Source: a bacterium | Lineage (GTDB): Bacteria; Ratteibacteria; UBA8468 | NCBI GenBank assembly: GCA_030630065.1 | Contig: DAOVNU010000001.1 | Coordinates: 1-43,792, forward strand | Reading direction: 5' to 3' | DNA length: 43,792 nucleotides | Shown here: positions 1 through 43,792 of the stretch, piece after piece | Layout: each line of letters begins with the position of its first letter | How positions within the stretch are numbered: the stretch's first letter is position 1 | Translations under genes and position numbers: made by a program | The notes under the pieces: generated by a model | Seen by the model: only the letters and a program-made list of their open reading frames with translations | What the model was told of the DNA's origin: nothing | The model's database searches: none

Positions 1-1062
1 ATAAACGTTAATTGTCGCGTTAACCATTTGTTCCATACTGAATCTTTCCCAGGCAGTTTTTTTTGCGCTCTCGGTCATTTTTTTCCATTCCTCCTGGTGG
101 GTGAAGGACCAGGCAATCGCTTCGGCTAATGCCTCTGAATTTTTTGGCGGAATAAGAAGCCCTGTTTTCCTGTCTTCAATAATTTCGGGAGCTGCCCCAA
201 CATCTGTAGCAATAACCGGGATTTCGGCAAGTTGTGCCTCTACAATCGACCTCCCGAATGCCTCGGGAACAATTGAACAGGAAAGCATAAGATTCAGGGT
301 AGGGAAAATTTCTTCCTTTTGTTCTGGAGGGATAAACTGAATATTGCTTAAATGTAGTTTTTGTATTAGTTTTTCCAGTTCCTTCTTATAACCAATTTTA
401 TCTTCAGGAATGGGACCAATAATAAAGCCCTTAATGTCAGGAAATTTTTCTTTTAATTTGGCTATCGCCTCAATAAAAAAAGGATGTCCTTTTAAAGGGG
501 TAAGTCGGGCGAGAATCCCAATGCGGTTTTCCCCCTCTCCTAAATCCTCCCCCTTGAGGGGGGAGGAAGTAGGTGGGGGTGCTACCCCATTATAAACAAG
601 ACGTAATTTCTCTTCAGGCACCTTAAATTTCTCTTTTGCATATCTGCCAAGAATTTTACTAACCACAATTACCCTTTCGCCTTTTGCCATAATCCTGCTG
701 AAAAAATGAGGAGAGTAGAAACCGTGAAAACTGGTAATAAAATGGACCTTTTCCAAATTTTTACAGGCAAAATACCCAATCCAGGCCGGGACTCTGGATT
801 TGGCGTGAAGAATGTCAATATTTTCTTTTTGCAAAATATTTTTTACCTTTTTAACCATTCTAACAATCACGATTGGGGACTTGCGGTCTACGGGCAGGGT
901 ATAATGTTTTACGCCAACCTTCTTTAATTCGGGAATAAATCTTCCGCCACCCGAAATAACGATGGATTGATGACCTTTTTCCAGCAAGCCCCTGGCTAAG
1001 TCATAGGTTCCCTGCTCCACACCGCCAATATCCATCTCCGGAACAATCTGAACAATATTCAT
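1..1062 (-). CDS. Glycosyltransferase family 1 (GT4-like); C-terminal end runs off the window
   Basis: The minus-strand frame is open from the window edge to an ATG at 1062..1060, which overlaps the stop of the upstream gene by 1 nt. The translation starts MNIVQIVPEMDIGGVEQGTYDLARGLLEKGHQS and contains ...SIVPEAFGRSIVEAQLAEIPVIATDVGAAPEIIEDRKTGLL..., typical of GT1/GT4. It is absent from the ORF track because it has no in-window stop. Confidence 0.8.
   Translation of the reverse strand, partial: MNIVQIVPEMDIGGVEQGTYDLARGLLEKGHQSIVISGGGRFIPELKKVGVKHYTLPVDRKSPIVIVRMVKKVKNILQKENIDILHAKSRVPAWIGYFACKNLEKVHFITSFHGFYSPHFFSRIMAKGERVIVVSKILGRYAKEKFKVPEEKLRLVYNGVAPPPTSSPLKGEDLGEGENRIGILARLTPLKGHPFFIEAIAKLKEKFPDIKGFIIGPIPEDKIGYKKELEKLIQKLHLSNIQFIPPEQKEEIFPTLNLMLSCSIVPEAFGRSIVEAQLAEIPVIATDVGAAPEIIEDRKTGLLIPPKNSEALAEAIAWSFTHQEEWKKMTESAKKTAWERFSMEQMVNATINVY
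531..579. repeat. GC-rich imperfect palindrome embedded in the GT1 coding sequence
   Basis: CCCCCtctcctaaaTCCTCCCCCttgagGGGGGAGGAagtaggtGGGGG, with a 9-bp perfect inner stem (545..553 / 559..567) and a 5-bp outer stem. It is translated in frame as ...APPPTSSPLKGEDLGEGE.... Confidence 0.6.
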
Positions 1063-2798
1063 CAGTCATTGCGAGTCCGCTTCAGGCGGACGTGGCAATC
1101 TCTCAGTAATTCTTCTGCAGCTTGCAAAACATCAGAAACCTTAATCAACCTCATACAGAGGAAATTCCTTTTGCATCTGATAACATTGCAGGGAGAACAA
1201 GGAAGATTGCTGCGGACAATCCTGCATCTATTTTCATAGGGACCGTAGCGCAGCCAGTTACCCGGTCCATAAATTGCAACGACAGGACATTTCACGGCAC
1301 TGGCAAGATGCATTGGTCCGGTATCGTTGGTAATCAATAAGGAAGATCTTTCCAGGAGGGCGGCTAATTCTCCCAGGGTTGTCTTCCCGGCAAGGTTAAC
1401 CGCTTCTTCCTTCATTAAATTTTTTACCTCCTCTGCCAAATTTTTCTCTTTCTTCCCACCGATAATGACAATTTTTGTTTTGTATTCCCCGGATAATTTA
1501 TCACCTACTTCAGCAAAACTTTCTTTTTTCCACCGCTTTGCCTCCCAGTTAGCCCCGGGGTTAAGAATAACTATCTTTTCTTCCGGCTCAATACCATAAT
1601 TTTTAAGAATTCCTTGTATTGAGACCTGATTTTTTTCTGAAACAGGGAAAAAAAGGGATTTATCCCCGGGAACGGGGAAAGAAAAGGGCAGCATCCTTAA
1701 CCTTCTTTCCGCCTCATTAATTTTATTCTTCCTGCTGAATAATTCCTTTCGGAAGAATGTAATTTTCTCTTTTGCTCCGATGAAAAAAGGAAACAACGTA
1801 TTTCTGAAATCAACAACCAGATCAAAATGTTTCTTTTTTAACTCTTTGATTAAATTTAGTTTTTTGGAAAGGGGACTTTTTTTATCCCAGGTAACTACTT
1901 CGGAAAACCAGGGATTATTCTCCACCGCTTCTCTTGCTCGTGGTCCAACCAGAACAGTTAAACTTGCTCCCGGGTATTTCTCCTTGATTGCCCGAATTGC
2001 CGGGGTGAGCAAAAGCATATCGCCCAGGCAACTGGCGCAGATAATCAGAACTTTTTTTGATTCTTCTTTCTTCTTAACAAAAAACTTGATAATCGGCTTG
2101 AGATTTATTCTGCTGGTCTGCCTGAAATATTCCAGTCCTGCTTTATTCAGCATATTCCGTAAACTCTGATGGGTGAAATAGTAAAGATGCTCCGGCGGGG
2201 TGCGAAAGTCCTCCGGGGGAGTTCGCTGTGCGATTGCCCTCTCGCCAAAATCCGGAGTAACAATCAGCAAAAGTCCATCCCTCTTTAAAATTTTTGCTAT
2301 TTCCTTTAATGTTCCCAGAGGATTCTCCAGATGTTCCAGCAGGTCATACATCGTGATGACATCAAAATAGTTAGCGGGAAAATGTGCCTGGGATAAAGTT
2401 CCGGCAAAGAGGTTAAGACCGAATTCTTTTTTTGCATATTCAATCATCGATTGCGATAAATCAACACCGAATACGTCCCAGCCGTTTTTTTGTGCCTCTT
2501 TCAGGAAAAATCCTGCTCCGCAGCCAATGTCCAGGAGTTTCCCTTTCTTCTTATACCGGGCTATTTTTCTTAATTCCCGGCGTGCCCGACGAAGCTTGGA
2601 TTCCCGTTTAGCAAGATAGTTTGGCCCTACCCGGGCATATCCTTCCCGGTAAAACTCCCTTAGTTCATCTGAAGATGGACGGGGATTGGCATAGACCAGA
2701 CCACACCTTCGGCATTTTACGATATACCAGCCCTTTTCTGTAAATAATAGTTCTGCATCATCAGTACCGCAGAGATTACATTTTACGCAGGTAGGCAT
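1062..2798 (-). CDS. Fusion protein: N-terminal class I SAM-dependent methyltransferase (with Cys4 zinc ribbon) plus C-terminal glycosyltransferase family 9 (heptosyltransferase-like)
   Basis: 578 aa. The N-terminus has CxxC...CxxC (CVKCNLCG...KCRRCG) and the SAM motif LLDIGCGAGFFLKEAQKNGWDVFGVDLS. From about residue 245 it reads VLIICASCLGDMLLLTPAIRAIK ... TNDTGPMHLASAVKCPVVAIYGP, the GT9 signature. The ATG lies at 2798..2796. Confidence 0.8.
   Translation of the reverse strand: MPTCVKCNLCGTDDAELLFTEKGWYIVKCRRCGLVYANPRPSSDELREFYREGYARVGPNYLAKRESKLRRARRELRKIARYKKKGKLLDIGCGAGFFLKEAQKNGWDVFGVDLSQSMIEYAKKEFGLNLFAGTLSQAHFPANYFDVITMYDLLEHLENPLGTLKEIAKILKRDGLLLIVTPDFGERAIAQRTPPEDFRTPPEHLYYFTHQSLRNMLNKAGLEYFRQTSRINLKPIIKFFVKKKEESKKVLIICASCLGDMLLLTPAIRAIKEKYPGASLTVLVGPRAREAVENNPWFSEVVTWDKKSPLSKKLNLIKELKKKHFDLVVDFRNTLFPFFIGAKEKITFFRKELFSRKNKINEAERRLRMLPFSFPVPGDKSLFFPVSEKNQVSIQGILKNYGIEPEEKIVILNPGANWEAKRWKKESFAEVGDKLSGEYKTKIVIIGGKKEKNLAEEVKNLMKEEAVNLAGKTTLGELAALLERSSLLITNDTGPMHLASAVKCPVVAIYGPGNWLRYGPYENRCRIVRSNLPCSPCNVIRCKRNFLCMRLIKVSDVLQAAEELLRDCHVRLKRTRND
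1065..1103 (+). repeat. GTCATT...AATCTC palindromic repeat, copy 1 (variant ATTGC/GCAAT)
   Basis: GTCATTGCGA-GTCCGCttcagGCGGAC-GTGGCAATCTCT. On the other strand it encodes the last 13 codons (RDCHVRLKRTRND) of the methyltransferase::GT9 gene. Confidence 0.7.
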
Positions 2799-3308
2799 TT
2801 ATTTAATTACTTCCAGTTCCAAATAGATATCCTGAGCCGGAAAAATAAAACAGAGATATTTTTCATAAAAATGGGTGGAGATAATAGCAAGAAATTTTCC
2901 AATAATCTGGCTGCTGCCAAAAGTCAATCTTTTCCTAACTAACCTGAACTTTTTCTTTGTATATTTTCGCGCCTTTGTGCCTTCAATAAAATAGTTAAAC
3001 GACTCTAAACTAAAATGCTGTTTGTGCAAGGGGTCGGTAAATGAAGCCACATTGGAAAAATGAGGTGTTCTAATAATTACTTTTCCTTTATTCTTGGCTA
3101 TCCGATGAATTTCTTCCATTGTTTTAACGATATTATTTAGATGTTCTAAGATATGAGAGCAGATGATTAAATCAAACTCGTTCTCCTTCAGCGGCCAGGA
3201 AAAAAGGTCCAAGTTATGAATAATATCCACTTCCGGACAATCTTCAATGTCAATCCCAATTGCTCCTTTCCTTTTATTCTTTCCGCAGCCAACGTCCAAA
3301 ATTTTCAT
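2799..3308 (-). CDS. Small class I SAM-dependent methyltransferase (Methyltransf_11-like)
   Basis: 169 aa with MKILDVGCGKNKRKGAIGIDI ... DLIICSHILEHL. The stop abuts the start of the downstream gene (TAAATG). Confidence 0.75.
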   Translation of the reverse strand: MKILDVGCGKNKRKGAIGIDIEDCPEVDIIHNLDLFSWPLKENEFDLIICSHILEHLNNIVKTMEEIHRIAKNKGKVIIRTPHFSNVASFTDPLHKQHFSLESFNYFIEGTKARKYTKKKFRLVRKRLTFGSSQIIGKFLAIISTHFYEKYLCFIFPAQDIYLELEVIK

Positions 3309-4269
3309 CTATCTTCTCCAAAACTTTTTCCGGGCTAATATTTTTCATCCGGTTCATCTTTTTATCCTCTAAAATAATATGTTCTTTTCCTACGGGACCA
3401 CATCTTTTTGGGTCGGTAGAAGCAAAAAAAGCCAGCACCTTTGTGCCTACGGCGGCAGCAATATGCATCGGTCCGGTATCTCCGGTAATGAATAACTGGC
3501 AGCATTTTGCCAGGGCGGCTAACTGGCGCAGATTGGTTTTTCCGGCAAGAGACAAAACATTTTCCGATTTTGCCAGAGCAATTTCTAACTGGTAACAGAT
3601 GGCGGAACTTCTTTTATCCCCTTTGCCAAAAATAAGAATCTTTGTGTTATATCTTTCTATTAGTTCTTTTCCCAGTTGGATGTAATATTTCAGGAGCCAC
3701 TCTTTTGCAGGGTAGGCGGAAACAGGATTAAGGCCAACTAAAAAGTCCTCTTTTGAAACTCCTTTTTCCCGCAGTACCTTTTCCGCAGCGCTTTCCTCTT
3801 CTTTTGTCAGATAAATTTTCGGCTCAGGAATTTCTCCTTTAAGGTTCAACAACTCAACCATATTTAAATAACGGTATAAAGCGTGTTTTTCCGGACACCA
3901 TTTTTTGGGCCTGAGATTATAGAAGTACCTGTATCTTAAGGATTGATGAAAACCCACCCGGTATTTTGCCCGTGTAAGAAAGGCAAGCAAACCGGCTTTT
4001 CCCTGCAAGGAGGCAATCAGGTCAAATTTCTCCTGTCGCAATAACCTAATACATTTCAAATAAGAAAATCTTTTGTTTCGATTATGAATAATTATTCTAT
4101 CCAGGAAAGGATTTTCTTCTACAATGGGTGCGGTAATCGGTGTAAGCAGCATTGAAAGATGACTCTGGGAATAATTTCTTCTCAGTAATTCAATAATTGA
4201 AGTGGCAAGAACCACGTCGCCAATGGCGCTGTAGCGAATCAACAAAATCTTTTTTACCCCTTTAACCAC
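3274..4269 (-). CDS. Glycosyltransferase family 9 (ADP-heptose:LPS heptosyltransferase-like)
   Basis: 331 aa with KKILLIRYSAIGDVVLATS at the N-terminus and ITGDTGPMHIAAAVGTKVLAFFASTDPKRCGP near the C-terminus. The start is an apparent GTG at 4269 with no clear SD. The 3' end overlaps the next gene by 35 nt. Confidence 0.8.
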   Translation of the reverse strand: MVKGVKKILLIRYSAIGDVVLATSIIELLRRNYSQSHLSMLLTPITAPIVEENPFLDRIIIHNRNKRFSYLKCIRLLRQEKFDLIASLQGKAGLLAFLTRAKYRVGFHQSLRYRYFYNLRPKKWCPEKHALYRYLNMVELLNLKGEIPEPKIYLTKEEESAAEKVLREKGVSKEDFLVGLNPVSAYPAKEWLLKYYIQLGKELIERYNTKILIFGKGDKRSSAICYQLEIALAKSENVLSLAGKTNLRQLAALAKCCQLFITGDTGPMHIAAAVGTKVLAFFASTDPKRCGPVGKEHIILEDKKMNRMKNISPEKVLEKIDENFGRWLRKE

Positions 4270-4337
4270 AGTATCTCAAATAATAGCACATCTTAAAGGA
4301 GAAATACAGAGTATACCAGGAAAGGAAGATGAATTAT

Positions 4338-4383
4338 GTCATTGCGAGGAAGTTCACCTTAGGTGGACGACGTGGCAATCTCT
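4338..4383 (+). repeat. GTCATT...AATCTC palindromic repeat, copy 2 (variant ATTGC/GCAAT)
   Basis: GTCATTGCGAGGAA-GTTCACCttagGTGGACG-ACGTGGCAATCTCT. It is intergenic and has the same termini as copy 1 but a different internal hairpin. Confidence 0.7.
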
Positions 4384-4423
4384 GACGTAGCTCACAGGGT
4401 ATTTGCCGGAAGGCCTATTCCAC

Positions 4424-5305
4424 TCAAATTTCCTCAAGAGTATTTAATCCTATTCTCCAGAATTCACTTGTGCCGTGCCCCCGGTAAAGATAGAGATAGC
4501 GAGTCCCTTTTACTTCGGCGATAACTAACCTATTTCCAGGAACAGACACCACATCAGGTAATCTTGGAGAAAGATAAGAGAATTTCTTTGTCTTTAAATC
4601 TAATCTTCCGATGGTCATTGAATAATTTCCCTGAACGATATAAACTTTCTTCTCCTTTTCATCGTAAGCAAACATACCCCCATTTACAGAAGGGCGAAAA
4701 GTGCAGGCAAAACATCCTTTATCCCATTCCCCTTTTTTTACATCAAATTTTCGCACATGATGGTCTGGCCAGGCAAGTAAATATTTATTTATATAAACAA
4801 GGCCTGTACACTTTGCTCCAACAGGAACTCCACACGTAAGAGGAACAGAAGGAAGTTCCTTCCATTTGTCTTCCCCTATGTCATATCTTAGAAAATCTGC
4901 TGTGTTATCTCCTCTTAAACAATAGACAGAGTTTTCTCCATAGGCAAGCCAGCCTCCTATGTCTATTGGCTTATAATAGGGGAAAGGGGATAGATTTTCT
5001 ATTCTGCCTGTTTTAATCTCATATCTGTAGAATTCGCTTAATCTTCCTCCTCTTGTGATGTACAAGAACTCTTTTCCGTCATAAACCATTCCCGCTCCTG
5101 GTCCCACAATCTCAGGTAATATTGTTACCCCAGGATAGATATACCATTTATTATTCATGGGCTCATATCTCTCCAAATGTTTCCATCTTAATTGATAGAT
5201 GTGAGGTTTTGCATAGACCATAACTGCCGTGGAGCAGTCCTCAGGAAATCTCCCTGCTCTCACTATCTGAAAGCCCTTTACATTTTTCCATCCGTTCTTT
5301 TCCAT
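4424..5305 (-). CDS. Kelch-type beta-propeller protein without signal peptide (possibly mutarotase-like); function unknown
   Basis: About 293 aa with repeated 'xxYxxxxxxWxxL' blade-like units: FYRYEIKTGRIENLSP, FLRYDIGEDKWKELPS, VRKFDVKKGEWDKG, IGRLDLKTKKFSYLSP. The second ATG (5305) has better spacing to the GGGAGG SD than the first (5308). Confidence 0.5.
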   Translation of the reverse strand: MEKNGWKNVKGFQIVRAGRFPEDCSTAVMVYAKPHIYQLRWKHLERYEPMNNKWYIYPGVTILPEIVGPGAGMVYDGKEFLYITRGGRLSEFYRYEIKTGRIENLSPFPYYKPIDIGGWLAYGENSVYCLRGDNTADFLRYDIGEDKWKELPSVPLTCGVPVGAKCTGLVYINKYLLAWPDHHVRKFDVKKGEWDKGCFACTFRPSVNGGMFAYDEKEKKVYIVQGNYSMTIGRLDLKTKKFSYLSPRLPDVVSVPGNRLVIAEVKGTRYLYLYRGHGTSEFWRIGLNTLEEI

Positions 5306-6117
5306 CATTTCCTCCCGATTAAAAGTTCATCTATCTCTTTGCGAGAATTTTGGCCAATGGTATCGGGTCTATGGCTATCGGAACCAAAATAGAAATTTAC
5401 CCCTCTCTCCTTGGCTAACTTAAGATAATCAATATAGTTCCTTATAAAAAATTTGCTTTCCGGAGTGGCAATTCCCCAGATAGATGGGTTTAATTCTAAA
5501 GAAATGTTATTTTCTTTGAGGTTATCATAGAAAGAGATAAGCAGATCCTCCGGGATGAGATTTTCTTTGTTTGTCAGGGTTGACATCGCTAGTTCCTTAA
5601 ATGGATGACCGATTTGATTGATTCTCCTGTTTTTGGATATTTTTAAATAGAGTTTCAACGTATCTTCAATAAGTTTTGCTTTACCATTTTCTTTGACCAC
5701 CTGCTTTACTATCCCATGCTCTTCTTCTCCATAACGATGATTCCATCTGATTTTTGTCCCGGGAATATGGTGCAGACAAGCCATTACTATTTCACAGGAG
5801 TCCAGTATTTCTTCAGGAATATAATCGATGCCATTTTTTCGCACGTCTGCCTCTATACCGATAAGGATGACAAATGGCGGCTTTAGTTCTGCTTGTTTCT
5901 CTTTTAATTCCTTAAGATGATTTAAAATTTTTTGAGGGGTGGTATATACCCACCCATCTCCCTCATTGCTTTCCGGGGAGTAGTAATGTTCGGTAATGGC
6001 AATTTTCTTCATACCTTTTTTAACGGATTCAGCGATAATATTCTCCAGAGTAGCGGAAGGATGACCGCAGGGAGAAAAGTTGGTATGAATATGCAGGTCT
6101 TCTTTATAAATATCCAT
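5305..6117 (-). CDS. PHP-domain metal-dependent phosphoesterase (HisJ/histidinol-phosphatase-like family)
   Basis: 270 aa with DLHIHTNFSPCGH at the N-terminus, then ITEHY, IEAD, LHHIPG, IGHPF and GSDSHRP. This matches the PHP metal-ligand pattern. Confidence 0.7.
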   Translation of the reverse strand: MDIYKEDLHIHTNFSPCGHPSATLENIIAESVKKGMKKIAITEHYYSPESNEGDGWVYTTPQKILNHLKELKEKQAELKPPFVILIGIEADVRKNGIDYIPEEILDSCEIVMACLHHIPGTKIRWNHRYGEEEHGIVKQVVKENGKAKLIEDTLKLYLKISKNRRINQIGHPFKELAMSTLTNKENLIPEDLLISFYDNLKENNISLELNPSIWGIATPESKFFIRNYIDYLKLAKERGVNFYFGSDSHRPDTIGQNSRKEIDELLIGRK

Positions 6118-7189
6118 ATTTTTCGATAGCCATTCTCATAGCATCTACATTTTCCATTTTTGCATCAGGCGGAATCTCCTCTGTCCCAAGCATACACCTA
6201 TCGTAGTTAGGAAGAGAGGACAATAAATCAGCAATATATCTCTCTATCTTATCAGGACTGAAAGTCGCAAAAATTATAGAATCGATTCCTCCAATAACAA
6301 TCTTGTTTTTTAATATCTGTTTAGCTAAAGATAAGGAGGTATCTCCAGTCGGAGGCGGTGTAATAGGTTCTATTGTATCCATATTGATTTGAGCGATTAA
6401 TGGTAGAATATCCTTCAGTGTGCCGCACATATGAGTATCAAACAACCTTCCTTTGCTATGGATAATTTCAGCGTAATCATTCAACTGACTCATACAATAT
6501 TTCTCAAATATCTTAGGCGAAGTCAAAGTTGTAGAACTACTTTCTCCTGAACGAAATATTTCTACGGGAGCATCCGAGGCCCTTTCATAGTAAGTCCTTT
6601 GTTTATTATGGATTATTTCCAATAATTCAGTGAATTCTTTCGGATGGTCATAAAGTTCATAACTCACTTTTTCTAAACCCATATGCCATTTTATAAACCC
6701 CATTATTGGAGTAGGAGGAACACTCCCACCGATTAATCCTCTCTCTCCCACAATACTCTTAACTTTCTCTACTTCTTCAAAATGTGGAAGATATTCTGTA
6801 TGTTCAATAATATAGCGGTAAACATCATAATCTTTAATCCCTTTTATTAAGAATTCTGTGCAATAGGTAGTTTTTGCGTCAGCATTTGTTACCGATTTAG
6901 TGGAAAGTTTACATTTGGGTGTCTCGTAAGAGGTAATAATATAATCTTCTCCTTTTTCTTGCTTAACCTTGACATTGTTAATTTTTTCTTCCACAACCGG
7001 CACAAATCCCCAAAAAAGATCAGCCCCTACTTTCTCACAAGCTTCTGCATATAGTATAAGTGTAAACGGTTCGTTTGAGGAAACTCCTACAATCCGTTTT
7101 ACAAAGAATTCATTCATTCCGGGTATCCATGGAATTCTGTCGGGTTTCTCTCCCTTAATTACAGCCATTATTCGTTCTTTAGATGTCAT
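6104..7189 (-). CDS. Uroporphyrinogen-decarboxylase (URO-D/MtaA-like) fold protein
   Basis: 361 aa. It starts MTSKERIMAVIKGEKPDRIPWIP and has a C-terminal ...FDTHMCGTLKDILPLIAQINMDTIEPITPPP.... An AGGAG SD sits 9 nt upstream. It is a paralogue of 22274..23371. Confidence 0.7.
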   Translation of the reverse strand: MTSKERIMAVIKGEKPDRIPWIPGMNEFFVKRIVGVSSNEPFTLILYAEACEKVGADLFWGFVPVVEEKINNVKVKQEKGEDYIITSYETPKCKLSTKSVTNADAKTTYCTEFLIKGIKDYDVYRYIIEHTEYLPHFEEVEKVKSIVGERGLIGGSVPPTPIMGFIKWHMGLEKVSYELYDHPKEFTELLEIIHNKQRTYYERASDAPVEIFRSGESSSTTLTSPKIFEKYCMSQLNDYAEIIHSKGRLFDTHMCGTLKDILPLIAQINMDTIEPITPPPTGDTSLSLAKQILKNKIVIGGIDSIIFATFSPDKIERYIADLLSSLPNYDRCMLGTEEIPPDAKMENVDAMRMAIEKYGYL

Positions 7190-7201
7190 TCTGCTTAACT
7201 C

Positions 7202-7954
7202 CTATTTTAATATTTGCAGGTTTAGTTTATATTTTTCATTGATGGGATGAACATATTCTTTGCAGAGAGTCAAATCTCCAATCAGATACTCAAAGAAACT
7301 GCCTAAACAGCTCCCTTTTTTAATGGCTTTGAGCAAGGATTCTTTAGTTAAATTTTCAGTTAGGATAAAGGTTTTGCCTAATCTATTAAGCATCCAGGGC
7401 TGGCAATGAATATCAGAGCTACCCGAGCAGGAGAGTTTCTTTTCTCTTTTTCTTTTTTCTAAACAGTAATCAACGATAAATTTCATATCATAACCTCCCC
7501 AGGGACCAAATTCCAGAGAATCAAAGTATTCCTTCTTCTCGTATTCCAAAAATAGGTTTCTATCCCAGTATCCCTGGGGATGAGCGGCAATTAAAACACC
7601 ATCCTTGGATTTGTTTTTAATTATTTCCTCCATCTTTACTCCAGATTTTAAAATAAATGGATTTCCCAAAGAGACGATATGTCCCCAACTTTCTGCTATC
7701 TCTTCACCACCTATAACCAAAAATCCATTTTTACCATCATATTTTCTTTCTAATTCTTGAATTAAATTTAACTGGTTTTCTTTTGCATCAGAGGTCAGCA
7801 CCAATCCTAAAAAATTAAACCTTTCCCTTTTGGCTATCTCTATGTAATTTTTCTCTACTGCTTGAGATGATTCTCCCAGATGATTATAGAGGTTAAAAGG
7901 ATAATTACTCCTATAGAAATGGCTATGCAAATCCCCCATAAAAATCTTTTTCAT
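7202..7954 (-). CDS. PHP-like metallophosphoesterase/hydrolase
   Basis: 250 aa with GDLHSHF at the N-terminus, then GGEEI..WGHIV, IAAHP and GSSDIHC. Confidence 0.6.
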   Translation of the reverse strand: MKKIFMGDLHSHFYRSNYPFNLYNHLGESSQAVEKNYIEIAKRERFNFLGLVLTSDAKENQLNLIQELERKYDGKNGFLVIGGEEIAESWGHIVSLGNPFILKSGVKMEEIIKNKSKDGVLIAAHPQGYWDRNLFLEYEKKEYFDSLEFGPWGGYDMKFIVDYCLEKRKREKKLSCSGSSDIHCQPWMLNRLGKTFILTENLTKESLLKAIKKGSCLGSFFEYLIGDLTLCKEYVHPINEKYKLNLQILK

Positions 7955-7955
7955 T

Positions 7956-9890
7956 TTATATCCAAAAAACCATATTTCCTTTCATCCCTGTAATGCAATC
8001 GATGATGAACCAGGTTCCAGCACAGGTATATTGGCCCAAGATTAAACCTAAAAAGAAGGGAATGCTGTTTTTATATATTTTTGGTCCTCCATAGCGCAGA
8101 ATCATGCTTTTTAAGAGCCAGGCAAGAAAGATAGAAAACCAAAGGTAGGTAACCCAGCGATTAGAACCAATAGCAAAGCCTATTGGATGCAAAGACCACC
8201 AGAGAAATCTATTCCGCATAAACATTAAGAAAAACATTACCACTACCCCAATGCCCTTGCAGAGCCAGCCAATGCCATTGGGACCGGTTGGATGGAGAAT
8301 TTTATCGGCCGTATATTTAAAGGGCATAATTGGTCCATCTACAAAAAACCACTTATTAAGATTTGCTCCTCCGGAAGTATAGGAAAATCGAATAACCAGC
8401 CAGAGGGAGGTAAAGATTCCAATAATAAGGGCTAAAAGCATTCCTAAAAAGAGTAATCTTTTTCTCTTTCCCATCTCCTCTGCCATCTTTAAGCCATGAG
8501 CAGCTGGAGACATCGGGAAGGTTCTTAAATCTGAATGATAAGGCCAGGTAAGGGCTAAACCGGTAAGGTCTCTTGCTCCAATATGAGAAGAGCCAAGTGC
8601 AGAAACAATAGTATCTGAAGAAATGGTGGGAGCGGTTAAGGCAGGAATGCCGCCCTCAGCCACAATTCGAGTTAAACCGATATAAAGGAGAAAGGCAATA
8701 AAAAGGAAGAGTAAAGAAATTCCAAAGGAAATCCCGGTCAAAGTAAGCCAGAAACTCATAAAAAGAACGGAAAGAATAATTCCAATTACCGCTGTTCGAT
8801 AAGAAAGCATCTCGGAGGAATCATCAATCTTTTTATCTCCTTTAAATGCTTTTCTGAAAACGTCTCTTAAATGACCTCTTGCCATCCAGAGACCAAAGAA
8901 AACCAGAGTTATAAAAGCACCCATTCCTAAATGAGACGCGATAACGTCGTGAGTACCAGGGAAGCCAAGATACTCGGAACTGCTTATTCCGGTAATATTA
9001 AAAATAGCACGAAGTGTAGTAGATAAAAGGCTAAAGAACCAGAGAGAAAAGGCAACATCAAGATTGATTAAGTATGCCAAACCCAAGACAGGAAAACTGA
9101 GGCGAAACTGTATATCGACTGTCTGCCGAAAGATAGGAACCCATTGCACCAGATTGATTAAAGGAACAAAATGGAAGTAATGATGCAAAGCGTTGAGACA
9201 TCCAATCACAAAAGGAATGGCAAAGCCAAGCCACATAATTTTGTTTCTATAAAAGGGAGCAAGAGCAGAACCCTTCTCTTCCTTTACTATCTCCATCGGA
9301 AGCCTTGTCAGAGGAAAGATTAACCTTTCCTTTTCTACCCATTGCTTACGCAGAATAACCATTATAGCAATCATTACAAAATAAAGAGCAAAAATAAAGG
9401 GAAGCCAGAGAACTAAAGGTTTAATCCATGTCATCCAGGGAATGGATGTTCCTTTAGGCAAACCCTCAAAGAAGGTTCTGATATTCTCTGCTCCCTGAGG
9501 AACTAACCAGCGTTTGATATAGGGTTGAATCAGTTGTGCCCATCTATTCTCAGGTGTGGCATAGTAAAAGGAAGCAGCAAGCATCGGGAGAATTTTACTG
9601 CCAAATCCCATCGTAACCACCGAGCAACAAACAATGAGCATTGTATAGATAAGGAGTTGCTCAGAGCTAGAAAAGCCGATTCCTAACTTTCGTAAAACTG
9701 TATTGATGAGTAAAGTAAAAACAAAGAAGATAAATATTGCTCCCGCAGGCATATGGTCAATAGCAAGATAAGAACCATGGACAATGTTCACCGAATACTG
9801 GCAGGCGAGAGTAACCAAAAAGCAAAGGATAGCTCCAGTGGTAAAGGCTCTTAGAGTGAAGGGGGGTGGATTATCTTCCGGAATTTTCAT
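7956..9890 (-). CDS. Large polytopic membrane protein, putative transporter (resembles DUF6785/DUF6784-type proteins)
   Basis: 644 aa with hydrophobic segments along the whole length. No ATPase or known transporter signature was recognised by eye. There is an ATGA overlap with the upstream CBM9-like gene. Confidence 0.55.
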   Translation of the reverse strand: MKIPEDNPPPFTLRAFTTGAILCFLVTLACQYSVNIVHGSYLAIDHMPAGAIFIFFVFTLLINTVLRKLGIGFSSSEQLLIYTMLIVCCSVVTMGFGSKILPMLAASFYYATPENRWAQLIQPYIKRWLVPQGAENIRTFFEGLPKGTSIPWMTWIKPLVLWLPFIFALYFVMIAIMVILRKQWVEKERLIFPLTRLPMEIVKEEKGSALAPFYRNKIMWLGFAIPFVIGCLNALHHYFHFVPLINLVQWVPIFRQTVDIQFRLSFPVLGLAYLINLDVAFSLWFFSLLSTTLRAIFNITGISSSEYLGFPGTHDVIASHLGMGAFITLVFFGLWMARGHLRDVFRKAFKGDKKIDDSSEMLSYRTAVIGIILSVLFMSFWLTLTGISFGISLLFLFIAFLLYIGLTRIVAEGGIPALTAPTISSDTIVSALGSSHIGARDLTGLALTWPYHSDLRTFPMSPAAHGLKMAEEMGKRKRLLFLGMLLALIIGIFTSLWLVIRFSYTSGGANLNKWFFVDGPIMPFKYTADKILHPTGPNGIGWLCKGIGVVVMFFLMFMRNRFLWWSLHPIGFAIGSNRWVTYLWFSIFLAWLLKSMILRYGGPKIYKNSIPFFLGLILGQYTCAGTWFIIDCITGMKGNMVFWI

Positions 9891-10639
9891 AAATCAGAAA
9901 AATAAATAAAACCAAATTTGTTGGGAACGTGGAAGGTTGCCTTCTTAGAATTAGTAATTGACCATTGACTATACTGGTATTTGCCATTTTTTAGACGATT
10001 GACACGATTCAAGTTTAGCCGCCAGATATCCCCATTTTTTGGTGTACCAGATATCCGGGCAAAATTTCTAAATGGAATAGATATCTCCGCGTTCCAGTAG
10101 CAGTCAGTATCTTGACTATTATTCAGTGTGCCTTTGATGAACTCTTTTACTCTAACATCAGCATCCCATTTGGTTAGAACAAGCCAGCTTCCCCCTTTAT
10201 AAATTCTGGCATGATCGAGTACTGTCCCCTTAGCATTTATCTCAAAATTAAAATAGACAGAGACTTCCCTGTAGTTTGGGCTAATAAATACTTCCACACA
10301 GTCATCCCGAGAAACATCATCATCCCTCTCTGTTTGCTCTGCCTGAATGTAGCTATCTTCGCAGTGAAAGAAAACATATAAATTTTTGTCATTCCAGAGC
10401 ATCTTGACTGAAGTGCCTTCTCTTTCCTCGTTATTTACCAAACCAGCAAAGGAAAAATTTCCAAATTCTTTGGCTTTAAGCCAGTCTGGTTCATTCATCA
10501 GACCATCTACAGTTATTACACTGGTAGTTCGCCTAACTATATAGGTAGGAAGCGATTTCTCTGCTAAAAGACTGCTTTCTGGAAAAAGGAAAAGAATTGA
10601 TATTGTGCATAAGATGAGTATATAAGTTAATCTTCTCAT
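9887..10639 (-). CDS. Secreted carbohydrate-binding family 9 (CBM9/DOMON-like) protein
   Basis: 250 aa with a signal peptide (MRRLTYILILCTISILFLFPESSLLA). It contains ITVDGLMNEPDWLKAKEFGNF ... LWNDKNLYVFFHCED ... WNAEISIPF. Confidence 0.6.
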   Translation of the reverse strand: MRRLTYILILCTISILFLFPESSLLAEKSLPTYIVRRTTSVITVDGLMNEPDWLKAKEFGNFSFAGLVNNEEREGTSVKMLWNDKNLYVFFHCEDSYIQAEQTERDDDVSRDDCVEVFISPNYREVSVYFNFEINAKGTVLDHARIYKGGSWLVLTKWDADVRVKEFIKGTLNNSQDTDCYWNAEISIPFRNFARISGTPKNGDIWRLNLNRVNRLKNGKYQYSQWSITNSKKATFHVPNKFGFIYFSDL

Positions 10640-10682
10640 TTAGTTTAAATTGAATGGTCCATCACTCTTTTCTTCGTACTTT

Positions 10683-11168
10683 TTAATATACCTTTATCTC
10701 ATAGATATGGGCACTGGGATCAGCCGAGTCATAGGTTACTGTAACCTTTATAAACCTGGCATTTATACGTTTAAATATATGGATATGTCCTTTATTCTTT
10801 ACTCTATCTTTTACCGGGCCTTCTGGTTCGGTATTTTCAGTCATATCTACAACCTGTATCCATTTCTTCTTATCAGCAGAGACATCTATTTTATATTGGT
10901 AGTATCTCGGCCAATCCGTGGCACAGAAGAATATATGAATCTTGCTTATCTTCCTGGGCTCTCCGAAATCAAGTTGTATCCAGCAGGGAGTAGGACCAGC
11001 GTACCAGCCGGTATTCAGATTTCCATCAATCGCATTTTGTGGAAAATGATGACCTTCCTGAATTACACTGGCACTAACTAAGGATTCTGAAGCTATATTC
11101 TTTTCCATTTGGCAGAATATCTCTGTAGGCGGAAAGATGAGAAGACAAAAAATCAATAAACTTTTCAT
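10683..11168 (-). CDS. Secreted F5/8 type C (discoidin/CBM32-like) domain protein
   Basis: 161 aa with a signal peptide. It contains NAIDGNLNTGWYA ... ARFIKVTVTY. A GGAGG SD lies upstream. Confidence 0.7.
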   Translation of the reverse strand: MKSLLIFCLLIFPPTEIFCQMEKNIASESLVSASVIQEGHHFPQNAIDGNLNTGWYAGPTPCWIQLDFGEPRKISKIHIFFCATDWPRYYQYKIDVSADKKKWIQVVDMTENTEPEGPVKDRVKNKGHIHIFKRINARFIKVTVTYDSADPSAHIYEIKVY

Positions 11169-11183
11169 TGTTAAACCTCCATT

Positions 11184-14100
11184 CTAAAAGGTTGCTTCTA
11201 ATACCTGAATATCACCGGGAACTATTTTTGTGGTAACAGTATAGAGACCTTTTTGGCTTTTATAGTTAATTTTCTTTCCTGTTCTTAACTCGACTATCTT
11301 TTTAGGTTTCTTCTTGAAGATTACCTTAACCTTGGCCGTCTTGGCGAAATCAAACTCCTCTGGTTTGAAACGGTCTTTGATAACTCCATTATTATTCATA
11401 AGGATAATAAGCCAACCGTCTTCCGTTTTATTGAACTGGTAACCGATACCATCTCCTTTCACCTCCCCGGGAAGTATCTCCTTTGTTATCTCTGATAATA
11501 TCGTAGGCATGAAGGATAACATCTTGTTATCCTTATTCAATAGATAGGAGGCGGTGGTGAAAATAATGTTACCTTTCCCGTATCTGTTCAGCGTTGCCAT
11601 TATTCTTCCCTGATTATCAGTTATCAGGGGTTTTGCCCTCAAGAGTTTTATAGGTTGATAGGTAAATCTGGAGGTTTCCTCAGGTTCTTCTATTATCTCC
11701 ACCCCCAAGAAATCTTTCGGGAAGCAGTTATTCACCTGTTTGTTATTAAGGAAGAGTGTCCCACCTTTCCTGACATATTCTATCAATCTTTCGGCTAACT
11801 TTTTGTCAATCCTAATATCTCCTAAGGCTATCAAAACTTTATAGTTATCTAAAGTAGATAAAGAGATAGTGCCACTGGGGGGATTAGGGATGAGTACATC
11901 AAATATATCCCCATAAGGAGTGGGAGCCAAACCGATGCATCTACCCATTTCCTTCCTGGAAGGATAGATTGTCTGCATAAACTCATCAATCATATAATCT
12001 CCTTTCTGGAAAGGAAGGCTAAACCAAATATGCTTCTTCTCGTGTGGCTGTGGCATCCACCCATGATAATAATCCAAGAGCAATCCAACCGGGGTGTAGG
12101 CAGTGCCTCTATCGGGATGTTTTTTAGCAAACTCAAATACCTCTTTTAAAACCTCTCCGTGAGGAGAAAGTTCACATACTCCGTTATTATCTTTATCCTG
12201 AAGAAAGGCGATTGGTTCACACTCAAAACTAAGATAGTTTGCACCGGCAAAATAGGCGTGGTAAAGAGAGCGCCTTCCTAAGGAAACAGGCATACCGAAA
12301 TCTGGTCCGTGAGGCGTACGGACTGTCTTCTTGGCAACTGCAGATTTACCTTCAGGAGTTACATAGGCTGGATAAGCACTTCTATAGAAATAAGCTTGAT
12401 AATGCATCCATGGCTTATGATATTGTCTGCTAGCACTGCGAGCAAACATCTCACGAAATTGATAGGTAACCCCGTAATTGCAGGAAGAGAATTCAGAACC
12501 AATCATATTTGCTCCCCATTCCGCAGCATAATGGTCAAAACACGCACCACCGGTCATTGGATAGACATCATTAAAAAGCACCTCTTTTTCCCACTTGAAT
12601 ATGTCCTCTAAGAGTTTGCATCTTTCCTTTTTGTTCTTATTCAGTAAACTTAAACGAGGGTATTTCTTTGCATCTTCCTTACCTACAATCCCACTATAGA
12701 GTCCTCCTTTATCTTTACTCCAGCCACTCCAGCCATAGAAATTATTAATGTCATTTACCCATTCTGGCATCCAGAATCCCAGGAATGCATCTTTATACTT
12801 TTTCTTCCATTGCGCATATGCCTCATAATCAACAGAGTTGCTATTTAAACCTAGGAACTGCCCAATCTCGAATCGCAGAAAAGAAAAGAGAAATGGCTTT
12901 TTGGTGGAAGAATATTTTTTTGCTTCTTCGCTCAGGTTAGCAATAGATAATTGCTTTCCATAGAGTTGACCGGAGATACAGATACGAACTCTATCTGTAA
13001 TTATGGGCTTAAAAGTCAAGGTATTTTGGGACAATTGGTTATTCTTTATCTCTATAAGATTTCTATAAAAGGGGCCATATTGGAGAAGAAAATCAGAAAT
13101 TCTATACAACCCATATTTTTCTCCATAATCATGATAGAGAATTACTTTATTTATCTTGGTCTTCTTCCCGAAATTCAGTTCTATCCAGCCCTTTTGCTGA
13201 TGATATTTTTCAGCTGGTGAAGAAAAACAAATATCACCAAAAATCTTTCCGTTATTTATCCTTTTCAGGCCGTAGAATTTTCCTTGCTCACACCATGCAG
13301 TAACCTTTGCGCCGAGGGCTAGATTTTTGGCCTTTTTCGGACCAAAGACCTCTATCTCTCTGATGGCAATCCGGCGAAGTTGCATTACTCTGGGCGGGGG
13401 GAGAACCTTATCAATTACTGTCCCTGATTCCTTGACCATCGGTTCCTCTTCAAGCAATGACATTTTTTCCCATTCTGGAGTGTGTATTATAAACCAGAAG
13501 TCCTTACCAAGATTCTTCAATGGTATCCAATCTTTACTAATTTCATACCCCTGATTACTTACCAGTTTCATACCCGAAGACACTCTTTTAAAACTCCTCT
13601 TGTTATTATTAGCGATTCCTACCTGATATTTCTTATAACAATTCTTCACCTCTGAAGCACTTAAAACTCTGTTGTAAATTCTTACCTCGTCGATTGTGCC
13701 GTTGAAATAATAACCCGATGTAGATAACCGCCCTATTCTGAGTGATCTTGTTGTATCTGATAATACAAGATTTGAGAATGCCTTTGCTGAGCCATGCTGA
13801 GCCCCATTAATATATAACCTACCGGTTGATTCTGCTGCCGTAACTACAACATGATAAAATTGGTCAGGAGTAAAGGTATAATAAACTCCACCAAAATTAT
13901 TCTCGCCTCCAGCAGACCCTCCTGCTGAGTTGCCAAAACAGGTATAACAGAAACTCTTTCCGTTGTTCCTATTATCATAACCAAACCACCAGCCCGCATT
14001 TGGCTCGGAACTATCAGGCATCCCTTTTCCCGCAATTCCCAATAACTTTCCTGTGCTACTTGAGTAATCTAATAAAAAGTCAAACTTAACCCATGCCTCA

Positions 14101-14378
14101 ATCGTAATGCTGCCGGTAATATTCAAACTCGCATCATTTCCGCAATCGATATAGTCATCTTTTCCATCAAAAAATAAAGCTTTCCCAGATATTCCCTTTA
14201 CCCAGGTTGCTCCATAAATAGTTCCATCATTTCCGCTAACTGAATCTTTAGCTATATTTCCTTTTCCTCCATCAAAGGACCAGTACGCAACAAGACCTTT
14301 GGTCTTCGCTAAACATACACTGCCAGTAATTAACCATAGACTTACTACAAATACTACTAATCTTTCTATTTTCTTCAT
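11184..14378 (-). CDS. Large secreted multidomain protein: LamG/concanavalin-like lectin domain, F5/8-type C-like domain and an uncharacterised glycoside-hydrolase-like C-terminal region
   Basis: 1064 aa with a signal peptide. The LamG signature is LVAYWSFDGGKGNIAKDSVSGNDGTIYGATWVKGISGKALFFDGKDDYIDCG ... IDEVRIYNRVLSASEV. The middle region (IREIEVFG...GWIELNFGKKTKINKVILYH) is discoidin-like. The C-terminal YKVLIALGDIRIDKKLAERLIEYVRKGGTLFL resembles GH42-type trimerisation/GATase-like modules. Confidence 0.7.
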   Translation of the reverse strand: MKKIERLVVFVVSLWLITGSVCLAKTKGLVAYWSFDGGKGNIAKDSVSGNDGTIYGATWVKGISGKALFFDGKDDYIDCGNDASLNITGSITIEAWVKFDFLLDYSSSTGKLLGIAGKGMPDSSEPNAGWWFGYDNRNNGKSFCYTCFGNSAGGSAGGENNFGGVYYTFTPDQFYHVVVTAAESTGRLYINGAQHGSAKAFSNLVLSDTTRSLRIGRLSTSGYYFNGTIDEVRIYNRVLSASEVKNCYKKYQVGIANNNKRSFKRVSSGMKLVSNQGYEISKDWIPLKNLGKDFWFIIHTPEWEKMSLLEEEPMVKESGTVIDKVLPPPRVMQLRRIAIREIEVFGPKKAKNLALGAKVTAWCEQGKFYGLKRINNGKIFGDICFSSPAEKYHQQKGWIELNFGKKTKINKVILYHDYGEKYGLYRISDFLLQYGPFYRNLIEIKNNQLSQNTLTFKPIITDRVRICISGQLYGKQLSIANLSEEAKKYSSTKKPFLFSFLRFEIGQFLGLNSNSVDYEAYAQWKKKYKDAFLGFWMPEWVNDINNFYGWSGWSKDKGGLYSGIVGKEDAKKYPRLSLLNKNKKERCKLLEDIFKWEKEVLFNDVYPMTGGACFDHYAAEWGANMIGSEFSSCNYGVTYQFREMFARSASRQYHKPWMHYQAYFYRSAYPAYVTPEGKSAVAKKTVRTPHGPDFGMPVSLGRRSLYHAYFAGANYLSFECEPIAFLQDKDNNGVCELSPHGEVLKEVFEFAKKHPDRGTAYTPVGLLLDYYHGWMPQPHEKKHIWFSLPFQKGDYMIDEFMQTIYPSRKEMGRCIGLAPTPYGDIFDVLIPNPPSGTISLSTLDNYKVLIALGDIRIDKKLAERLIEYVRKGGTLFLNNKQVNNCFPKDFLGVEIIEEPEETSRFTYQPIKLLRAKPLITDNQGRIMATLNRYGKGNIIFTTASYLLNKDNKMLSFMPTILSEITKEILPGEVKGDGIGYQFNKTEDGWLIILMNNNGVIKDRFKPEEFDFAKTAKVKVIFKKKPKKIVELRTGKKINYKSQKGLYTVTTKIVPGDIQVLEATF

Positions 14379-14431
14379 CTTCTATTTCCTCCCATAATAA
14401 TTGTTTTGTTATTTTTATGTGTTACAATGGA

Positions 14432-14565
14432 CTGGTGTCTCGTAACTGAAATATCTTTACAAAGTCATTGAAATCAACAGATTCTTCGGGTTTACACCCT
14501 CAGAATGACAGTTCACACTTTTCTGTTTACAGAACTGTGCGCTTATTAACGTTACGAGACACCAG
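14432..14565. repeat. 134-bp element bounded by perfect 15-bp inverted repeats (MITE-like or structured RNA)
   Basis: CTGGTGTCTCGTAAC (14432..14446) pairs with GTTACGAGACACCAG (14551..14565). The interior contains repeat copy 3 and a second hairpin, CAGTTC...GAACTG. It lies in the 231-nt gap between the DUF1559 gene and the LamG gene. Confidence 0.6.
14479..14511 (-). repeat. GTCATT...AATCTC palindromic repeat, copy 3 (variant ATTCT/AGAAT), nested in the IR-bounded element
   Basis: The minus strand reads TGTCATTCTGAGGGtgtaaaCCCGAAGAATCTG. Confidence 0.65.
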
Positions 14566-14609
14566 TTTAAATTAGCGAGGACAAGAAGAGAACCCACCCT
14601 ACTAAATTG

Positions 14610-15371
14610 TCAGTCCCACGTAATTCGTTCCAAATCTTCTGTTACTGCGGCCTTAAAGGTGATATCCTCATAGCCTACCTCATTTAATCTTGCTTTGTTG
14701 CAGGCCTCTACATGACCATCAGCAAAGAGGATATTGGCGGCCCCGCTATGCCTCAGATGGACAAGTCTGGAGGAGCTCGTTCTTCCTACATAGCTTAACT
14801 GCCGATGATTGTTAGCGTCTGTCGGTTTATTAACGAGGATACTATCACAAAGATAAGGATAGAAGGATGGTTTTGGTACCTTTGTAATGAATGTAAATTG
14901 TCCTTTATATAAGGAGTCGGGGAGAAACTCACTGTTCCAGGTAATCCCATAGGTCGTATCCCTAGATCCGCCTGGGTAATACGGCCAAGAAGGACAGACG
15001 AATATTGAGTTTTTAGGCATTCCCGAGGCAGCAGCTTGCCTTATAGGCATATAACCTAAGAACGAATAAAACTCGTGCCAATATGCCCTGTTATCCGACG
15101 TATAAGGTAATGAGTAAGGCTCGGCAGTAGGTTGATTTATTACCCAGCCACCATAGTCACCGGCATACATAAACATCGCCAACCCCAACTGCTTTAAGTT
15201 ATTCATACAGACCGCTGCTCTTGCCTTCTCCCTGGCTTTACTAAGAGCAGGTAATAGCATTGCCGCTAAAATAGCGATAATCGCTATTACCACTAATAAC
15301 TCTATTAACGTAAAACCTTTTCGGGCGTCATAAATGTCGCCCCTACATTTACTTCCTATTCTCTTTTCCAT
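14610..15371 (-). CDS. Prepilin-type N-terminal cleavage/methylation domain protein of the DUF1559 (H-X9-DG) family
   Basis: 253 aa with [48 protein letters not shown], and [15 protein letters not shown] near the C-terminus. An AAAGGAG SD lies upstream. Confidence 0.85.
15322..15351. repeat. Hairpin + CCCTACATTTA repeat, copy 1 (inside the prepilin-leader coding region)
   Basis: CGGGCGtcataaatgtCGCCCCTACATTTA. On the coding strand it gives ...CRGDIYDAR... in the leader peptide. Confidence 0.5.
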
Positions 15372-15383
15372 TTTTTCTCCTTT

Positions 15384-15410
15384 GGCAGAGTAATTCTGCC
15401 CCTACATTTA
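15384..15410. repeat. Hairpin + CCCTACATTTA repeat, copy 2 (5' UTR of the same gene)
   Basis: GGCAGAgtaatTCTGCCCCTACATTTA. It has the same 13-nt tail (GCCCCTACATTTA) as copy 1 but a different stem sequence. Confidence 0.5.
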
Positions 15411-15447
15411 TCTATGTCAACAGGATGTTTCAGGACATCCTGGGAAA

Positions 15448-15461
15448 GCCGCCTGGGCGGC
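15448..15461 (-). terminator. Weak terminator-like GC hairpin just after the deoR stop
   Basis: The minus strand reads GCCGCCCAGGCGGC followed by TTTCCC. A second hairpin, CAGGATGTCCTGAAACATCCTG (15421..15442), follows. The U-tract is poor. Confidence 0.3.
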
Positions 15462-15467
15462 AAAATT

Positions 15468-16235
15468 TCAAGCAAAGATTAGCCGGATATTATTTTCCTT
15501 GAAATAATTCAAGTAGTTTTCTGAAATGTTGTTTGTGGTGATAATGGTATTAATTTTATTCAAAGGAATAACTACGTAGGGAGCCAGCTGATTAAACTTG
15601 GTATGACTGGCAAGAAGGATTATTTCTTTGGTTTTTTTAATAAGTTCCTTTTCTAATTCTACAATTAAGGAATTGTGATTCATTATCCCGTTATTGATAT
15701 TTATTCCCCCGGCACCAATAAAGATTTTTTGCGCAAAGACCTCTTTGGCACTTTGTAAAGATGATGGCCCTACCAAATAACCTTCCTCTGCTACAGAGGT
15801 GCCTCCAGGAACCGTTAATTCACCGGAGCTATCCCTCAGGAGATAGGCAACAGAAAGAGAAGCGGTAAAAACACTAATCTTCTTTTTTTCTTTCCTTAAA
15901 TATTTGGCAAGAGCAAAGGTGGTACGGCCAGTACCTAAGATGATGGATTCCTGGTTACTCACCAATTCAACAGCAGTTTTTCCTATTCTTTGTCTTTCTT
16001 CGTACAAAGGATCTTCCCTTGATTCATAGGAGGATAACTTTGGAAAATTATCCTCGTCCTTCTCTAAGAATATCGCCCCTCCCCGAACTGACTTAATGAT
16101 CTTTTTCTGGCTAAGTTCCTGGAGATATCTATGGAGGGTAGCTCGGGATACTCCCAATTCCCGATAGAGTTCAAAGGTGTTGGCGAACTCTTTATCTCTC
16201 AAAATATTGACTAATTGGTGTTGCTTAATATTCAT
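15468..16235 (-). CDS. DeoR/GlpR family transcriptional regulator
   Basis: 255 aa with an N-terminal wHTH (ELGVSRATLHRYLQELSQKKIIKSVRGGA) and a C-terminal DeoR sugar-phosphate sensor domain. Confidence 0.85.
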   Translation of the reverse strand: MNIKQHQLVNILRDKEFANTFELYRELGVSRATLHRYLQELSQKKIIKSVRGGAIFLEKDEDNFPKLSSYESREDPLYEERQRIGKTAVELVSNQESIILGTGRTTFALAKYLRKEKKKISVFTASLSVAYLLRDSSGELTVPGGTSVAEEGYLVGPSSLQSAKEVFAQKIFIGAGGININNGIMNHNSLIVELEKELIKKTKEIILLASHTKFNQLAPYVVIPLNKINTIITTNNISENYLNYFKENNIRLIFA

Positions 16236-16252
16236 TTTTAATTCTGAAAATG

Positions 16253-16281
16253 ATTATACCCCAATTTAATACGTTTGTCAA
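16253..16281 (-). promoter_or_regulatory. Sigma70-type promoter of the DeoR regulator gene
   Basis: The minus strand reads TTGACA-aacgtattaaattgggg-TATAAT: consensus -35, 17-nt spacer, consensus -10. The -10 ends 17 nt before the ATG, so the leader is very short and lacks an SD. Confidence 0.65.
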
Positions 16282-16315
16282 GTTTTGTTGCAAAAAATTG
16301 AGATGTTATGAGACA
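16277..16315 (-). promoter_or_regulatory. Conserved ~40-nt upstream motif, copy A (abuts the -35 of the deoR promoter)
   Basis: The plus strand reads GTCAAgtttTTGTTGcAAAAAAttGAGATGTTATGAGACA. It shares a 16-nt perfect core and flanking blocks with copy B. Confidence 0.5.
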
Positions 16316-16371
16316 GAATAAACCTGTCACAAAATTCATAAACAGATTTCCGTGCAGAAGCATGAGATTCT

Positions 16372-17790
16372 TTACGTGTAACTTTTAATAATCCTTTTTA
16401 TCTCTTTCTCCTTTGCTTCCGGGAGAGGTTCAATCCTATGGGTCTTGAGAATCTCCTCTGCCTTTTCTCTTGCAGAATTTCTTATATCAGGGAACCCTCT
16501 ATCCGCTAACTTCTCCCAGGAATCCCTTGAAGATAGAGTTGGCATATAGATCTCCCCTGTTCTAAGTCTATTGATAGTATGTGGATGGGTAAGGAAGGTT
16601 TTACCTTCTGAGGCCGCCATTATAGCATCTAACCCTATCTCCCCATTTGATGTAGAGAAACCTTTCTTAAACCTCTTCATAATGCCTGCAATCTCATTAT
16701 CTATCACCAGTTGTTCAAAACTCCCCATCAAGACATCCCCAATACCTCCTGCACAGGAGATGATATCTGCTCCTGCAATAAATGGCAGAAGGAGGTTAAG
16801 CATACGCTCATATCCGCTCTGGATATCAAGGAAATTGGAGCTTGTGCAGAGACCATATACATCAGACGGCAACCCATAAAATGAGGCCATCTGGACACTG
16901 CAGGCTGAGGAAATACCAATCTCAGGATTACCCCACATCGGTCGCACAGTTCTCAAATTCATCGGGCTAATGCGAGAGCAATAGATTTTCGGAACATCCT
17001 TATCAATGAATGCAGCGTAGATGATAGTCGCCAGGTTTTCAGCGTTTGACTGGACCACTGTTCCTGTGAGGGTTATCGGTGCCGTCGCACCGCTTATTGG
17101 GCAGGGGAGCGCGCGGATAGGAAGACCTGATTCCACGCATATTCTGATTGTCTCTGTCAAATCCTCCGGGAAGAAGAGAGGGCTAATAGGAGATACAGGA
17201 AATGACGCTATCGGTTTCTCACGCAATCTCTTCCTGTTCCCCGCCAACACCAACATAATCTCTATAATACTCTTTATCTCATAGGGGTGATGGACTCCAG
17301 GGCCAAAGATAGGTTTGCGTGTGTTCTTAATAAGTGCATAAAGTGTGTACGGCCAGATAACGCGGGGAGGGATATCAAGCGGGGAAAGAAATCCACCGAC
17401 TGGGCTCAGATTCTCAAGTCCATCTATAAGCCGGATTGCATCCTCCAGGTCCCGGGATGTTGTCTTGCGCCGCGACCTCTCCTTATAATCAAAGAGCCAA
17501 GCATAATTTCCACCATTACGCACAAAGGTTTCGCCCCCACCTATCTCCAAGGTCTCCTTCAGATCTCTCGAGTGGAGTTTAAAACTCGAGGGGTTTCCTC
17601 TAAGCGCCTTCTCCACAACATCCGCAGGAAAAATTACCCGATTGCCTTTGACCTGGCAACCATTGCCCGCAAGGATCTCCTTTGCCCTTTTCCCCTCAAA
17701 CCTCACCCCATTCTCTCCCAATACCTTGAGTGTTGCGGCGTGTATATTCTCTATATCATCCTCGGTCAATATCTTGAACCTTAAAGACAT
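16372..17790 (-). CDS. MttB-superfamily methyltransferase (trimethylamine/glycine-betaine methyltransferase family), non-pyrrolysine type
   Basis: It contains MSLRFKILTEDDIENIHAATLKVLGENGVRF, and length and composition are typical of MttB/MtgB-like proteins. The frame has no in-frame TAG. I prefer the ATG at 17790, preceded by GGGAGGGTGGAGAA, over the ORF-track start at 17826. Confidence 0.75.
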   Translation of the reverse strand: MSLRFKILTEDDIENIHAATLKVLGENGVRFEGKRAKEILAGNGCQVKGNRVIFPADVVEKALRGNPSSFKLHSRDLKETLEIGGGETFVRNGGNYAWLFDYKERSRRKTTSRDLEDAIRLIDGLENLSPVGGFLSPLDIPPRVIWPYTLYALIKNTRKPIFGPGVHHPYEIKSIIEIMLVLAGNRKRLREKPIASFPVSPISPLFFPEDLTETIRICVESGLPIRALPCPISGATAPITLTGTVVQSNAENLATIIYAAFIDKDVPKIYCSRISPMNLRTVRPMWGNPEIGISSACSVQMASFYGLPSDVYGLCTSSNFLDIQSGYERMLNLLLPFIAGADIISCAGGIGDVLMGSFEQLVIDNEIAGIMKRFKKGFSTSNGEIGLDAIMAASEGKTFLTHPHTINRLRTGEIYMPTLSSRDSWEKLADRGFPDIRNSAREKAEEILKTHRIEPLPEAKEKEIKRIIKSYT

Positions 17791-17939
17791 TTCTCCACCC
17801 TCCCACTTTTTCTTTTGTTTCAACATTTTTCTTTTAAAGCAATCTCAGGATTTCTATGGAAATCTCTGCGCCGTTTGACAAGGTTAGAAGACATCCTCCT
17901 TGCATTGCAAATGGAGTATGCCAATCTATCTTCTTATCC

Positions 17940-18929
17940 TCATACATGTTCAGAACGCCACCAGTAAAGAGGTATTGGGGCAAAGACATCATCAATTTTT
18001 TCTGGACCAAAGAGAATCTTGACCGATTTTAAAGAGTCATCTATCCGATTTTTCTTTCCTATCTTTTCCTGAATCTTCTCTTTGTTAATGAGGCGAACCA
18101 TACCTAAATAACCTTTACAGTTCAGAAACCCTAATTCTAAAAGTAGTTTTGGTAATCCCTCCTGAAGGGGAGGAGTGATTACCGCAATGCTTGAGAAAAT
18201 ATTCTTTTCTATAATGGTCTTAAGAAGAAAGGCAACTATTTCTGCTTCTCCGCCATATTCCAATACTACTCCTTCTTGATTTATAAGGAGATAGGCTACA
18301 ATTCCCCTTTTCCTCCTGGCTAAAAATGCTCTGCTACCTGGAAGAGAAAAGAGAAGAGAATATTCCTTCAGTGTTCTTTCCAGTCGCAAAGGTTCTCTTT
18401 CATGAATCCTTTTAATTTCAGAAAAACAACCTATCTTCTCTGATATTTCTATTGTTTCAGAGGAAGAAGGAAGGAGAAAGAAATTACCTTTATTCAGAAA
18501 GAATGAATATTGAATACCAACCTGTTCCCAGCCAAGACATCGGTAGAAATCAGGATTACCTGTCCAGAGAATGGAGAAATCATAATCCTCTTTCTCCATT
18601 TTACGAATGCAATCTTTTAGAATTAAAGAGGCATAACCTTTTCCACGATAGTCAGGATGGGTGCAAACCCCACCAATTCCTCCCACCTTAAACCTTATTC
18701 CGTTACTGATAAGAATTCTTTCACAAATTATGGTATGAGCAACAACCTTTTTATCTACCTTCAGGACTCTCATATTTTCTAAATTTTTTTCATTGTAAAT
18801 ATAGTATTCATCCTGAAGTTTCCTATTCGGTTTGCCTCTTAAGGTGTAGAAAACTAAATTAAGTAATTCTATTGCTTCCTTAAATTCCTCTTTTTTACAT
18901 CCTCTTGGGCCTTCAATTAGATTCATCAT
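17940..18929 (-). CDS. GNAT family N-acetyltransferase (Eis-like, with C-terminal extension)
   Basis: 329 aa with the acetyl-CoA motif GGVCTHPDYRGKGYASLILKDCIRKM. Confidence 0.7.
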   Translation of the reverse strand: MMNLIEGPRGCKKEEFKEAIELLNLVFYTLRGKPNRKLQDEYYIYNEKNLENMRVLKVDKKVVAHTIICERILISNGIRFKVGGIGGVCTHPDYRGKGYASLILKDCIRKMEKEDYDFSILWTGNPDFYRCLGWEQVGIQYSFFLNKGNFFLLPSSSETIEISEKIGCFSEIKRIHEREPLRLERTLKEYSLLFSLPGSRAFLARRKRGIVAYLLINQEGVVLEYGGEAEIVAFLLKTIIEKNIFSSIAVITPPLQEGLPKLLLELGFLNCKGYLGMVRLINKEKIQEKIGKKNRIDDSLKSVKILFGPEKIDDVFAPIPLYWWRSEHV

Positions 18930-18931
18930 AA

Positions 18932-20377
18932 TTATTCTTTTAAGAAGGTGATTACTTCCGGTAAAGATGTTAAGTCATAATAACGTAACACAGTCAAACT
19001 CTCCTGATTAATTATTATCTCTTTTTTATCTTCACCTTCCAATGCTTTTACCAATAATTTTTGAGAATTTCCTAAATTGCCAATGGCAACCCAGAGAAAA
19101 TTATTAACAAAAACTGAAACTATTCTTTTGCCTTCGGTTAAAGGAAATCTTTTTTTCTTTGTTTCTTTTACCTCTAGATAAGCAACTGTATTCTCTTTGA
19201 CCATCTGTTTATAAACATCCAAATATCTGAAATATCTCTCTCTGCCAGCGATAAAACTCGCGCCCATAAGAGGAGGAAATCCTGCCTTCTTTTGTGCTTT
19301 TATCCACTCTGTCCAGTTATCATATCCCTTTTTCCAAGAAACACCCGGGATATTAAAAAGATTTTCTTCTTCTCCATAACAGCCATCTTCCAGCCAGGGG
19401 AATTGCAAATAGGGAATAGTGGCTGCAAAAGAGAGGTTTTCTGTTTTAGGCAGTAATTCTAAACGAGGAGTAAAATCTCTATCCTTCCAATTGGTAATTA
19501 AATGGCTCCAATCATTGAATCGGAGGACATAAGGTTCATACATTTTTGTCTTTTCTATTGAGGTTAAAATATCGGGCACACCTTCTCCCAGTAATTGGTA
19601 ATCCCAACATTTATCCTCAAAAGGTGATTCTACATCTGAACCGATATGGGCAACAATTAATCCATTTCTTTTTTTAACTCTAACATATATTTCACAAATG
19701 AAATCATTCCAGAGGGCAGCAAAGCTCTTATTTGTTCTACCTTTTACCGCATCAGCTAAATGGTTCACATTTCCTTTTTCTTCAGGAGAGATTTCTATAA
19801 AATGGATATGGTTATCGGAATTTGGATTAGAACAACCCGGTCTTTTTAATCCCAAACCACCATCCCAATATAAGCCATCAAATCCATAGTCATCCATTAA
19901 TCTATCTATGGTGTTAAAAAAATACATTCTCCAACCGGGACTTCCTGGACAAAGCATATCTAAATCGTAGTAGACCTCAACAAGATGGCCTACTCCGCGG
20001 CTCCATTCTTCTTGATAAACAGGATTTCTAACATCTAAATATCCTGGTGAGACATAAGGAATAACCTTTAAACTTCTTCTATGACATTCATCAATAAACT
20101 TTCTTAATCCCTTTTCATTTAGAGATTCATAGACACCTTTCCCAAAAAAACCGCATATATCATTCCACCACCATACATGGACAACCCCAAGCCCTTTTTC
20201 AGCATAGAGGTCAAGAAGTTTCCAGTCTTTCTCCGTTGGATAGTAAGGTCTTCTTGTAGGATAATGACCAAATTGGTAGCGGGTGTGTCCCGGCGCATAA
20301 TTATAAATACGGTTTTTCTTTAAACATCTCAGATTATTATCCCTTGCCCATTTCAAAAATATTAATCTATCTGCCAT
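18932..20377 (-). CDS. Hypothetical TIM-barrel glycoside-hydrolase-like protein
   Basis: 481 aa with ...FIDECHRRSLKVIPYVSPGYLD ... DDYGFDGLYWDGG.... This resembles GH-like (GHL) barrels. No family could be assigned by eye. Confidence 0.4.
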   Translation of the reverse strand: MADRLIFLKWARDNNLRCLKKNRIYNYAPGHTRYQFGHYPTRRPYYPTEKDWKLLDLYAEKGLGVVHVWWWNDICGFFGKGVYESLNEKGLRKFIDECHRRSLKVIPYVSPGYLDVRNPVYQEEWSRGVGHLVEVYYDLDMLCPGSPGWRMYFFNTIDRLMDDYGFDGLYWDGGLGLKRPGCSNPNSDNHIHFIEISPEEKGNVNHLADAVKGRTNKSFAALWNDFICEIYVRVKKRNGLIVAHIGSDVESPFEDKCWDYQLLGEGVPDILTSIEKTKMYEPYVLRFNDWSHLITNWKDRDFTPRLELLPKTENLSFAATIPYLQFPWLEDGCYGEEENLFNIPGVSWKKGYDNWTEWIKAQKKAGFPPLMGASFIAGRERYFRYLDVYKQMVKENTVAYLEVKETKKKRFPLTEGKRIVSVFVNNFLWVAIGNLGNSQKLLVKALEGEDKKEIIINQESLTVLRYYDLTSLPEVITFLKE

Positions 20378-20378
20378 T

Positions 20379-21182
20379 TTATCTGAGAATAAAAGCGTTG
20401 ATTAAAGTTCTGAAAGCCTCAGCGTATTTTATCTTATTGTCCAGAGTCACATCCATTTCCTCTGCCCTGAATCTTGCTTTTGCTTCTGCGTATTCCCATC
20501 TCCACTTACATCTATTCATCTGACTTTCTTGTTTGTATAAGGCCTCTTTCTTTTTAGCAAAGAACCTGCTCACATCAATATAGGTATCAGGAGCCATTCC
20601 CATAACTCTGGCAGCTGTTCCTGGTTCCCAGGAAAGCAATACGCCTAATTCTACTTTTTCCATTGCCCTCCTATATGCTTTATAGACCAAACTACAGCTA
20701 GCAGAATGCTCTGGGTTTTCATCATCCATACTATGGGTAAGAACAATCTTGGGCTCAAATTGAATGATTAAATCAGATACTTCATCAACGCATTTTCCTA
20801 TACCTGGAGCCACTACGATAGGTTCCTTGCCAGGAGGATATTCTTTAACATTGTAATCGGTAAAGTCAAGATACATATGTTTTTTCTCTTTCTTATCCCA
20901 CATTCCACATTCTTTAAAATCAAGAAAAATTATCTCTTCTGCTCCTAAAACCTTTGCTGCTTCTGTAGTTTCTCGTTTCCTGATAGAGGTTGTTTTATCA
21001 GGGGAGTAATATTTTGACGGTATCTCTTCTCCTTCTTTTGTCCGCATACATCCAGAAGCGTTGTTGCCTACCATCACATAAATTACTTTGTATCCCAGAT
21101 GACCATACTTTGCTAAAGTTCCTCCTGCCTGAAGTTCTATATCGTCAGCATGTGCTCCAAAAGCCATAATACACTTTTTCAT
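20379..21182 (-). CDS. PIG-L/LmbE family N-acetylglucosaminyl deacetylase
   Basis: 267 aa with AFGAHADDIELQAGGTLAKY at the N-terminus and HSMDDENPEH later. Confidence 0.8.
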   Translation of the reverse strand: MKKCIMAFGAHADDIELQAGGTLAKYGHLGYKVIYVMVGNNASGCMRTKEGEEIPSKYYSPDKTTSIRKRETTEAAKVLGAEEIIFLDFKECGMWDKKEKKHMYLDFTDYNVKEYPPGKEPIVVAPGIGKCVDEVSDLIIQFEPKIVLTHSMDDENPEHSASCSLVYKAYRRAMEKVELGVLLSWEPGTAARVMGMAPDTYIDVSRFFAKKKEALYKQESQMNRCKWRWEYAEAKARFRAEEMDVTLDNKIKYAEAFRTLINAFILR

Positions 21183-21319
21183 TCCGCTTTTCTCCTATCT
21201 TAAAATCAGTACATCTTTTCTTCTCGTGAAGACATTGTTGAAAAAGCTTTCCTCATTTTTTTTAATCTGTTCCATAGAAACTCTTGCAGCAGAGATAGGG
21301 GTCATTTTTTAAAATATAT

Positions 21320-21412
21320 TTATAATATGTGAAAGATTTTGTTTTCCTTATAAGCTTCTATATGAATTTTGCTTATCATCCCTGTGCCGATTATCCCTAT
21401 ATTTAAACCCAT
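21320..21412 (-). pseudogene. 30-codon stub of a Gfo/Idh/MocA-family (IolG-like) NAD(P) oxidoreductase
   Basis: My own translation is MGLNIGIIGTGMISKIHIEAYKENKIFHIL*, which is the Rossmann N-terminus of Gfo/Idh/MocA enzymes. The ATG overlaps the upstream stop (TAATG), as in a translationally coupled gene. Only about 230 nt remain before the next gene. Confidence 0.5.
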
Positions 21413-22272
21413 TATTTTAACCCCATTAATTTCCTTACCTGTTGGAGGGATATTTTGGCTGCCTCTTTTACATCTCCCCCAAGTACATTTTTATAATAGT
21501 TGAAAGACTCAAATTCTACTGACACAAAACCCTGGTAGTTAATTTTATCCAAGGCTTTAAAAAAAGATTTCCAATCTACATTACCTTCTCCCAATAAAGG
21601 AAAGATAAATTTCCCTTCTTCAGGAATTCCTACTGCATCCTTTAAGTGAATATGCTTTATTTTTTTGTCCCATTGTTTGATAATCCATTCTACATCAAGA
21701 TTCCCATATAAAACATCATGCGATGGATCAAAGTTGACTCCTAAGTAGGGAGAATCAAAGTTGTCTATCAGTAGTCTGGTAGTATAATAATCATGGCAGA
21801 GCATACCCCAAACACCTTCTACTGCGAGATTCATCTTGAATTTTTCTGCCACAGAGACAAATTTATCATAGGCCTCAAAGACCATATTCCAAGCTTTCTT
21901 CTCTGATATATCTTTATGAAGTTTAGGTGCTTTTGAATCCCAGGGCGCTGGACCAGTAAAAAGATTAATCGTGTTTATGCTTGCCTCTGAGAAAACCTCT
22001 ATACATTGAAGAACAAGTTCTATTCTGCTTTTTCTTAATCCTTTATTCAAAGTTACTAAATCTTGCTGAACTACTACCTCACTTACCTCCATATTATATC
22101 GATGGGTTAAATTAACTATTCTCTCTATTTCCTTCAGGGATTTCTTTCTTGGGTCAAGATGGGAAAGGGTCCACTCTACCCCGTTATATCCTATTTGAGA
22201 CAATACTCTTAATACCTCTTCTGGCTGCATCTGGCTAAATCCTAAAGAAGCCATAAAACCTATATTTCGCAT
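21412..22272 (-). CDS. Sugar phosphate isomerase/epimerase, xylose-isomerase-like TIM barrel (IolE/IolI-like family)
   Basis: 286 aa with GYNGVEW ... NLAVEGVWG ... GVNFDPSHD ... HIHLKDA ... VSVEFE, the metal-ligand pattern of the AP_endonuc_2 fold. Confidence 0.75.
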   Translation of the reverse strand: MRNIGFMASLGFSQMQPEEVLRVLSQIGYNGVEWTLSHLDPRKKSLKEIERIVNLTHRYNMEVSEVVVQQDLVTLNKGLRKSRIELVLQCIEVFSEASINTINLFTGPAPWDSKAPKLHKDISEKKAWNMVFEAYDKFVSVAEKFKMNLAVEGVWGMLCHDYYTTRLLIDNFDSPYLGVNFDPSHDVLYGNLDVEWIIKQWDKKIKHIHLKDAVGIPEEGKFIFPLLGEGNVDWKSFFKALDKINYQGFVSVEFESFNYYKNVLGGDVKEAAKISLQQVRKLMGLK

Positions 22273-22273
22273 T

Positions 22274-23371
22274 TTATCTTGTCTCTTTTACTGTTTGAAC
22301 TAAAAGAGAGAACTTTTCAAAAGAAACTTCAGGAGGAATACTATGATCTGAATGGTATATATATCCCCCCTGTAGTCCAAGCGGTAATTTACTATTAAGT
22401 TCTAACAACATTTTCTTATTGTCTCCAAGAATAGCTCTGATGTCAATATTGCCCATAAAGGATAGTGAATTACCCCATCTCTCCTTTAATTCTTTAAGGT
22501 CCATACCTGCTTTAACTTCAAGTGGTTGGAGCACATCTATTCCTGCACCGATTAAGTCGTCTATTGCTTCATTGCAATTGCCATCTGTATGGTAAAAGAC
22601 AGGTATTCCTTTACTTTTAAAGAAGGAGAACACTTGTTTATGGAAAGGCATTAGAAGCTCACGATACATTACCGGGGAGAATAAAAGACCATTTTTATAT
22701 GCAATATCTCCGGCAAAGAATGCTCCGTCAAACTTCATACCCGATGTGAACATCTTTTCTGCTGTTTCAATAATCGTTTTGGCTATTGTGGAAAAGATAT
22801 CTTTAACAAGGTCAAATTCCGTAGCCATCATCAGAAGAAGTTTTTCGTCACCTACCAATCGCATTGCTGTCTCATAACATTCAAGAGTATTAAGAAGAAC
22901 AAAGGTGTCTTCTGGATTTTCAAGCTCGTTATACGTGTTAATTACATTTTTTTCTCCAGATGGACGTAAATCTTCATAATAATCACCCCAATACCCCAAA
23001 CTTACTCGATTAAGAGAAGGAGTAAATCGAGCTTTAATTTTTCTCCAATCTTCTTGACTATTAACTGCCCAACTTAATACTTGGGGAGGAGCAGAGATAT
23101 TGTTAAGCTCCTTTATTTTTCGTCCATATTGGTCTATCCGAATAGTATATCTTTCTGTGTACTCGAGTTCCTGAGGAACTATCATAGGGGAAGTATCAAG
23201 AAAATAAGAATACCTTATGTCAAATTCGAAGTAATCATTCGGATGTTTCTCTTCAGGCAACCCCTCTTTTCTCCATCGAGTTATAGTTTCCTTCCATGGT
23301 GCATCGGTGAAGGGAATTCTATCAACTGGTTGTCTTCTTATTGCTTTTATAACCCTTTCTTTTGACGTCAT
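22274..23371 (-). CDS. Uroporphyrinogen-decarboxylase (URO-D/MtaA-like) fold protein
   Basis: It starts MTSKERVIKAIRRQPVDRIPF at the internal ATG 23371, with GGGAGGGAGG 9 nt upstream and 1 nt after the upstream stop. It also contains ...VFYHTDGNCNEAIDDLIGAGIDVLQPLE.... The ORF-track start at 23452 would overlap the upstream gene by 80 nt. Confidence 0.7.
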   Translation of the reverse strand: MTSKERVIKAIRRQPVDRIPFTDAPWKETITRWRKEGLPEEKHPNDYFEFDIRYSYFLDTSPMIVPQELEYTERYTIRIDQYGRKIKELNNISAPPQVLSWAVNSQEDWRKIKARFTPSLNRVSLGYWGDYYEDLRPSGEKNVINTYNELENPEDTFVLLNTLECYETAMRLVGDEKLLLMMATEFDLVKDIFSTIAKTIIETAEKMFTSGMKFDGAFFAGDIAYKNGLLFSPVMYRELLMPFHKQVFSFFKSKGIPVFYHTDGNCNEAIDDLIGAGIDVLQPLEVKAGMDLKELKERWGNSLSFMGNIDIRAILGDNKKMLLELNSKLPLGLQGGYIYHSDHSIPPEVSFEKFSLLVQTVKETR

Positions 23372-23372
23372 T

Positions 23373-24239
23373 TTAAAATCCTCCCTCCCAATTCCTTTTT
23401 GGCTCAAAACCCAATTTCTCTCTTGCTTTGGTGATATCAAACAAAGAAGCATAAGGATTCTTTTGAAAATACTCTTTATTCTTTATCGGTGGAGGACTCT
23501 CCGGATAAAGATGCCGAATAAGTTCTAATGAATCTATTTTCTGGAAAGTATCGGCAGCGGTGATACAAAAAGATTCAAAAGGAGGAGAAACATCAAGGGA
23601 ATAGTTCAGTGCCAAGCGATAGGCCTGAGCGACATCTTCGGGAAAGATATAAGAACTGAACCAGTTTTTGGCATCCACATTTTTGTTCTTCAAGATATTT
23701 TCTATTGCTTTCTTATCTCGCTTTAGCCAGACCCAACAGAACCTTAAGGAGATTGCTTCAATTCCATAAGCCCGGCTATATTCCTGGCACATGACCTCTC
23801 CAAAATATTTGCTCAGGCTATAACTTTCATGAGGATAAGATGGATGTTCTTCATCAATAGGGAGATATTTTGGCTTGTAAGAGACATTATGGATTCCAAA
23901 ACCAGAGGCAGATTCACTACAGCCAAAGACAACACGAGGAATTTTATTCCGTCTGATTGCCTCCAGAAGATTATAGGTACCGATAACATTTACCTGCATT
24001 ACCTTATCTCCTGGGTCATCAAAGGGGTGAGGAATTGCGGCAAGATGAATGACCGTATCAAAACCCTTTACTTTACTTAAAACTTCTTCTGCATCCAAAA
24101 GATTCAGTTTAAGAAAAGGAATCTCAGGGTATTTAGATGGGGGCTTAAGGTCAAGAATAGTTACCTGATGTTTATCCTTTAGTTCCTTAACCACATATTC
24201 CCCAATATCTCCCGAACCTCCAGTAATTAGTACTTTCAT
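23373..24239 (-). CDS. NAD-dependent epimerase/dehydratase (extended SDR)
   Basis: 288 aa with MKVLITGGSGDIGEYV and the YSLSK catalytic motif. Confidence 0.8.
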   Translation of the reverse strand: MKVLITGGSGDIGEYVVKELKDKHQVTILDLKPPSKYPEIPFLKLNLLDAEEVLSKVKGFDTVIHLAAIPHPFDDPGDKVMQVNVIGTYNLLEAIRRNKIPRVVFGCSESASGFGIHNVSYKPKYLPIDEEHPSYPHESYSLSKYFGEVMCQEYSRAYGIEAISLRFCWVWLKRDKKAIENILKNKNVDAKNWFSSYIFPEDVAQAYRLALNYSLDVSPPFESFCITAADTFQKIDSLELIRHLYPESPPPIKNKEYFQKNPYASLFDITKAREKLGFEPKRNWEGGF

Positions 24240-24251
24240 TAAAATACTTTT

Positions 24252-24884
24252 CTAAATTATTCTTTTTCTGAATGCTTCTTTTAATTCACTATCCTGAATA
24301 GAGTCTATATCAATTATCTCAAGCACGCCGGGATAGTTTAATACAGGTTTAAGCACTTTCTCATTTATTAAAGAGATGGTTTCAGCAAACGAACAGTGAA
24401 CCGTTGCAGAAATTTTCATGAGAGTTTCAATACTTTGTTTTTGAGATTCTTTGCGATAAGATGGATATCCCTGACCAAACTCTTTTAAGGAAAAAAGCCG
24501 GTCAAAGATAAACTTTAAATTAATATCTCCAGCCCAGCCATAGCCAAAATTCAGAGCAAGGGAAATGCAATTTCCTCCATTGATCTGCCCAAATAGCCAG
24601 GCATCAAGCGGAGTTTGAATTAATCCGCAGGATACATTGGGATACTGCATCACAGAGTTCAAAAAACCCTGGCCTGTGCCACATCCACCAACAACTAAAT
24701 CCACTTTTTTAAGGTTAAGTAAAATTGCTGATAAAAGCCCGGTATGGATATAGGTTAATTCCGGTTTAGCCCCAGTTCGTCTCATACCAACATTGATAAT
24801 GGTATGCCCCCTATTCTCAAGGGCGGTAATAATGTTCTTGTTCTTATCCGCAGAACTGGTCTCGTTAATAACCGCTATTTTCAT
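24252..24884 (-). CDS. RpiB/LacA/LacB-family sugar(-phosphate) isomerase, divergent long form
   Basis: 210 aa with MKIAVINETS... and VVGGCGTGQGFLNSVMQYPNVSCGLI. Confidence 0.6.
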   Translation of the reverse strand: MKIAVINETSSADKNKNIITALENRGHTIINVGMRRTGAKPELTYIHTGLLSAILLNLKKVDLVVGGCGTGQGFLNSVMQYPNVSCGLIQTPLDAWLFGQINGGNCISLALNFGYGWAGDINLKFIFDRLFSLKEFGQGYPSYRKESQKQSIETLMKISATVHCSFAETISLINEKVLKPVLNYPGVLEIIDIDSIQDSELKEAFRKRII

Positions 24885-26689
24885 TTTTCTTCTTTTTTCG
24901 CCTTCTCATATTTTTCTCTTCTTTTTTTGAGGTAGGTGGGTATTGGCACATCCCACCAACCGGCTACTTTACCACCAGAGTAAGGAAATTCTCTATTTAC
25001 AATCACCTCAATGACCGCTGGTCTTTTAGAACCAAAAGCTCTTTTTAATGCCGGCTTCACCTCTATTGGTTTCTCAATTCTTTCTGCATAGCAGCCGAAT
25101 CCTCGAGCAATAGAGGTAAAATCCGGGGAATAAAGTTTGTCCTTGTTGTTTCTAAATTCTGTTCCTACAATCCTTTCCTTACCAAAGGCGGCAATCTGCA
25201 GGTCGGTAATTGCCTGCCAGGCAAAGTTATTCAGGATAGCAATTACTATTGGAATATTATATTGAACCGCAGTAGAAAGTTCCTGCATGGTCATCATAAA
25301 GTCCCCGTCACCCAGCACACCAATAACCTCTTTTTCCGGTTCTGCTAACTTAACTCCGATGGCTGCGGGAAGGGTAAATCCCATCGTGGAAAAACCGCCA
25401 GAAGTAATAAGTGTTTTTGGCTCATAGAAAGGAAATTCCTGAAGAATCTGGGCCTGGGCATTACCGGAAGAGGTGACTACAATACCATCCTTAGGTAAGA
25501 ATTCTCGTAATTCCTTTAAGAAACGGGAGATGGTCACTGGAATCTTTTCCGATTCCCGGAAATCACGAATACTCTTAAACCATTCTTTCTTTAATCTTTG
25601 AATTTCTTGGTAATATTTTTCTTTGGCCGCAGAGCGAGTTCTGCCACTACAATTTTTAATTTTTAATTTTTCTATTATCTGCTTTAATATCTCTTTTGCA
25701 TCACCGAGAATTCCGAGCTCCACGGGATAGTTCTTGCCAATCTCGGTAGGGTCTAAATCAATTTGAATCAATTTAGTTGGGGGGATGGAGAAACTAACCC
25801 CTTTTTTGTAAGAAGAACAGGTTTCATCAGCAAATCTACAACCCACTGCTAAGAGGACATCGGCAGAAGAAGTAAGTTTATTCCCACAGCTTGTTCCTTT
25901 GGAACCGGCATGCCAGCCATAAAGAGGATGGTCTTCGGGAAAAGATGACTTACCCATCATTGTGGTAATAACCGCAGCAGTTAAACTTTCTGCTAACTTT
26001 TTTAACTCTGCTTCCGCATTAGCGGCAATTACACCCCCGCCGGCTAAAATAACCGGTCTCTTTGCTCTGACTAATAAATCTACTGCTTTTTTAATGAGTT
26101 CTGGGTCTCCAAACATTCTTGTTTGTGATTGATGTTTAACTGGCTCAGGAATCTTCACCTCAGCAGAATCTGCCTGGACATCCATCGGCAAATCAATGAG
26201 AACTGGACCACGTCTTCCGGCCAACATCTGATTAAAGGCTCTTTGTAAGATAGAAGGCAGTTGCCCTACATTAGTTACCTGCCACCAGCGTTTGACAATT
26301 GGTTCCAAAATTCTGGGGAAATTAGCGTCATGAGTTCTTTCAATCTCCTGGAGAACCCCTCTTCCAAACATATGGGTGTGAGTATCTCCAGTGATTACTA
26401 AAACCGGGGTAGAGTCAACAAAGCAGGTAGCAACCCCAACAGCGGTATTAATCGCCCCCGGACCAATGGAGGTAAAAACAGCCAAAGGTTTACCCGATAC
26501 CCGATAATATCCATCAGCTAAATGAACCGCAGACTGCTCATGCTTTACCTGAAGAATCTTAATTTTCTTCTCTCTTCCTTTAAAGGCATCAACAAGACCC
26601 AAGCAGCCATGGCCGGGAATCCCAACAAAGTAAGGGATTCCTTCCTTAATTAAGTACTTAGCAATAATTTCTCCACCGGTCAATTTCAT
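24881..26689 (-). CDS. Thiamine-diphosphate-dependent enzyme of the acetolactate-synthase superfamily, IolD-like
   Basis: 602 aa with FTSIGPGAINTAVGVATCFVDSTPVLVITGD and the ThDP motif GDGDFMMTMQELSTAVQYNIPIVIAILNN. An N-terminal GIPGHGCLGL and a C-terminal tail WWDVPIPTYLKKRREKYEKAKK recall B. subtilis IolD (GHGNVLGIG; WWHVGVAEVS...AYEAKEKK). That comparison is from memory and was not searched. Confidence 0.75.
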   Translation of the reverse strand: MKLTGGEIIAKYLIKEGIPYFVGIPGHGCLGLVDAFKGREKKIKILQVKHEQSAVHLADGYYRVSGKPLAVFTSIGPGAINTAVGVATCFVDSTPVLVITGDTHTHMFGRGVLQEIERTHDANFPRILEPIVKRWWQVTNVGQLPSILQRAFNQMLAGRRGPVLIDLPMDVQADSAEVKIPEPVKHQSQTRMFGDPELIKKAVDLLVRAKRPVILAGGGVIAANAEAELKKLAESLTAAVITTMMGKSSFPEDHPLYGWHAGSKGTSCGNKLTSSADVLLAVGCRFADETCSSYKKGVSFSIPPTKLIQIDLDPTEIGKNYPVELGILGDAKEILKQIIEKLKIKNCSGRTRSAAKEKYYQEIQRLKKEWFKSIRDFRESEKIPVTISRFLKELREFLPKDGIVVTSSGNAQAQILQEFPFYEPKTLITSGGFSTMGFTLPAAIGVKLAEPEKEVIGVLGDGDFMMTMQELSTAVQYNIPIVIAILNNFAWQAITDLQIAAFGKERIVGTEFRNNKDKLYSPDFTSIARGFGCYAERIEKPIEVKPALKRAFGSKRPAVIEVIVNREFPYSGGKVAGWWDVPIPTYLKKRREKYEKAKKEEK

Positions 26690-27657
26690 TTTTTGAGATT
26701 CTCAGAATGACTGAGAGCGTTCTTCCGTCTTAAAACTCGCTGGACTGCCTTGACAATATCATTTATTCCCATTCCATAATGGTCAAGGAGCAAATCGTAA
26801 TCTAATGCTGTTTCGGCAAAGGTATCGGCGATACCTACCTGCTCTAAAGGTACGGGATAGTTCTTCCCCAATGCTTCCGCCACTGCACTACCCAATCCAC
26901 CAATAACAGAATGTTCTTCCGCTGTGACAATTGCGCCTGTCTTTTCTGCAGATTCCTTTATTAAGGAAATATCCAATGGTTTAACTGTGTGCATATTTAT
27001 TACTCGTACATCTGTCCCTTCATTAGATAAAACTTTTGCTGCCTCAAGACAGCGAGCCAGCATTGAGCCATTAGCAATTATAGTTACCTCTTCTCCTTCT
27101 CGCACAATTACCCCTTTTCCAATTTTAATCTGATGGTTGTCATCAAAGATTACCGGCATATCAGCCCGACCAATCTGAAGATAAACCGGTCCTGGATATT
27201 CAGCTACCGCCTTCACCATTTTTTTCACCTCGATGGGGTCTCCTGGTACCACCACTGCCATATTAGGCATTGCTCGCATTACCGCAACATCTGTAATAGA
27301 GTGATGGGTGGGTCCATCCTTAAAGTCAGAGAGTCCGGCATATCCTCCGACAAGTTTTACATTGGTTTTCGCATAAGCGACACAGGTTCTGATTTGCTCA
27401 GTTGCTCGAAGAAAGAGACCTGCAAATGTATTTACAAAGGGGATCATCCCCCCTAATGCCAAACCAACTGCAGTATCAACCATCCCTGCTTCTGCAATGC
27501 CAACGTTAAAGAATCGCTCCGGGAACTCTTTGGCAAAATAACCGGTCTGTACTGAAGAGGAAACATCAGCCACTAAAACCACTACATCAGGATTAACTTT
27601 CCCATATTCAGCCAATGTTTCTCCGTAAGTTTTACGAACCGAGACCTTTTTATTCAT
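26686..27657 (-). CDS. Transketolase, C-terminal (pyrimidine-binding) subunit of a split transketolase
   Basis: 323 aa with RKTYGETLAEYGKVNPDVVVLVADVSSS ... FFNVGIAEAGMV ... GPTHHSITDVAVMRAMPNM. Confidence 0.9.
   Translation of the reverse strand: MNKKVSVRKTYGETLAEYGKVNPDVVVLVADVSSSVQTGYFAKEFPERFFNVGIAEAGMVDTAVGLALGGMIPFVNTFAGLFLRATEQIRTCVAYAKTNVKLVGGYAGLSDFKDGPTHHSITDVAVMRAMPNMAVVVPGDPIEVKKMVKAVAEYPGPVYLQIGRADMPVIFDDNHQIKIGKGVIVREGEEVTIIANGSMLARCLEAAKVLSNEGTDVRVINMHTVKPLDISLIKESAEKTGAIVTAEEHSVIGGLGSAVAEALGKNYPVPLEQVGIADTFAETALDYDLLLDHYGMGINDIVKAVQRVLRRKNALSHSENLKK
26695..26711 (-). repeat. GTCATT...AATCTC palindromic repeat, copy 4 (minimal form)
   Basis: The minus strand reads GTCATTCTGAGAATCTC. 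It encodes the residues SHSENL at the C-terminus of the transketolase C-subunit. Confidence 0.6.
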
Positions 27658-27662
27658 ATCTT

Positions 27663-27693
27663 GAGATTCTTCAGGCTTTGCCTTCAGAATGAC
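27663..27693 (-). repeat. GTCATT...AATCTC palindromic repeat, copy 5
   Basis: The minus strand reads GTCATTCTGAAGGCaaaGCCTGAAGAATCTC. It supplies the last codons and the TGA stop of the transketolase N-subunit and fills the 26-nt spacer before the C-subunit gene. Confidence 0.65.
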
Positions 27694-28520
27694 CTTGCGG
27701 TCAGTTCCTTCACTGCCTGGGCATACTCATTATCATCGGGTGCTTTACCATGCCATTCCGCTTTGTTCTCCATAAATGAGACGCCTTTACCCTTTATGGT
27801 GTGAGCGATAATGACAGTGGGTTTATTTTTATTTTCTTTCGCTTTATCCAATGCTTCTAATACCTCCTTTATATTGTGACCATCAATCTCTATAGTTTTC
27901 CAGTTAAAGGATTCCCATTTCTCCTTTATTGGTTCTAAAGGCATAATCTTATTTAGCGGCCCATCCAATTGCACTTTATTGTAATCCAAAATTGCAGTTA
28001 AGTTTGATAATTTATACTTGGCCGCGGTCATTACTCCCTCCCAGAGCACACCGGATTGACACTCTCCATCACCTACTAAAACATAAACATGATAATCAAG
28101 TCCCTTGAGACGAGCGGACAAGCAGAGTCCGGCTCCAATAGAGATTCCATGACCTAAAAAACCGGTAGTCATTTCTATTCCCGGGGTCTTTAATCGATCA
28201 GGATGTGCCTGTAAATGAGCGCCAATATGGCCCCAATTTTTAAGGTCTTCCATCGGGAAATAGCCTAAACCAGCAAGAGCCGGATAGAGAATAGCGCAGG
28301 CATGACCTTTGCTGAGGATAAAACGGTCACGATTTTCCCAATTGGGTCTATCGGGATCGATCCTTAGATGATGAAAGAAGAGAGCAGCAATAATCTCGGC
28401 GGCAGAGAGAGCACCTCCGGGATGCCCCTGTCCTCTGTGGTGAATCATCTCTAAGGCATCCAGGCGAAGCTGTTGTGCTTTCTCTTCTAATTCCTTGATT
28501 AATTCCTTCGAATATGCCAT
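27684..28520 (-). CDS. Transketolase, N-terminal (ThDP-binding) subunit of a split transketolase
   Basis: 278 aa with GHPGGALSAAEIIAALFFHHL ... ILSKGHA ... VLVGDGECQSGVLWEG. Confidence 0.9.
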   Translation of the reverse strand: MAYSKELIKELEEKAQQLRLDALEMIHHRGQGHPGGALSAAEIIAALFFHHLRIDPDRPNWENRDRFILSKGHACAILYPALAGLGYFPMEDLKNWGHIGAHLQAHPDRLKTPGIEMTTGFLGHGISIGAGLCLSARLKGLDYHVYVLVGDGECQSGVLWEGVMTAAKYKLSNLTAILDYNKVQLDGPLNKIMPLEPIKEKWESFNWKTIEIDGHNIKEVLEALDKAKENKNKPTVIIAHTIKGKGVSFMENKAEWHGKAPDDNEYAQAVKELTARSF

Positions 28521-28521
28521 T

Positions 28522-29970
28522 TTACCACCATCTTGCGATTACCACCTTTTTATGAGTAAAAAAATCAATAGCATCCTGGCCTTGTCCGTGAAGATCTCCG
28601 AAAAATGAATCCTTCATTCCCGCAAAAGAATAGAAGGACATTGGAGCAACTACCCCCACATTGATGCCTACATTTCCTGCCTCAATTTGATATTGAAACT
28701 GACGTGCCAATTTACCGTTTTGAGTATATATAGTTGCCGCATTGCCAAATCTGCTGGAGTTGGCAACACTGATAGCCTCATCAATGTCCTTTGCCTTCTT
28801 TAGACAAACGATAGGTCCAAAAAGCTCTTCATCAAAAATATGGGTTCCTGGTTTTGCATCCTCAAAAATTGTTGGACCAAGGAAATAGCCATTAGGATAT
28901 TCTTCAACCTTTACACCTCTTCCATCCAGAATGAGTTTTGCCCCTTCCTTAATACCGGTTTCAATATCCTGATGAAATTTCCTTAAGGCCTCCTTTGAAA
29001 TCACAGGTCCCATATCAACACCTTTTTCCAGACCGTTTCCTACTTTAAGGTTTGAGGCGGATTTAACAAAATTTTCCCTAAGTTCTTCATAGATGTTACC
29101 AACACCTAAAATGATGGAAGCGGCTAAACATCTCTGTCCCGCATTTCCAAAGCAGGAATTAATCATATTAGGGATTATCTTATCTAAATTGGCATCTGGC
29201 ATAACAATCAAGAAGTTGTTCGCTCCGCCATGACATTGAACTCTTTTACCATTTTCGGATGCCCTTTTATAAATTTGCTTAGCCGTTGGAGTGGAAGTAA
29301 CAGAGGAAATGCCGGCAATATCCTTATTTTCTAAAAGTTCATCGGTAACACCCTCGCCATTACCTATCAAATTAATTACACCTTTTGGAAAGCCACATTT
29401 TTCTATTAACTCAAAGATTTTAGTTTGAGTAAGGGGAGTCAAAGGAGAAGGTTTGGCAATGTAGGTATTCCCGCAGGCAACGGCCCAGGGCATAAACCAG
29501 AGGGGAACCATTGCCGGAAAGTTAAAAGGGAAAATACCGGCAAATACTCCGACGGGAATGCGAATTTCATATTCATCGATATCTTCTGCAACATCCTCAG
29601 AAAATCCTCCCTTCATTAGTGAAGGAATTCCACAGGCAGTCTCCACCATCTCGATAGAACGTCTCATCTCCCCATAGGCAGCAGGATATTCCTTTCCATG
29701 TTCCTGGGTAATGGTTTTGGCTAACTCTTCCCAATTCTCCTTTAAAAGATTATAAAGTTTAAATAAAAATCTACATCTTTCCACCGCGGGAACCTTTCTC
29801 CATTGCAAAAAGGCATTTTTAGCAGCCTTGACAGCATTTTTTACATCCTGGAGCGTGGAGGTATTGAATTGAGCTAAAACTTCACCTGTAGCCGGATTTT
29901 CTACATCAATGATTTTATTTCCGCCTGGCTCAATCCATTCTCCATTAACATAATTAAAAACTTTTTTCAT
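28522..29970 (-). CDS. mmsA: CoA-acylating methylmalonate/malonate-semialdehyde dehydrogenase (MmsA/IolA family)
   Basis: 482 aa with NYVNGEWIE...VENPATGEVLAQ, the catalytic Cys context NAGQRCLAAS, and the family-typical C-terminus FAGMKDSFFGDLHGQGQDAIDFFTHKKVVIARWW. Confidence 0.8.
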   Translation of the reverse strand: MKKVFNYVNGEWIEPGGNKIIDVENPATGEVLAQFNTSTLQDVKNAVKAAKNAFLQWRKVPAVERCRFLFKLYNLLKENWEELAKTITQEHGKEYPAAYGEMRRSIEMVETACGIPSLMKGGFSEDVAEDIDEYEIRIPVGVFAGIFPFNFPAMVPLWFMPWAVACGNTYIAKPSPLTPLTQTKIFELIEKCGFPKGVINLIGNGEGVTDELLENKDIAGISSVTSTPTAKQIYKRASENGKRVQCHGGANNFLIVMPDANLDKIIPNMINSCFGNAGQRCLAASIILGVGNIYEELRENFVKSASNLKVGNGLEKGVDMGPVISKEALRKFHQDIETGIKEGAKLILDGRGVKVEEYPNGYFLGPTIFEDAKPGTHIFDEELFGPIVCLKKAKDIDEAISVANSSRFGNAATIYTQNGKLARQFQYQIEAGNVGINVGVVAPMSFYSFAGMKDSFFGDLHGQGQDAIDFFTHKKVVIARWW

Positions 29971-29973
29971 AAG

Positions 29974-30720
29974 TTATCCTCCCTGATATTCTTGAGAAAT
30001 TTTGGAAGCAATATTTCTAATTAATAAACTTATTTTTTCTATTTTATTCTTGGTCAGCCTGAAGGAAGGTCCAGATACACCGATAGAGCCAGCTACTTTT
30101 CCTTCTGAATTTATAATTGGGGCGGCAACACATTTCACTCCTTTTACGTATTCTCCATTATCAAAAGCGTATCCCTGTCTTTTAATCTCTTTCAGGTGTG
30201 TGTGCAACTCTTTTAAATTAGTGATAGTGTGAGAGGTATAACGTTTCAAGGGTTTTCGAATAATTTTTTTTATTGTCTCTTTAGGTAAACAAGCAAGAAT
30301 GCTCTTGCCCACTGCTGTGCAATGAAGAGGTTCTCTGTCTCCTACTTCAGAACACATTCTTATATTATGTGAGCTTTCTATGCTTTCAATACAGATAGCC
30401 TCTTCTCCCTCAAGGATAACTAAATGAGCTGTCTCCCCTGTTTTTTCCTTGAGTTCCTTTAAATAAGGAAGGGCAAAATTCTTGAGGCTCTGGTTTCCTA
30501 ACACTCTCCTTGCTAAACTTAGAATTTTATATCCAAGTTTATACTTTTCGGTAGAAGAGTCCTGAATAACATAACCCTGGCTCTTTAAGGTAGCGAGGAT
30601 TCTATGGATGGTACTGGGAGGAAGGTTAAGTTTCTCTGCCAATTTCAGAATCCCGAAGCCCTCTTCCTTTTCAGGTAGAATCTCTAATAGCTTTAGGGTG
30701 CGATTAATTACTTGGACCAT
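29974..30720 (-). CDS. IclR family transcriptional regulator
   Basis: 248 aa with an N-terminal wHTH (LAEKLNLPPSTIHRILATLKSQGYV) and a C-terminal IclR effector domain (...GVKCVAAPIINSEGKVAGSIGVSGP). Confidence 0.85.
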   Translation of the reverse strand: MVQVINRTLKLLEILPEKEEGFGILKLAEKLNLPPSTIHRILATLKSQGYVIQDSSTEKYKLGYKILSLARRVLGNQSLKNFALPYLKELKEKTGETAHLVILEGEEAICIESIESSHNIRMCSEVGDREPLHCTAVGKSILACLPKETIKKIIRKPLKRYTSHTITNLKELHTHLKEIKRQGYAFDNGEYVKGVKCVAAPIINSEGKVAGSIGVSGPSFRLTKNKIEKISLLIRNIASKISQEYQGG

Positions 30721-30736
30721 CTTATCCTCTCCATTT

Positions 30737-30759
30737 CCATATTATGGAATTTCATTCCA
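30737..30759. promoter_or_regulatory. Two overlapping palindromes between the -10 and the start codon of iclR (candidate operator)
   Basis: CCATATTATGG (30737..30747) and TGGAATTTCATTCCA (30745..30759) were both read directly from the sequence. Confidence 0.4.
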
Positions 30760-30764
30760 CCAAT

Positions 30765-30793
30765 ATTTTAACAAAAAAATTTTTGCAAGTCAA
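30765..30793 (-). promoter_or_regulatory. Proximal sigma70-type promoter of the IclR regulator gene
   Basis: The minus strand reads TTGACT-tgcaaaaatttttttgt-TAAAAT with a 17-nt spacer, about 45 nt upstream of the ATG at 30720. Confidence 0.55.
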
Positions 30794-30869
30794 ATTCTCC
30801 ATTTCCTTAAAACCTATTATATTTACCCAATTTTATACTTTTGCAATTACTGTTTGAAATTCTTACGCA

Positions 30870-30898
30870 AGAGTAACACAAAAAAATTTGGCTGTCAA
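30870..30898 (-). promoter_or_regulatory. Distal promoter-like element upstream of iclR
   Basis: The minus strand reads TTGACA-gccaaatttttttgtgt-TACTCT with a 17-nt spacer. The -35 is the downstream end of the conserved 40-nt motif at 30894..30933. Confidence 0.35.
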
Positions 30899-30933
30899 AT
30901 CATTGTTGTAAAAAAGCGAGATGTTATGAGACA
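30894..30933 (-). promoter_or_regulatory. Conserved ~40-nt upstream motif, copy B (abuts the -35 of the distal iclR promoter-like element)
   Basis: The plus strand reads GTCAAatcaTTGTTGtAAAAAAgcGAGATGTTATGAGACA. Confidence 0.5.
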
Positions 30934-30994
30934 AGGGTAACATATAAAGAGGTGGAAGTCAAATTGAGACACTTCAAGATTGTCATAATCGACA

Positions 30995-31044
30995 TCAGGA
31001 GATGTCTCCCACATAATAATATTATTGTGGGAAAGGTCTCCTGA
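30995..31044. repeat. Long imperfect hairpin in the lpxK-iclR intergenic region
   Basis: TCAGGAGAtgtcTCCCACAtAATAAT / ATTATTGTGGGAaaggTCTCCTGA, about 20 paired positions with a 4x4 internal loop. No U-tract follows on either strand. Confidence 0.5.
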
Positions 31045-31057
31045 CCTTGATATTATA

Positions 31058-31073
31058 GATTCTTCGCAATGAC
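31058..31073 (-). repeat. GTCATT...AATCTC palindromic repeat, copy 6 (minimal, hybrid termini)
   Basis: The minus strand reads GTCATTGCGAAGAATCT, just downstream of the lpxK stop and next to the hairpin ATGACAGtgcatCTGTCAT. Confidence 0.5.
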
Positions 31074-31096
31074 AGATGCACTGTCATCTGTGGTTG

Positions 31097-32146
31097 TTAT
31101 TTAATTTTTAAAACTTCCCAAAGTTTTTCTTCGTCCTTAATTTTTACCTCAATTCTCAAAGCGCAGATCGGTTTTGGAAAACTAATTTCTTTTAGCTTAA
31201 TTAAATCCTTCTCGGTAGTGAGAAGAATGTCAAATTCTTCCCTCAAAATTCTCTTTAAGTCCCTCTTTTTATACCAGTGGTGGTCCGGGAAGAAGGATTT
31301 TCCCTTGATTTTAACTCCTAAACCCTTTACTAAATTTTCGAAGGTTAAAGGATTGCCGATGCCGGCAAGAAGCCAGACCTCTTTTCCAAAAATTGCGGAA
31401 AGTTCAGATATTTTCCCCGAGGAATCTACTAAAGAGACCGGTTGATAAGAACTTTCAATAATATTTGCCCTGGGATTGATTTCTTTGAGGTTTTTTTTGA
31501 AATTAGCCAACTTTTCCTGGTCTGTCAAATTTATATGATTAAGCCAGAAACAATCGGCACGTTTTAAACTGGACAAGGGCTCGCGCAGAAGACCGAGGGG
31601 AAGCAACTTTTTATTAGAAAAGGGAGATGTAGCATCAAGCACAACGATTTCTAAATCCTTTTTTAAATATCGATAATGAAAAGCATCATCCAGAATAATT
31701 GTGTCTGCCTTAAAATTGTTTAAAGCGATTTTAGTCAGTCCTTTCCGGTTTCTTCCGATGAGAACCGGGACTCCGCTTAAATTTTTTGCCAATAAACCTG
31801 CTTCATCCCCGCTTTCTCTTGGCTCCAGTAGAATTTCCCTTTTGTTGGAAACCAGAAAGCCGTTTCCTTTTTTCTTGTAACCCCGGGCAATAACCGCTAT
31901 TTCCTTTTCCTTTTTTAGGAATTGTTTTGCCAAAAAGATTGTAATTGGCGTCTTTCCCGTTCCTCCGGCGGTAATATTCCCGATACTAATTAGAAAGCAA
32001 TTCAATTTTATACTTTTTAAAAGGAATTGGTGGCAAAAAAGGAAATTTCTTATTTCCACTACTAACCAATAGAAAAAGGAAAAAGGAATCAGCAAAGGAA
32101 AAAAAAGAGCAATTTTCTGATTTCTTTTAATCTGAAAGTTTCTCAT
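31097..32146 (-). CDS. lpxK: Tetraacyldisaccharide 4'-kinase
   Basis: 349 aa with an N-terminal hydrophobic anchor and the P-loop ISIGNITAGGTGKTP. It overlaps the upstream gene by 20 nt. Confidence 0.85.
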   Translation of the reverse strand: MRNFQIKRNQKIALFFPLLIPFSFFYWLVVEIRNFLFCHQFLLKSIKLNCFLISIGNITAGGTGKTPITIFLAKQFLKKEKEIAVIARGYKKKGNGFLVSNKREILLEPRESGDEAGLLAKNLSGVPVLIGRNRKGLTKIALNNFKADTIILDDAFHYRYLKKDLEIVVLDATSPFSNKKLLPLGLLREPLSSLKRADCFWLNHINLTDQEKLANFKKNLKEINPRANIIESSYQPVSLVDSSGKISELSAIFGKEVWLLAGIGNPLTFENLVKGLGVKIKGKSFFPDHHWYKKRDLKRILREEFDILLTTEKDLIKLKEISFPKPICALRIEVKIKDEEKLWEVLKIK

Positions 32147-33191
32147 TTCTTTCCTTGAGCAGTTCTCTCAGGAAAATATTCTCAACGTGGTCATCATTGG
32201 GGTCAGCCCTGTCCAGGCCAGAACTTTTGAGTTCAAGGTATAGGTTACCGCCCGGGGTTTTTTTAATACGGTATTGATAAGGACGACCGTAAGGGTCAAG
32301 GAGATTACTGCCTGGTGTCAGGTAGGGACCTTTCCAGTCAGGGATTCCCGGATTAAGGAGTAATGCCTGTAAACCCTGCTTCCTGGAAGGGTAATGTCCG
32401 GTATCAAGATAGAGTTGAATGAGCGCTCCTTTAAGAACCCGGAAATTCTCCTCCGTCTTTCTGATGCCGCGGCGCTTAAGCCCGCTTTCCCTGACTAATT
32501 TGGATGCCTTTTTAGCCATCTCGGCATGACCGTCGGTGATACTACCGATTGGGCCAATATAGGAAAAGGGAATACTGCTTTTCCATCGTTCCCATTCAGC
32601 GGCTTCCCTTAGCTCCAATAATTTGGGAGGAGTAGGTTTTTTGTTAAAGACTACCGTAGTTGCCATTTTTTCTTTAAGGAGAATATAACCCGGTTCCTCT
32701 CCTCTTCCCCGAACTCCTACCTCTCCTTTGAGCACGGCAATACGGGTGCTATTTTCCTTTAAGGCAACCATAAAGATGGTTCCTCTGACCCCGGCGATGG
32801 CGGTAAAGGTCTCCACCTTAAATCTGGATTCGGTTGTTTTTAGTTTTCCCACCACCGACCAGATTTTTCCTTTCTTTACGTCAAGGCAAATCTTTGTTGT
32901 CTCCTCTTTCTGCTGATACTCTTTAATTTCCAGGGAGGTTTTCTCGTTAAGGGTGGTTGCTCCTTCCTGGCCAAAGGTAAGGATTGCCTCGGAATTTTCC
33001 TCTGTGCGGAGCTGGGAGCCCTCCTGCAGTTTTGTGCTTATGGTGGCTGGCTGCCATTCTTCTTTGGGGGTGGTGCGAAATTGCACCTTTCCTTTTAGTT
33101 TACTTAATTCTCCTGCAGGTAACCGGGTCTCGGCTGCATTTAAGATTCCTGTAAAAAGGAAAACTGTCAAGATTATAATAGCTTTCTTCAT
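32127..33191 (-). CDS. Secreted fusion protein: FecR-type domain plus type II secretion GspG-like (pseudopilin globular) C-terminal domain
   Basis: 354 aa with a Sec-type signal peptide (MKKAIIILTVFLFTGILNA). The FecR core is KVETFTAIAGVRGTIFMV...VLKGEVGV. The C-terminus reads LIQLYLDTGHYPSRKQGLQALLLNPGIPDWKGPYLTPGSNLLDPYGRPYQYRI...SSGLDRADPNDD, like the GspG body but without a prepilin leader or methylation motif. Confidence 0.65.
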   Translation of the reverse strand: MKKAIIILTVFLFTGILNAAETRLPAGELSKLKGKVQFRTTPKEEWQPATISTKLQEGSQLRTEENSEAILTFGQEGATTLNEKTSLEIKEYQQKEETTKICLDVKKGKIWSVVGKLKTTESRFKVETFTAIAGVRGTIFMVALKENSTRIAVLKGEVGVRGRGEEPGYILLKEKMATTVVFNKKPTPPKLLELREAAEWERWKSSIPFSYIGPIGSITDGHAEMAKKASKLVRESGLKRRGIRKTEENFRVLKGALIQLYLDTGHYPSRKQGLQALLLNPGIPDWKGPYLTPGSNLLDPYGRPYQYRIKKTPGGNLYLELKSSGLDRADPNDDHVENIFLRELLKERNEKLSD

Positions 33192-33233
33192 CTTCTACAT
33201 AATACTGCATTCAGAGGCAAAATACAATGTCAA

Positions 33234-33262
33234 TTGACAATTTTGATGAATTGGGGTAAAAT
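33234..33262 (+). promoter_or_regulatory. Sigma70-type promoter of the CheY-like receiver gene
   Basis: TTGACA-attttgatgaattgggg-TAAAAT with a 17-nt spacer, followed by a GAGGAG SD and the ATG at 33287. Confidence 0.65.
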
Positions 33263-33286
33263 TATAGCCAAGAAAGAGGAGAAATT

Positions 33287-33694
33287 ATGGGAATACAGAG
33301 AAGGATTTTGGTGGTGGATGACGAGCCGGCGGTAGTAAAAACCTTGAGCAAGGCAATTCGGCGTCAGGGTTTTGATGTCGTCAGTGCCTCCGATGGAGAG
33401 GAGGCATTGGAGAAGGTAAGAAATAGTAATCCCGATTTAGTGATTCTTGATATTCAGATGCCGAAAGTGGATGGGATTGAGGTTCTGCAGAGAATTAAAG
33501 GAAGTCCTGAAACTGCCTCCCTGCCGGTGATTATGCTTACGGCAAAGGTCGGGGACGAAGACATTCTCAAGGGCTATAAATATGGCGCCAATTACTATAT
33601 TCCCAAGCCCTTTAAGATGATTGAGGTTTTGCAGGGAATTGAGATGATGTTTCGATCTATAGATGAAGAGAAATCCCACCGCTTCAAGATTTAA
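33287..33694 (+). CDS. Single-domain response regulator (CheY-like receiver)
   Basis: 135 aa with ILVVDDEPAVV ... DLVILDIQMPKVDG ... VIMLTAK ... YIPKPF. A GAGGAG SD and a consensus promoter lie upstream. This is the only plus-strand gene. Confidence 0.9.
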   Translation: MGIQRRILVVDDEPAVVKTLSKAIRRQGFDVVSASDGEEALEKVRNSNPDLVILDIQMPKVDGIEVLQRIKGSPETASLPVIMLTAKVGDEDILKGYKYGANYYIPKPFKMIEVLQGIEMMFRSIDEEKSHRFKI

Positions 33695-34910
33695 TTATCT
33701 TCTTCAAATAGGGCAAAGTAATGGTGAAGGTTGTTCCCTTTCCTACCTTTGAGGTGACTTTAATCTTTCCCTGATGTTCCTTAATTATTTTTTCCACTAC
33801 CGCTAAACCAATGCCTGTTCCCTTGGAACCTTTGGTACTGTAGAAAAAACTGAAAATCTTCTTAATTTGCTCTTCCGGAATACCACAACCGGTATCGCTA
33901 ACCTTAATCTGGAAGAGTTTCTTCTTCTTTTCCAAATAGGTTATTATCTCTACCTTTCCGCCTTTTCCTCCCAGAGCATCAAGACCATTACCCACCAGGT
34001 TCAATAAAACCCTTTCCATTCCCTGGGGGTCGATTGAGACCTCATTTAAATGGGAGTCAAAATTGGTAATTAATTTTACCTTTTCCTTCTTTGCTCTCTC
34101 TCTCTGGGAGGCAACAATCTGTTTTATAATTTCGTTGAGGTTAGTGAGACGATAGAGAGGTTTACGTTCCTTGGAATAGTTCAGCATATCTAAAACCAGA
34201 TTGGAAACCTTATCCAGATATTCCTCAGTCGTTTCCCAACCGCTAACAAAGGTTTCCCGATCTTTATCTTCTAAACCGATGTGCACCATTTCCTTTCCCA
34301 TCTCAATACCGGTGAGAAGATTCTTGATATAATGGGAAAGACCGGCAACTGTCTGACCCACAGCGGCTAAACGTTCTGCTTTAAGGTTTTCTGCATATAA
34401 CATAGCATTCTCAATCGCTATTGCCGCTTGAGCGGCGATTGTTTCCATTAAGTTGACATCTTCCTGATTGAATGGTCTTTTATCCTTTTTGTTCAATACC
34501 TCCAGGACACCAATTAATTTTCCTTTGCGCAACAGGGGAGCGGCTAAAACCGACCTGGTGATAAAGCCGCTTCTGCTGTCTGCTCCTTGATAGAAATGAG
34601 AATCTTTGGCAACGTTGGAAACGTTGATAATTTGACGCTTTTTGGCGGAGGCACCGGCAATTCCCTGTCCCAGTTTTAACCTTATTTTCTTTATTCCCTT
34701 TCCTTTCTTACCCAAAGCCACCTCAAAGAAAAGTTCCTTGTTTTCCGGGTCATAAAGCATCAAAGAACTGGCTTCCGCGCACAGAGCTTTTTTACTCTCC
34801 TCCATAATCAATTTCAACAAACGGTGCAGATTGCCGATGGAGGCAATAAATTCATTCACTTTATAGAGCGTTTTAATCTGTTTCTTTAACGAATTTAAAT
34901 CCTGTCTCAT
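33684..34910 (-). CDS. GAF-domain sensor histidine kinase (cytoplasmic)
   Basis: 408 aa with an N-terminal GAF domain, the H-box AAVGQTVAGLSHYIKNLL, and HATPase motifs NLVGNGLDA, DTGCGIP and GTGIGLAVV. Confidence 0.85.
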   Translation of the reverse strand: MRQDLNSLKKQIKTLYKVNEFIASIGNLHRLLKLIMEESKKALCAEASSLMLYDPENKELFFEVALGKKGKGIKKIRLKLGQGIAGASAKKRQIINVSNVAKDSHFYQGADSRSGFITRSVLAAPLLRKGKLIGVLEVLNKKDKRPFNQEDVNLMETIAAQAAIAIENAMLYAENLKAERLAAVGQTVAGLSHYIKNLLTGIEMGKEMVHIGLEDKDRETFVSGWETTEEYLDKVSNLVLDMLNYSKERKPLYRLTNLNEIIKQIVASQRERAKKEKVKLITNFDSHLNEVSIDPQGMERVLLNLVGNGLDALGGKGGKVEIITYLEKKKKLFQIKVSDTGCGIPEEQIKKIFSFFYSTKGSKGTGIGLAVVEKIIKEHQGKIKVTSKVGKGTTFTITLPYLKKIIKS

Positions 34911-34913
34911 TTT

Positions 34914-35819
34914 TTATGGGTTAATTATTGGTATCTGTCCAGGGTACCCATTGATTTTTCCGGGTTGATAAGGGACAGAAGGAAGTTCAGGAGATTGCCA
35001 TCTCCCCGGCTGAACCCCTCCTTTCCATCCTAATGTCTTTATCCTTTTCTTGATTTCTTGCTGTTGCCTGAGAGGTAAAGTTCTATATTTGTCAATTTCC
35101 TCTCGCAGTTTTTCTCTTTTAAAAGGACTCAAACCCTGCCACCATTCCTTTGTTTGTTTTCTCCTTGCCTCTAAATAAATAAATCTTTCTTTCCAGATAG
35201 TCGTACTTTTTGATAATCCATATGGGATTTGGGGAATCCGGTAAGGAAGGACAGAGGTTTCATAATTACTGGGAACCAAAAATTCTTTGGTCACGGTACC
35301 TTCCCGGGTAATTCCTCTTACTTCTACCTTTCCTTTGAAGACGGCAATTAGGGTCTTTTCGTCTTTTATCTCTACCATAAATCCTGTTCCCCGCGCCCCA
35401 GCCACCGCTGTGGGAGTGCGGATTTCAAACTTAGAAAGCGGAAAGGGAATGGTCTCAATCTCAGCCAAAACCCTTCCCATTTCTAATTTTAGCGCCGATT
35501 CCTTAGAATTATCTTCTCTAATTTTTATTTTCTGAATCTTCAGGAGAGAATCTTCCGAAAGTTCCACAATATTCTCATAATCAAATGTTATCTCAGCGGA
35601 GGAATCCTCCTTCGTCTGGACCTTGTCCCCTTCAAAGAGAAATAACCCCTCTTTTGCTGCTTGCCAGGTTGTCTGCTCCTTTTCCTGAATCAGCACCTCT
35701 CCCTGAAATGCAGAAAGGACGGCAATCTGCTCTTTCTCACTTTGGACTTCCTCCGGACATGCTGAACCTGTCAGAAAGAGTATAAGGAGAAACGCTAAAC
35801 CTTCTGTTTTAACCTTCAC
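34914..35819 (-). CDS. Secreted FecR-domain protein
   Basis: 301 aa with a signal peptide and the FecR core IRTPTAVAGARGTGFMV...VFKGKVEV. The C-terminal tail is basic and proline-rich. Confidence 0.7.
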   Translation of the reverse strand: MKVKTEGLAFLLILFLTGSACPEEVQSEKEQIAVLSAFQGEVLIQEKEQTTWQAAKEGLFLFEGDKVQTKEDSSAEITFDYENIVELSEDSLLKIQKIKIREDNSKESALKLEMGRVLAEIETIPFPLSKFEIRTPTAVAGARGTGFMVEIKDEKTLIAVFKGKVEVRGITREGTVTKEFLVPSNYETSVLPYRIPQIPYGLSKSTTIWKERFIYLEARRKQTKEWWQGLSPFKREKLREEIDKYRTLPLRQQQEIKKRIKTLGWKGGVQPGRWQSPELPSVPYQPGKINGYPGQIPIINP

Positions 35820-37807
35820 AACAATCTATTGATTTTATAAACAGCAATGGGATTTTTCTTTCCCCGAACAGTTATTGGTTCCATCTTCCGGCAGTCCACT
35901 AAATTCTTCACTAAGGAATAAGTATTTCCACTAATGATAATCTCTCCTTCAGCCGCAATCTCCTCCAGACGCGCCGTTAAGTTCACCGCATCGCCGATGG
36001 CGGTATAGTCCATCCGCTCGGGTGAGCCGATGTTGCCGATGATTACCTCCCCGGTATTAATGGCAATTCCCGCCTCAATTTTTCTACCAATTAATGCAAG
36101 CCATTTCTGCTCAATCTTTTTGATTTCCTGCTGGATTTCAACTGCGGTGCGAACCGCTGCCTCCGCATGGTTAGGTTGCGGAAGCGGAGCGCCAAAGACC
36201 GCCATCACACAGTCCCCGATGAATTTATCCAGAGTTCCCCGATATTTGAAGATTGCTTTTACCATTATGGTTAATGCCTCATTAAGAATCTCCACGACCT
36301 TCTCCGGCTCTAAATTTTCAGAGATTTTAGTGAACCCCCGGATATCGGCAAAGAGAATGGTTAATTCCTTCTTCTCACCCCCTAAGGTAACCTCTCCGGG
36401 TGAGGTTAACAATTTATTAATAATTTCCGGAGCGGTATAACGAGAGAAGAGCGATTTAATCCGCATCTTTTCTCTACTTTCAAAGACAAAACGATAGAGA
36501 ATAGTTGCAAGGTATGCCAGGAAAATCACCAGAAGCGGAGCGACGAGAGCAATCCAGATTCCCGGGGATTTAAATAACCAAAAAGCAAGGAAGAAGTAGA
36601 CAAGAGCAATCCCCAGAGTTAATAATATTCCCTTGAAAGCATTTAGCCGGGGGATAATTGTACCCAGCAGAAGCCCTAGGAAAATAAGAACCAGAAAATT
36701 AATTGGTCTTTTTACCTGTCGCAGAAAATTTCCTTTAAGGATATTGCTGACTACACTGGCGTGCACCCCGACCATTGGATATTTTGCAGAAACAGGAGTG
36801 GGCCGCAAATCTACCGTTCCGGTAGCTACGTATCCAATTAGAACTACCTTACCTTTTAACTCCGAAAGGGGAACAATCGGTTTTTCTCCTTTTTTGAGTT
36901 GAAGATAGGACTGGAGAACCTGAACAAAGGAATATGCCGGGAATTCCTGGATGTCTCCCGGGAAGTTGATGAGCATACAACCCTTTTTGTCAATGGGTAT
37001 TTTAATTTTGTTGGGTAGAATCACCTCTTTACCGGGAAGAACCTTAAGCGATTTCAGGGGAACATTAAGCTCTTCGCAGGCGAGCACAAGACCCAGAGTT
37101 GGATAAAGCCGTTCACTTGACCTGATAAAGAGAGGAATTCTTCTGCTGGTTCCATCGCTATCAGGTGGAAGGTTAATCATTCCCAGCCCTTTTGCGGCAT
37201 AAGCGAGATTTTCAATTGGCAGGGAGGCGGATGAAGAATGGTAGAATTGACCACTCCCGGCAGGGGCAGGAAGAGAAAATCTTTTTAATCTTTTTTCGGA
37301 GAGAAATTTTCCTTCTTCTCCGGGAAGTTTGAATTGAGAGAGTTCAAAGAAGAAGGTATGATAAACGTTGCCGGCATTTTTTGTTGTTTGGACCAGAAAA
37401 TTATCACATTCCGGATGCTCCGAGGGGTCCAAAAAGAGAATGTCAAAACCAATGGCTTTAACTCCCCTCTCTTTAAGAATTTGAATCAACGTTGCATAAT
37501 AATCCCTGGTCCAGGGCCAACAGCCGATAGCTTTGATATCCCTGTCTTCAATAAAGATAATGGCAATTTCCGGGCTGGGTTTGCGGGGACCACGAAGTTT
37601 AAAACGAAGGTCAAGAGTGGTTAATTCGGACTTTTCCAGAAGAGGAGTGAGAGAGACAAGAATTACGAAAAGAGCAGCAAAAAATCCAATCCAGATTCCA
37701 GTTAATCGCGGTTGGTTCTTCTTTCGGAAGATTTTAAGGGGTTTCATCCAATTCTTCCACAATTCGGTTGCGAACTTTACCCAAAACCTCTTTTGTTGCG
37801 ATATCAA
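35816..37807 (-). CDS. CHASE2-domain membrane receptor adenylate/guanylate cyclase (class III)
   Basis: 663 aa with an N-terminal TM segment, a periplasmic CHASE2 region, three to four TM segments and a cyclase domain (LTILFADIRGFTKISE ... KFIGDCVMAVFGAP ... IGDAVNLTARLE). The true start may be the internal ATG at 37747 (MKPLKIF...), which reduces the overlap with the upstream gene to 14 nt. Confidence 0.85.
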   Translation of the reverse strand: MISQQKRFWVKFATELWKNWMKPLKIFRKKNQPRLTGIWIGFFAALFVILVSLTPLLEKSELTTLDLRFKLRGPRKPSPEIAIIFIEDRDIKAIGCWPWTRDYYATLIQILKERGVKAIGFDILFLDPSEHPECDNFLVQTTKNAGNVYHTFFFELSQFKLPGEEGKFLSEKRLKRFSLPAPAGSGQFYHSSSASLPIENLAYAAKGLGMINLPPDSDGTSRRIPLFIRSSERLYPTLGLVLACEELNVPLKSLKVLPGKEVILPNKIKIPIDKKGCMLINFPGDIQEFPAYSFVQVLQSYLQLKKGEKPIVPLSELKGKVVLIGYVATGTVDLRPTPVSAKYPMVGVHASVVSNILKGNFLRQVKRPINFLVLIFLGLLLGTIIPRLNAFKGILLTLGIALVYFFLAFWLFKSPGIWIALVAPLLVIFLAYLATILYRFVFESREKMRIKSLFSRYTAPEIINKLLTSPGEVTLGGEKKELTILFADIRGFTKISENLEPEKVVEILNEALTIMVKAIFKYRGTLDKFIGDCVMAVFGAPLPQPNHAEAAVRTAVEIQQEIKKIEQKWLALIGRKIEAGIAINTGEVIIGNIGSPERMDYTAIGDAVNLTARLEEIAAEGEIIISGNTYSLVKNLVDCRKMEPITVRGKKNPIAVYKINRLL

Positions 37808-38393
37808 GGAGTTTCAATCGGTGGCGGAGACCGCGTTTATAACGGGCAAGGTTGAGAAGACCTGTAGGTAACTTTAAATTTTTGTCAACGTTGAATTCTT
37901 CGTCGAAGATTGGTTCATCGGAATTTTCGGGAAATAGTTTTACCCGCATTGAAAGGGCGATGACGAATTTATCCTTTGCCCATAGTGTAAAGACATTACC
38001 CAGATAGGGGATAAGGGTGGATTTATTCAGTTTAATCACCTCCTGAAAATGCAGGAGTTCCCCTTCAAGCCGATAGTCAGTGGGTTCTTGTTTTACCTTA
38101 AAGCCGTAAGCCATCAATTCCCTGGTGAGTTGTTGGGAGATGAGTACTGCCGGCGGTTGGGCAAAATCTTTGTCCTTGGTGCTGAAAACCAAAAATTCTC
38201 CTTTTAGACCCTCTCTCTCTTCCATAGGTCTTTTGTCGGTAAAGGTTAAAACCGAAATGGTAAAGGGCTTTTCAATTTTCTGCTCCGGTGCCTCAATTTC
38301 ATACTTAATTGTGTGCGGAGCGGTTGCACACCCGGCTAAAAACGCTAAACCAACGAACAAAATGACGCTTCGTAATATTTTTAATTTCTTCAT
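37734..38393 (-). CDS. Lipoprotein, candidate Mla/MCE-associated auxiliary lipoprotein (PqiC/YmbA-like position)
   Basis: 219 aa with a signal peptide and lipobox (LAFLAGC). The gene follows the MCE gene with a 4-nt overlap. The functional call rests on gene position only. Confidence 0.45.
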   Translation of the reverse strand: MKKLKILRSVILFVGLAFLAGCATAPHTIKYEIEAPEQKIEKPFTISVLTFTDKRPMEEREGLKGEFLVFSTKDKDFAQPPAVLISQQLTRELMAYGFKVKQEPTDYRLEGELLHFQEVIKLNKSTLIPYLGNVFTLWAKDKFVIALSMRVKLFPENSDEPIFDEEFNVDKNLKLPTGLLNLARYKRGLRHRLKLLDIATKEVLGKVRNRIVEELDETP

Positions 38394-39124
38394 GGTAATC
38401 TCCTCAATTTTTCTGCTTCCGTTTTTTTCTTCTTGCGTTCCCTGGCTTTCCAGATAAGTCGACTGGGATTCTTCTTGATGATTGCGCTGAACTCCTTGGC
38501 ATTGACCGCAGTATCCTTTAAGTTCTTGATGATTTCCCGAATGTCCTCTCTGTTTTCTTCCATTATTTCGTTGACATTTTTCAGTAATAGAGAAAGTTCG
38601 GCGACATCGAACTTTTCAGCGAGTAAGCGAAATCTATCCGAGGTTGCTTTGATGGAAAGGATTGTTGCCGCGATACTGTCCCCCAAGCCACCGGCGGTAT
38701 TGATAATTTCCTGGATGTCCAGCGGTTCCTTTGCCTGGATAATACCTCCGGGAGGAAGGGTAGGACTATTTCTGGAACCCGGGGTAATGGCTAAACACTT
38801 TAAACCAATTACTCCGGTTGCTATAATTTCCGCAAGAGAATCCTCTTTGACCTCCACGTTTGCAGGAAGATTGATGGCAATTTCAACCTGCTTATCCTTC
38901 CCGGGAGTGATGATAATTGAGTCGATGTGTCCCATCTTATGACCGGCAAAGGTAACCGGAGCGCCTTCTTCCAATTGAGCAATTGACTTGAAATAAATTT
39001 TATAACGGAATTCCTTTTTAAAAAGGTTCAAGCCGCCAACGAGAAAAAGAAGGGTGAGCAGGATTAAGAGGCAAATTACAATCATTACTCCCGATTTAAT
39101 CTCCGATTTCAGATATTCAGCCAT
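38390..39124 (-). CDS. mlaD: MlaD/MCE-domain protein (substrate-binding component of Mla-type ABC transporter)
   Basis: 244 aa with an N-terminal TM anchor, then YFKSIAQLEEGAPVTFAGHKMGHIDSI ... LAEIIATGVIGLKCLAITPG. Confidence 0.8.
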   Translation of the reverse strand: MAEYLKSEIKSGVMIVICLLILLTLLFLVGGLNLFKKEFRYKIYFKSIAQLEEGAPVTFAGHKMGHIDSIIITPGKDKQVEIAINLPANVEVKEDSLAEIIATGVIGLKCLAITPGSRNSPTLPPGGIIQAKEPLDIQEIINTAGGLGDSIAATILSIKATSDRFRLLAEKFDVAELSLLLKNVNEIMEENREDIREIIKNLKDTAVNAKEFSAIIKKNPSRLIWKARERKKKKTEAEKLRRLP

Positions 39125-39143
39125 AATTTTCTCTCCTATATTT

Positions 39144-39923
39144 TTACGTTAAACTTTCTAAGTACTCCTTGCCGCTGCGCTGCCGAGTGAGTGGCCCCTC
39201 AGGGGAACCGTTAATAAATTGTTGCACAACCTCATTCTGAGAATTTTTAATTTCGGAGATTGTTCCATCGGCAATAATTTTCCCCTGATGCACCATCGCA
39301 ATTTTATCGGCAATTGTGAAGGCACTTTCCATCTCATGAGTTACCACAATGGAGGTTATGTTTAATTTTTTGCTTAAATCCGCAATTAATTTGTCAATAA
39401 CGGAACGGGTAACAGGGTCCAGACCTGCGCCCGGCTCATCGTAGAATACGACCTGGGGGTCAAGAGCAATCGCTCTTGCTAATGCAACCCTCTTTTTCAT
39501 CCCCCCGCTGATCTGGGAAGGGAAAAGTTCGTTGAAACCGGTGAGACCGACAAGTTCCAACTTCATTTTTACCACTATTTCAATAATTTTGTTATCCAAT
39601 TTGGTATGTTCCCTTAAGGGGAGGGCAACGTTTTCGCCGACACTCATTGAGTTAAAGAGTGCCCCGCTTTGATAGAGCATACCGAATTTTTTTCTCATCT
39701 TGTCCAGAGAATTTTCATCCATTTTTGTGATGTCCTTCCCCTCGATGAGGATTTCACCATTATCGGGTTTCAAGGCGCCAATCAGATGTTTCAAGAGCGT
39801 GCTTTTACCGCAACCGCTGCCCCCCATAATTACGGTGATTTTTCCCTTTTCTATCTTCAGATTGATGTTCTCCAGAACCTTGCGCTTCCCAAAAGTTTTA
39901 GATAAATCTTTTATAGTAATCAT
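39144..39923 (-). CDS. mlaF: Mla-type ABC transporter ATP-binding protein
   Basis: 259 aa with Walker A GGSGCGKST, the signature ISGGMKKRVALARA and Walker B VVFYDEPGAGLD. Confidence 0.85.
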   Translation of the reverse strand: MITIKDLSKTFGKRKVLENINLKIEKGKITVIMGGSGCGKSTLLKHLIGALKPDNGEILIEGKDITKMDENSLDKMRKKFGMLYQSGALFNSMSVGENVALPLREHTKLDNKIIEIVVKMKLELVGLTGFNELFPSQISGGMKKRVALARAIALDPQVVFYDEPGAGLDPVTRSVIDKLIADLSKKLNITSIVVTHEMESAFTIADKIAMVHQGKIIADGTISEIKNSQNEVVQQFINGSPEGPLTRQRSGKEYLESLT

Positions 39924-40714
39924 ATAAAATAGAACAAAGCATTAAGAACACAATCGGTAATAATAATCAAAAAAATTGAGGTAACAACCGAGGTTGTTGT
40001 CGACTTTCCTACTCCCTCGGCTCCCCCGGCAACAATGAACCCCTGATAACAACCAACCATTCCGATAATCCCGGCAAAAAATACGCTCTTGGTAAGTCCG
40101 GTAACGATGTCTTTTACTTCCATCGCCTTAAAGGTCTGTGAAAAATAGTAAAAAGTATCAATTCCTAAACTGAATTTGGCAATCAGATAACCTCCTAAAA
40201 TTCCCGTAGTATTGGCAACAATAACCAGGCAGGGAAGCATAATCAGGATGGCAAGAAGTCGGGGAGCAATGAGAAAACGCACCGGTTTGATGGCCATTGT
40301 CTCCAGAGCATCTATTTCTTCGGAAACCTTCATCGTACCCAGTTCTGCTGTCATTGCGGCTCCTACCCTTGCCGCGACCACAATGCCCGTGAGTAGGGAA
40401 CCAATTTCCCTGGTGAAACTCACTCCCACTAAAGCCCCTACCAGAACTTCTGCCTGGAAGATTTTCAACTGGTAAGCGGTAAGCATTGCCAGGGTGATGC
40501 CAAAGAAAAAAGAGACAAAAGCAACAATGGGCAGTGATTTTACCCCGATTAATTCTAATTGCTGGGAGAGGTATTTTCTGCTTACAGGTTTACCTTTAAA
40601 GGGAGCAATGAAAACCCAGTAAAGCGCTTGTTGAAAGAGAGAGGAGATACTGCTTAGATGTCTTAAGGAAAGGTTAAAACTCTGCCCCAGATAACCACAG
40701 AAATTTTTCATCAT
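39920..40714 (-). CDS. mlaE: Mla-type ABC transporter permease
   Basis: 264 aa with FTREIGSLLTGIVVAARVGAAMTAELGTMKVSEEIDALETMAI, which is diagnostic for MlaE/Ttg2B. Confidence 0.85.
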   Translation of the reverse strand: MMKNFCGYLGQSFNLSLRHLSSISSLFQQALYWVFIAPFKGKPVSRKYLSQQLELIGVKSLPIVAFVSFFFGITLAMLTAYQLKIFQAEVLVGALVGVSFTREIGSLLTGIVVAARVGAAMTAELGTMKVSEEIDALETMAIKPVRFLIAPRLLAILIMLPCLVIVANTTGILGGYLIAKFSLGIDTFYYFSQTFKAMEVKDIVTGLTKSVFFAGIIGMVGCYQGFIVAGGAEGVGKSTTTSVVTSIFLIIITDCVLNALFYFI

Positions 40715-40724
40715 TAGGGGGTTA

Positions 40725-41057
40725 TTAAAACGATTTCAAGGCCTCCTGCTCATCAGGATAAATGGAAAAAACGTTTATTAATTTGGAGACCTCAAAGATA
40801 TCCTTAACCGTTTGATTTAACCCGCTAAGTTTTAATTTACCGCCATATTTATTCATCTTTTGCATCAATTCAATCAGGGTAGCCAGACCGGAACTATCGA
40901 TATAAGTCACCCTAACAAGATTCACCAATATTGCTTCTTTCTTCTGGTTGGTCAGGTTGCCAAACCTTTCCCGCATTGCCGAGGAATTATAAAAATCAAC
41001 CTCTCCCGACGGTTCGATAATAACTATATCCTTTTCCGTTCTTTCTTTTATTTTCAT
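40725..41057 (-). CDS. STAS-domain protein (anti-sigma-factor antagonist, SpoIIAA/RsbV-like; possibly MlaB-like)
   Basis: 110 aa with VTYIDSSGLATLIEL, which carries the conserved phosphorylatable serine context. It lies 10 nt upstream of mlaE. Confidence 0.85.
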   Translation of the reverse strand: MKIKERTEKDIVIIEPSGEVDFYNSSAMRERFGNLTNQKKEAILVNLVRVTYIDSSGLATLIELMQKMNKYGGKLKLSGLNQTVKDIFEVSKLINVFSIYPDEQEALKSF

Positions 41058-41467
41058 TTTTTGTATTTAATTAGACGCAGGGTTGTCCCTATTTTAGAGG
41101 ACGTATCATAACGAACCTCATCCATAATTTTCTTGATAAAGAAGATGCCTAAGCCACCCGGTCTTACCTTTTTTAGAGGACGATGCCGTAAACTCCCTGG
41201 TTTCGCCTTTTTACCGAAGTCCCTGATGCTTACCTCCAATCGGTCATCCTTATCCTCAGCGGTAATAATCATTCTTTGATTATACCTACCCTGATAGGCA
41301 TATTTAATCACATTAGTGCAGGCCTCGTCAATGGCTAAGACAATATTCTTAACCTCCTTTTTGCCAAATTGCATCTCTTTTGCTACTTGAGAAATGGCCA
41401 TCCTGATTAGACCTAAAAATCTCGGATGGCTGGGAAGGGAAAGTTTGACGGACGGGATTCTTTTCAT
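41054..41467 (-). CDS. Anti-sigma regulatory factor-type serine protein kinase (RsbW/SpoIIAB-like, HATPase_c_2)
   Basis: 137 aa with the N-box LAIDEACTNVIKYAY and the G-box PGGLGIFFIKKIMDEV. Confidence 0.8.
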   Translation of the reverse strand: MKRIPSVKLSLPSHPRFLGLIRMAISQVAKEMQFGKKEVKNIVLAIDEACTNVIKYAYQGRYNQRMIITAEDKDDRLEVSIRDFGKKAKPGSLRHRPLKKVRPGGLGIFFIKKIMDEVRYDTSSKIGTTLRLIKYKK

Positions 41468-42738
41468 TGGCTTTCTACCTTAATTGCTACCAGCGTGAGG
41501 TCATCGGATGCCGGTTTACCCTGGGAGAAGAATTTTATCTTTTGCAGAACTTCCTTTCCCAACCCGGCGGCATCATTCGGAGCATCGTTGACCAACTTAA
41601 GAATCTTCTCCGAAGAGAACCTTTTACCGTTTTTCCCCTTTGCCTCGGATAATCCGTCGGTATAAAGAAAAAGAAGGTCTCCTTTTCTCAATTTAATTTT
41701 GTTTTCTTTGAAAGAAAAATCGGAAGAAACACCTAACGGCAGCCCTTTTTCACCTTCCAGTAATTTTACCTTTCCCAAACGTTTAATTAAAGGGGCGGGA
41801 TGACCGGCATTGACGTAGGTTAAAGTTCTGTTTTTTGCATCAAGGAGCAGGTAAATTAGAGTAACAAATAGACCCAGGGTAGCGCTTTCGGCAAGGAGCT
41901 TATTGATTGCGTTCATTGTTTTGCCTGGTTTTTTGTCAGGGGAAGCAACAAGTTTAAAATCGCTGATGGTTTTAGCCATAAACAAAGCCGCAGGAATACC
42001 TTTTCCGCAGATATCACCGAGGACAATGCCGGTTTGTTCTTTCCCCAGTTCAATAAAATCGTAAAAATCCCCGCTGATTCCGGCAACCGGAATATTTCTC
42101 GCCCAGAATTGGATTCCTTTTACCCGGGGATATTTTTGGGGAAGGAGATTGTTCTGGATTAATCGGGCGATGCGCAACTCCTCCTCTACTTTTTGCCGCT
42201 CCAGGAGAAATTGATGCAGACGCGCATTTTCAATGGCAATCCCGGACTGATTGGCAAAGGTGGTAAAAAGTTCCACCTCTTCTTCCCCGAATGGCTGACA
42301 CGGATTAATTGCTTCTAAGATGCCAACAACCTTTCCTTTAACCTTCATCGGAACGGCTAAAATGGACTTTGTCTTAAAGCCGGTGGACTGGTCAAGTTGA
42401 TTATTAAATCTCGGGTCTTTCTTAACCTCAGGAATCAGCAGAGGTTTTTCTTTTTCTGCAACCCAGCCGGCAATTCCCTGGCCCTTCTTTAATCTGAATT
42501 TTTTAATCTCTTTACCTTTTTCTCCGAGAGCAATCTCATAGGTTAATTCCCCTGTTTTTTCATCCTTAAGCATTAAGGAAGATGCCTCTACCCTCATCAC
42601 CTCTTTGGAAATTTCCATAATGATCGTTAGGAGTTTCTTCAGATTCAGGGTGGAGTTGATGATTTCATTGACCTTGATGATGCTGGCAAGATTGGATAAC
42701 CTTTTTTTTAGGGATTTTGTATCTGTTTCTTTCCTCAT
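41464..42738 (-). CDS. GAF-domain PP2C/SpoIIE-family serine phosphatase (RsbU-like)
   Basis: 424 aa with an N-terminal GAF domain. The PP2C motifs are ISGDFYDF ... LGDICGKGIPAALFMA ... YVNAGHP ... LFLYTDGLSEA ... DDLTLVAIKV. Confidence 0.85.
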   Translation of the reverse strand: MRKETDTKSLKKRLSNLASIIKVNEIINSTLNLKKLLTIIMEISKEVMRVEASSLMLKDEKTGELTYEIALGEKGKEIKKFRLKKGQGIAGWVAEKEKPLLIPEVKKDPRFNNQLDQSTGFKTKSILAVPMKVKGKVVGILEAINPCQPFGEEEVELFTTFANQSGIAIENARLHQFLLERQKVEEELRIARLIQNNLLPQKYPRVKGIQFWARNIPVAGISGDFYDFIELGKEQTGIVLGDICGKGIPAALFMAKTISDFKLVASPDKKPGKTMNAINKLLAESATLGLFVTLIYLLLDAKNRTLTYVNAGHPAPLIKRLGKVKLLEGEKGLPLGVSSDFSFKENKIKLRKGDLLFLYTDGLSEAKGKNGKRFSSEKILKLVNDAPNDAAGLGKEVLQKIKFFSQGKPASDDLTLVAIKVESQ

Positions 42739-43751
42739 TTTGTCATTAGCCGACTGAACCAGATTAAGGATTTAACATTAAGCCGCACAGTTGCTTTCAG
42801 CAAAGGTTTATTTCTGATGAAGTCCGCAATCGGTGGAGAGGTTCTATAATATACTTTGACGAAATCTCTTCCCAGAGGACTGGTTAAGAGATATTTATCG
42901 CGGAATTTACTCAAAGCCCTAACCTCTTCTGCCATTGGTGTGCCGAAGGCAGCGGTAGCGATGAAACAACCACCACCTCCACCTCCATCCGATACGTCAG
43001 CAGATACAATGCCTCCTGGTGGAGGCGGGGGAGATTCCCCAGATTTCCCTTCTTCATAGGAAGGAGTTCTGTCGAGATTATAATTAACCCCATCTCCTTC
43101 TGCAGAATAATCTCTCTCTATAACAGCTCTAACCTCATTGTGGGGAACAATCAGGGTAATGTCATTAGCGGTCTTATTATAGACAAAACAGCCATGCATT
43201 GGCACAAGATTTATGACTGCATAATAGTTACCATTATTCCAGAACCAGGCAACATTACCACAGAGAGGGTTTTCGGGGTCATTAGCATTATATTCATAGG
43301 TTCCGTCGGTAACCATAACATCACTCCAGGCGACCGCAAAGTTAAAGGGGCAGGCAATCTGGTTCCAGCCCGGCGCCAGATGAATTTTATAGTCCCGGGT
43401 ATTGTTATAGTCGTAAACACAACCGGTGCTGTGGATGGTGACATTGTCTCGGCTAATCAACCAGGCGGAATGTCCAACTAACGGCTGTCCCGGACCAGGA
43501 CCGATATCGTTACTTGAAGTTCCCTCCTCATAATACGGTTCCTTTTCTCCCTCATCCGGTTCCCAATGGAAGCATCTCCATTGGGTATTATCATAGGGAC
43601 CTAAGTAATCCCCTAAAACAGAACTCATCTTTGTATCCTGTGGCTCTACTGGGGTGGAAATCATCGTGTAGTCGGCAGGAGTAGTTCCCCCGGTGAGATT
43701 GCGGTGGTCTGTTATTGGCGAACAGCTGTGTATCTGCCATTTATAATGCAT
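42735..43751 (-). CDS. Hypothetical protein with C-terminal CFIATAA ('CFI-box'-type) domain preceded by Pro/Gly-rich linker
   Basis: 338 aa with ...GESPPPPPGGIVSADVSDGGGGGGCFIATAAFGTPMAEEVRALSKFRDKYLLTSPLGRDFVKVYYRTSPPIADFI.... No signal peptide is visible at the annotated N-terminus. An in-frame stop lies 18 nt upstream of the ATG. Confidence 0.55.
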   Translation of the reverse strand: MHYKWQIHSCSPITDHRNLTGGTTPADYTMISTPVEPQDTKMSSVLGDYLGPYDNTQWRCFHWEPDEGEKEPYYEEGTSSNDIGPGPGQPLVGHSAWLISRDNVTIHSTGCVYDYNNTRDYKIHLAPGWNQIACPFNFAVAWSDVMVTDGTYEYNANDPENPLCGNVAWFWNNGNYYAVINLVPMHGCFVYNKTANDITLIVPHNEVRAVIERDYSAEGDGVNYNLDRTPSYEEGKSGESPPPPPGGIVSADVSDGGGGGGCFIATAAFGTPMAEEVRALSKFRDKYLLTSPLGRDFVKVYYRTSPPIADFIRNKPLLKATVRLNVKSLIWFSRLMTK

Positions 43752-43792
43752 GCTGTTTTCGCTCTCTTAACTATACACATTTGCGGTTGCCA

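Follow-up and report, generated by a model that had tools for sequence, protein, structure and literature searches.

On balance, we lean toward the view that the nine genes at positions 4424 to 15371 of the window (the whole 43,792-nucleotide stretch of DNA that we analyzed) form an accessory, PUL-like operon for glycan utilization that would capture, cleave, import, and process its substrate; if so, secreted proteins that bind and cut would be coupled to a transporter from an unstudied family (DUF6785/DUF6784). A preliminary description of this DNA had proposed the same succession of capture (by binding modules), import (by a membrane protein), and processing in the cytoplasm. That interpretation is supported in part: the layout is plausible, and the proposal that the membrane protein represents a new family of importers is not sustained (see below).

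All nine open reading frames are located where they had been placed, on the minus strand. From position 14378 down to 4424 the genes are tightly packed; the seven successive gaps, listed from the Kelch gene to the LamG gene, are −4, −14, +12, +1, −4, +43, and +15 nt. The earlier statement that every junction is tight does not extend to the DUF1559–LamG junction, where the 231-nt gap includes a 134-bp inverted-repeat element (14432..14565, no strand assigned) with perfect 15-bp terminal inverted repeats; this element, read directly in the sequence, is single-copy in the 0.99-Mb assembly. The ATGA overlap between the genes for the CBM9-like and membrane proteins was also read directly, and a single nucleotide separates the membrane protein gene from the PHP-like gene that follows; with the transporter gene coupled in this way on its two sides, coexpression with the glycan-binding and glycan-processing genes is very likely. 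The host is a small-genome uncultured bacterium of the PVC group, relatives of which have records labeled Omnitrophota or Ratteibacteria.

The first of the nine genes encodes a pseudopilin-like DUF1559 protein (14610..15371, minus strand) with a prepilin N-methylation motif; matches to PF07963 (N_methyl), PF07596 (DUF1559), and TIGR04294 (the H-X9-DG C-terminal motif) bear out its original annotation as prepilin-like, and a promoter-like site is located nearby (15420-15393). Outside the segment delimited in the preliminary description, a DeoR-family protein (15468..16235, minus strand; DeoRC, E 2.9e-34, and HTH_DeoR) is likely the local regulator; a sigma-70-like site (12/12) is present at 16281-16253.

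The 1064-aa secreted protein (11184..14378, minus strand) has a signal peptide, a LamG module (residues 71-245; Laminin_G_3, E 1.8e-27), an F5/8C-like region (residues ~391-470), and a GH-A-like module (residues ~480-1064). The LamG part of its earlier annotation is clear; the discoidin part corresponds to an F5/8C match too weak to pass the threshold (24 bits vs a cut-off of 28). The AF2 model of residues 480-1064 (pLDDT 87.4, pTM 0.91) identifies GH42, GH164, and GH35 GlmA enzymes as well as a beta-1,2-glucosyltransferase in a Foldseek search (E 2e-16 to 1e-14, TM 0.45-0.52). Across 60 homologues, three glutamates (E539, E629, and E719) never vary; the module also gives weak GLMA_2nd and GH42M sequence signals and no match to the Pfam GH42 catalytic domain. 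As judged from the model, the C-terminal 585 aa have a three-domain glycosidase-like fold of clan GH-A, in agreement with the GH-like C-terminus noted at the outset; the family of this module includes more than 180 proteins, most of them without Pfam coverage. The two small secreted proteins are stand-alone modules, as had been described: an F5/8 type C (discoidin) module (10683..11168, minus strand; PF00754, E 3.7e-19) with an N-terminal hydrophobic leader and a CBM9-like module (9887..10639, minus strand; PF16011 and PF06452, E 6e-15). Read by eye, the N terminus of each of the three lectin-module proteins contains a hydrophobic segment resembling a signal peptide, and none of the four downstream enzymes (7202-7954, 6104-7189, 5305-6117, and 4424-5308) has an N-terminal hydrophobic segment.

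The membrane protein (7956..9890, minus strand), first described as polytopic and lacking any recognizable transporter signature, matches DUF6785 (PF20581, E 4.6e-131) and DUF6784 (PF20580, E 1.9e-31) over its full length. It is an ordinary member of a family that is already catalogued without an assigned function and on which our literature search found no paper; no characterized non-transport family was matched. In a Foldseek search of the PDB, the sole good match to its AF2 model (pLDDT 91.3, pTM 0.92) is barley Yellow Stripe 1 (HvYS1; 7wst, 7wsr; E 3.6e-9, TM 0.67-0.72), the one solved OPT/YSL transporter; the next match has an E-value of 0.04 and a TM score of 0.1. Since the model matches only this transporter, the protein is predicted to be an inner-membrane secondary transporter of the OPT fold, that is, a candidate importer of known fold. 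Templates were not used, and the AlphaFold2 weights predate the HvYS1 structure. When solved, HvYS1 had a fold without structural homologues and was assigned an elevator mechanism (PMC9691689). The link at the level of sequence is weak: hhalign gives a probability of only 10% for the alignment of the DUF6785 protein with OPT, in which the N-terminal portion includes an ERL-x-(F/Y)-P motif; none of 56 DUF6785-family members matches PF03169 at E ≤ 1, and two relatives have sub-threshold PF03169 matches. A separate 662-aa protein encoded by the same genome scores above the PF03169 cut-off.

The DUF6785/DUF6784 family is widespread: species representatives contain at least 580 such loci, and the phyla that have it include Omnitrophota/Ratteibacteria, Poribacteria, Latescibacterota, Gemmatimonadota, Armatimonadota, and Planctomycetota. 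The closest homologues of the operon copy are found in other gene contexts, and copies in GH contexts are scattered on the tree without forming a glycan clade. A paralogue in the same genome (contig C180; 80% identity) is encoded divergently from a ROK sugar kinase, an arrangement shared with two other loci (L085 and L007); this paralogue retains the ancestral position, which makes the operon copy a recent, lineage-specific duplicate recruited into the GH/CBM operon.

The four cytoplasmic proteins were initially annotated as PHP-like, URO-D, PHP, and Kelch; the URO-D and PHP assignments pass Pfam, the Kelch assignment is marginal, and the PHP-like assignment is sub-threshold. The PHP/CehA-like metallohydrolase (7202..7954, minus strand) has no Pfam match and scores 46 bits against the 80 of NF038032 (CehA/McbA); it belongs to a rare family of eight known members, and its homologues conserve D8, H12, H92, H125, D181, and H183 and are always encoded adjacent to a Kelch gene. 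The URO-D-fold protein (6104..7189, minus strand; PF01208, E 1e-17) is weakly MtaA-like, and its own phylum contains only paralogues with 22-31% identity. The PHP-domain phosphoesterase (5305..6117, minus strand; PF02811, 41.7 bits, E 2e-10) is HisJ-like, with a sub-threshold match to TIGR01856 and an alignment to the histidinol phosphatase 2yxo in the PDB (E 1e-5). The Kelch-type beta-propeller (4424..5308, minus strand; Kelch_6, 30.5 bits vs 25.3) is better conserved than any other protein of the module (orthologues with 59-86% identity).

Kelch orthologues are located immediately upstream of a PHP-like gene in four other loci (L144, L145, L181, and L182); these pairs adjoin phosphatases and, once, GH31/GH42 genes and a URO-D orthologue. 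In that case (L144), a GH31/GH42 locus of another organism encodes counterparts of all four cytoplasmic enzymes; the gene order is URO-D (62% identity), GH31, GH42, Kelch (59%), PHP-like (43%), PHP (46%), and two Metallophos genes. The four are a rare yet conserved cytoplasmic set. The conservation of the block that the preliminary description had proposed to check is confined to such sub-blocks: the nine-gene block occurs nowhere else, and none of the phylum's other 64 genomes contains the PHP-like gene.

The secreted and membrane components recur as well. DUF1559, a GH42-fold GH-like enzyme, and DUF6785 are encoded together, again led by DUF1559, in three other loci: L023 (GntR/PBP regulator, DUF1559, F5/8C+GH-like, DUF6785, Gfo/Idh/MocA), L041 (DUF1559, 854-aa protein, GH42M GH-like, GHL10, fn3, DUF6785, an adjoining DeoR, DeoC aldolase), and L052 (DUF6785, DUF1559, GHL6/GH42M, melibiase). 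Homologues of the CBM9-like protein (30-39% identity) are encoded less than 3 kb from DUF6785 in four Latescibacterota loci (L072, L074, L075, and L077), and a metagenomic protein of 1446 aa (P0137) combines LamG, CBM9, and F5/8C with the GH-like module in a single polypeptide.

From this context we infer the following sequence of events. Downstream of the DeoR regulator and the DUF1559 protein that head the locus, the 1064-aa enzyme would act outside the cytoplasmic membrane, where it would bind and cleave a beta-linked glycan, with its LamG and F5/8C-like modules binding and its GH42/GH164/GlmA-like module, as modeled, cutting; the free F5/8C and CBM9 modules would assist. The DUF6785/DUF6784 permease, with its distant OPT/Yellow-Stripe fold, would take up the small product; from its likeness to HvYS1, elevator-type and probably proton-coupled secondary transport would be expected. 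In the cytoplasm, the Kelch protein and PHP-like metallohydrolase, with the PHP phosphoesterase and URO-D-fold enzyme, would process the product, probably with a phosphoester step.

Alternatively, the operon may be a mosaic without a common substrate, in which the DUF6785 protein is a general oligopeptide or metal-chelate permease whose gene came to lie between those for the lectin-module proteins and the cytoplasmic enzymes by recent insertion of the duplicate. The sole structural relative of this protein is an OPT-family metal-chelate transporter, and to our knowledge the cargo of every characterized OPT/YSL member is a peptide or a metal chelate, never a sugar. The family has no fixed partner gene: its neighbors vary widely (135 near genes contain 137 Pfam families), with peptidases (M55, M20, M28) and aminotransferases in some neighborhoods; the copy inherited vertically in the phylum is located among housekeeping genes, and no DUF6785 gene is found within 10 kb of the L144 cytoplasmic module. 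However, translational coupling links the transporter gene to both of its neighbors in the operon, GH-containing loci with a DUF6785 gene occur in four or more independent lineages, the ancestral paralogue is located beside a sugar kinase and not a peptidase, and Pfam/NCBIfam profile matches identify no peptidase or metal-related gene in the operon, none of whose members is part of a known, unrelated pathway. We consider a mosaic unlikely.

A role in envelope biogenesis seems to us still less probable, indeed quite improbable. Here the role of the DUF6785 protein would be to export, or to flip, a glycoconjugate precursor used by the LPS-core-like glycosyltransferase cluster (GT9 / MT / MT-GT9 / GT1; 1-4269) that begins on the same strand 154 nt beyond the end of the operon, and the LamG, F5/8C, and CBM9 proteins would belong to the cell surface or serve in adhesion. 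In the commonest context within the phylum (gatA, DUF6785, rfaE, kdsB, pyrG), DUF6785 is followed in at least 16 loci by the RfaE domain I heptose-7-phosphate kinase (TIGR02198, 350 bits) and KdsB; however, this string mixes unrelated housekeeping functions with LPS-related ones, so its synteny says little about function. The fold of the secreted protein is that of a hydrolase, closest to GH42/GH164, although one of its matches is the GH-A-fold glucosyltransferase; PHP phosphoesterases, URO-D, and Kelch proteins are not known envelope-synthesis enzymes; the parallel loci encode catabolic melibiase, DeoC aldolase, UxaC, and ROK kinase; and the known OPT members are importers.

The glycan-utilization operon that we favor resembles several known systems in part. 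Its transporter shares a full-length fold and a similar length with HvYS1 and the OPT/YSL superfamily (TC 2.A.67, PF03169) but only 11-12% identity, and its context is glycan-binding and glycosidase genes instead of peptide or metal metabolism. The C-terminal 585 aa of the secreted enzyme share the TIM-barrel, GATase-like, and beta-sandwich arrangement of GH42 beta-galactosidases, GH164 beta-mannosidase, and the archaeal GH35 exo-beta-D-glucosaminidase GlmA; however, identities are 10-14%, TM scores are only 0.45-0.52, and the operon enzyme, a secreted protein, additionally carries LamG and F5/8C-like modules in the same polypeptide. Among PHP phosphoesterases (HisJ, YcdX, and CehA/McbA types), the 5305-6117 product exceeds the PF02811 cut-off and aligns with 2yxo, and the 7202-7954 product keeps the His/Asp metal-site pattern, but neither reaches an equivalog cut-off; we know of no description of PHP enzymes that occur in combination with both a Kelch propeller and a protein of the URO-D fold. 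Like the SusC/SusD-type PULs of Bacteroidota, the operon is a co-directional cluster with a regulator, secreted or surface glycan binders, a glycosidase, an importer, and catabolic enzymes. Unlike them, it has no SusC TonB-dependent transporter or SusD among its genes by Pfam/NCBIfam profile matches and would assign import to an inner-membrane OPT-fold permease; it is headed by a pseudopilin-like DUF1559 protein, and its binding modules are LamG, F5/8C, and CBM9.

The region 4424–15371 contains an uninterrupted series of ORFs, all on the minus strand, and ORF calls together with Pfam/NCBIfam matches confirm the nine genes and the modules assigned to them in the preliminary description. In reading direction they encode a DUF1559 pseudopilin-like protein (14610–15371; 253 aa) with a prepilin N-methylation motif, DUF1559 and an H-X9-DG motif; a LamG enzyme (11184–14378; 1064 aa; Laminin_G_3, E 1.8e-27; weak F5/8C); an F5/8 type C protein (10683–11168; 161 aa) and a CBM9 protein (9887–10639; 250 aa), both identified by Pfam; a membrane protein (7956–9890; 644 aa) with DUF6785 and DUF6784; and four enzymes, that is, a PHP-like protein (7202–7954; 250 aa), a URO-D protein (6104–7189; 361 aa; PF01208, 64.7 bits vs a cut-off of 23.9), a PHP protein (5305–6117; 270 aa; PF02811, 41.7 bits vs a cut-off of 26.4) and a Kelch protein (4424–5308; 294 aa; marginal Pfam match). 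The PHP-like protein matches no Pfam family, PF02811 included, and hits only the CehA/McbA metallohydrolase model NF038032, below threshold. By eye, the three lectin-module proteins have N-terminal hydrophobic, signal-peptide-like leaders and the four downstream enzymes have none. The 14610–15371 product exceeds the cut-offs of PF07963 (37.9 bits), PF07596 (47 bits) and TIGR04294 (26.2 bits), and its sequence predicts a type II secretion pseudopilin-like DUF1559 protein.

All junctions had been described as tight. This holds from the Kelch gene up to the LamG gene, where the intergenic distances are, in that order, −4, −14, +12, +1, −4, +43 and +15 nt and the CBM9/membrane-protein junction is an ATGA overlap read in the sequence, but a 231-nt spacer separates the LamG gene from the DUF1559 gene. 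Within the spacer, a 134-bp element (14432–14565) is bounded by 15-bp perfect terminal inverted repeats (CTGGTGTCTCGTAAC ... GTTACGAGACACCAG); it occurs once in the 0.99-Mb assembly, so a MITE family is ruled out here, and the element could be an operator or attenuator. A DeoR regulator gene (15468–16235) with a 12/12 sigma-70-like site lies directly upstream of the DUF1559 gene, which is itself preceded by a further promoter-like site.

The membrane protein, previously taken to lack any recognizable signature and to be a candidate for a new importer family, is a member of a catalogued, unstudied family with a known fold. It matches PF20581 (DUF6785) over its full length (438 bits, cut-off 25; E 4.6e-131) and also PF20580 (DUF6784; 109 bits, cut-off 26.4; E 1.9e-31), as do all 56 of its 56 aligned homologues; neither family name was found in the literature searched. 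The window's own protein has no entry in the contig index. A word-indexed search yielded 1266 homologues among the candidates scored, and the species-representative genome collection holds at least 580 DUF6785 loci, in MAGs labelled Omnitrophota/Ratteibacteria and in Poribacteria, Latescibacterota, Gemmatimonadota, Armatimonadota, Planctomycetota and others. Among relatives of the window's genome, 39 of 41 carry one to six copies (up to six in genomes of 1–3 Mb), and its own assembly carries three.

An AlphaFold2 model of the membrane protein, built without templates from 56 homologues, has a pLDDT of 91.3 and a pTM of 0.92; the network weights are older than the 2022 release of the structure of HvYS1 (barley Yellow Stripe 1). 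Searched against the PDB with Foldseek, the model matches HvYS1 only (7wst, 7wsr; E 3.6e-9, probability 1.00), with TM scores of 0.67 (query) and 0.72 (target) over 685 columns at 11–12% identity; the runner-up has an E-value of 0.04 and a TM score of ~0.1, and no other PDB fold exceeds 0.14. The full-length match is specific, because HvYS1, an elevator-type transporter with core and scaffold domains, was without a structural homologue when it was solved (PMC9691689). At the sequence level the link is weak: none of the 56 members matches the OPT profile PF03169 at E ≤ 1, two relatives in one genome (G030) reach E-values of 5.6e-5 and 5.5e-4, both under the cut-off, a PDB sequence search with the DUF6785 profile gave zero matches, and an hhalign comparison of alignments A1 and A2 (A2 being eight proteins of the same phylum that pass PF03169) gave a probability of 10% and an E-value of 0.003, the alignment being confined to the N-terminal 240 residues. 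We therefore call the protein, on the strength of the model, a predicted OPT/YSL-fold transporter; it is a probable, very distant OPT/YSL relative, short of a proven member of the OPT family. The same genome encodes, separately, a membrane protein of 662 aa (contig C100, 943–2928) that scores weakly above the Pfam OPT cut-off (48 bits); its gene directly follows that of an FtsX/MacB-like permease, and several relatives have orthologues (alignment A2).

The ‘GH-like’ label given to the C-terminal part of the 1064-aa secreted protein is borne out at the level of fold. More than 180 proteins make up the family defined by residues 480–1064; Pfam covers almost none of them, and a few carry Glyco_hydro_42M. 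The Glyco_hydro_42 catalytic-domain profile (PF02449) finds no match in the window's protein, which has only a weak GLMA_2nd hit (18 bits). The AlphaFold2 model of the module (60 homologues; pLDDT 87.4, pTM 0.91) matches, in Foldseek, GH42 β-galactosidases, a GH164 β-mannosidase, archaeal GH35 exo-β-D-glucosaminidases and a GH-A-fold β-1,2-glucosyltransferase (E 2e-16 to 1e-14, TM 0.45 to 0.52). In GH42 enzymes (clan GH-A), the acid/base Glu is located on strand 4 and the nucleophile Glu on strand 7. In the GH-like module, E539, E629 and E719 are invariant across the 60 homologues, and E629 falls in a predicted strand. The module is a candidate new glycoside hydrolase family.

Conservation of the block as a whole was not found: tblastn of all operon proteins against ~110 DUF6785 loci returned no second copy; sub-blocks recur. 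The combination of DUF1559, a GH42-fold enzyme and DUF6785 is present in three comparison loci, that is, L023 of the same phylum (GntR/PBP regulator, DUF1559, F5/8C+GH-like protein of 995 aa, DUF6785, Gfo/Idh/MocA), L041 (DUF1559, an 854-aa protein, a GH42M-containing GH-like protein, GHL10, fn3, DUF6785, DeoR, DeoC aldolase) and L052 (DUF6785, DUF1559, GHL6/GH42M enzyme, melibiase). A locus of Poribacteria shows the order LamG, LamG, DUF6785 and also GatZ/KbaZ, DUF6785, xylose-isomerase-like TIM barrel. A metagenomic protein of 1446 aa (P0137; L148:10001–14341) joins LamG, CBM9, F5/8C and the GH-A-fold module in one chain, and because it fuses their modules, the window's three secreted proteins would, by the Rosetta-stone argument, act together; its gene adjoins those of a second F5/8C+GH-like protein and of a Gfo/Idh/MocA protein.

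Other loci connect the operon to the genes at 16372–22272 of the window (MttB, GNAT, DUF6259, PIG-L and TIM-barrel). In L146 an orthologue of the DUF6259 protein (55%) is paired with a LamG+GH-like orthologue (41%), and L181, which contains a Kelch/PHP-like pair, runs on into an orthologue of the TIM-barrel gene at 21412–22272 (59% over 39 aa, truncated by the contig end). Because these loci link DUF6259 and TIM-barrel orthologues to operon genes, the functional unit probably reaches upstream through all five genes to ~22272. Contig C121 of the same assembly brings together a DUF1559 N-terminus (75% over 76 aa), a CBM9 homologue (28%) and a URO-D paralogue and is a possible second PUL-like locus.

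The cytoplasmic genes have their own recurring contexts. A 178-kb metagenome contig (L144) holds counterparts of them among other genes, in the order URO-D (62% identity), GH31, GH42, Kelch (59%), PHP-like (43%), PHP (46%), two Metallophos and DUF4838/CBM9. The Kelch gene is directly upstream of the PHP-like gene also in L145, L181 and L182 (Kelch 76–86%, PHP-like 60% identity), and the gene after the pair encodes a phosphatase whose family varies: PHP, HAD Cof-type or, in convergent orientation, histidine phosphatase. Since the pair is never without a phosphatase, cytoplasmic processing by the Kelch and PHP-like, PHP and URO-D proteins probably includes a phosphoester step. The PHP-like family is small: seven homologues in a large protein collection, two loci in a metagenome scan (one known beforehand) and none in the phylum's other 64 genomes. 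The URO-D protein reaches none of the HemE/MtaA equivalog cut-offs, and PDB sequence searches with the URO-D, Kelch and PHP-like proteins gave zero matches. Phylum genomes of 1–2.7 Mb (G005–G064; L150–L178) show a strong expansion of the URO-D-fold family, with up to six matches per genome at E ≤ 1e-20, often as tandem pairs; no corrinoid protein was seen near the URO-D genes of L150–L178, and the order MttB, URO-D, xylose-isomerase-like TIM barrel was seen once (L161).

Across the family, DUF6785 has mixed neighbourhoods. The commonest context in the phylum is rplM, HMGL-like synthase, aconitase-family, gatA, DUF6785, rfaE domain I kinase, kdsB and pyrG; this string occurs in at least 16–21 non-redundant loci (L024–L040, L047, L050; e.g., L035:4755–14428), and its DUF6785 copies form one clade in the tree and are therefore a vertically inherited orthologue. 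In seven loci of Latescibacterota, Gemmatimonadota and Handelsmanbacteria (L091:11907–16658 and six others), a ~1580-aa protein with Peptidase_M28, MacB periplasmic core and FtsX is encoded immediately downstream of DUF6785, and these copies form a separate clade. The 135 genes no more than two positions from non-core copies represent 137 Pfam families with no dominant partner.

Several candidate partners were rejected. Gfo/Idh/MocA is the most frequent neighbour but is unenriched in a within-locus control (0.030 near, 0.033 mid, 0.038 far), and URO-D is likewise unenriched family-wide (0.008, 0.010, 0.007), adjoining DUF6785 only within the clade of the window copy (the window itself and L051). 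Hexuronate uptake had been suggested by a +1 gene for a PfkB kinase, but its product is RfaE domain I, the LPS heptose kinase, rather than KdgK, which leaves UxaC at +1 in four loci as the sole remainder of the idea. The tree has no dedicated ‘glycan’ subclade, the copies in GH/CBM contexts being scattered (five label changes, equal to shuffles). Thus, from the mixed neighbourhoods and scattered copies, DUF6785 looks like a versatile permease family that was repeatedly recruited into differing loci.

The window's transporter forms a clade (100% support) with a paralogue on contig C180 of the same assembly (80% identity) and with L051. The C180 copy has the same synteny as L085 and L007 (84–85% identity): it adjoins the CCA-adding enzyme and is oriented divergently from the gene of a ROK sugar kinase. 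The window copy is therefore a duplicate specific to this lineage that was placed into the operon. For the remaining operon genes, the best relatives lie outside the phylum. In L051 (4222–6178), which holds the closest non-self homologue (75–80% identity), the gene is split into frames of 567 and 89 aa, by either a frameshift/stop or an assembly error, and has a URO-D gene on each side.

We slightly favor the reading of the locus as a DeoR-controlled, PUL-like operon for capture, cleavage, import and processing. The LamG/F5/8C/GH-A enzyme would capture and cleave a β-linked glycan outside the cell or in the periplasm, with the free F5/8C and CBM9 modules assisting; the OPT-fold permease would take up the product, and the Kelch and PHP-like, PHP and URO-D proteins would process it in the cytoplasm. 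Because their genes are translationally coupled, the CBM9 protein may pass the product to the permease; that DUF6785 is instead a general peptide or chelate permease brought into the operon by chance insertion strikes us as unlikely. The GT9/GT1 cluster downstream of the operon and the rfaE/kdsB synteny of DUF6785 would suit a role of the locus in envelope biogenesis, which we consider improbable.

A broader version of the glycan-uptake reading is offered tentatively, as a possibility that we rather doubt: DUF6785/DUF6784 would be the first OPT/Yellow-Stripe branch that imports oligosaccharides or glycosides and, with pseudopilin-like DUF1559 proteins and an unclassified family of secreted GH-A enzymes, would make up a SusC/D-independent PUL type in the PVC group and neighbouring uncultured phyla; the Kelch and PHP-like proteins, a pair invariably accompanied by a phosphatase, would form a new enzyme of two proteins in a cytoplasmic pathway for sugar phosphoesters, to which the neighbouring PIG-L deacetylase, DUF6259 and inositol-like catabolic genes could be linked (e.g., in the breakdown of glycosyl-inositol-phosphate or other phosphoglycans).

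DUF6785/DUF6784 is a very large family in phyla that are almost entirely uncultured. If OPT-fold importers were recruited to glycan loci, this would fill a gap in Omnitrophota/Ratteibacteria, Latescibacterota, Poribacteria and similar bacteria, that is, how the products of polysaccharide breakdown are taken up without SusC/D; glycan import by DUF6785 would, in addition, extend the range of substrates of the OPT superfamily. The window's operon is one of the cleanest contexts in which to test this, since translational coupling ties the transporter gene to CBM9 on one flank and to the cytoplasmic enzymes on the opposite flank. Both the GH-like family and the Kelch/PHP-like module are uncharacterized, and the Kelch/PHP-like pair is a compact, clearly delimited target in the search for new enzymes.

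The locus follows the PUL scheme in a variant form that lacks SusC/D: a Bacteroidota-type PUL has an adjacent SusC/SusD pair, whereas no SusC-like TonB-dependent transporter or SusD-like lipoprotein was found among the 19 proteins of 1–22272 scanned with Pfam/NCBIfam. The membrane protein does not match the OPT profile above its gathering score but in its model shares the HvYS1-type core-plus-scaffold fold with the OPT/YSL superfamily (PF03169, TC 2.A.67), whose characteristic activity is the uptake of oligopeptides or metal chelates coupled to protons. With GH42 (clan GH-A), the GH-like module shares, in its predicted structure, a (β/α)8 barrel, a trimerization-type α/β domain and a β-sandwich.

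Follow-up and report, generated by a model that had tools for sequence, protein, structure and literature searches.

Nine genes on the minus strand of a Ratteibacteria contig seem to encode an unstudied, kinase-free type of sugar-acid breakdown. We tentatively explain them as a non-phosphorylative 'carboxy-TK' (TK, transketolase) route that degrades a 2-keto-3-deoxy sugar acid, the likeliest substrate being the uronate-derived pair DHU (4-deoxy-hexosulose-uronate) and DKII. The same tentative explanation has the operon horizontally acquired and probably repressed by its IclR regulator. Below, the window is the whole 43,792-nt stretch of DNA that was analyzed.

Operon layout and upstream region

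An ORF check of the window confirmed nine same-strand, almost touching genes at 21412-30720; neighbors either overlap by 4 nt or lie no more than 26 nt apart. All nine ORFs and their family assignments stood up to domain and equivalog profile searches, and the gene list and order of the initial annotation are correct. From 5′ to 3′, the features are:

30745..30933, minus strand: putative regulatory region upstream of iclR, from consensus matches only
29974..30720, minus strand: IclR-family regulator, operon gene 1 (IclR_C 180 bits, HTH_IclR 45 bits)
28522..29970, minus strand: aldehyde dehydrogenase (ALDH) of the CoA-acylating malonate/methylmalonate-semialdehyde dehydrogenase (MSDH; IolA/MmsA) family (TIGR01722 534 bits, cut-off 448.5)
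27684..28520, minus strand: transketolase N-terminal (PP-domain) subunit, Transketolase_N (domain and profile searches)
26686..27657, minus strand: transketolase C-terminal subunit (Pyr and C-domain), Transket_pyr and Transketolase_C (domain and profile searches)
24881..26689, minus strand: three-domain ThDP enzyme of an unnamed family sister to IolD (profiles, alignment and tree)
24252..24884, minus strand: long RpiB-fold ketol-isomerase of the DhuI family, LacAB_rpiB, 210 aa (PRK09273 194 bits, cut-off 137)
23373..24239, minus strand: small extended SDR (domain, profile and structure searches)
22274..23371, minus strand: URO-D-fold protein (78 bits); its longest ORF reaches 23452, and translation probably begins at M28 (23371)
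21412..22272, minus strand: xylose-isomerase-like TIM barrel (AP_endonuc_2 116 bits)
21320..21412, minus strand: Gfo/Idh/MocA remnant of 30 codons that retains just the Rossmann N-terminus and follows the preceding gene through a TAATG junction

Domain and profile annotation of the ORFs between 21412 and 30720 revealed no transporter, kinase or aldolase, and profile annotation of the window ORFs revealed no iolB, iolC, iolJ or iolG elsewhere in the window either, in agreement with the absences first reported. The 'IolG-like stub' of the initial annotation is also real. Past the TIM-barrel gene, at the operon's end, the TAATG junction opens MGLNIGIIGTGMISKIHIEAYKENKIFHIL and then a stop codon, a peptide 54% identical to the N-terminus of a related cluster's Gfo/Idh/MocA gene; nothing is left of the remaining part of the gene downstream. 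This dead gene sits in the 230-nt gap between the operon and the genes that directly follow it, which encode a PIG-L de-N-acetylase, a DUF6259 protein and a GNAT (domain annotation).

The region upstream of iclR has a 40-nt motif with TTGACA at its end (30933-30894) in common with the deoR promoter, and a second promoter-like site by consensus match (TTGACT-17-TAAAAT, 30793-30765). Between the -10 element and the iclR start codon lies the perfect palindrome TGGAATGAAATTCCA (30759-30745), a candidate IclR operator. The best equivalog models for the regulator are BhcR (212 bits) and then KdgR (174 bits), both below cut-off, and IclR genes occur with the cluster in 11-14 related loci.

A ThDP family sister to IolD, and its partner enzymes

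In our tree, the family of the ThDP enzyme and true IolD group together against IlvI, Gcl and Xsc with support of 100/98, and the alignment shows that the family has three motifs otherwise confined to IolD: GHG, LQxxE(R/H) and a C-terminal WWDVP. The operon enzyme carries GIPGHG, LQEIER with an insert, and a C-terminal GWWDVPIP tail, and it retains the catalytic Glu (VKHEQ). The earlier 'IolD-like' call thus holds at the level of the clade, and the tree does not move the enzyme to a non-IolD clade of known function. Family members are annotated only as 'thiamine pyrophosphate-binding protein', and we found no characterized member in the literature.

Several specific identities were rejected. 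Although its family is sister to IolD, the enzyme is not a true IolD, as it reaches 319-320 bits against the IolD model TIGR04377 (cut-off 715) and shares 25-30% identity with annotated IolD. As an acetolactate synthase (IlvB/I/G), it falls short of the TIGR00118 cut-off (454 versus 538 bits) and no ilvN lies close by; the genome has another, ALS-like gene (561 aa) on contig C199. The Gcl model NF008431 gives 333 bits against a cut-off of 791, and the catalytic Glu is present where Gcl has Val. The Xsc models TIGR03457 and NF005713 give 330 and 350 bits (cut-offs 676 and 620), with 27% identity. Among solved structures, the top matches are glyoxylate carboligases at 256 bits, and AHAS scores equal these.

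The ALDH matches the Bacillus subtilis IolA structure 1T90 at 456 bits, compared to at most 246 bits for other ALDHs, and in its GQRCLA motif an Arg precedes the catalytic Cys. Judged by these features it is a bona fide MSDH, and therefore the pathway should finish at malonate semialdehyde. A second split TK is encoded on another contig (C204), with 54% and 45% identity to the operon subunits; it is predicted to be the housekeeping enzyme and the operon pair a dedicated paralogue.

The isomerase matches the structures 2ppw, 3ono and 4u8e (E 1e-37 to 1e-42; about 45% identity, estimated by eye), and relative to 4u8e (gbs1892; E 3.7e-37), which we take to be the Streptococcus agalactiae DhuI, it keeps the GCGTGxG and QINGGN motifs. 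DhuI is a ketol-isomerase of the RpiB/LacA/LacB family that acts on DHU, and is a non-homologous analogue of KduI, the family to which IolB belongs (PMC12838403). Of the RpiB-type assignment made initially, the fold is retained and the generic RpiB identity is replaced: as the passed PRK09273 model indicates, the enzyme is a DhuI homologue, with the corresponding activity predicted. Equivalog profiles found no KduD/DhuD-type SDR within the operon.

The nearest solved relatives of the operon SDR are the uronate dehydrogenases 3ay3, 6mfh and 3rft (63-70 bits, over the N-terminal 166 residues only), making it a candidate sugar or lactol dehydrogenase. The URO-D-fold protein has an HTDG motif in place of the H-x-C zinc motif, and divergent URO-D-like genes are present in related clusters L001, L081, L092 and L077. 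The TIM barrel scores 52 bits against IolE (TIGR04379, cut-off 290), 47 against IolO and 23 against UxuA, weakly matches the hydroxypyruvate isomerase model, and is 52-56% identical to the barrels of clusters L001 and L037; it is a candidate dehydratase or epimerase.

The operon had been described as iol-like, which survives at the equivalog level for IolA (TIGR01722) and fails for IolD, IolE and IolG. A search for iolB, iolC, iolJ and iolG in the rest of the genome, which is about 78% complete and bounds any absence accordingly, returned an IolB equivalog on contig C29 (TIGR04378, 238.7 bits, cut-off 205) that adjoins a mannonate-oxidoreductase-like SDR. The other three gave no qualifying match: the best of about nine full-length Gfo paralogues reaches 133 bits against IolG (TIGR04380, cut-off 355), the best PfkB match reaches 148 bits against IolC (TIGR04382, cut-off 300), and the single class II aldolase (contig C27) is probably glycolytic rather than IolJ.

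Related clusters, the proposed route and its rivals

Chance does not account for the gene arrangement. Independent loci carry the same set: the ALDH-TKN-TKC-ThDP-isomerase block was recovered by searching with the ThDP gene and, independently, with the isomerase gene. This core occurs in Clostridia, Bathyarchaeia, Desantisbacteria and many metagenome contigs, and the operon type recurs in many uncultured anaerobes; IclR, Gfo, TIM barrel, SDR and transporter are optional extras. Among the metagenome loci of at least 6 kb from the isomerase search (n = 41), TK was found in 23, ThDP in 22, MSDH in 15, Gfo in 19 and IclR in 14. We saw no kinase or aldolase in the related clusters inspected. Given the conserved block, the lack of kinase and aldolase, and the second TK, the earlier proposal that TK-based C-C cleavage replaces kinase and aldolase is plausible; the cyclitol substrate that went with it is argued against below.

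Minimal clusters in Clostridia consist of a glycoside-pentoside-hexuronide (GPH) transporter, Gfo, ThDP, isomerase, TK, MSDH and IclR, with one dehydrogenase only and no dehydratase, and extended clusters add dehydrogenases (SDR, Zn-ADH, Gfo). Of 89 loci, 24 have an IlvD-type dehydratase gene within 8 kb of the ThDP gene, which it often touches or overlaps, and haloarchaeal members of the family are found near dehydratases of the MR/MLE enolase type, with MSDH and IclR also present. These dehydratase links suggest 2-keto-3-deoxy sugar acids; a C6 cyclitol is disfavored by carbon count. Among the ThDP loci, IlvD shows no overlap with isomerase, TK or TIM barrel, and the IlvD-type and isomerase/TK-type contexts interleave in the ThDP tree. 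This pattern fits a single ThDP reaction whose 2-keto-3-deoxy acid substrates come from a dehydratase in some cases and, like DHU, arrive already formed in others.

We infer the substrate and every chemical step of the route as follows. The DhuI-family isomerase would convert DHU to DKII, a reaction known for DhuI. The IolD-related enzyme would then cut the alpha-dicarbonyl (alpha-keto-acid) end, releasing CO2; the alpha-dicarbonyl cleavage by IolD and by cyclohexane-1,2-dione hydrolase (CDH) is mechanistically equivalent to decarboxylation of a 2-keto acid. The resulting aldehyde or lactol would be oxidized to 3,5-dihydroxy-4-oxopentanoate by a Gfo/Idh/MocA enzyme; as that gene is deleted here, the task would fall to the Udh-like SDR or to one of about nine Gfo paralogues in the genome. 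With glyceraldehyde-3-P, for example, as acceptor of the C2 ketol unit, the split TK would yield xylulose-5-P and malonate semialdehyde, and the MSDH would turn the latter into acetyl-CoA and CO2. The TIM barrel and URO-D-fold protein would be accessory, possibly dehydrating, epimerizing or demethylating a precursor uronate.

By our own derivation, only HOCH2-CO-CHOH-CH2-COO- should give malonate semialdehyde by TK chemistry; this compound corresponds to DKII minus C1 and has the 3S configuration needed by TK donors. The minimal Clostridia clusters carry just the enzymes that the scheme requires, and KdgR as the second-best regulator model and the GPH transporters also support a sugar-acid route. 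Against this scheme, GH88/GH105 unsaturated-uronyl hydrolases occur in only 3 of 8 cluster-bearing genomes, and in none near the cluster; aldehyde oxidation is needed, yet Gfo is deleted here and absent from the short contig of the closest relative (L081); and the genome already has the IolB/KduI-family isomerase and SDR pair on C29. The sister relationship to IolD and the IolD-only motifs could mean a carbocyclic dione substrate, and the clusters around the next-nearest ThDP homologues are one of quinate/shikimate type and one with Gfo, TIM barrel and ALDH.

The IolD relationship and motifs also favor the main rival, a cyclitol (inositol-like) route, which we consider unlikely. Here a dehydrogenase and a TIM-barrel dehydratase would produce a cyclohexane-1,2-dione, ring opening by the ThDP enzyme would give a 5-deoxy-uronate, the DhuI-like isomerase would take the place of IolB, TK would replace IolC and IolJ, and the MSDH-type enzyme would take the aldehyde. 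Gfo, TIM barrel, ThDP and MSDH do parallel IolG, IolE, IolD and IolA, the best NCBIfam models of the accessory proteins are always IolG, IolE, IolO or IolM, and DhuI is analogous to KduI, the family of IolB. A Haloterrigena cluster has a PGAP-named iolM, the haloarchaeal neighbor that also counts against the DHU scheme, along with a TIM barrel, a pair of Gfo genes, MSDH and IclR; more distant ThDP homologues lie in carbocycle-type clusters, and a true IolE is encoded elsewhere in 4 of the 8 cluster-bearing genomes. However, 5-deoxy-glucuronate has three CHOH groups, and after isomerization to 2-deoxy-5-keto-gluconate TK would leave the C4 aldehyde 3-hydroxy-4-oxobutanoate, not the malonate semialdehyde required by MSDH; a second TK round would be impossible (our derivation; compare the even-numbered sulfo-TK series). 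TK could thus make malonate semialdehyde only from a C5 keto-acid and not from the C6 inositol product, and we therefore prefer the DHU route. In addition, all iol models but IolA score below cut-off, 8 of 15 isomerase-positive clusters have no TIM barrel within 8 kb, and one genome (G062) has a full minimal cluster and no IolE at all; IlvD and MR/MLE partners work on acids rather than cyclitols, and the transporters are of the GPH type.

Less probable still is a longer 2-keto-3-deoxy acid (KDO, KDN or sialic-acid type) handled by the same enzyme logic, with ThDP decarboxylation and oxidation, oxidation of the penultimate carbon, and two TK rounds with isomerization between them, ending in malonate semialdehyde. 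In the sulfo-TK pathway, two TK rounds linked by an isomerase are established (PMC9594981). The added dehydrogenases of extended clusters and the PIG-L, DUF6259 and GNAT genes after the operon would suit such a substrate, as would the PIG-L deacetylase and aminotransferase near a Rhizobium ThDP homologue. Minimal clusters, however, hold a single dehydrogenase, we came across no sialidase, KDO-specific or nonulosonate genes, the known substrate of the DhuI family is a C6 uronate, and the gap with the dead Gfo parts the PIG-L block from the operon.

A glyoxylate/uronate 'all-to-pentose' route, in which isomerase and TK rounds would cut uronates to glyoxylate, a Gcl-like ThDP enzyme would form tartronate semialdehyde, and this would be isomerized to hydroxypyruvate (a classic TK donor) or taken by the MSDH-like enzyme, is very improbable: the Gcl structure matches, the glyoxylate-responsive BhcR, IclR and AllR as best regulator models, and the weak hydroxypyruvate isomerase match favor it, but the Gcl model score, the equal AHAS scores, the catalytic Glu and the tree do not, and it leaves the IlvD, Gfo and GPH contexts unexplained. 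We give equally little credence to a sulfo-TK variant for sulfosugars, with ThDP desulfonating sulfoacetaldehyde like Xsc and the ALDH oxidizing it; the split TK, PF02502 isomerase and aldehyde dehydrogenase are sulfo-TK hallmarks, the Xsc models score 330-350 bits and AraA/FucI-like genes lie near two related clusters, but the Xsc cut-offs are unreached, the tree places the family away from Xsc, the ALDH reads as a clear MSDH, and Pfam annotations of the scanned ORFs show no YihQ, SqvB, SqvD or sulfite exporter in the window.

Comparison with known systems

Canonical myo-inositol catabolism uses IolG, IolE, IolD, IolB, IolC, IolJ and IolA. The operon resembles an iol operon in its order of chemistry (dehydrogenase, TIM-barrel enzyme, ThDP C-C cleavage, ketol isomerase, C-C cleavage, MSDH), in a ThDP enzyme from the sister family of IolD and in an IolA-family ALDH. 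It differs in that the IolD, IolE and IolG models fail, kinase and aldolase are missing, the regulator is IclR and not IolR, the isomerase has the RpiB/DhuI fold where IolB has a cupin fold, and TK could not yield malonate semialdehyde from the C6 intermediate. With CDH and IolD, the ThDP enzyme shares its fold and the predicted cleavage beside a carbonyl, and with IolD also the GxxGH His (alignment), whereas the sequence match is weak (CDH 191 bits; IolD identity as given above) and the family is tied to sugar-acid dehydratases.

The DhuI-DhuD/KduI-KduD route for unsaturated uronates proceeds from DHU through DKII to KDG (PMC12838403). Our proposed route would have a DhuI homologue and an identical first intermediate, DKII, but the operon is without a DhuD/KduD reductase, KDG kinase and KDPG aldolase, and DKII would be decarboxylated and TK-cleaved rather than reduced.

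The sulfo-TK pathway for sulfoquinovose employs the split transketolase SqwGH, the PF02502 isomerase SqwI and a sulfoacetaldehyde reductase/dehydrogenase, and its lower part runs from 4-deoxy-4-sulfoerythrose through sulfoerythrulose to sulfoacetaldehyde (PMC9594981). In contrast to that pathway, the terminal group here would be a carboxylate (MSDH) and not a sulfonate, the Pfam annotations of the scanned window ORFs show no sulfoquinovosidase, SqvB or SqvD, and an extra IolD-related ThDP enzyme would act upstream. At the family level only, both combine a dedicated split TK with an aldehyde dehydrogenase and with an RpiB-family aldose-ketose isomerase for a short sugar that ends in an acid group; both would be kinase-free and pass the ketol unit to glyceraldehyde-3-P, and by analogy the intermediates we propose would be the carboxylate counterparts of those of sulfo-TK.

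Organization of the operon

ORF mapping with Pfam and NCBIfam scans places every gene of the 21412-30720 operon on the minus strand in a nearly contiguous series, and the gene content and order of the initial annotation held in full. In transcription order the genes are:

29974-30720, minus: IclR
28522-29970, minus: CoA-acylating dehydrogenase of the IolA/MmsA type (MSDH; TIGR01722, 534 bits, cut-off 448.5)
27684-28520, minus: transketolase (TK) N subunit
26686-27657, minus: TK C subunit
24881-26689, minus: three-domain ThDP enzyme
24252-24884, minus: 210-aa LacAB_rpiB protein, the isomerase (PRK09273, 194 bits, cut-off 137)
23373-24239, minus: extended SDR
22274-23452 (longest ORF), minus: URO-D-fold protein
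21412-22272, minus: xylose-isomerase-like TIM barrel

The URO-D-fold protein probably starts at M28 (position 23371), because the MTSKER start of its paralogue aligns there. After the TIM-barrel gene, a TAATG junction leads into the 30-codon Rossmann N-terminus of a Gfo/Idh/MocA gene whose remainder is deleted, in agreement with the earlier description of an IolG-like stub; the stub shares 54% identity with the Gfo from a Bathyarchaeia cluster related to this one. Scans of the window ORFs detected no kinase, aldolase or transporter within the operon, as had been reported, and no iol genes in the rest of the window. Beyond the dead Gfo gene and a 230-nt gap, 17940-21182 encodes a PIG-L family de-N-acetylase, a DUF6259 protein and a GNAT. 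A ThDP homologue in Rhizobium sp. WYJ-E13 (locus L093) has a PIG-L deacetylase and an aminotransferase ~7 kb away.

The region upstream of iclR has two promoter-like sites and, between the -10 element and the iclR start codon, the perfect palindrome TGGAATGAAATTCCA. A ~40-nt motif, TGTCTCATAACATCTC..TTTTTT.CAACAA...TTGACA, occurs on the minus strand at 16277-16315 and 30894-30933. In the deoR and iclR promoters alike, it lies directly upstream of the -35 box and includes it; it may represent an upstream element common to the two promoters, or a promoter cassette that was duplicated.

The ThDP enzyme and its partner proteins

The ThDP enzyme, called IolD-like in the initial annotation, passed none of the equivalog models against which it was checked, scoring 454 bits for ALS (cut-off 538), 350 for Xsc (620), 333 for Gcl (791) and 319 for IolD (715). 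In public sources its name is 'thiamine pyrophosphate-binding protein' or 'acetolactate synthase', and nothing more specific. Among annotated plasmid genes, family members in rhizobia, haloarchaea, Priestia and Arthrobacter share 45-50% identity with it, after which values fall to 37%; identity to IlvI/IlvB is 30-33%, to IolD 25-30%, to Gcl 29% and to Xsc 27%. The catalytic Glu is kept (VKHEQ), at which Gcl differs. When the family is aligned with IlvI, Gcl, Xsc and two annotated IolD proteins, three of its features recur in IolD alone: G-x-x-G-H-G close to the N-terminus, LQ(E/Q)xE(R/H) with an insert after it, and a C-terminal tail, (G/S)(W/F)W(D/N)VP. The tree sets the family and IolD apart from IlvI, Gcl and Xsc with 100/98 support; because outgroup sampling is thin, placement of the family as sister to IolD is provisional. 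Curated cut-offs, motifs and tree together rule out ALS, Gcl, Xsc and IolD as identities of the enzyme.

The dehydrogenase matches B. subtilis IolA (1T90) with 456 bits, compared to at most 246 bits for other ALDHs, and keeps the Arg preceding the catalytic Cys (GQRCLA); from these two features its expected substrate is malonate or methylmalonate semialdehyde. The best solved relatives of the isomerase are 2ppw, 3ono and 4u8e (gbs1892), with E values of 1e-37 to 1e-42. We take gbs1892 to be DhuI, the 4-deoxy-hexosulose-uronate (DHU) ketol-isomerase of S. agalactiae. DhuI is a member of the RpiB/LacA/LacB family; KduI, whose own family also includes IolB, is its non-homologous analogue (PMC12838403).

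Weaker matches were obtained for the remaining proteins. The nearest structures to the SDR are uronate dehydrogenases (63-70 bits), and the best models for the TIM barrel and the related Gfo and Zn-ADH genes are IolE, IolO, IolG and IolM, all far below cut-off. URO-D-like genes of different clusters share 16-29% identity and differ in their metal motifs, a divergence too great to support a common role. The operon TK is a dedicated paralogue, because a second split TK, 54% and 45% identical to the operon copy, is present on contig C204 of the same assembly.

Distribution and genomic neighbourhoods

A scan of species genomes returned 80 loci for the ThDP protein at 53-73% identity, in Desantisbacteria, Dehalococcoidia, Poribacteria, Latescibacterota, Clostridia, Bathyarchaeia and many Asgard archaea, with Promethearchaeum syntrophicum MK-D1 among the Asgard carriers. 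On the contigs of the closest proteins (86%, 73% and 70% identity), a block of ALDH, TK-N, TK-C, ThDP and RpiB-like genes is repeated, with variable extras: one or two TIM barrels, extended SDR, Gfo/Idh/MocA, IclR, URO-D and a transporter. A separate search of metagenomes, started from the isomerase, yielded 41 loci of 6 kb or more, with TK in 23, ThDP in 22, Gfo in 19, MSDH in 15 and IclR in 14. The operon ThDP gene was found in 0 of the 60 nearest genomes (0.9-2.7 Mb), which carry only a regular ALS-like gene of ~560 aa; judged from this distribution, the operon is a horizontally acquired accessory. The literature searched contains no description of the cluster.

The ThDP family occurs in two main contexts. 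An IlvD-type dehydratase lies within 8 kb of the ThDP gene in 24 of 89 loci, often abutting or overlapping it, and Gfo and GPH transporter genes are frequent beside it; isomerase, TK, TIM barrel and IclR were never present at these loci (89 loci, 8 kb). The context of isomerase, TK and MSDH is present in at least 15 loci. The two contexts interleave in the ThDP phylogeny (a TK-type Bathyarchaeia member, for example, is sister to IlvD-type Jordarchaeia members), which suggests that the family has one reaction type to which alternative modules are attached. Branched-chain amino-acid biosynthesis was rejected as the meaning of the IlvD link: Gfo and GPH genes, and not ilvN, ilvC or leu genes, stand alongside, and the interleaving with TK-type genes also contradicts it. 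We note that a compact module of GPH transporter, Gfo/Idh/MocA, IlvD and ThDP genes, often overlapping, is widespread in Asgard archaea, Dehalococcoidia and Poribacteria (loci L044, from MK-D1, L086, L018, L041, L015, L024 and others), with aldehyde:ferredoxin oxidoreductase genes nearby in L086 and L088.

Other lineages have other partners. In haloarchaea these are IclR, MSDH, an MR/MLE dehydratase, Gfo genes, a TIM barrel and Zn-ADHs, one of which carries the PGAP name iolM; in rhizobia and Arthrobacter they are an adjoining hisD-like dehydrogenase and sugar ABC transporters. Cultured carriers of the ThDP family include Haloterrigena turkmenica (pHTUR01), Rhizobium etli CIAT 652 (pC) and Priestia megaterium. 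Homologues at 37% identity are found in an Aminobacter cluster of Gfo, TIM barrel and ALDH genes and in a quinate/shikimate-type cluster of Azoarcus. The latter (Azoarcus sp. KH32C plasmid pAZKH, locus L115) has CoA-transferase and citryl-CoA-lyase genes on one flank, shikimate dehydrogenase and type I dehydroquinate dehydratase genes on the other, and IclR and a TIM barrel nearby; it is possibly an anaerobic quinate/shikimate ring-cleavage cluster. A third cluster type (loci L165, L202, L154, L195, L201 and L187) is without a ThDP gene and combines a sugar ABC transporter, an MBL-fold (lactonase-like) hydrolase, a classical SDR, a split or full-length TK and a DhuI-like isomerase 60-65% identical to that of the operon. 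Two of these loci, L165 and L202, also have an ALDH of ~460 aa that we interpret as an acylating, EutE-like enzyme.

At 990 kb in 210 contigs, the assembly is fragmentary and ~78% complete. Within it, a complete iolBCJG set just outside the window, which would have counted against the initial annotation, was not found: IolC, IolD and IolG gave no match above cut-off, whereas an IolB equivalog (238.7 bits, cut-off 205) is present at contig C29:1721-3309 together with a mannonate-oxidoreductase-like SDR and a 6-phosphogluconate dehydrogenase. These C29 genes may be a reductive KduI/KduD-type alternative to the operon. One class II aldolase is present.

The small genome is also strikingly enriched in full-length Gfo/Idh/MocA paralogues, with about nine (contigs C210, C12, C91, C88, C132, C134, C142, C18 and C110), the first three directly beside xylose-isomerase-like TIM-barrel genes. 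URO-D-fold matches occur in about eight places on seven contigs (C160, C141, C121, C24, C57, C4 and C93) of this ~1 Mb assembly, and the window itself has two such genes, 6104-7189 and 22274-23371, both starting MTSKER. The window also carries a non-Pyl MttB-family gene (16372-17826); the only corrinoid-protein candidate is on contig C202. A tight operon at 4424-9890, downstream of secreted lectin- and CBM-module proteins, encodes the second URO-D-like protein of the window, a DUF6785/DUF6784 membrane protein, a CehA/McbA-type metallohydrolase, a PHP/HisJ-like phosphatase and a Kelch-repeat protein.

A candidate pathway and its alternatives

In the sulfo-TK pathway, the split TK SqwGH works with the PF02502 isomerase SqwI, which converts 4-deoxy-4-sulfoerythrose to sulfoerythrulose; the sulfoacetaldehyde that results is handled by a dehydrogenase or reductase (PMC9594981). 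The operon has the same trio of split TK, isomerase and aldehyde enzyme. By this analogy and by transketolase chemistry, the MSDH substrate OHC-CH2-COO- could arise via TK only from the C5 donor HOCH2-CO-CHOH-CH2-COO-. This donor equals DKII, the product of the known DhuI reaction, without its carboxyl carbon.

Together, the trio, the C5-donor argument and the DKII match favour the following sequence. The isomerase would convert DHU to DKII; the ThDP enzyme would then cleave the alpha-keto acid with loss of CO2, and the aldehyde or lactol would be oxidised by Gfo or, in this operon, by the SDR or a paralogue instead; ketol transfer by TK and the MSDH reaction would follow. We put this sequence forward tentatively, at somewhat below even chances. 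Every enzyme in the minimal clusters of Clostridia (GPH, Gfo, ThDP, isomerase, TK, MSDH and IclR) would have a part in it. It would also explain why no dehydratase is needed there, and the tie of the ThDP family elsewhere to sugar-acid dehydratases of the IlvD and MR/MLE types, which make 2-keto-3-deoxy acids. As a test of DHU as substrate we searched for GH88/GH105 hydrolases, which are present in 3 of 8 cluster-bearing genomes and in none close to the cluster, a result that weakens the case for DHU.

The initial annotation had proposed a non-canonical, transketolase-based relative of the iol pathway acting on a cyclitol or a deoxy-keto acid. This was right in spirit, and the ThDP enzyme is related to IolD, but the substrate is probably not a cyclitol. 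A cyclitol pathway, which we consider unlikely, would fit the placement of the ThDP family as sister to IolD, its iol-like partner families, the iolM neighbour in haloarchaea and the carbocycle-type clusters of more distant homologues; however, some clusters and genomes are without any IolE-type enzyme, the dehydratase partners are acid-specific, and the carbon count is unfavourable. Canonical inositol breakdown has a C6 intermediate with three CHOH groups; from it TK would leave a C4 hydroxy-aldehyde acid, and a second TK round would be impossible. True IolE, in 4 of the 8 cluster-bearing genomes, does not discriminate between the readings. Less well supported are longer 2-keto-3-deoxy acids degraded in two TK rounds, which we regard as improbable, and a Gcl-like glyoxylate route or a sulfosugar route, either of which would surprise us greatly.

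At present the best model is a pathway that parallels sulfo-TK with carboxylates and is supplied with 2-keto-3-deoxy uronates. More speculatively, the IolD-sister ThDP family may be a new class of sugar-acid alpha-decarboxylases or alpha-dicarbonyl-cleaving enzymes. With a DhuI-type isomerase, dedicated TK and MSDH, it would form an undescribed, ATP-independent 'carboxy-TK' pathway from uronate-derived 2-keto-3-deoxy acids to xylulose-5-P and acetyl-CoA; with IlvD, Gfo and GPH, it would form a second undescribed sugar-acid route in Asgard archaea (including Promethearchaeum syntrophicum MK-D1), Dehalococcoidia and Poribacteria. If true, this would give a function to a large family ranging over Asgard archaea, Bathyarchaeia, Chloroflexota, Clostridia, haloarchaea and rhizobia, and would improve predictions of carbon flow in uncultured sediment and gut lineages. 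For acidic sugars, anaerobes would have a kinase-free, TK-based option besides the KDG/Entner-Doudoroff and iol routes, and the isomerase/TK/acylating-ALDH logic of sulfoquinovose degradation would be a general module, reused on carboxylate-terminated sugars.

Follow-up and report, generated by a model that had tools for sequence, protein, structure and literature searches.

The gene followed here encodes a real and conserved secreted protein that joins a FecR domain to the head of a GspG-type pseudopilin. Its conserved and informative neighbour is a gene for a CHASE2 sensor, not lpxK, the gene that it overlaps in the 43,792-nucleotide stretch of DNA analysed (the window). From the domain content and the neighbourhood we consider it fairly probable that the protein, FecR-T2SSG, works together with the CHASE2 cyclase as its periplasmic co-sensor or modulator, and that its pseudopilin head is an accessory module brought in by exchange. 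The gene and its parts are given below with the evidence in brackets.

32127-33191, minus strand: gene for the FecR plus leaderless GspG-like secreted protein, 354 aa (open reading frame with Pfam FecR and T2SSG, conserved family, AF2)
33132-33191, minus strand: Sec-type signal peptide, residues 1 to ~20, without a lipobox cysteine (sequence reading)
32649-33113, minus strand: beta-sandwich domain with the FecR core, residues 27-181 (Pfam, AF2, Foldseek)
32535-32648, minus strand: family-specific linker, residues 182-219 (invariant residues, hhalign register)
32172-32534, minus strand: GspG-type pseudopilin module, helix 220-264 and beta-sheet head to residue 340 (Pfam, profile, hhalign, Foldseek)

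A secreted FecR protein with a soluble pseudopilin head

The N-terminus of the product reads MKKAIIILTVFLFTGILNAAE, and a hydrophobic stretch is found at this end in 29/30 relatives. The Sec signal and FecR core described in the initial annotation were both borne out, the Pfam FecR model (PF04773) matching residues 60-158 at 51.6 bits, above its cut-off of 24 (E 1e-13). The AF2 model of the whole protein has a pLDDT of 84, and its FecR region consists of strands only (pLDDT ~90), for which Foldseek returns the periplasmic domains of FecR-type anti-sigma proteins (BDI_1681, 4m0h/4m0n; PupR, 6ovk) with E-values between 1e-7 and 1e-6. This periplasmic beta-domain is what the protein has in common with the FecR/PupR anti-sigma regulators, but in FecR-T2SSG it starts at residue 27 and comes without the cytoplasmic anti-sigma domain and the TM helix. 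With the FecR equivalog NF007296 it reaches 13.2 bits where 385 are required, and no ECF sigma factor or TonB-dependent transducer adjoins the gene in the window or in the relatives examined. One relative (L088) has sigma70_r2/r4_2 and zf-HC2 genes ~3 kb downstream, non-adjacent and without a TonB-dependent transducer.

The linker holds a PPxPP stretch, an EWExWK helix (194-204) and an 'IPFS' motif, and N183, P186, E196, E199, W200 and G216 are invariant in this region of the family alignment. It leads into an alpha1-like helix of 45 non-hydrophobic residues (220-264) and then into the head.

Several profile methods agree that this C-terminal part is the body of a GspG, as had been claimed. 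The Pfam T2SSG model (PF08334) matches residues 244-335 at 55.9 bits, above its cut-off of 21 (E 5e-15), a profile search of the PDB finds EpsG 3gn9 at E 6.7e-7, and hhalign against 11 canonical GspG proteins from relatives gives a probability of 98.5% and E 2.7e-15. The NCBIfam GspG model TIGR01710 scores 46.1 bits, which is below the full-length equivalog cut-off of 88.85, and its match spans model positions 34-126 only, that is, without the N-terminal helix; the genome's own canonical GspG reaches 158 bits with the same model. When the domain model was compared by Foldseek, the top 11 matches were all GspG, EpsG or PulG (among them 1t92, 3fu1, 4lw9, 3g20 and 3gn9), with probability 1.00, TM 0.60-0.71 and rmsd 3.1-4.2 A. 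The head also keeps the GspG core motifs DTxxxP, WxGPY, DPYG and PYxY, and from pseudopilin residue P22 onward it runs in a common register with its canonical counterparts.

What it does not share with GspG, PulG and EpsG is the means of entering a membrane or a filament. It has no prepilin leader, N-methylation site, conserved Glu5 or hydrophobic alpha1N; instead its export relies on the Sec signal at the start of the chain, and the head is fused behind FecR. None of the Pfam and NCBIfam prepilin/N-methyl models matches the protein, and past the signal peptide 0/30 family members have a hydrophobic helix, taken as a 19-residue Kyte-Doolittle mean of at least 1.6. This agrees with the initial annotation, which had noted the lack of a prepilin cleavage and methylation helix. 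The genes around it differ as well, for canonical GspG belongs to a gsp operon and FecR-T2SSG lies beside lpxK, a receiver, a GAF kinase and a CHASE2 cyclase, with signalling genes likewise around its relatives. The sequence profiles and the predicted fold thus support the earlier reading, that a secreted FecR protein has recruited a pseudopilin fold as a module that is soluble and has no leader. T2SSG modules without a leader also turn up outside this family, in unrelated tandem arrays and as parts of giant proteins with Kelch repeats.

A trace of the missing helix could still be present. In the hhalign register pseudopilin P22 corresponds to residue 230, so that F209, in the conserved 'IPFS', would stand in the place of the mature F1. 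The segment equivalent to alpha1N (209-229) is polar or amphipathic, and compared with a prepilin site the internal 'IPFS(E/Y)IG' misses the Gly at -1 and the Glu at 5. Scored in this fixed register against canonical alpha1N, the segment ranks 4th of 303 windows (z = 2.4, column-permutation p = 0.017), with registers 207 and 204 among those that score higher. This is suggestive of a fossil alpha1N at IPFS and does not establish one. The GspG calcium site was considered as a family feature and rejected. On reading the alignment, the acidic residues that reportedly form the calcium loop in the EpsG structure (Korotkov 2009) are replaced by I, V or A in most members, and they are retained in the subclade of the window and in the clade with proteins P0019 and P0040.

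An open reading frame with two such different parts could be an artefact of assembly or annotation, in which a frameshift has joined a FecR gene to a gspG fragment, but we give this practically no credence. At least 50 protein clusters (at 90% identity) have the FecR-T2SSG architecture, mostly from Omnitrophota MAGs. Independent assemblies contribute to the 48 database clusters, of 342-437 aa, which have the same single-ORF architecture and length, and in them both domains fall in one continuous alignment with a conserved linker. In a set of 65 genomes from the phylum the protein is encoded in a single open frame in 23, one copy each. The frameshift fusion is refuted by these counts. The initial annotation did not recognise the architecture, and this stands in so far as a literature search for FecR with T2SSG or pseudopilin-like periplasmic domains found nothing relevant. 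As far as that search shows the architecture is apparently unpublished, though it recurs in databases, where it is automatically annotated as 'FecR domain-containing protein'.

Gene neighbourhood and the link to CHASE2

The genes around FecR-T2SSG in the window are as follows.

31097-32146, minus strand: lpxK, lipid A 4'-kinase (Pfam LpxK, 263.8 bits)
33287-33694, plus strand: stand-alone CheY-like receiver (Pfam Response_reg, 113.9 bits)
33684-34910, minus strand: cytoplasmic GAF histidine kinase (Pfam GAF and HATPase_c)
34914-35819, minus strand: FecR2, a second secreted FecR-domain protein, 301 aa (Pfam; without T2SSG)
35816-37807, minus strand: CHASE2 class III nucleotide cyclase (Pfam CHASE2, 196.6 bits; Guanylate_cyc, 101.5 bits)

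The receiver gene diverges from FecR-T2SSG and converges on the kinase gene, and a consensus promoter scan of the 95-nt divergent spacer returned a plus-strand promoter for the receiver only and none for FecR-T2SSG. The FecR2 gene directly follows the cyclase, and its product has a weak, sub-threshold DUF3106 match in the tail. Together FecR2, the kinase and the opposite-strand receiver split FecR-T2SSG from the cyclase operon. The 88%-identical relative L081 has no FecR2, and there the cyclase abuts the kinase directly.

As the initial annotation reported, the stop codon of FecR-T2SSG (32127-32129) lies 20 nt inside lpxK, and L081 has an overlap of 4 nt. Taken with the nearby CHASE2 and FecR genes, this had been read as a hint of envelope sensing, and a sensor of the outer membrane or LPS whose translation is coupled to lpxK for a functional reason would explain both overlaps. 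We consider such a role very unlikely. The adjacency occurs only in the window and L081; lpxK adjoins the gene in 0/23 related loci, and in none of six further contexts (L086, L088, L089, L090, L125 and L126). In G001, a genome of the same family, lpxK directly follows the CHASE2 cyclase with a gap of 1 nt and no FecR gene, so the place of the cyclase next to lpxK accounts for the adjacency. The genome is also small and tightly packed, and overlaps between unrelated genes are common in it. There is thus probably no functional tie to lpxK, the overlap being a by-product of the position of the module in this genus, and we rejected the coupling as a functional clue.

The other half of that hint, the CHASE2/FecR neighbours, is conserved. 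In 17 of the 23 carrier genomes of the 65-genome set the next gene upstream, on the same strand of the same contig, encodes a CHASE2 protein, and a CHASE2 cyclase has this place in most of the 23 related loci as well; among the remaining carriers, the window's own genome has CHASE2 within 4 kb, and the other five (four at contig edges and one fragment) are unscorable. The conserved order, all on one strand, is GAF histidine kinase, CHASE2 cyclase, FecR-T2SSG, and in many cases the stop codon of one gene overlaps the start codon of the next. Homologues of the kinase, 46-52% identical, are encoded two genes ahead of FecR-T2SSG in 15/23 related loci. Usually there is also a stand-alone receiver gene near the module, as in L081, L086, L088, L089, L005 and L013, and also, with sub-threshold Pfam scores, in L004 and L017.

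More distant members keep a CHASE2 neighbour of another kind. Those in L022 and L125 are paired with a CHASE2 Ser/Thr kinase, and a distant member of 593 aa adjoins a CHASE2 cyclase of 728 aa. Since the pairing outlasts a change of output domain, it points to the CHASE2 domain itself as the likely partner. The association extends to other FecR proteins, for 34 of the 43 other FecR-domain matches in the phylum are within 5 kb of a CHASE2 match, and other CHASE2-linked FecR partners there bear LysM and Ig/fn3 domains or a prepilin N-terminus. The linkage also has exceptions. In G001 the orthologous cyclase (78% identity) is kept without FecR-T2SSG, so we read the FecR partner as dispensable or lost in that genome. 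A truncated copy of 215 aa (L023) has no CHASE2 neighbour. Finally, five proteins form a co-aligning clade, one of them with an NCBI record named Verrucomicrobiae, and in the two of these whose surroundings were examined (P0019 and P0040) the gene neighbours a methyltransferase gene (Methyltransf_4, PF02390) and no CHASE2 gene is found up to 8 kb away.

These orphan copies would fit a stand-alone surface or periplasmic protein of the adhesin-like Lsa33/LipL45 type with no part in signalling, and NCBIfam does give weak matches of the FecR part to two Leptospira proteins, Lsa33 and LipL45, each at 48 bits and thus far under the cut-offs of 420 and 350. However, those matches are confined to the common FecR domain, and a strong CHASE2 linkage that is independent of the output would not be expected of an adhesin. 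We regard this as unlikely and continue to favour a CHASE2 partner.

Pilin parts beside CHASE2 genes

A second, independent family in the phylum also brings pilin parts and FecR together beside CHASE2. These proteins start with a genuine prepilin leader and alpha1 helix and end in FecR, and their genes are directly upstream of CHASE2-HD-GYP genes in 19/19 cases; we found no description of them in the literature searched. They are like FecR-T2SSG in that a pseudopilin part and FecR are combined next to a CHASE2 second-messenger enzyme, but the topology is the opposite, with an N-terminal (K/R)G|F(S/T)LIE leader, hydrophobic helix and DUF1559-like start, followed by a C-terminal FecR. The enzyme differs as well, being a CHASE2-HD-GYP phosphodiesterase where FecR-T2SSG has a CHASE2 cyclase.

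This recurrence brings up another explanation, that the GspG-like head docks on a T2SS- or T4P-like pseudopilus or its platform and that FecR and CHASE2 report the state of the machine in the form of a second messenger. The retained GspG core motifs would be consistent with docking, as would the presence of a canonical GspG and many pseudopilins in 31/31 genomes (its own and 30 relatives), and in L086 there are T2SSC, LysM and secretin-STN genes 4-8 kb away. On the other hand, a head without the hydrophobic alpha1N cannot enter the core of a filament, and no T2SS or pilus gene recurs as a neighbour across the relatives; a secretin/T2SS neighbourhood was rejected as a clue, being found only in L086 among the relatives. 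Pilin-like genes are moreover so abundant (a first look gives as many as 89 candidates in one genome) that fusions are possible without functional coupling, and the tandem arrays and Kelch-repeat proteins mentioned above have such leaderless modules too. We therefore see docking as improbable, though it is the alternative to which we give the most weight. At a similarly low probability, the two pilin-FecR families could form one system in which the state of a pseudopilus or pilus, or its pool of subunits, is passed on to cAMP and c-di-GMP. If true, this would be the first defined input for the orphan CHASE2 domain.

A possible periplasmic partner for CHASE2 sensors

The pairing of FecR with CHASE2 is already known, and the version with a pseudopilin head is the new addition. 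A LysM-FecR protein accompanies a CHASE2 kinase in the Burkholderia 'BiofilmReg' operon (PMC5192318), a CHASE2 cyclase occurs with a FecR protein in a Campylobacterota cluster (PMC9239204), and MtxA of magnetotactic bacteria is followed by a CHASE2 cyclase (PMC4439547). FecR-T2SSG resembles the LysM+FecR proteins (COG4254; PA4035-type), the Campylobacterota FecR protein and MtxA in having a signal peptide and FecR with no anti-sigma part, and it resembles the Burkholderia, Campylobacterota and MtxA partners in that its gene has a CHASE2 receptor gene as its direct neighbour, along with two-component or cNMP partners. Versions with LysM, FecR and Ig/fn3 are also present in this phylum. Compared with these, a GspG-type head on a long soluble helix replaces LysM, TPR or Ig, and Pfam finds no LysM domain in FecR-T2SSG, with T2SSG there instead. 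The order of genes differs too, as FecR-T2SSG is usually downstream of the CHASE2 gene and not upstream as in the known cases.

Under the partnership that we favour, Sec would export FecR-T2SSG, which would remain in the periplasm as the dedicated extracytoplasmic partner of the neighbouring CHASE2 cyclase. The FecR beta-domain could be the constant adaptor common to all CHASE2-linked partner proteins, presumably in physical contact with CHASE2. The pseudopilin head on its long soluble helix may be a lineage-specific accessory for binding or positioning, occupying the slot that other CHASE2 partners fill with LysM, Ig/fn3, TPR or a true pilin anchor. A periplasmic cue would then act through FecR-T2SSG and CHASE2 on the synthesis of cNMP, which the soluble histidine kinase may sense through its GAF domain and relay to the stand-alone receiver. 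We know of no demonstrated mechanism for any of the named CHASE2-linked FecR partners.

CHASE2 was described in 2003 as a widespread sensor domain, and to our knowledge its ligand and mechanism have not become known since. The best way to approach it is through the FecR-domain proteins that are encoded beside it again and again. FecR-T2SSG is a compact, well-folding putative partner whose second module can be recognised, and it accompanies CHASE2 sensors with three different outputs, so that the partner hypothesis is directly testable. For pilin evolution it is of interest that a GspG head is able to exist as a soluble domain outside any filament. Together with the prepilin-leader family, FecR-T2SSG raises the possibility of cross-talk between pseudopili and second messengers in the small-genome Omnitrophota.

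Domains and predicted fold of FecR-T2SSG

Our analysis identifies FecR-T2SSG as a new form of CHASE2-associated secreted FecR protein, a probable partner that carries a borrowed pseudopilin head. Every element that the initial annotation had listed for the gene was present: a signal peptide, a FecR domain, a GspG-type C-terminus, the lack of a pilin helix and a 20-nt overlap with lpxK.

32127..33191, minus strand: FecR-T2SSG gene, an open reading frame of 354 aa with the start MKKAIIILTVFLFTGILNAAE
Residues 60-158 of FecR-T2SSG: FecR domain (Pfam, 51.6 bits, E 1.3e-13)
Residues 244-335 of FecR-T2SSG: T2SSG domain, the GspG globular head (Pfam, 55.9 bits, E 5.1e-15)
31097..32146: lpxK (Pfam LpxK, 263.8 bits)

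The start of the protein is a typical Sec signal that has no lipobox cysteine, and both Pfam domains exceed their own gathering scores. The NCBIfam GspG equivalog (cut-off 88.85) gives 46 bits and matches over model positions 34-126 only, which shows that the protein lacks the N-terminal pilin helix. The final 20 nt of the gene lie inside lpxK. Upstream on the same strand are genes for a GAF histidine kinase, a second secreted FecR protein (FecR2) and a CHASE2 class III cyclase, and the kinase and FecR-T2SSG genes are separated by a stand-alone receiver gene of plus-strand orientation. The 95-nt divergent spacer at 33192-33286 holds a near-consensus plus-strand promoter for the receiver (TTGACA-17-TAAAAT at 33234-33262); a consensus scan of the same spacer gave no minus-strand promoter for the FecR-T2SSG/lpxK pair.

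An AlphaFold2 model built on a 30-sequence alignment had a mean pLDDT of 84 and the following parts:

Residues 27-181: all-beta domain
Residues 194-204: short helix
Residues 213-223: low-confidence stretch
Residues 220-264: 45-residue helix
Residues 306-340: three-stranded sheet
Residues 341-353: terminal helix

When compared with the PDB by Foldseek, the N-terminal domain resembles the FecR-type periplasmic signalling domains of BDI_1681 (4m0h/4m0n) and PupR (6ovk), with E-values of 2e-7 to 1e-6, and the C-terminal part of the full model resembles GspG-class pseudopilins. In sequence, the FecR part is weakly similar to LipL45/Lsa33, which lends something to the idea of an adhesin-like protein acting on its own, a reading that we regard as quite improbable. 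Modelled separately (pLDDT 79), residues 185-354 found their sole confident Foldseek matches in 11 chains of EpsG, PulG and EHEC GspG, at probability 1.00, TM 0.60-0.71, rmsd 3.1-4.2 Å and 22-26% identity. The family profile matches EpsG 3gn9 (E 6.7e-7), and profile-profile comparison with 11 canonical GspG proteins of related genomes gave a probability of 98.5% and an E-value of 2.7e-15. The GspG core motifs D263-T-x-x-x-P268, W286-x-G-P-Y290, D299-P-Y-G302 and Y305 are invariant in the family. The C-terminal part is GspG-like both by HMM search and by predicted structure, which bears out the view that a pseudopilin fold serves here as a soluble module on a FecR protein.

Past the signal peptide, none of the 30 members examined reaches a Kyte-Doolittle mean of 1.6 over any 19 residues. 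The hhalign alignment begins at residue 230, which corresponds to pseudopilin residue P22, and extrapolating back from there places the mature F1 on F209, within the motif 'S-I-P-F-S-E-I-G', which is conserved (25 of the 30 members have F here). In a fixed-register test F209 ranked 4 of 303 windows (permutation p = 0.017), with two nearby registers scoring higher. The extrapolated position of F1 is consistent with a history in which a complete pseudopilin gene was joined to the end of a FecR gene and its alpha1N, the hydrophobic N-terminal helix, later became less hydrophobic, an idea for which the fixed-register result is no more than suggestive. Two family assignments were considered and rejected. 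The leader, alpha1N, equivalog score and operon context are not those of a GspG family member, and a FecR anti-sigma factor does not fit a protein that has no anti-sigma domain or TM helix and comes with no sigma factor or transducer.

Conservation of the architecture

When 5.8 billion proteins were searched by word index, 54 clusters were obtained, 48 of which are 342-437 aa long and have both Pfam domains. MAG records of Candidatus Omnitrophica/Omnitrophota label several of them 'FecR domain-containing protein', and one truncated copy is labelled GspG. Thirty members, with 34-87% identity to the window protein, can be aligned end to end; this alignment has 35 invariant columns, including the family-specific linker residues N183, P186, E196, E199, W200 and G216. 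We also ran an exhaustive profile search with the C-terminal half against 1.84 billion 50%-identity representatives, in which 11 clusters reached E <= 1e-30. About 26 of the top 150 clusters, with lengths of 350-700 aa, have a C-terminal end that matches the complete linker-plus-head profile, and all seven sampled from these have FecR (six also reach the T2SSG threshold).

With 48 two-domain clusters and 30 members alignable throughout, two genes joined by a sequencing frameshift can be rejected, and an assembly or annotation artefact of any kind is exceedingly unlikely. FecR-T2SSG is a real conserved protein, and the fusion, when counted, is found in these 48 clusters and in 23 of 65 phylum genomes.

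Leaderless T2SSG domains are also found elsewhere: a 484-aa protein has five in tandem, and Kelch-repeat proteins of 1,805 and 1,977 aa contain two to four (database proteins P0060, P0070 and P0088). Metagenomic proteins therefore reuse the soluble GspG head as a building block.

Linkage to CHASE2

Our 80 loci from species-representative genomes include 23 with the full architecture, which were searched by tblastn with the proteins that neighbour FecR-T2SSG in the window. The order GAF kinase, CHASE2 cyclase, FecR-T2SSG on one strand was found in 15 of the 23, two further contigs end inside the cyclase, and 4-nt overlaps of gene ends are frequent. Among the 65 phylum genomes, 23 have exactly one FecR-T2SSG copy each.

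Position of CHASE2 relative to FecR-T2SSG in 23 genomes
CHASE2 immediately upstream, same contig and strand: 17/23
CHASE2 gene within 4 kb: 1/23 (the window's own)
FecR-T2SSG copy at a contig edge: 4/23
FecR-T2SSG copy a fragment: 1/23

The small opposite-strand receiver gene adjoins the trio in the window and in loci L081, L086, L088 and L089, and is found in L005 and L013 and, with sub-threshold scores, in L004 and L017. FecR-T2SSG of L022 and the distant member P0074 each have a CHASE2 Ser/Thr kinase as neighbour, and a 728-aa CHASE2 cyclase lies beside the 593-aa member P0087. As the pairing is independent of the output domain, it points to the CHASE2 domain as the likely partner of FecR-T2SSG. 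Exceptions are two members of one clade (P0019 and P0040; one NCBI record is named Verrucomicrobiae), whose genes lie beside a Methyltransf_4 methyltransferase gene and have no CHASE2 within 8 kb; a truncated 215-aa copy has no CHASE2 neighbour.

An SH3b and NlpC/P60 cell-wall hydrolase gene follows FecR-T2SSG in three related loci (L006:7058-8479, L007:7437-8792, L008:6094-7461), and L006 and L008 have a gene for a LexA-like repressor upstream of the kinase gene and in the opposite orientation to it. L086 is the one locus with T2SSC-like, LysM and STN-containing secretin genes (L086:1-2596), at a distance of 4-8 kb upstream from its receiver-kinase-cyclase-FecR-T2SSG module.

Pairing of FecR with CHASE2 is the rule in this phylum, with accessory parts that vary: 34 of the 43 other FecR-domain matches in the 65 phylum genomes are at most 5 kb from a CHASE2 match. 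The pairing is already known from a Burkholderia 'BiofilmReg' operon with LysM-FecR and a CHASE2 kinase (PMC5192318), from Campylobacterota, where a CHASE2 cyclase occurs with a FecR-domain protein, a phosphodiesterase and a TPR protein (PMC9239204), and from magnetotactic bacteria, where MtxA is followed by a CHASE2 cyclase (PMC4439547). The FecR-T2SSG architecture is unremarked in databases, and our literature search found no mention of the fusion.

The CHASE2-linked forms in this phylum include plain FecR proteins of about 276 aa and LysM+FecR+Ig/fn3 proteins of 641-643 aa, an enlarged version of the Burkholderia-type LysM-FecR partner, whose genes immediately precede those for CHASE2 proteins of about 655-675 aa (L127:1754-3679, L130:1517-3448). 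A third form is a prepilin-FecR family of 300-320 aa. All 19 cases examined (loci L128 and L131-L148; genomes G005, G015, G017, G019, G022, G023, G028, G031, G035-G037, G047, G049, G050, G052, G053, G057, G058 and G063), which are 295-318 aa long, have a prepilin signal (K/R)G|F(S/T)LIE and hydrophobic alpha1N helix, then a DUF1559-like C-x-N-N-x-x-x-I-x-x-A-I-E-x-(Y/F)-Q segment, with FecR at the C-terminal end, and each lies directly beside a CHASE2 protein of about 760 aa. In two fully read loci (L149:2887-6628, L150:2432-6259) a CHASE2 and HD_5 (HD-GYP type) protein is encoded directly downstream, and a 171-188-aa two-TM ORF with the motif 'SHR(I/V)AGP(V/A)YRI' lies upstream. This independent family raises the chance that FecR-T2SSG senses through coupling to a pseudopilus. 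However, alpha1N is missing, T2SS synteny is not conserved and pilin genes are abundant in these genomes, so we consider such coupling unlikely.

The lpxK overlap and the proposed role

The coupling to lpxK had been taken as a hint of envelope sensing, and this part of the earlier reading did not hold. By tblastn, lpxK is absent from the 23 full-architecture loci; it lies downstream of FecR-T2SSG only in the window and in its 88%-identical metagenomic relative L081, where the two genes share 4 nt instead of 20 nt. The genome G001 comes from a different genus within the window's family. Its orthologous cyclase (78% identity) has lpxK 1 nt downstream and then a family-9 heptosyltransferase (L121, G001:C121, 98-4017), with no kinase, receiver or FecR gene between cyclase and lpxK. 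The cyclase-lpxK adjacency therefore belongs to this family, and the kinase-receiver-FecR-T2SSG block stands between the two only in the window's genus. The 20-nt overlap thus carries no particular message about lipid A, and with the adjacency explained by the position of the cyclase we give envelope sensing through lpxK very little credence.

FecR2 (301 aa, 34914-35819) lies between the cyclase and kinase genes in the window and is absent from the 88-90%-identical L081 (1773-1800), where these two genes overlap directly; the close relatives differ here by a clean insertion or deletion the size of a gene. Three facts temper the role proposed below: in the window FecR2, which L081 does not have, directly follows the cyclase; FecR-T2SSG is there in its own divergent unit with lpxK; and G001 keeps the cyclase without any such partner.

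On balance we favor FecR-T2SSG being a periplasmic partner in a CHASE2 cyclase pathway, and hold the details with less confidence. The mature protein would be periplasmic. The C-terminal domains of FecR and PupR bind the signalling domain of their transducers, and by analogy the FecR beta-domain may be an adaptor that acts in contact with CHASE2 in the periplasm. Carried on a long soluble helix, the pseudopilin head could be an accessory module for binding or positioning. The soluble kinase would then respond to the cyclase output through its GAF domain, presumably by cNMP sensing, and would phosphorylate the stand-alone receiver. The head module and the parallel prepilin-FecR family together offer a concrete and testable angle on CHASE2 input.

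Follow-up and report, generated by a model that had tools for sequence, protein, structure and literature searches.

A run of seven genes on the minus strand (37734-42738) of a 43,792-nt stretch of DNA from a bacterium of the Ratteibacteria lineage (the window) joins a phosphatase, a kinase and a STAS protein to the MlaE, MlaF and MlaD subunits of an outer-membrane lipid transporter and a lipoprotein, and raises the question of what such a partner-switching module controls. The original prediction was that the STAS protein may act as a MlaB-like subunit whose availability is set by reversible phosphorylation. The arrangement does suggest that the STAS subunit of the transporter is controlled by phosphorylation, and a phosphorylation switch with the MlaFED lipid transporter, not a sigma factor, as its output is probably the right reading of this locus. 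The kinase, phosphatase and STAS genes are built into the mlaEFD operon here and in well over 100 related genomes, and no published description of such a module in an mla operon was found in the literature.

Gene content of the operon

All seven ORFs are present on the minus strand, and profile annotation confirmed the identities predicted for them, with the lipoprotein alone matching no family. The first gene encodes a GAF and PP2C (SpoIIE-family) serine phosphatase of 424 aa (41464-42738; PF07228, 5e-46; PF01590, 5e-21), whose metal-binding motifs GDFYD, GDICGKG, TDGLSEA and DDLT are at least 80% conserved among 52 operon copies, and which is predicted to dephosphorylate the phosphorylated STAS protein. 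It is followed by an RsbW/SpoIIAB-type GHKL serine kinase of 137 aa (41054-41467; HATPase_c_2, 9e-28). The best NCBIfam match of the kinase is RsbW (6.5e-25), and among solved structures its family profile matches B. subtilis RsbW (6m36_A, 1.2e-25) and SpoIIAB (7e-13). Its N-box (E48/N52), G1 (D83-x-G85) and G2 (G105-x-G107...D116) residues are invariant or nearly so among 45-70 operon kinases.

The third gene encodes a SpoIIAA/RsbV-type STAS protein of 110 aa (40725-41057; PF01740, 5e-23), which scores 79.7 bits against the anti-sigma-antagonist superfamily model TIGR00377 (cutoff 53.5). The DSSG serine context lies in the motif YIDSSGLATL (residues 52-61; Ser55 codon 40895-40893), of which Y52, D54, S55, S56, G57, L58, A59 and T60 are invariant in 50 homologues. 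Judging from these conserved motifs, the kinase, the phosphatase and the DSSG serine substrate look competent.

The PP2C/kinase, kinase/STAS, MlaE/MlaF and MlaD/lipoprotein junctions are ATGA overlaps of 4 nt, and a 10-nt spacer separates STAS from MlaE; these values come from the ORF coordinates, and the kinase/STAS and STAS/MlaE junctions were also read off the sequence. The tight chaining of phosphatase, kinase and STAS, and the position of the transporter genes 10 nt beyond, are thus as first described. The transporter genes encode a MlaE permease of 264 aa (39920-40714; PF02405, 4e-76; TIGR00056, 248 bits, cutoff 212), a MlaF ABC ATPase of 259 aa with a C-terminal extension (39144-39923; NCBIfam PRK11831, 4.5e-81) and a MlaD (MCE) protein of 244 aa with an N-terminal TM helix at residues 12-30 (38390-39124; PF02470, 5.6e-14; TIGR04430, 1.6e-17). 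Profile searches of the window ORFs found neither MlaC nor MlaA. MlaF aligns end to end, extension included, with A. baumannii MlaF (7d06_B, 4e-76), and the extension occurs in 69/69 operon copies as well as in the solved MlaB-containing complexes of A. baumannii and P. aeruginosa; since the MlaF of Veillonella, which lacks MlaB, also carries one, albeit shorter, it is weak evidence for a MlaB-like partner.

The lipoprotein of 219 aa (37734-38393) has a signal peptide and the lipobox LAGC, and no Pfam match was found for it even at E<=1. Its AF2 model reaches a pLDDT of only 63.8, and the best Foldseek match is 2iqi (Pfam DUF330; E 1.4e-5, TM 0.55/0.66). A PF03886 gene occupies the same position in a KSB1 locus (L097). 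The lipoprotein is tentatively assigned as a probable divergent member of the PqiC/ABC_trans_aux (DUF330)-type accessories found with MCE systems.

The overlapping co-linear chain extends past these seven genes at both ends, to a CFI-box protein upstream (42735-43751) and, downstream, to three further minus-strand genes. These encode a membrane CHASE2 and class III nucleotide cyclase of 663 aa with an uncertain TTG start (35816-37807; CHASE2, 7e-58; Guanylate_cyc, 5.5e-29), whose CHASE2 domain lies between TM segments 35-53 and 368-437, a FecR-domain protein of 301 aa (34914-35819; FecR, 1.1e-15) and a GAF histidine kinase of 408 aa (33684-34910; GAF, 7.5e-20; HATPase_c, 7.9e-27). A response regulator is also present in the operon.

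Conservation and rearrangement of the linkage

The conservation of the STAS-mlaE adjacency, which had been proposed as a check, was surveyed from three anchors, and the linkage is kept far beyond close relatives. The survey anchored on STAS covered 80 loci, one genome per species, and required the DSSG motif for inclusion, so that a conserved serine in this set carries no independent weight. The STAS gene lies directly upstream of mlaE-mlaF-mlaD in 77 of these 80 genomes, with a median gap of 11 nt (30 nt or less in 74/77 loci), and the kinase is within the operon in 70 of the 77. In one locus (L046) kinase and STAS are followed by a 1-kb gap without a called mlaE ORF and then by mlaF-mlaD. 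Anchoring on MlaE recovered GAF-PP2C, kinase, STAS and MlaEFD in 4/4 contigs, one of them from a Chlamydiota-labelled MAG and another from KSB1. Among metagenome loci anchored on the kinase, STAS is immediately downstream in 59/67, and mlaE is present in 42 of the 44 with room for it. Altogether the linkage was found in Omnitrophota, Verrucomicrobiota, Auribacterota, the Chlamydiota-labelled MAG, KSB1 and unassigned metagenome lineages, while the genes flanking the module vary from locus to locus. Its recurrence from all three independent anchors shows that the adjacency is no coincidence.

The kinase and phosphatase genes may lie upstream or downstream, be fused, be divergently transcribed or be absent, whereas STAS remains with mla. 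Four verrucomicrobial loci (L012, L025, L056 and L080) have the order STAS, MlaEFD, GAF-PP2C, kinase; in L036 and L047 GAF-PP2C and kinase form a single polypeptide of 570-580 aa, confirmed by Pfam for L036. A kinase-STAS fusion is found in one MAG (L052). Three loci (L133, L171 and L175) show the E. coli order, mlaF-mlaE-mlaD-STAS, with a MlaD of 145 aa and STAS at the MlaB position, and their GAF-PP2C and kinase genes are transcribed divergently. STAS/MlaEFD occurs without a kinase or PP2C within about 10 kb in L050, L072 and L092. That the enzymes move, fuse and vanish while STAS keeps to mla favours the idea that prompted the analysis, with STAS as the Mla-side component.

Proposed output and input of the module

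Membership of STAS in the MlaB family itself was rejected by both sequence score and fold, since the protein reaches 29.7 bits against the MlaB model (cutoff 90) and is a full SpoIIAA/RsbV-type STAS. Its sequence matches the anti-sigma antagonists TM1442 (5e-24) and SpoIIAA (1e-19), but MlaB only at 3e-3 (E. coli) and 5e-5 (P. aeruginosa). The AF2 model (pLDDT 93.9) places Ser55 at the N-terminal end of helix alpha-2 and contains both beta-5 and alpha-4; Foldseek gave TM 0.89-0.90 for SpoIIAA and 0.65/0.73 for E. coli MlaB. Profile alignment places Ser55 opposite Thr52 of E. coli MlaB, a residue at the centre of the MlaF-MlaB interface, where the phosphomimetic T52E weakens binding to MlaF, which depends on MlaB to remain on the complex (Kolich et al. 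2020). The same authors named phosphoregulation of MlaB as an open possibility, without any kinase assigned, and warned that the Thr52 site is hard to square with simple phosphoregulation; the T52A variant is non-functional, yet keeps MlaF binding.

We infer STAS-MlaF binding, Ser55 phosphorylation and the sign of the regulation. The 110-aa STAS protein would fill the role of E. coli MlaB: in the unphosphorylated state it would dock by its helical face, with Ser55 central, onto the MlaF helical subdomain and stabilise or activate the MlaF ATPase on MlaE, thus enabling transport. The RsbW-type kinase would bind the same face and phosphorylate Ser55, taking STAS off MlaF and shutting the transporter down, and the signal-gated PP2C would strip the phosphate and switch it back on. 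With an ABC ATPase proposed as its second partner, STAS, and not the kinase, would carry the output.

A classical partner switch is the first alternative: the kinase would be an anti-sigma factor and STAS its antagonist, the output would be a sigma factor, or some other regulator held by the kinase, whose gene lies elsewhere, and mla would merely be co-transcribed, both being parts of an envelope-stress programme. The kinase and STAS are indeed closest to RsbW/RsbV and SpoIIAB/SpoIIAA in sequence and structure, and Rsb-like modules are encoded apart from their sigma target in many bacteria. The absence of a sigma factor from the window was borne out by profile searches of all its ORFs of at least 110 aa, and none was called in the next 5.6 kb of the source contig on the upstream side. 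Across 178 loci (1.9 Mb) there are four sigma ORFs (two rpoD, two ECF); a kinase-bound sigma factor was sought among them, but no alternative sigma factor recurs near the module and none of the four follows the kinase, although two sister genomes (L041 and L059) have rpoD immediately before the kinase gene. Co-transcription by itself does not account for the short STAS-mlaE gap kept across phyla amid differing flanks. It is STAS, not the kinase, that stays in the mla operon in every arrangement, and kinase-less STAS/MlaEFD operons exist with about 10 kb of clear flank. The kinase-phosphatase fusion makes a stoichiometric anti-sigma role less likely and an output via STAS most plausible. On the loci surveyed, a sigma-directed switch is considered unlikely.

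For control of the transporter, the GAF domain had been expected to supply the input, and this stands in part. The closest solved relatives of the phosphatase GAF are cyclic-nucleotide-binding GAFs that bind cAMP or cGMP (5w10_A, 2e-26; CyaB2, 2.5e-22; PDE5), and the Lcd1 GAF is a cAMP binder. In 33/77 relatives, however, CHASE2 is fused to the phosphatase (CHASE2-PP2C), and here the CHASE2-cyclase occupies its place. The pairing of CHASE2-cyclase with GAF-PP2C is the arrangement of the window's clade, and in L017, L018 and L101 the former is directly upstream of the latter. The FecR-domain protein is a recurrent partner of the CHASE2 sensor; its gene comes after mlaD in about 30 relatives and there usually precedes an OMP beta-barrel gene, with CHASE2-PP2C next in line. 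The input would be an envelope signal, perceived by a periplasmic CHASE2 sensor that travels with the FecR-like protein and the outer-membrane beta-barrel. With CHASE2 on an adenylate-cyclase-type domain and a cNMP-type GAF on the phosphatase, we infer that in the window's lineage the operon's cyclase probably feeds the phosphatase GAF domain by a cAMP relay. The GAF histidine kinase, which aligns with the phosphatase across the GAF domains (44% identity, 239 residues, E 5e-35), may also read this signal, but is an uncertain member of the unit.

These signalling genes also suit a second alternative, in which the transporter is the sensor: STAS-MlaF binding would track the transport or ATPase state, free STAS would report lipid-transport load to the kinase and phosphatase, and the output would lie elsewhere, e.g. 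in cAMP or in the GAF histidine kinase and response regulator encoded nearby. The same STAS-mla linkage fits it, ABC transporters are known as co-sensors in other systems, and the cyclase, histidine kinase and response regulator put non-Mla outputs at hand. Against it, CHASE2-PP2C, in many relatives the sole signalling partner, has its own periplasmic sensor domain, which fits an input to the switch and not an output; neither the GAF histidine kinase nor the response regulator is conserved alongside the module, and the kinase has no attached output domain. This reading, too, appears improbable.

It is very doubtful that STAS is a constitutive MlaB-like subunit, with Ser55 kept for structural reasons only and the enzymes acting on another substrate, e.g. 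a second STAS paralogue, MlaF or MlaE. In its favour, E. coli MlaB has Thr52 without a known kinase and is impaired by T52A, and in at least six genomes CHASE2-PP2C is accompanied by a second paralogue whose copy of the motif also has a serine and which could be the true substrate or a further one. Against it, such paralogues occur in only 8/80 genome-anchored loci, the kinase gene immediately adjoins the Mla-linked STAS in most loci, often overlapping it or, once, fused to it, and the STAS model superposes best on SpoIIAA as bound to its kinase (TM 0.9).

Comparison with known systems

The proposed transporter switch shares with MlaFEDB of E. coli, A. baumannii and P. aeruginosa the MlaE-MlaF-MlaD core, a small STAS-only protein encoded in one operon with it, an equivalently placed Ser/Thr and an extended MlaF; the three loci with the mlaF-E-D-STAS order also share its short MlaD. 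It differs in the kinase and phosphatase of the operon, none being known for MlaB, in the beta-5 and alpha-4 elements absent from the 'minimalist' MlaB, in a STAS gene that precedes mlaE instead of ending the operon, and in the lack of MlaC and MlaA in the window.

The closest matches in sequence and structure are the B. subtilis RsbU/RsbP-RsbV-RsbW-SigB and SpoIIE-SpoIIAA-SpoIIAB-SigF modules, which likewise combine a PP2C/SpoIIE phosphatase bearing the sensory domain, a GHKL serine kinase and a STAS protein whose alpha-2 helix starts at the DS(S/T)G phospho-serine. Here, in contrast, no sigma gene is in the operon or recurs nearby, the kinase precedes STAS, the reverse of rsbV-rsbW, and the module sits within a transporter operon.

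The phosphorylation state of a STAS protein controls a non-transcriptional target in V. fischeri SypE/SypA, Pseudomonas HsbR/HsbA and Bordetella BtrU/V/W, and SypE unites kinase and phosphatase on one polypeptide, as do L036 and L047. The same holds for Anabaena, where HenR and a STAS-only protein control a glycosyltransferase (PMC13555669). These four systems have receiver-domain inputs in place of GAF or CHASE2 and belong to polysaccharide, flagellar or type III secretion loci, and none acts on an ABC transporter or lipid trafficking. SLC26/SulP transporters, in which a C-terminal STAS domain is fused to a secondary transporter without a dedicated kinase/phosphatase pair, resemble the system proposed here in that a STAS domain regulates a membrane transporter from the cytoplasmic side.

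Structure of the operon and neighbouring genes

Profile annotation located all the genes named in the original prediction on the minus strand and upheld their family assignments. A phosphatase with GAF and SpoIIE/PP2C domains (41464-42738; PF07228, 5e-46) is followed by a HATPase_c_2 kinase (41054-41467; PF13581, 9e-28), whose top NCBIfam match was RsbW, and by a STAS protein (40725-41057) scoring 79.7 bits with TIGR00377 against a cutoff of 53.5. Then come MlaE (39920-40714; PF02405, 4e-76, and TIGR00056 above its cutoff), MlaF (39144-39923), MlaD (38390-39124; PF02470, 5.6e-14) and a lipoprotein of 219 aa (37734-38393), which has the lipobox LAGC and matched no family. The top match of MlaF was PRK11831 (4.5e-81; 272 bits, below the equivalog cutoff of 441), and solved MlaF chains were matched at 4e-76. 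The MlaFED core, i.e. the MlaE permease, an MlaF-type ATPase and the MCE-domain protein MlaD, is encoded in this single operon. The ORF coordinates bore out the predicted chain of 4-nt overlaps at PP2C/kinase and kinase/STAS, and the same overlap was found at MlaE/MlaF and MlaD/lipoprotein. The spacer between STAS and mlaE is 10 nt; this spacer and the kinase/STAS junction were also read directly in the sequence. In the public record of the source contig (L179) MlaE is missing from the gene call between STAS and MlaF, though its ORF is intact, so this is an annotation gap.

The chain of overlapping genes continues downstream on the minus strand with a CHASE2 sensor-class III cyclase fusion (35816-37807), a FecR-domain protein (34914-35819) and a GAF histidine kinase (33684-34910). 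Upstream, a gene for a CFI-box-CTERM protein with a Pro/Gly-rich stretch, PPPPPGG...GGGGGGC (42735-43751, minus strand), overlaps the PP2C start by 4 nt. It was considered as a member of the unit for this overlap and rejected, since only the two closest relatives conserve it and there it is separated from PP2C by intervening genes. An Rfam scan of the window gave no match, and a promoter and terminator scan of 33000-43792 gave counts not above those of shuffled sequence, with no outstanding terminator within the operon.

Outside the operon the window encodes LpxK (lpxK, 31097-32146) and heptosyltransferases (1062-2798, 3274-4269), which indicates that the host is an LPS-bearing diderm. Homologues of the window proteins, where their source was named, belong mostly to Omnitrophica/Omnitrophota. 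Within about 15 kb of the module there are genes for three distinct FecR-domain proteins (32127-33191 and 34914-35819 in the window, and L179:3531-4325); one of the proteins, encoded beside lpxK, is a fusion with a type II secretion pseudopilin-like (T2SSG) domain.

Homologues of the lipoprotein (37734-38393) were found in close relatives only. Its AF2 model is mediocre (pLDDT 63.8), and the top PDB match of this model was XCC0632, a DUF330/ABC_trans_aux protein (E 1.4e-5, TM 0.55/0.66). A KSB1 locus has a PF03886 gene at the corresponding position. The protein is probably, if tentatively, a divergent PqiC-type accessory lipoprotein of MCE systems.

Conservation of the linkage to mla genes

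The original prediction placed the module directly beside mlaE, and this adjacency proved to be conserved in surveys from three independent anchors (STAS, MlaE and kinase), which covered the best 80 loci of each scan, with mechanical ORF calling and MAG taxonomy labels as deposited. For the STAS anchor, a profile of 50 STAS homologues was scanned against one genome per GTDB species; 529 related loci were found and the best 80 fetched, their ORFs being called and then annotated by iterated HMM searches seeded with the window proteins. STAS lies directly upstream of mlaE-mlaF-mlaD in 77 of these best 80 of 529 loci, the gap to mlaE having a median of 11 nt (at most 30 nt in 74 of the 77), and the kinase is within the operon in 70. 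A 1-kb gap was seen in locus L046, where mlaE was not called, and two Chthoniobacter loci have STAS alone. The STAS proteins are 38-74% identical to that of the window, and the flanks vary from locus to locus.

For the MlaE anchor, four MlaE homologues on long contigs were looked up, three of them picked for names from other phyla. All four contigs, which include a Chlamydiota-labelled MAG, a KSB1 genome and Candidatus Ancaeobacter, encode GAF-PP2C/kinase/STAS/MlaE/MlaF/MlaD; a STAS-MlaE fusion was not found among the best 120 MlaE homologues. For the kinase anchor, a kinase profile was scanned against metagenome contigs; the first alignment (A2, 45 sequences, 19-72% identity) was too diverse for the scan and a narrower one (A3) was substituted. 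STAS is immediately downstream of the kinase in 59 of the 67 loci with at least 350 nt downstream, and mlaE is present in 42 of the 44 loci with at least 1300 nt downstream. The module is widespread in the PVC group and neighbouring phyla, occurring in well over a hundred genomes or metagenome contigs, and it is very probably coupled functionally to MlaFED.

The components recur in at least five arrangements. The order of the window, GAF-PP2C/kinase/STAS/MlaEFD (A), was also found in Auribacterota, Theseobacter, KSB1 and others. The commonest order among Omnitrophota-type loci is kinase/STAS/MlaEFD/(FecR-like/outer-membrane beta-barrel)/CHASE2-PP2C (B), the CHASE2-PP2C gene being downstream in 33 of the 77 loci of the STAS anchor. 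Verrucomicrobiota have STAS/MlaEFD/GAF-PP2C/kinase (C), where in two genomes GAF-PP2C-kinase is a single protein of 570-580 aa. Three loci (L050, L072, L092) have STAS/MlaEFD with neither kinase nor phosphatase within about 10 kb (D). In the last arrangement (E; L133, L171 and L175, truncated in L165 and L177), mlaF-mlaE-mlaD(145 aa)-STAS lie on one strand and GAF-PP2C/kinase are divergent. Locus L165, one of the two kinase-anchored exceptions without mlaE, fits this divergent arrangement, since its mlaF is on the opposite strand at the contig edge. In all arrangements STAS stays inside the mla transcription unit, while kinase and phosphatase are the mobile parts. This constancy matches what is expected of a transporter-side component acted on by the enzymes, and would be unexpected if STAS were merely an antagonist of a kinase acting elsewhere.

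Several loci have unusual structures. One ORF of a single MAG (L052:607-1347) encodes kinase and STAS fused in 246 aa, both Pfam domains being confirmed; the fusion could be genuine or the product of a frameshift error. In a single-cell assembly (L019/L020, JBHPFV010000032.1) the mla operon occurs twice as a perfect palindrome, which looks like an amplification chimera rather than biology. In L013:8001-9852 and L014:8001-9852 a related STAS protein has as its neighbour not mlaE but a PF07670 'Gate' transporter gene, whose start its own gene overlaps; this may be a further pairing of a STAS protein with a transporter.

The STAS protein, MlaB and the proposed phospho-switch

The three proteins have the parts of an RsbU/RsbV/RsbW module: a PP2C phosphatase with metal-binding motifs, a GHKL kinase that has the N, G1 and G2 boxes, and a STAS protein bearing a predicted phospho-acceptor serine. 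The PP2C motifs GDxYD, GDxxGKG, DGxxEA and DDxT all occur in the phosphatase, with conservation of at least 80% across 52 copies. In the kinase, E48, N52, G105, G107 and D116 are invariant, the N-box, G1 (D83-x-G85) and G2 (G105-x-G107...D116) being invariant or nearly so, and the family profile matches Bacillus subtilis RsbW (6m36_A) at 1.2e-25. The AF2 model of the STAS protein (pLDDT 93.9) has the full SpoIIAA topology, with Ser55, the predicted phospho-acceptor in the motif YIDSSGLATL, at the start of helix alpha-2. DSSG is invariant in the profile of 50 homologues, while the conservation of the serine in the STAS survey gives no independent evidence, because the motif Y[IV]DSSGLAT was demanded there. 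The top Foldseek matches were SpoIIAA from the SpoIIAB complex (TM 0.89-0.90), TM1442 and RsbV, and the STAS profile matched TM1442 at 5e-24, SpoIIAA at 1e-19, Pseudomonas aeruginosa MlaB at 5e-5 and Escherichia coli MlaB at 3e-3.

By fold and score the protein differs from MlaB. It reached 29.7 bits (E 6.5e-7) with the MlaB model NF033618 (mlaB_1), whose cutoff is 90, and E. coli MlaB ranked 32nd among its Foldseek matches (TM 0.65/0.73), no MlaB structure being higher. The minimalist STAS fold of MlaB consists of four strands and three helices, without beta-5 and alpha-4 (Kolich et al., eLife 2020); both elements are present in the AF2 model (98-100 and 103-109). By position it resembles MlaB, being encoded in an operon with mlaF, mlaE and mlaD across the surveys (77/80, 4/4 and 42/44) and having Ser55 opposite Thr52 of MlaB, as given by the profile alignment offset with the MlaB sequence verified against 6xbd_K. 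The STAS protein of L171, which occupies the MlaB position, matches E. coli MlaB at 3.4e-4 as a single sequence. MlaEFD is regarded as the ancestral core, with MlaABC sparse and mostly proteobacterial, in a study where MlaB was searched with the NF033618 model (Grasekamp et al. 2023). The STAS proteins of the present operons would fail that search, and they correct the view of Mla STAS subunits as essentially confined to Proteobacteria (Grasekamp et al. 2023).

In E. coli, the three helices of MlaB bind the helical subdomain of MlaF, which leaves the complex without MlaB; Thr52 is at the centre of this interface, and T52E weakens binding (Kolich et al., eLife 2020). The T52A protein is non-functional yet keeps MlaF binding, which the authors noted as a caution, and they considered the regulation of active MlaB an open question and Thr52 phosphorylation intriguing, though without experimental evidence (Kolich et al., eLife 2020). 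The MlaF of the window aligns over its full length with Acinetobacter baumannii MlaF, including the C-terminal extension, which is kept in 69 of 69 operon copies; this is weak evidence, because the MlaF of Veillonella, which has no MlaB, also carries a shorter extension. Inter-protein MI (APC-corrected) over 111 paired STAS/MlaF/kinase/MlaE sequences (Neff 65-86) gave as top pairs the clade-marker columns V96, T83 and S91, which pair with everything, including transmembrane positions of MlaE.

The proposed mechanism is that unphosphorylated STAS would dock on MlaF and enable transport, that the kinase would bind the same STAS face, phosphorylate Ser55 and free STAS from MlaF, and that signal-activated PP2C would restore STAS, so that STAS would switch between two partners, kinase and MlaF. 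Such a phospho-switch controlling MlaFED seems to us the somewhat likelier account. It builds on computed observations: the domain identities, the intact motifs, the linkage from three anchors, the fidelity of STAS to the mla genes and the absence of a recurrent sigma gene. The original prediction, in which STAS may be a MlaB-like subunit whose availability is set by reversible phosphorylation, is supported by the comparative genomics and consistent with the E. coli structural data.

Alternatively, kinase and phosphatase could act on a second STAS paralogue. More divergent paralogues, with the motif YLDSAGLS or YISSIGVS, were found in eight genomes, in six beside CHASE2-PP2C (L026, L032, L033, L053, L060, L064) and in two upstream of the kinase (L051, L094); they could also be an additional substrate or a competitor in the switch. 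The transporter could, moreover, be the sensor rather than the target of the module.

The original prediction noted no sigma factor in the window, and no ORF of at least 110 aa there matches a sigma-factor family of Pfam; none was called in the 5.6 kb beyond the window end either (source contig ENA ERZ23498622 scaffold_276, 52 kb). Jackhmmer probing of 178 related loci (1.9 Mb) gave only four sigma genes, and in no locus does one lie downstream of the kinase. The probes included approximate RpoE and FliA sequences, which proved usable, since rpoD and ECF genes were recovered. Two of the four are rpoD genes, which adjoin the kinase in sister genomes; the other two are ECF sigma genes, several kb off in two further genomes. 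The rpoD-like primary sigma gene (about 520 aa) directly precedes the kinase in the two sister genomes, which are closely related Omnitrophota (L041:7863-9443, L059:3512-5071), and this adjacency, in 2 of 80 genomes, is probably due to chance. The rival view, a classical anti-sigma switch acting on a remote sigma target, is possible but disfavoured by arrangements C, D and E, by the kinase-phosphatase fusions and by the want of recurrent sigma genes in the 178 loci.

Signal input and comparison with known systems

The phosphatase of arrangement B is a fusion with CHASE2, a domain embedded in the membrane and predicted to be exposed to the periplasm. It is accompanied by a FecR-like protein and a beta-barrel, which suggests that CHASE2 senses the state of the envelope. 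Between the FecR-like gene and CHASE2-PP2C there is always a gene of about 340 aa (L026:13342-14352, L040:11527-12549 and about 20 further loci); the product, with a signal peptide and an aromatic signature at its C-terminus, matches outer-membrane beta-barrel/porin families (PF10082, PF13505), which hints at an envelope-spanning sensor.

In the clade of the window (STAS identity of at least 53%), CHASE2 is fused to a class III cyclase, always in or beside the operon (window, L001, L017, L018, L101), and the phosphatase carries GAF. The cyclase has Lys in DKFIGD and Thr in DYTAIGD, a pattern that we take to be adenylate-cyclase-like, as in class IIIb cyclases. The nearest solved relatives of the phosphatase GAF bind cyclic nucleotides, namely 5w10_A (2e-26), presumably the cAMP-bound GAF of Lcd1, CyaB2, PDE5, PDE2 and PDE10. 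The Lcd1 GAF senses cAMP (PMC8846402). The cyclase fusion, these GAF relatives and the cyclase residues suggest a relay in this clade in which CHASE2 would act through cAMP on GAF-PP2C. The GAF domains of the histidine kinase and the phosphatase are close relatives (44% identity over 239 residues when the two proteins are aligned), which suggests that a single cyclic-nucleotide signal may be read by two effectors, GAF-PP2C and GAF histidine kinase. The CHASE2-class III cyclase, FecR-like protein, GAF histidine kinase and a divergently encoded response regulator are grouped at 33287-37807.

A more speculative proposal, which we hold as possible and rather doubtful, is a trans-envelope feedback loop. 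The outer-membrane beta-barrel, the FecR-like periplasmic protein and CHASE2 would report the state of the outer membrane to PP2C, directly or via cAMP, and PP2C would set STAS phosphorylation, tuning MlaFED lipid flux within seconds. The kinase-less, minimalist proteobacterial MlaB with its conserved Thr52 might then be a degenerate remnant of an older phospho-switch, with L133, L171 and L175 as intermediates.

A full-text literature search, with subscription-only papers outside its reach, found no account in which MlaB or mla operons are linked with a kinase or phosphatase. Since these operons encode, beside MlaEFD, a dedicated kinase, a phosphatase gated by a signal and a STAS protein whose serine is equivalent to Thr52, the question of MlaB phospho-regulation is now directly testable with purified proteins. 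If confirmed, the phospho-switch would be an instance, found nowhere in the searchable literature, of a bacterial ABC lipid transporter gated through serine phosphorylation of its STAS subunit, and a new output class for partner-switching modules; it might also explain the origin of MlaB and help to reveal what is sensed by CHASE2 domains, which are poorly understood.

In RsbU/RsbV/RsbW modules the kinase doubles as an anti-sigma factor and the cognate sigma gene is nearby, whereas the module of the window lacks such a neighbour. In arrangement E the gene order is that of E. coli, with STAS occupying the MlaB position. The module is apparently an undescribed variant of two known kinds of system, partner-switching modules and STAS-assisted Mla transporters.
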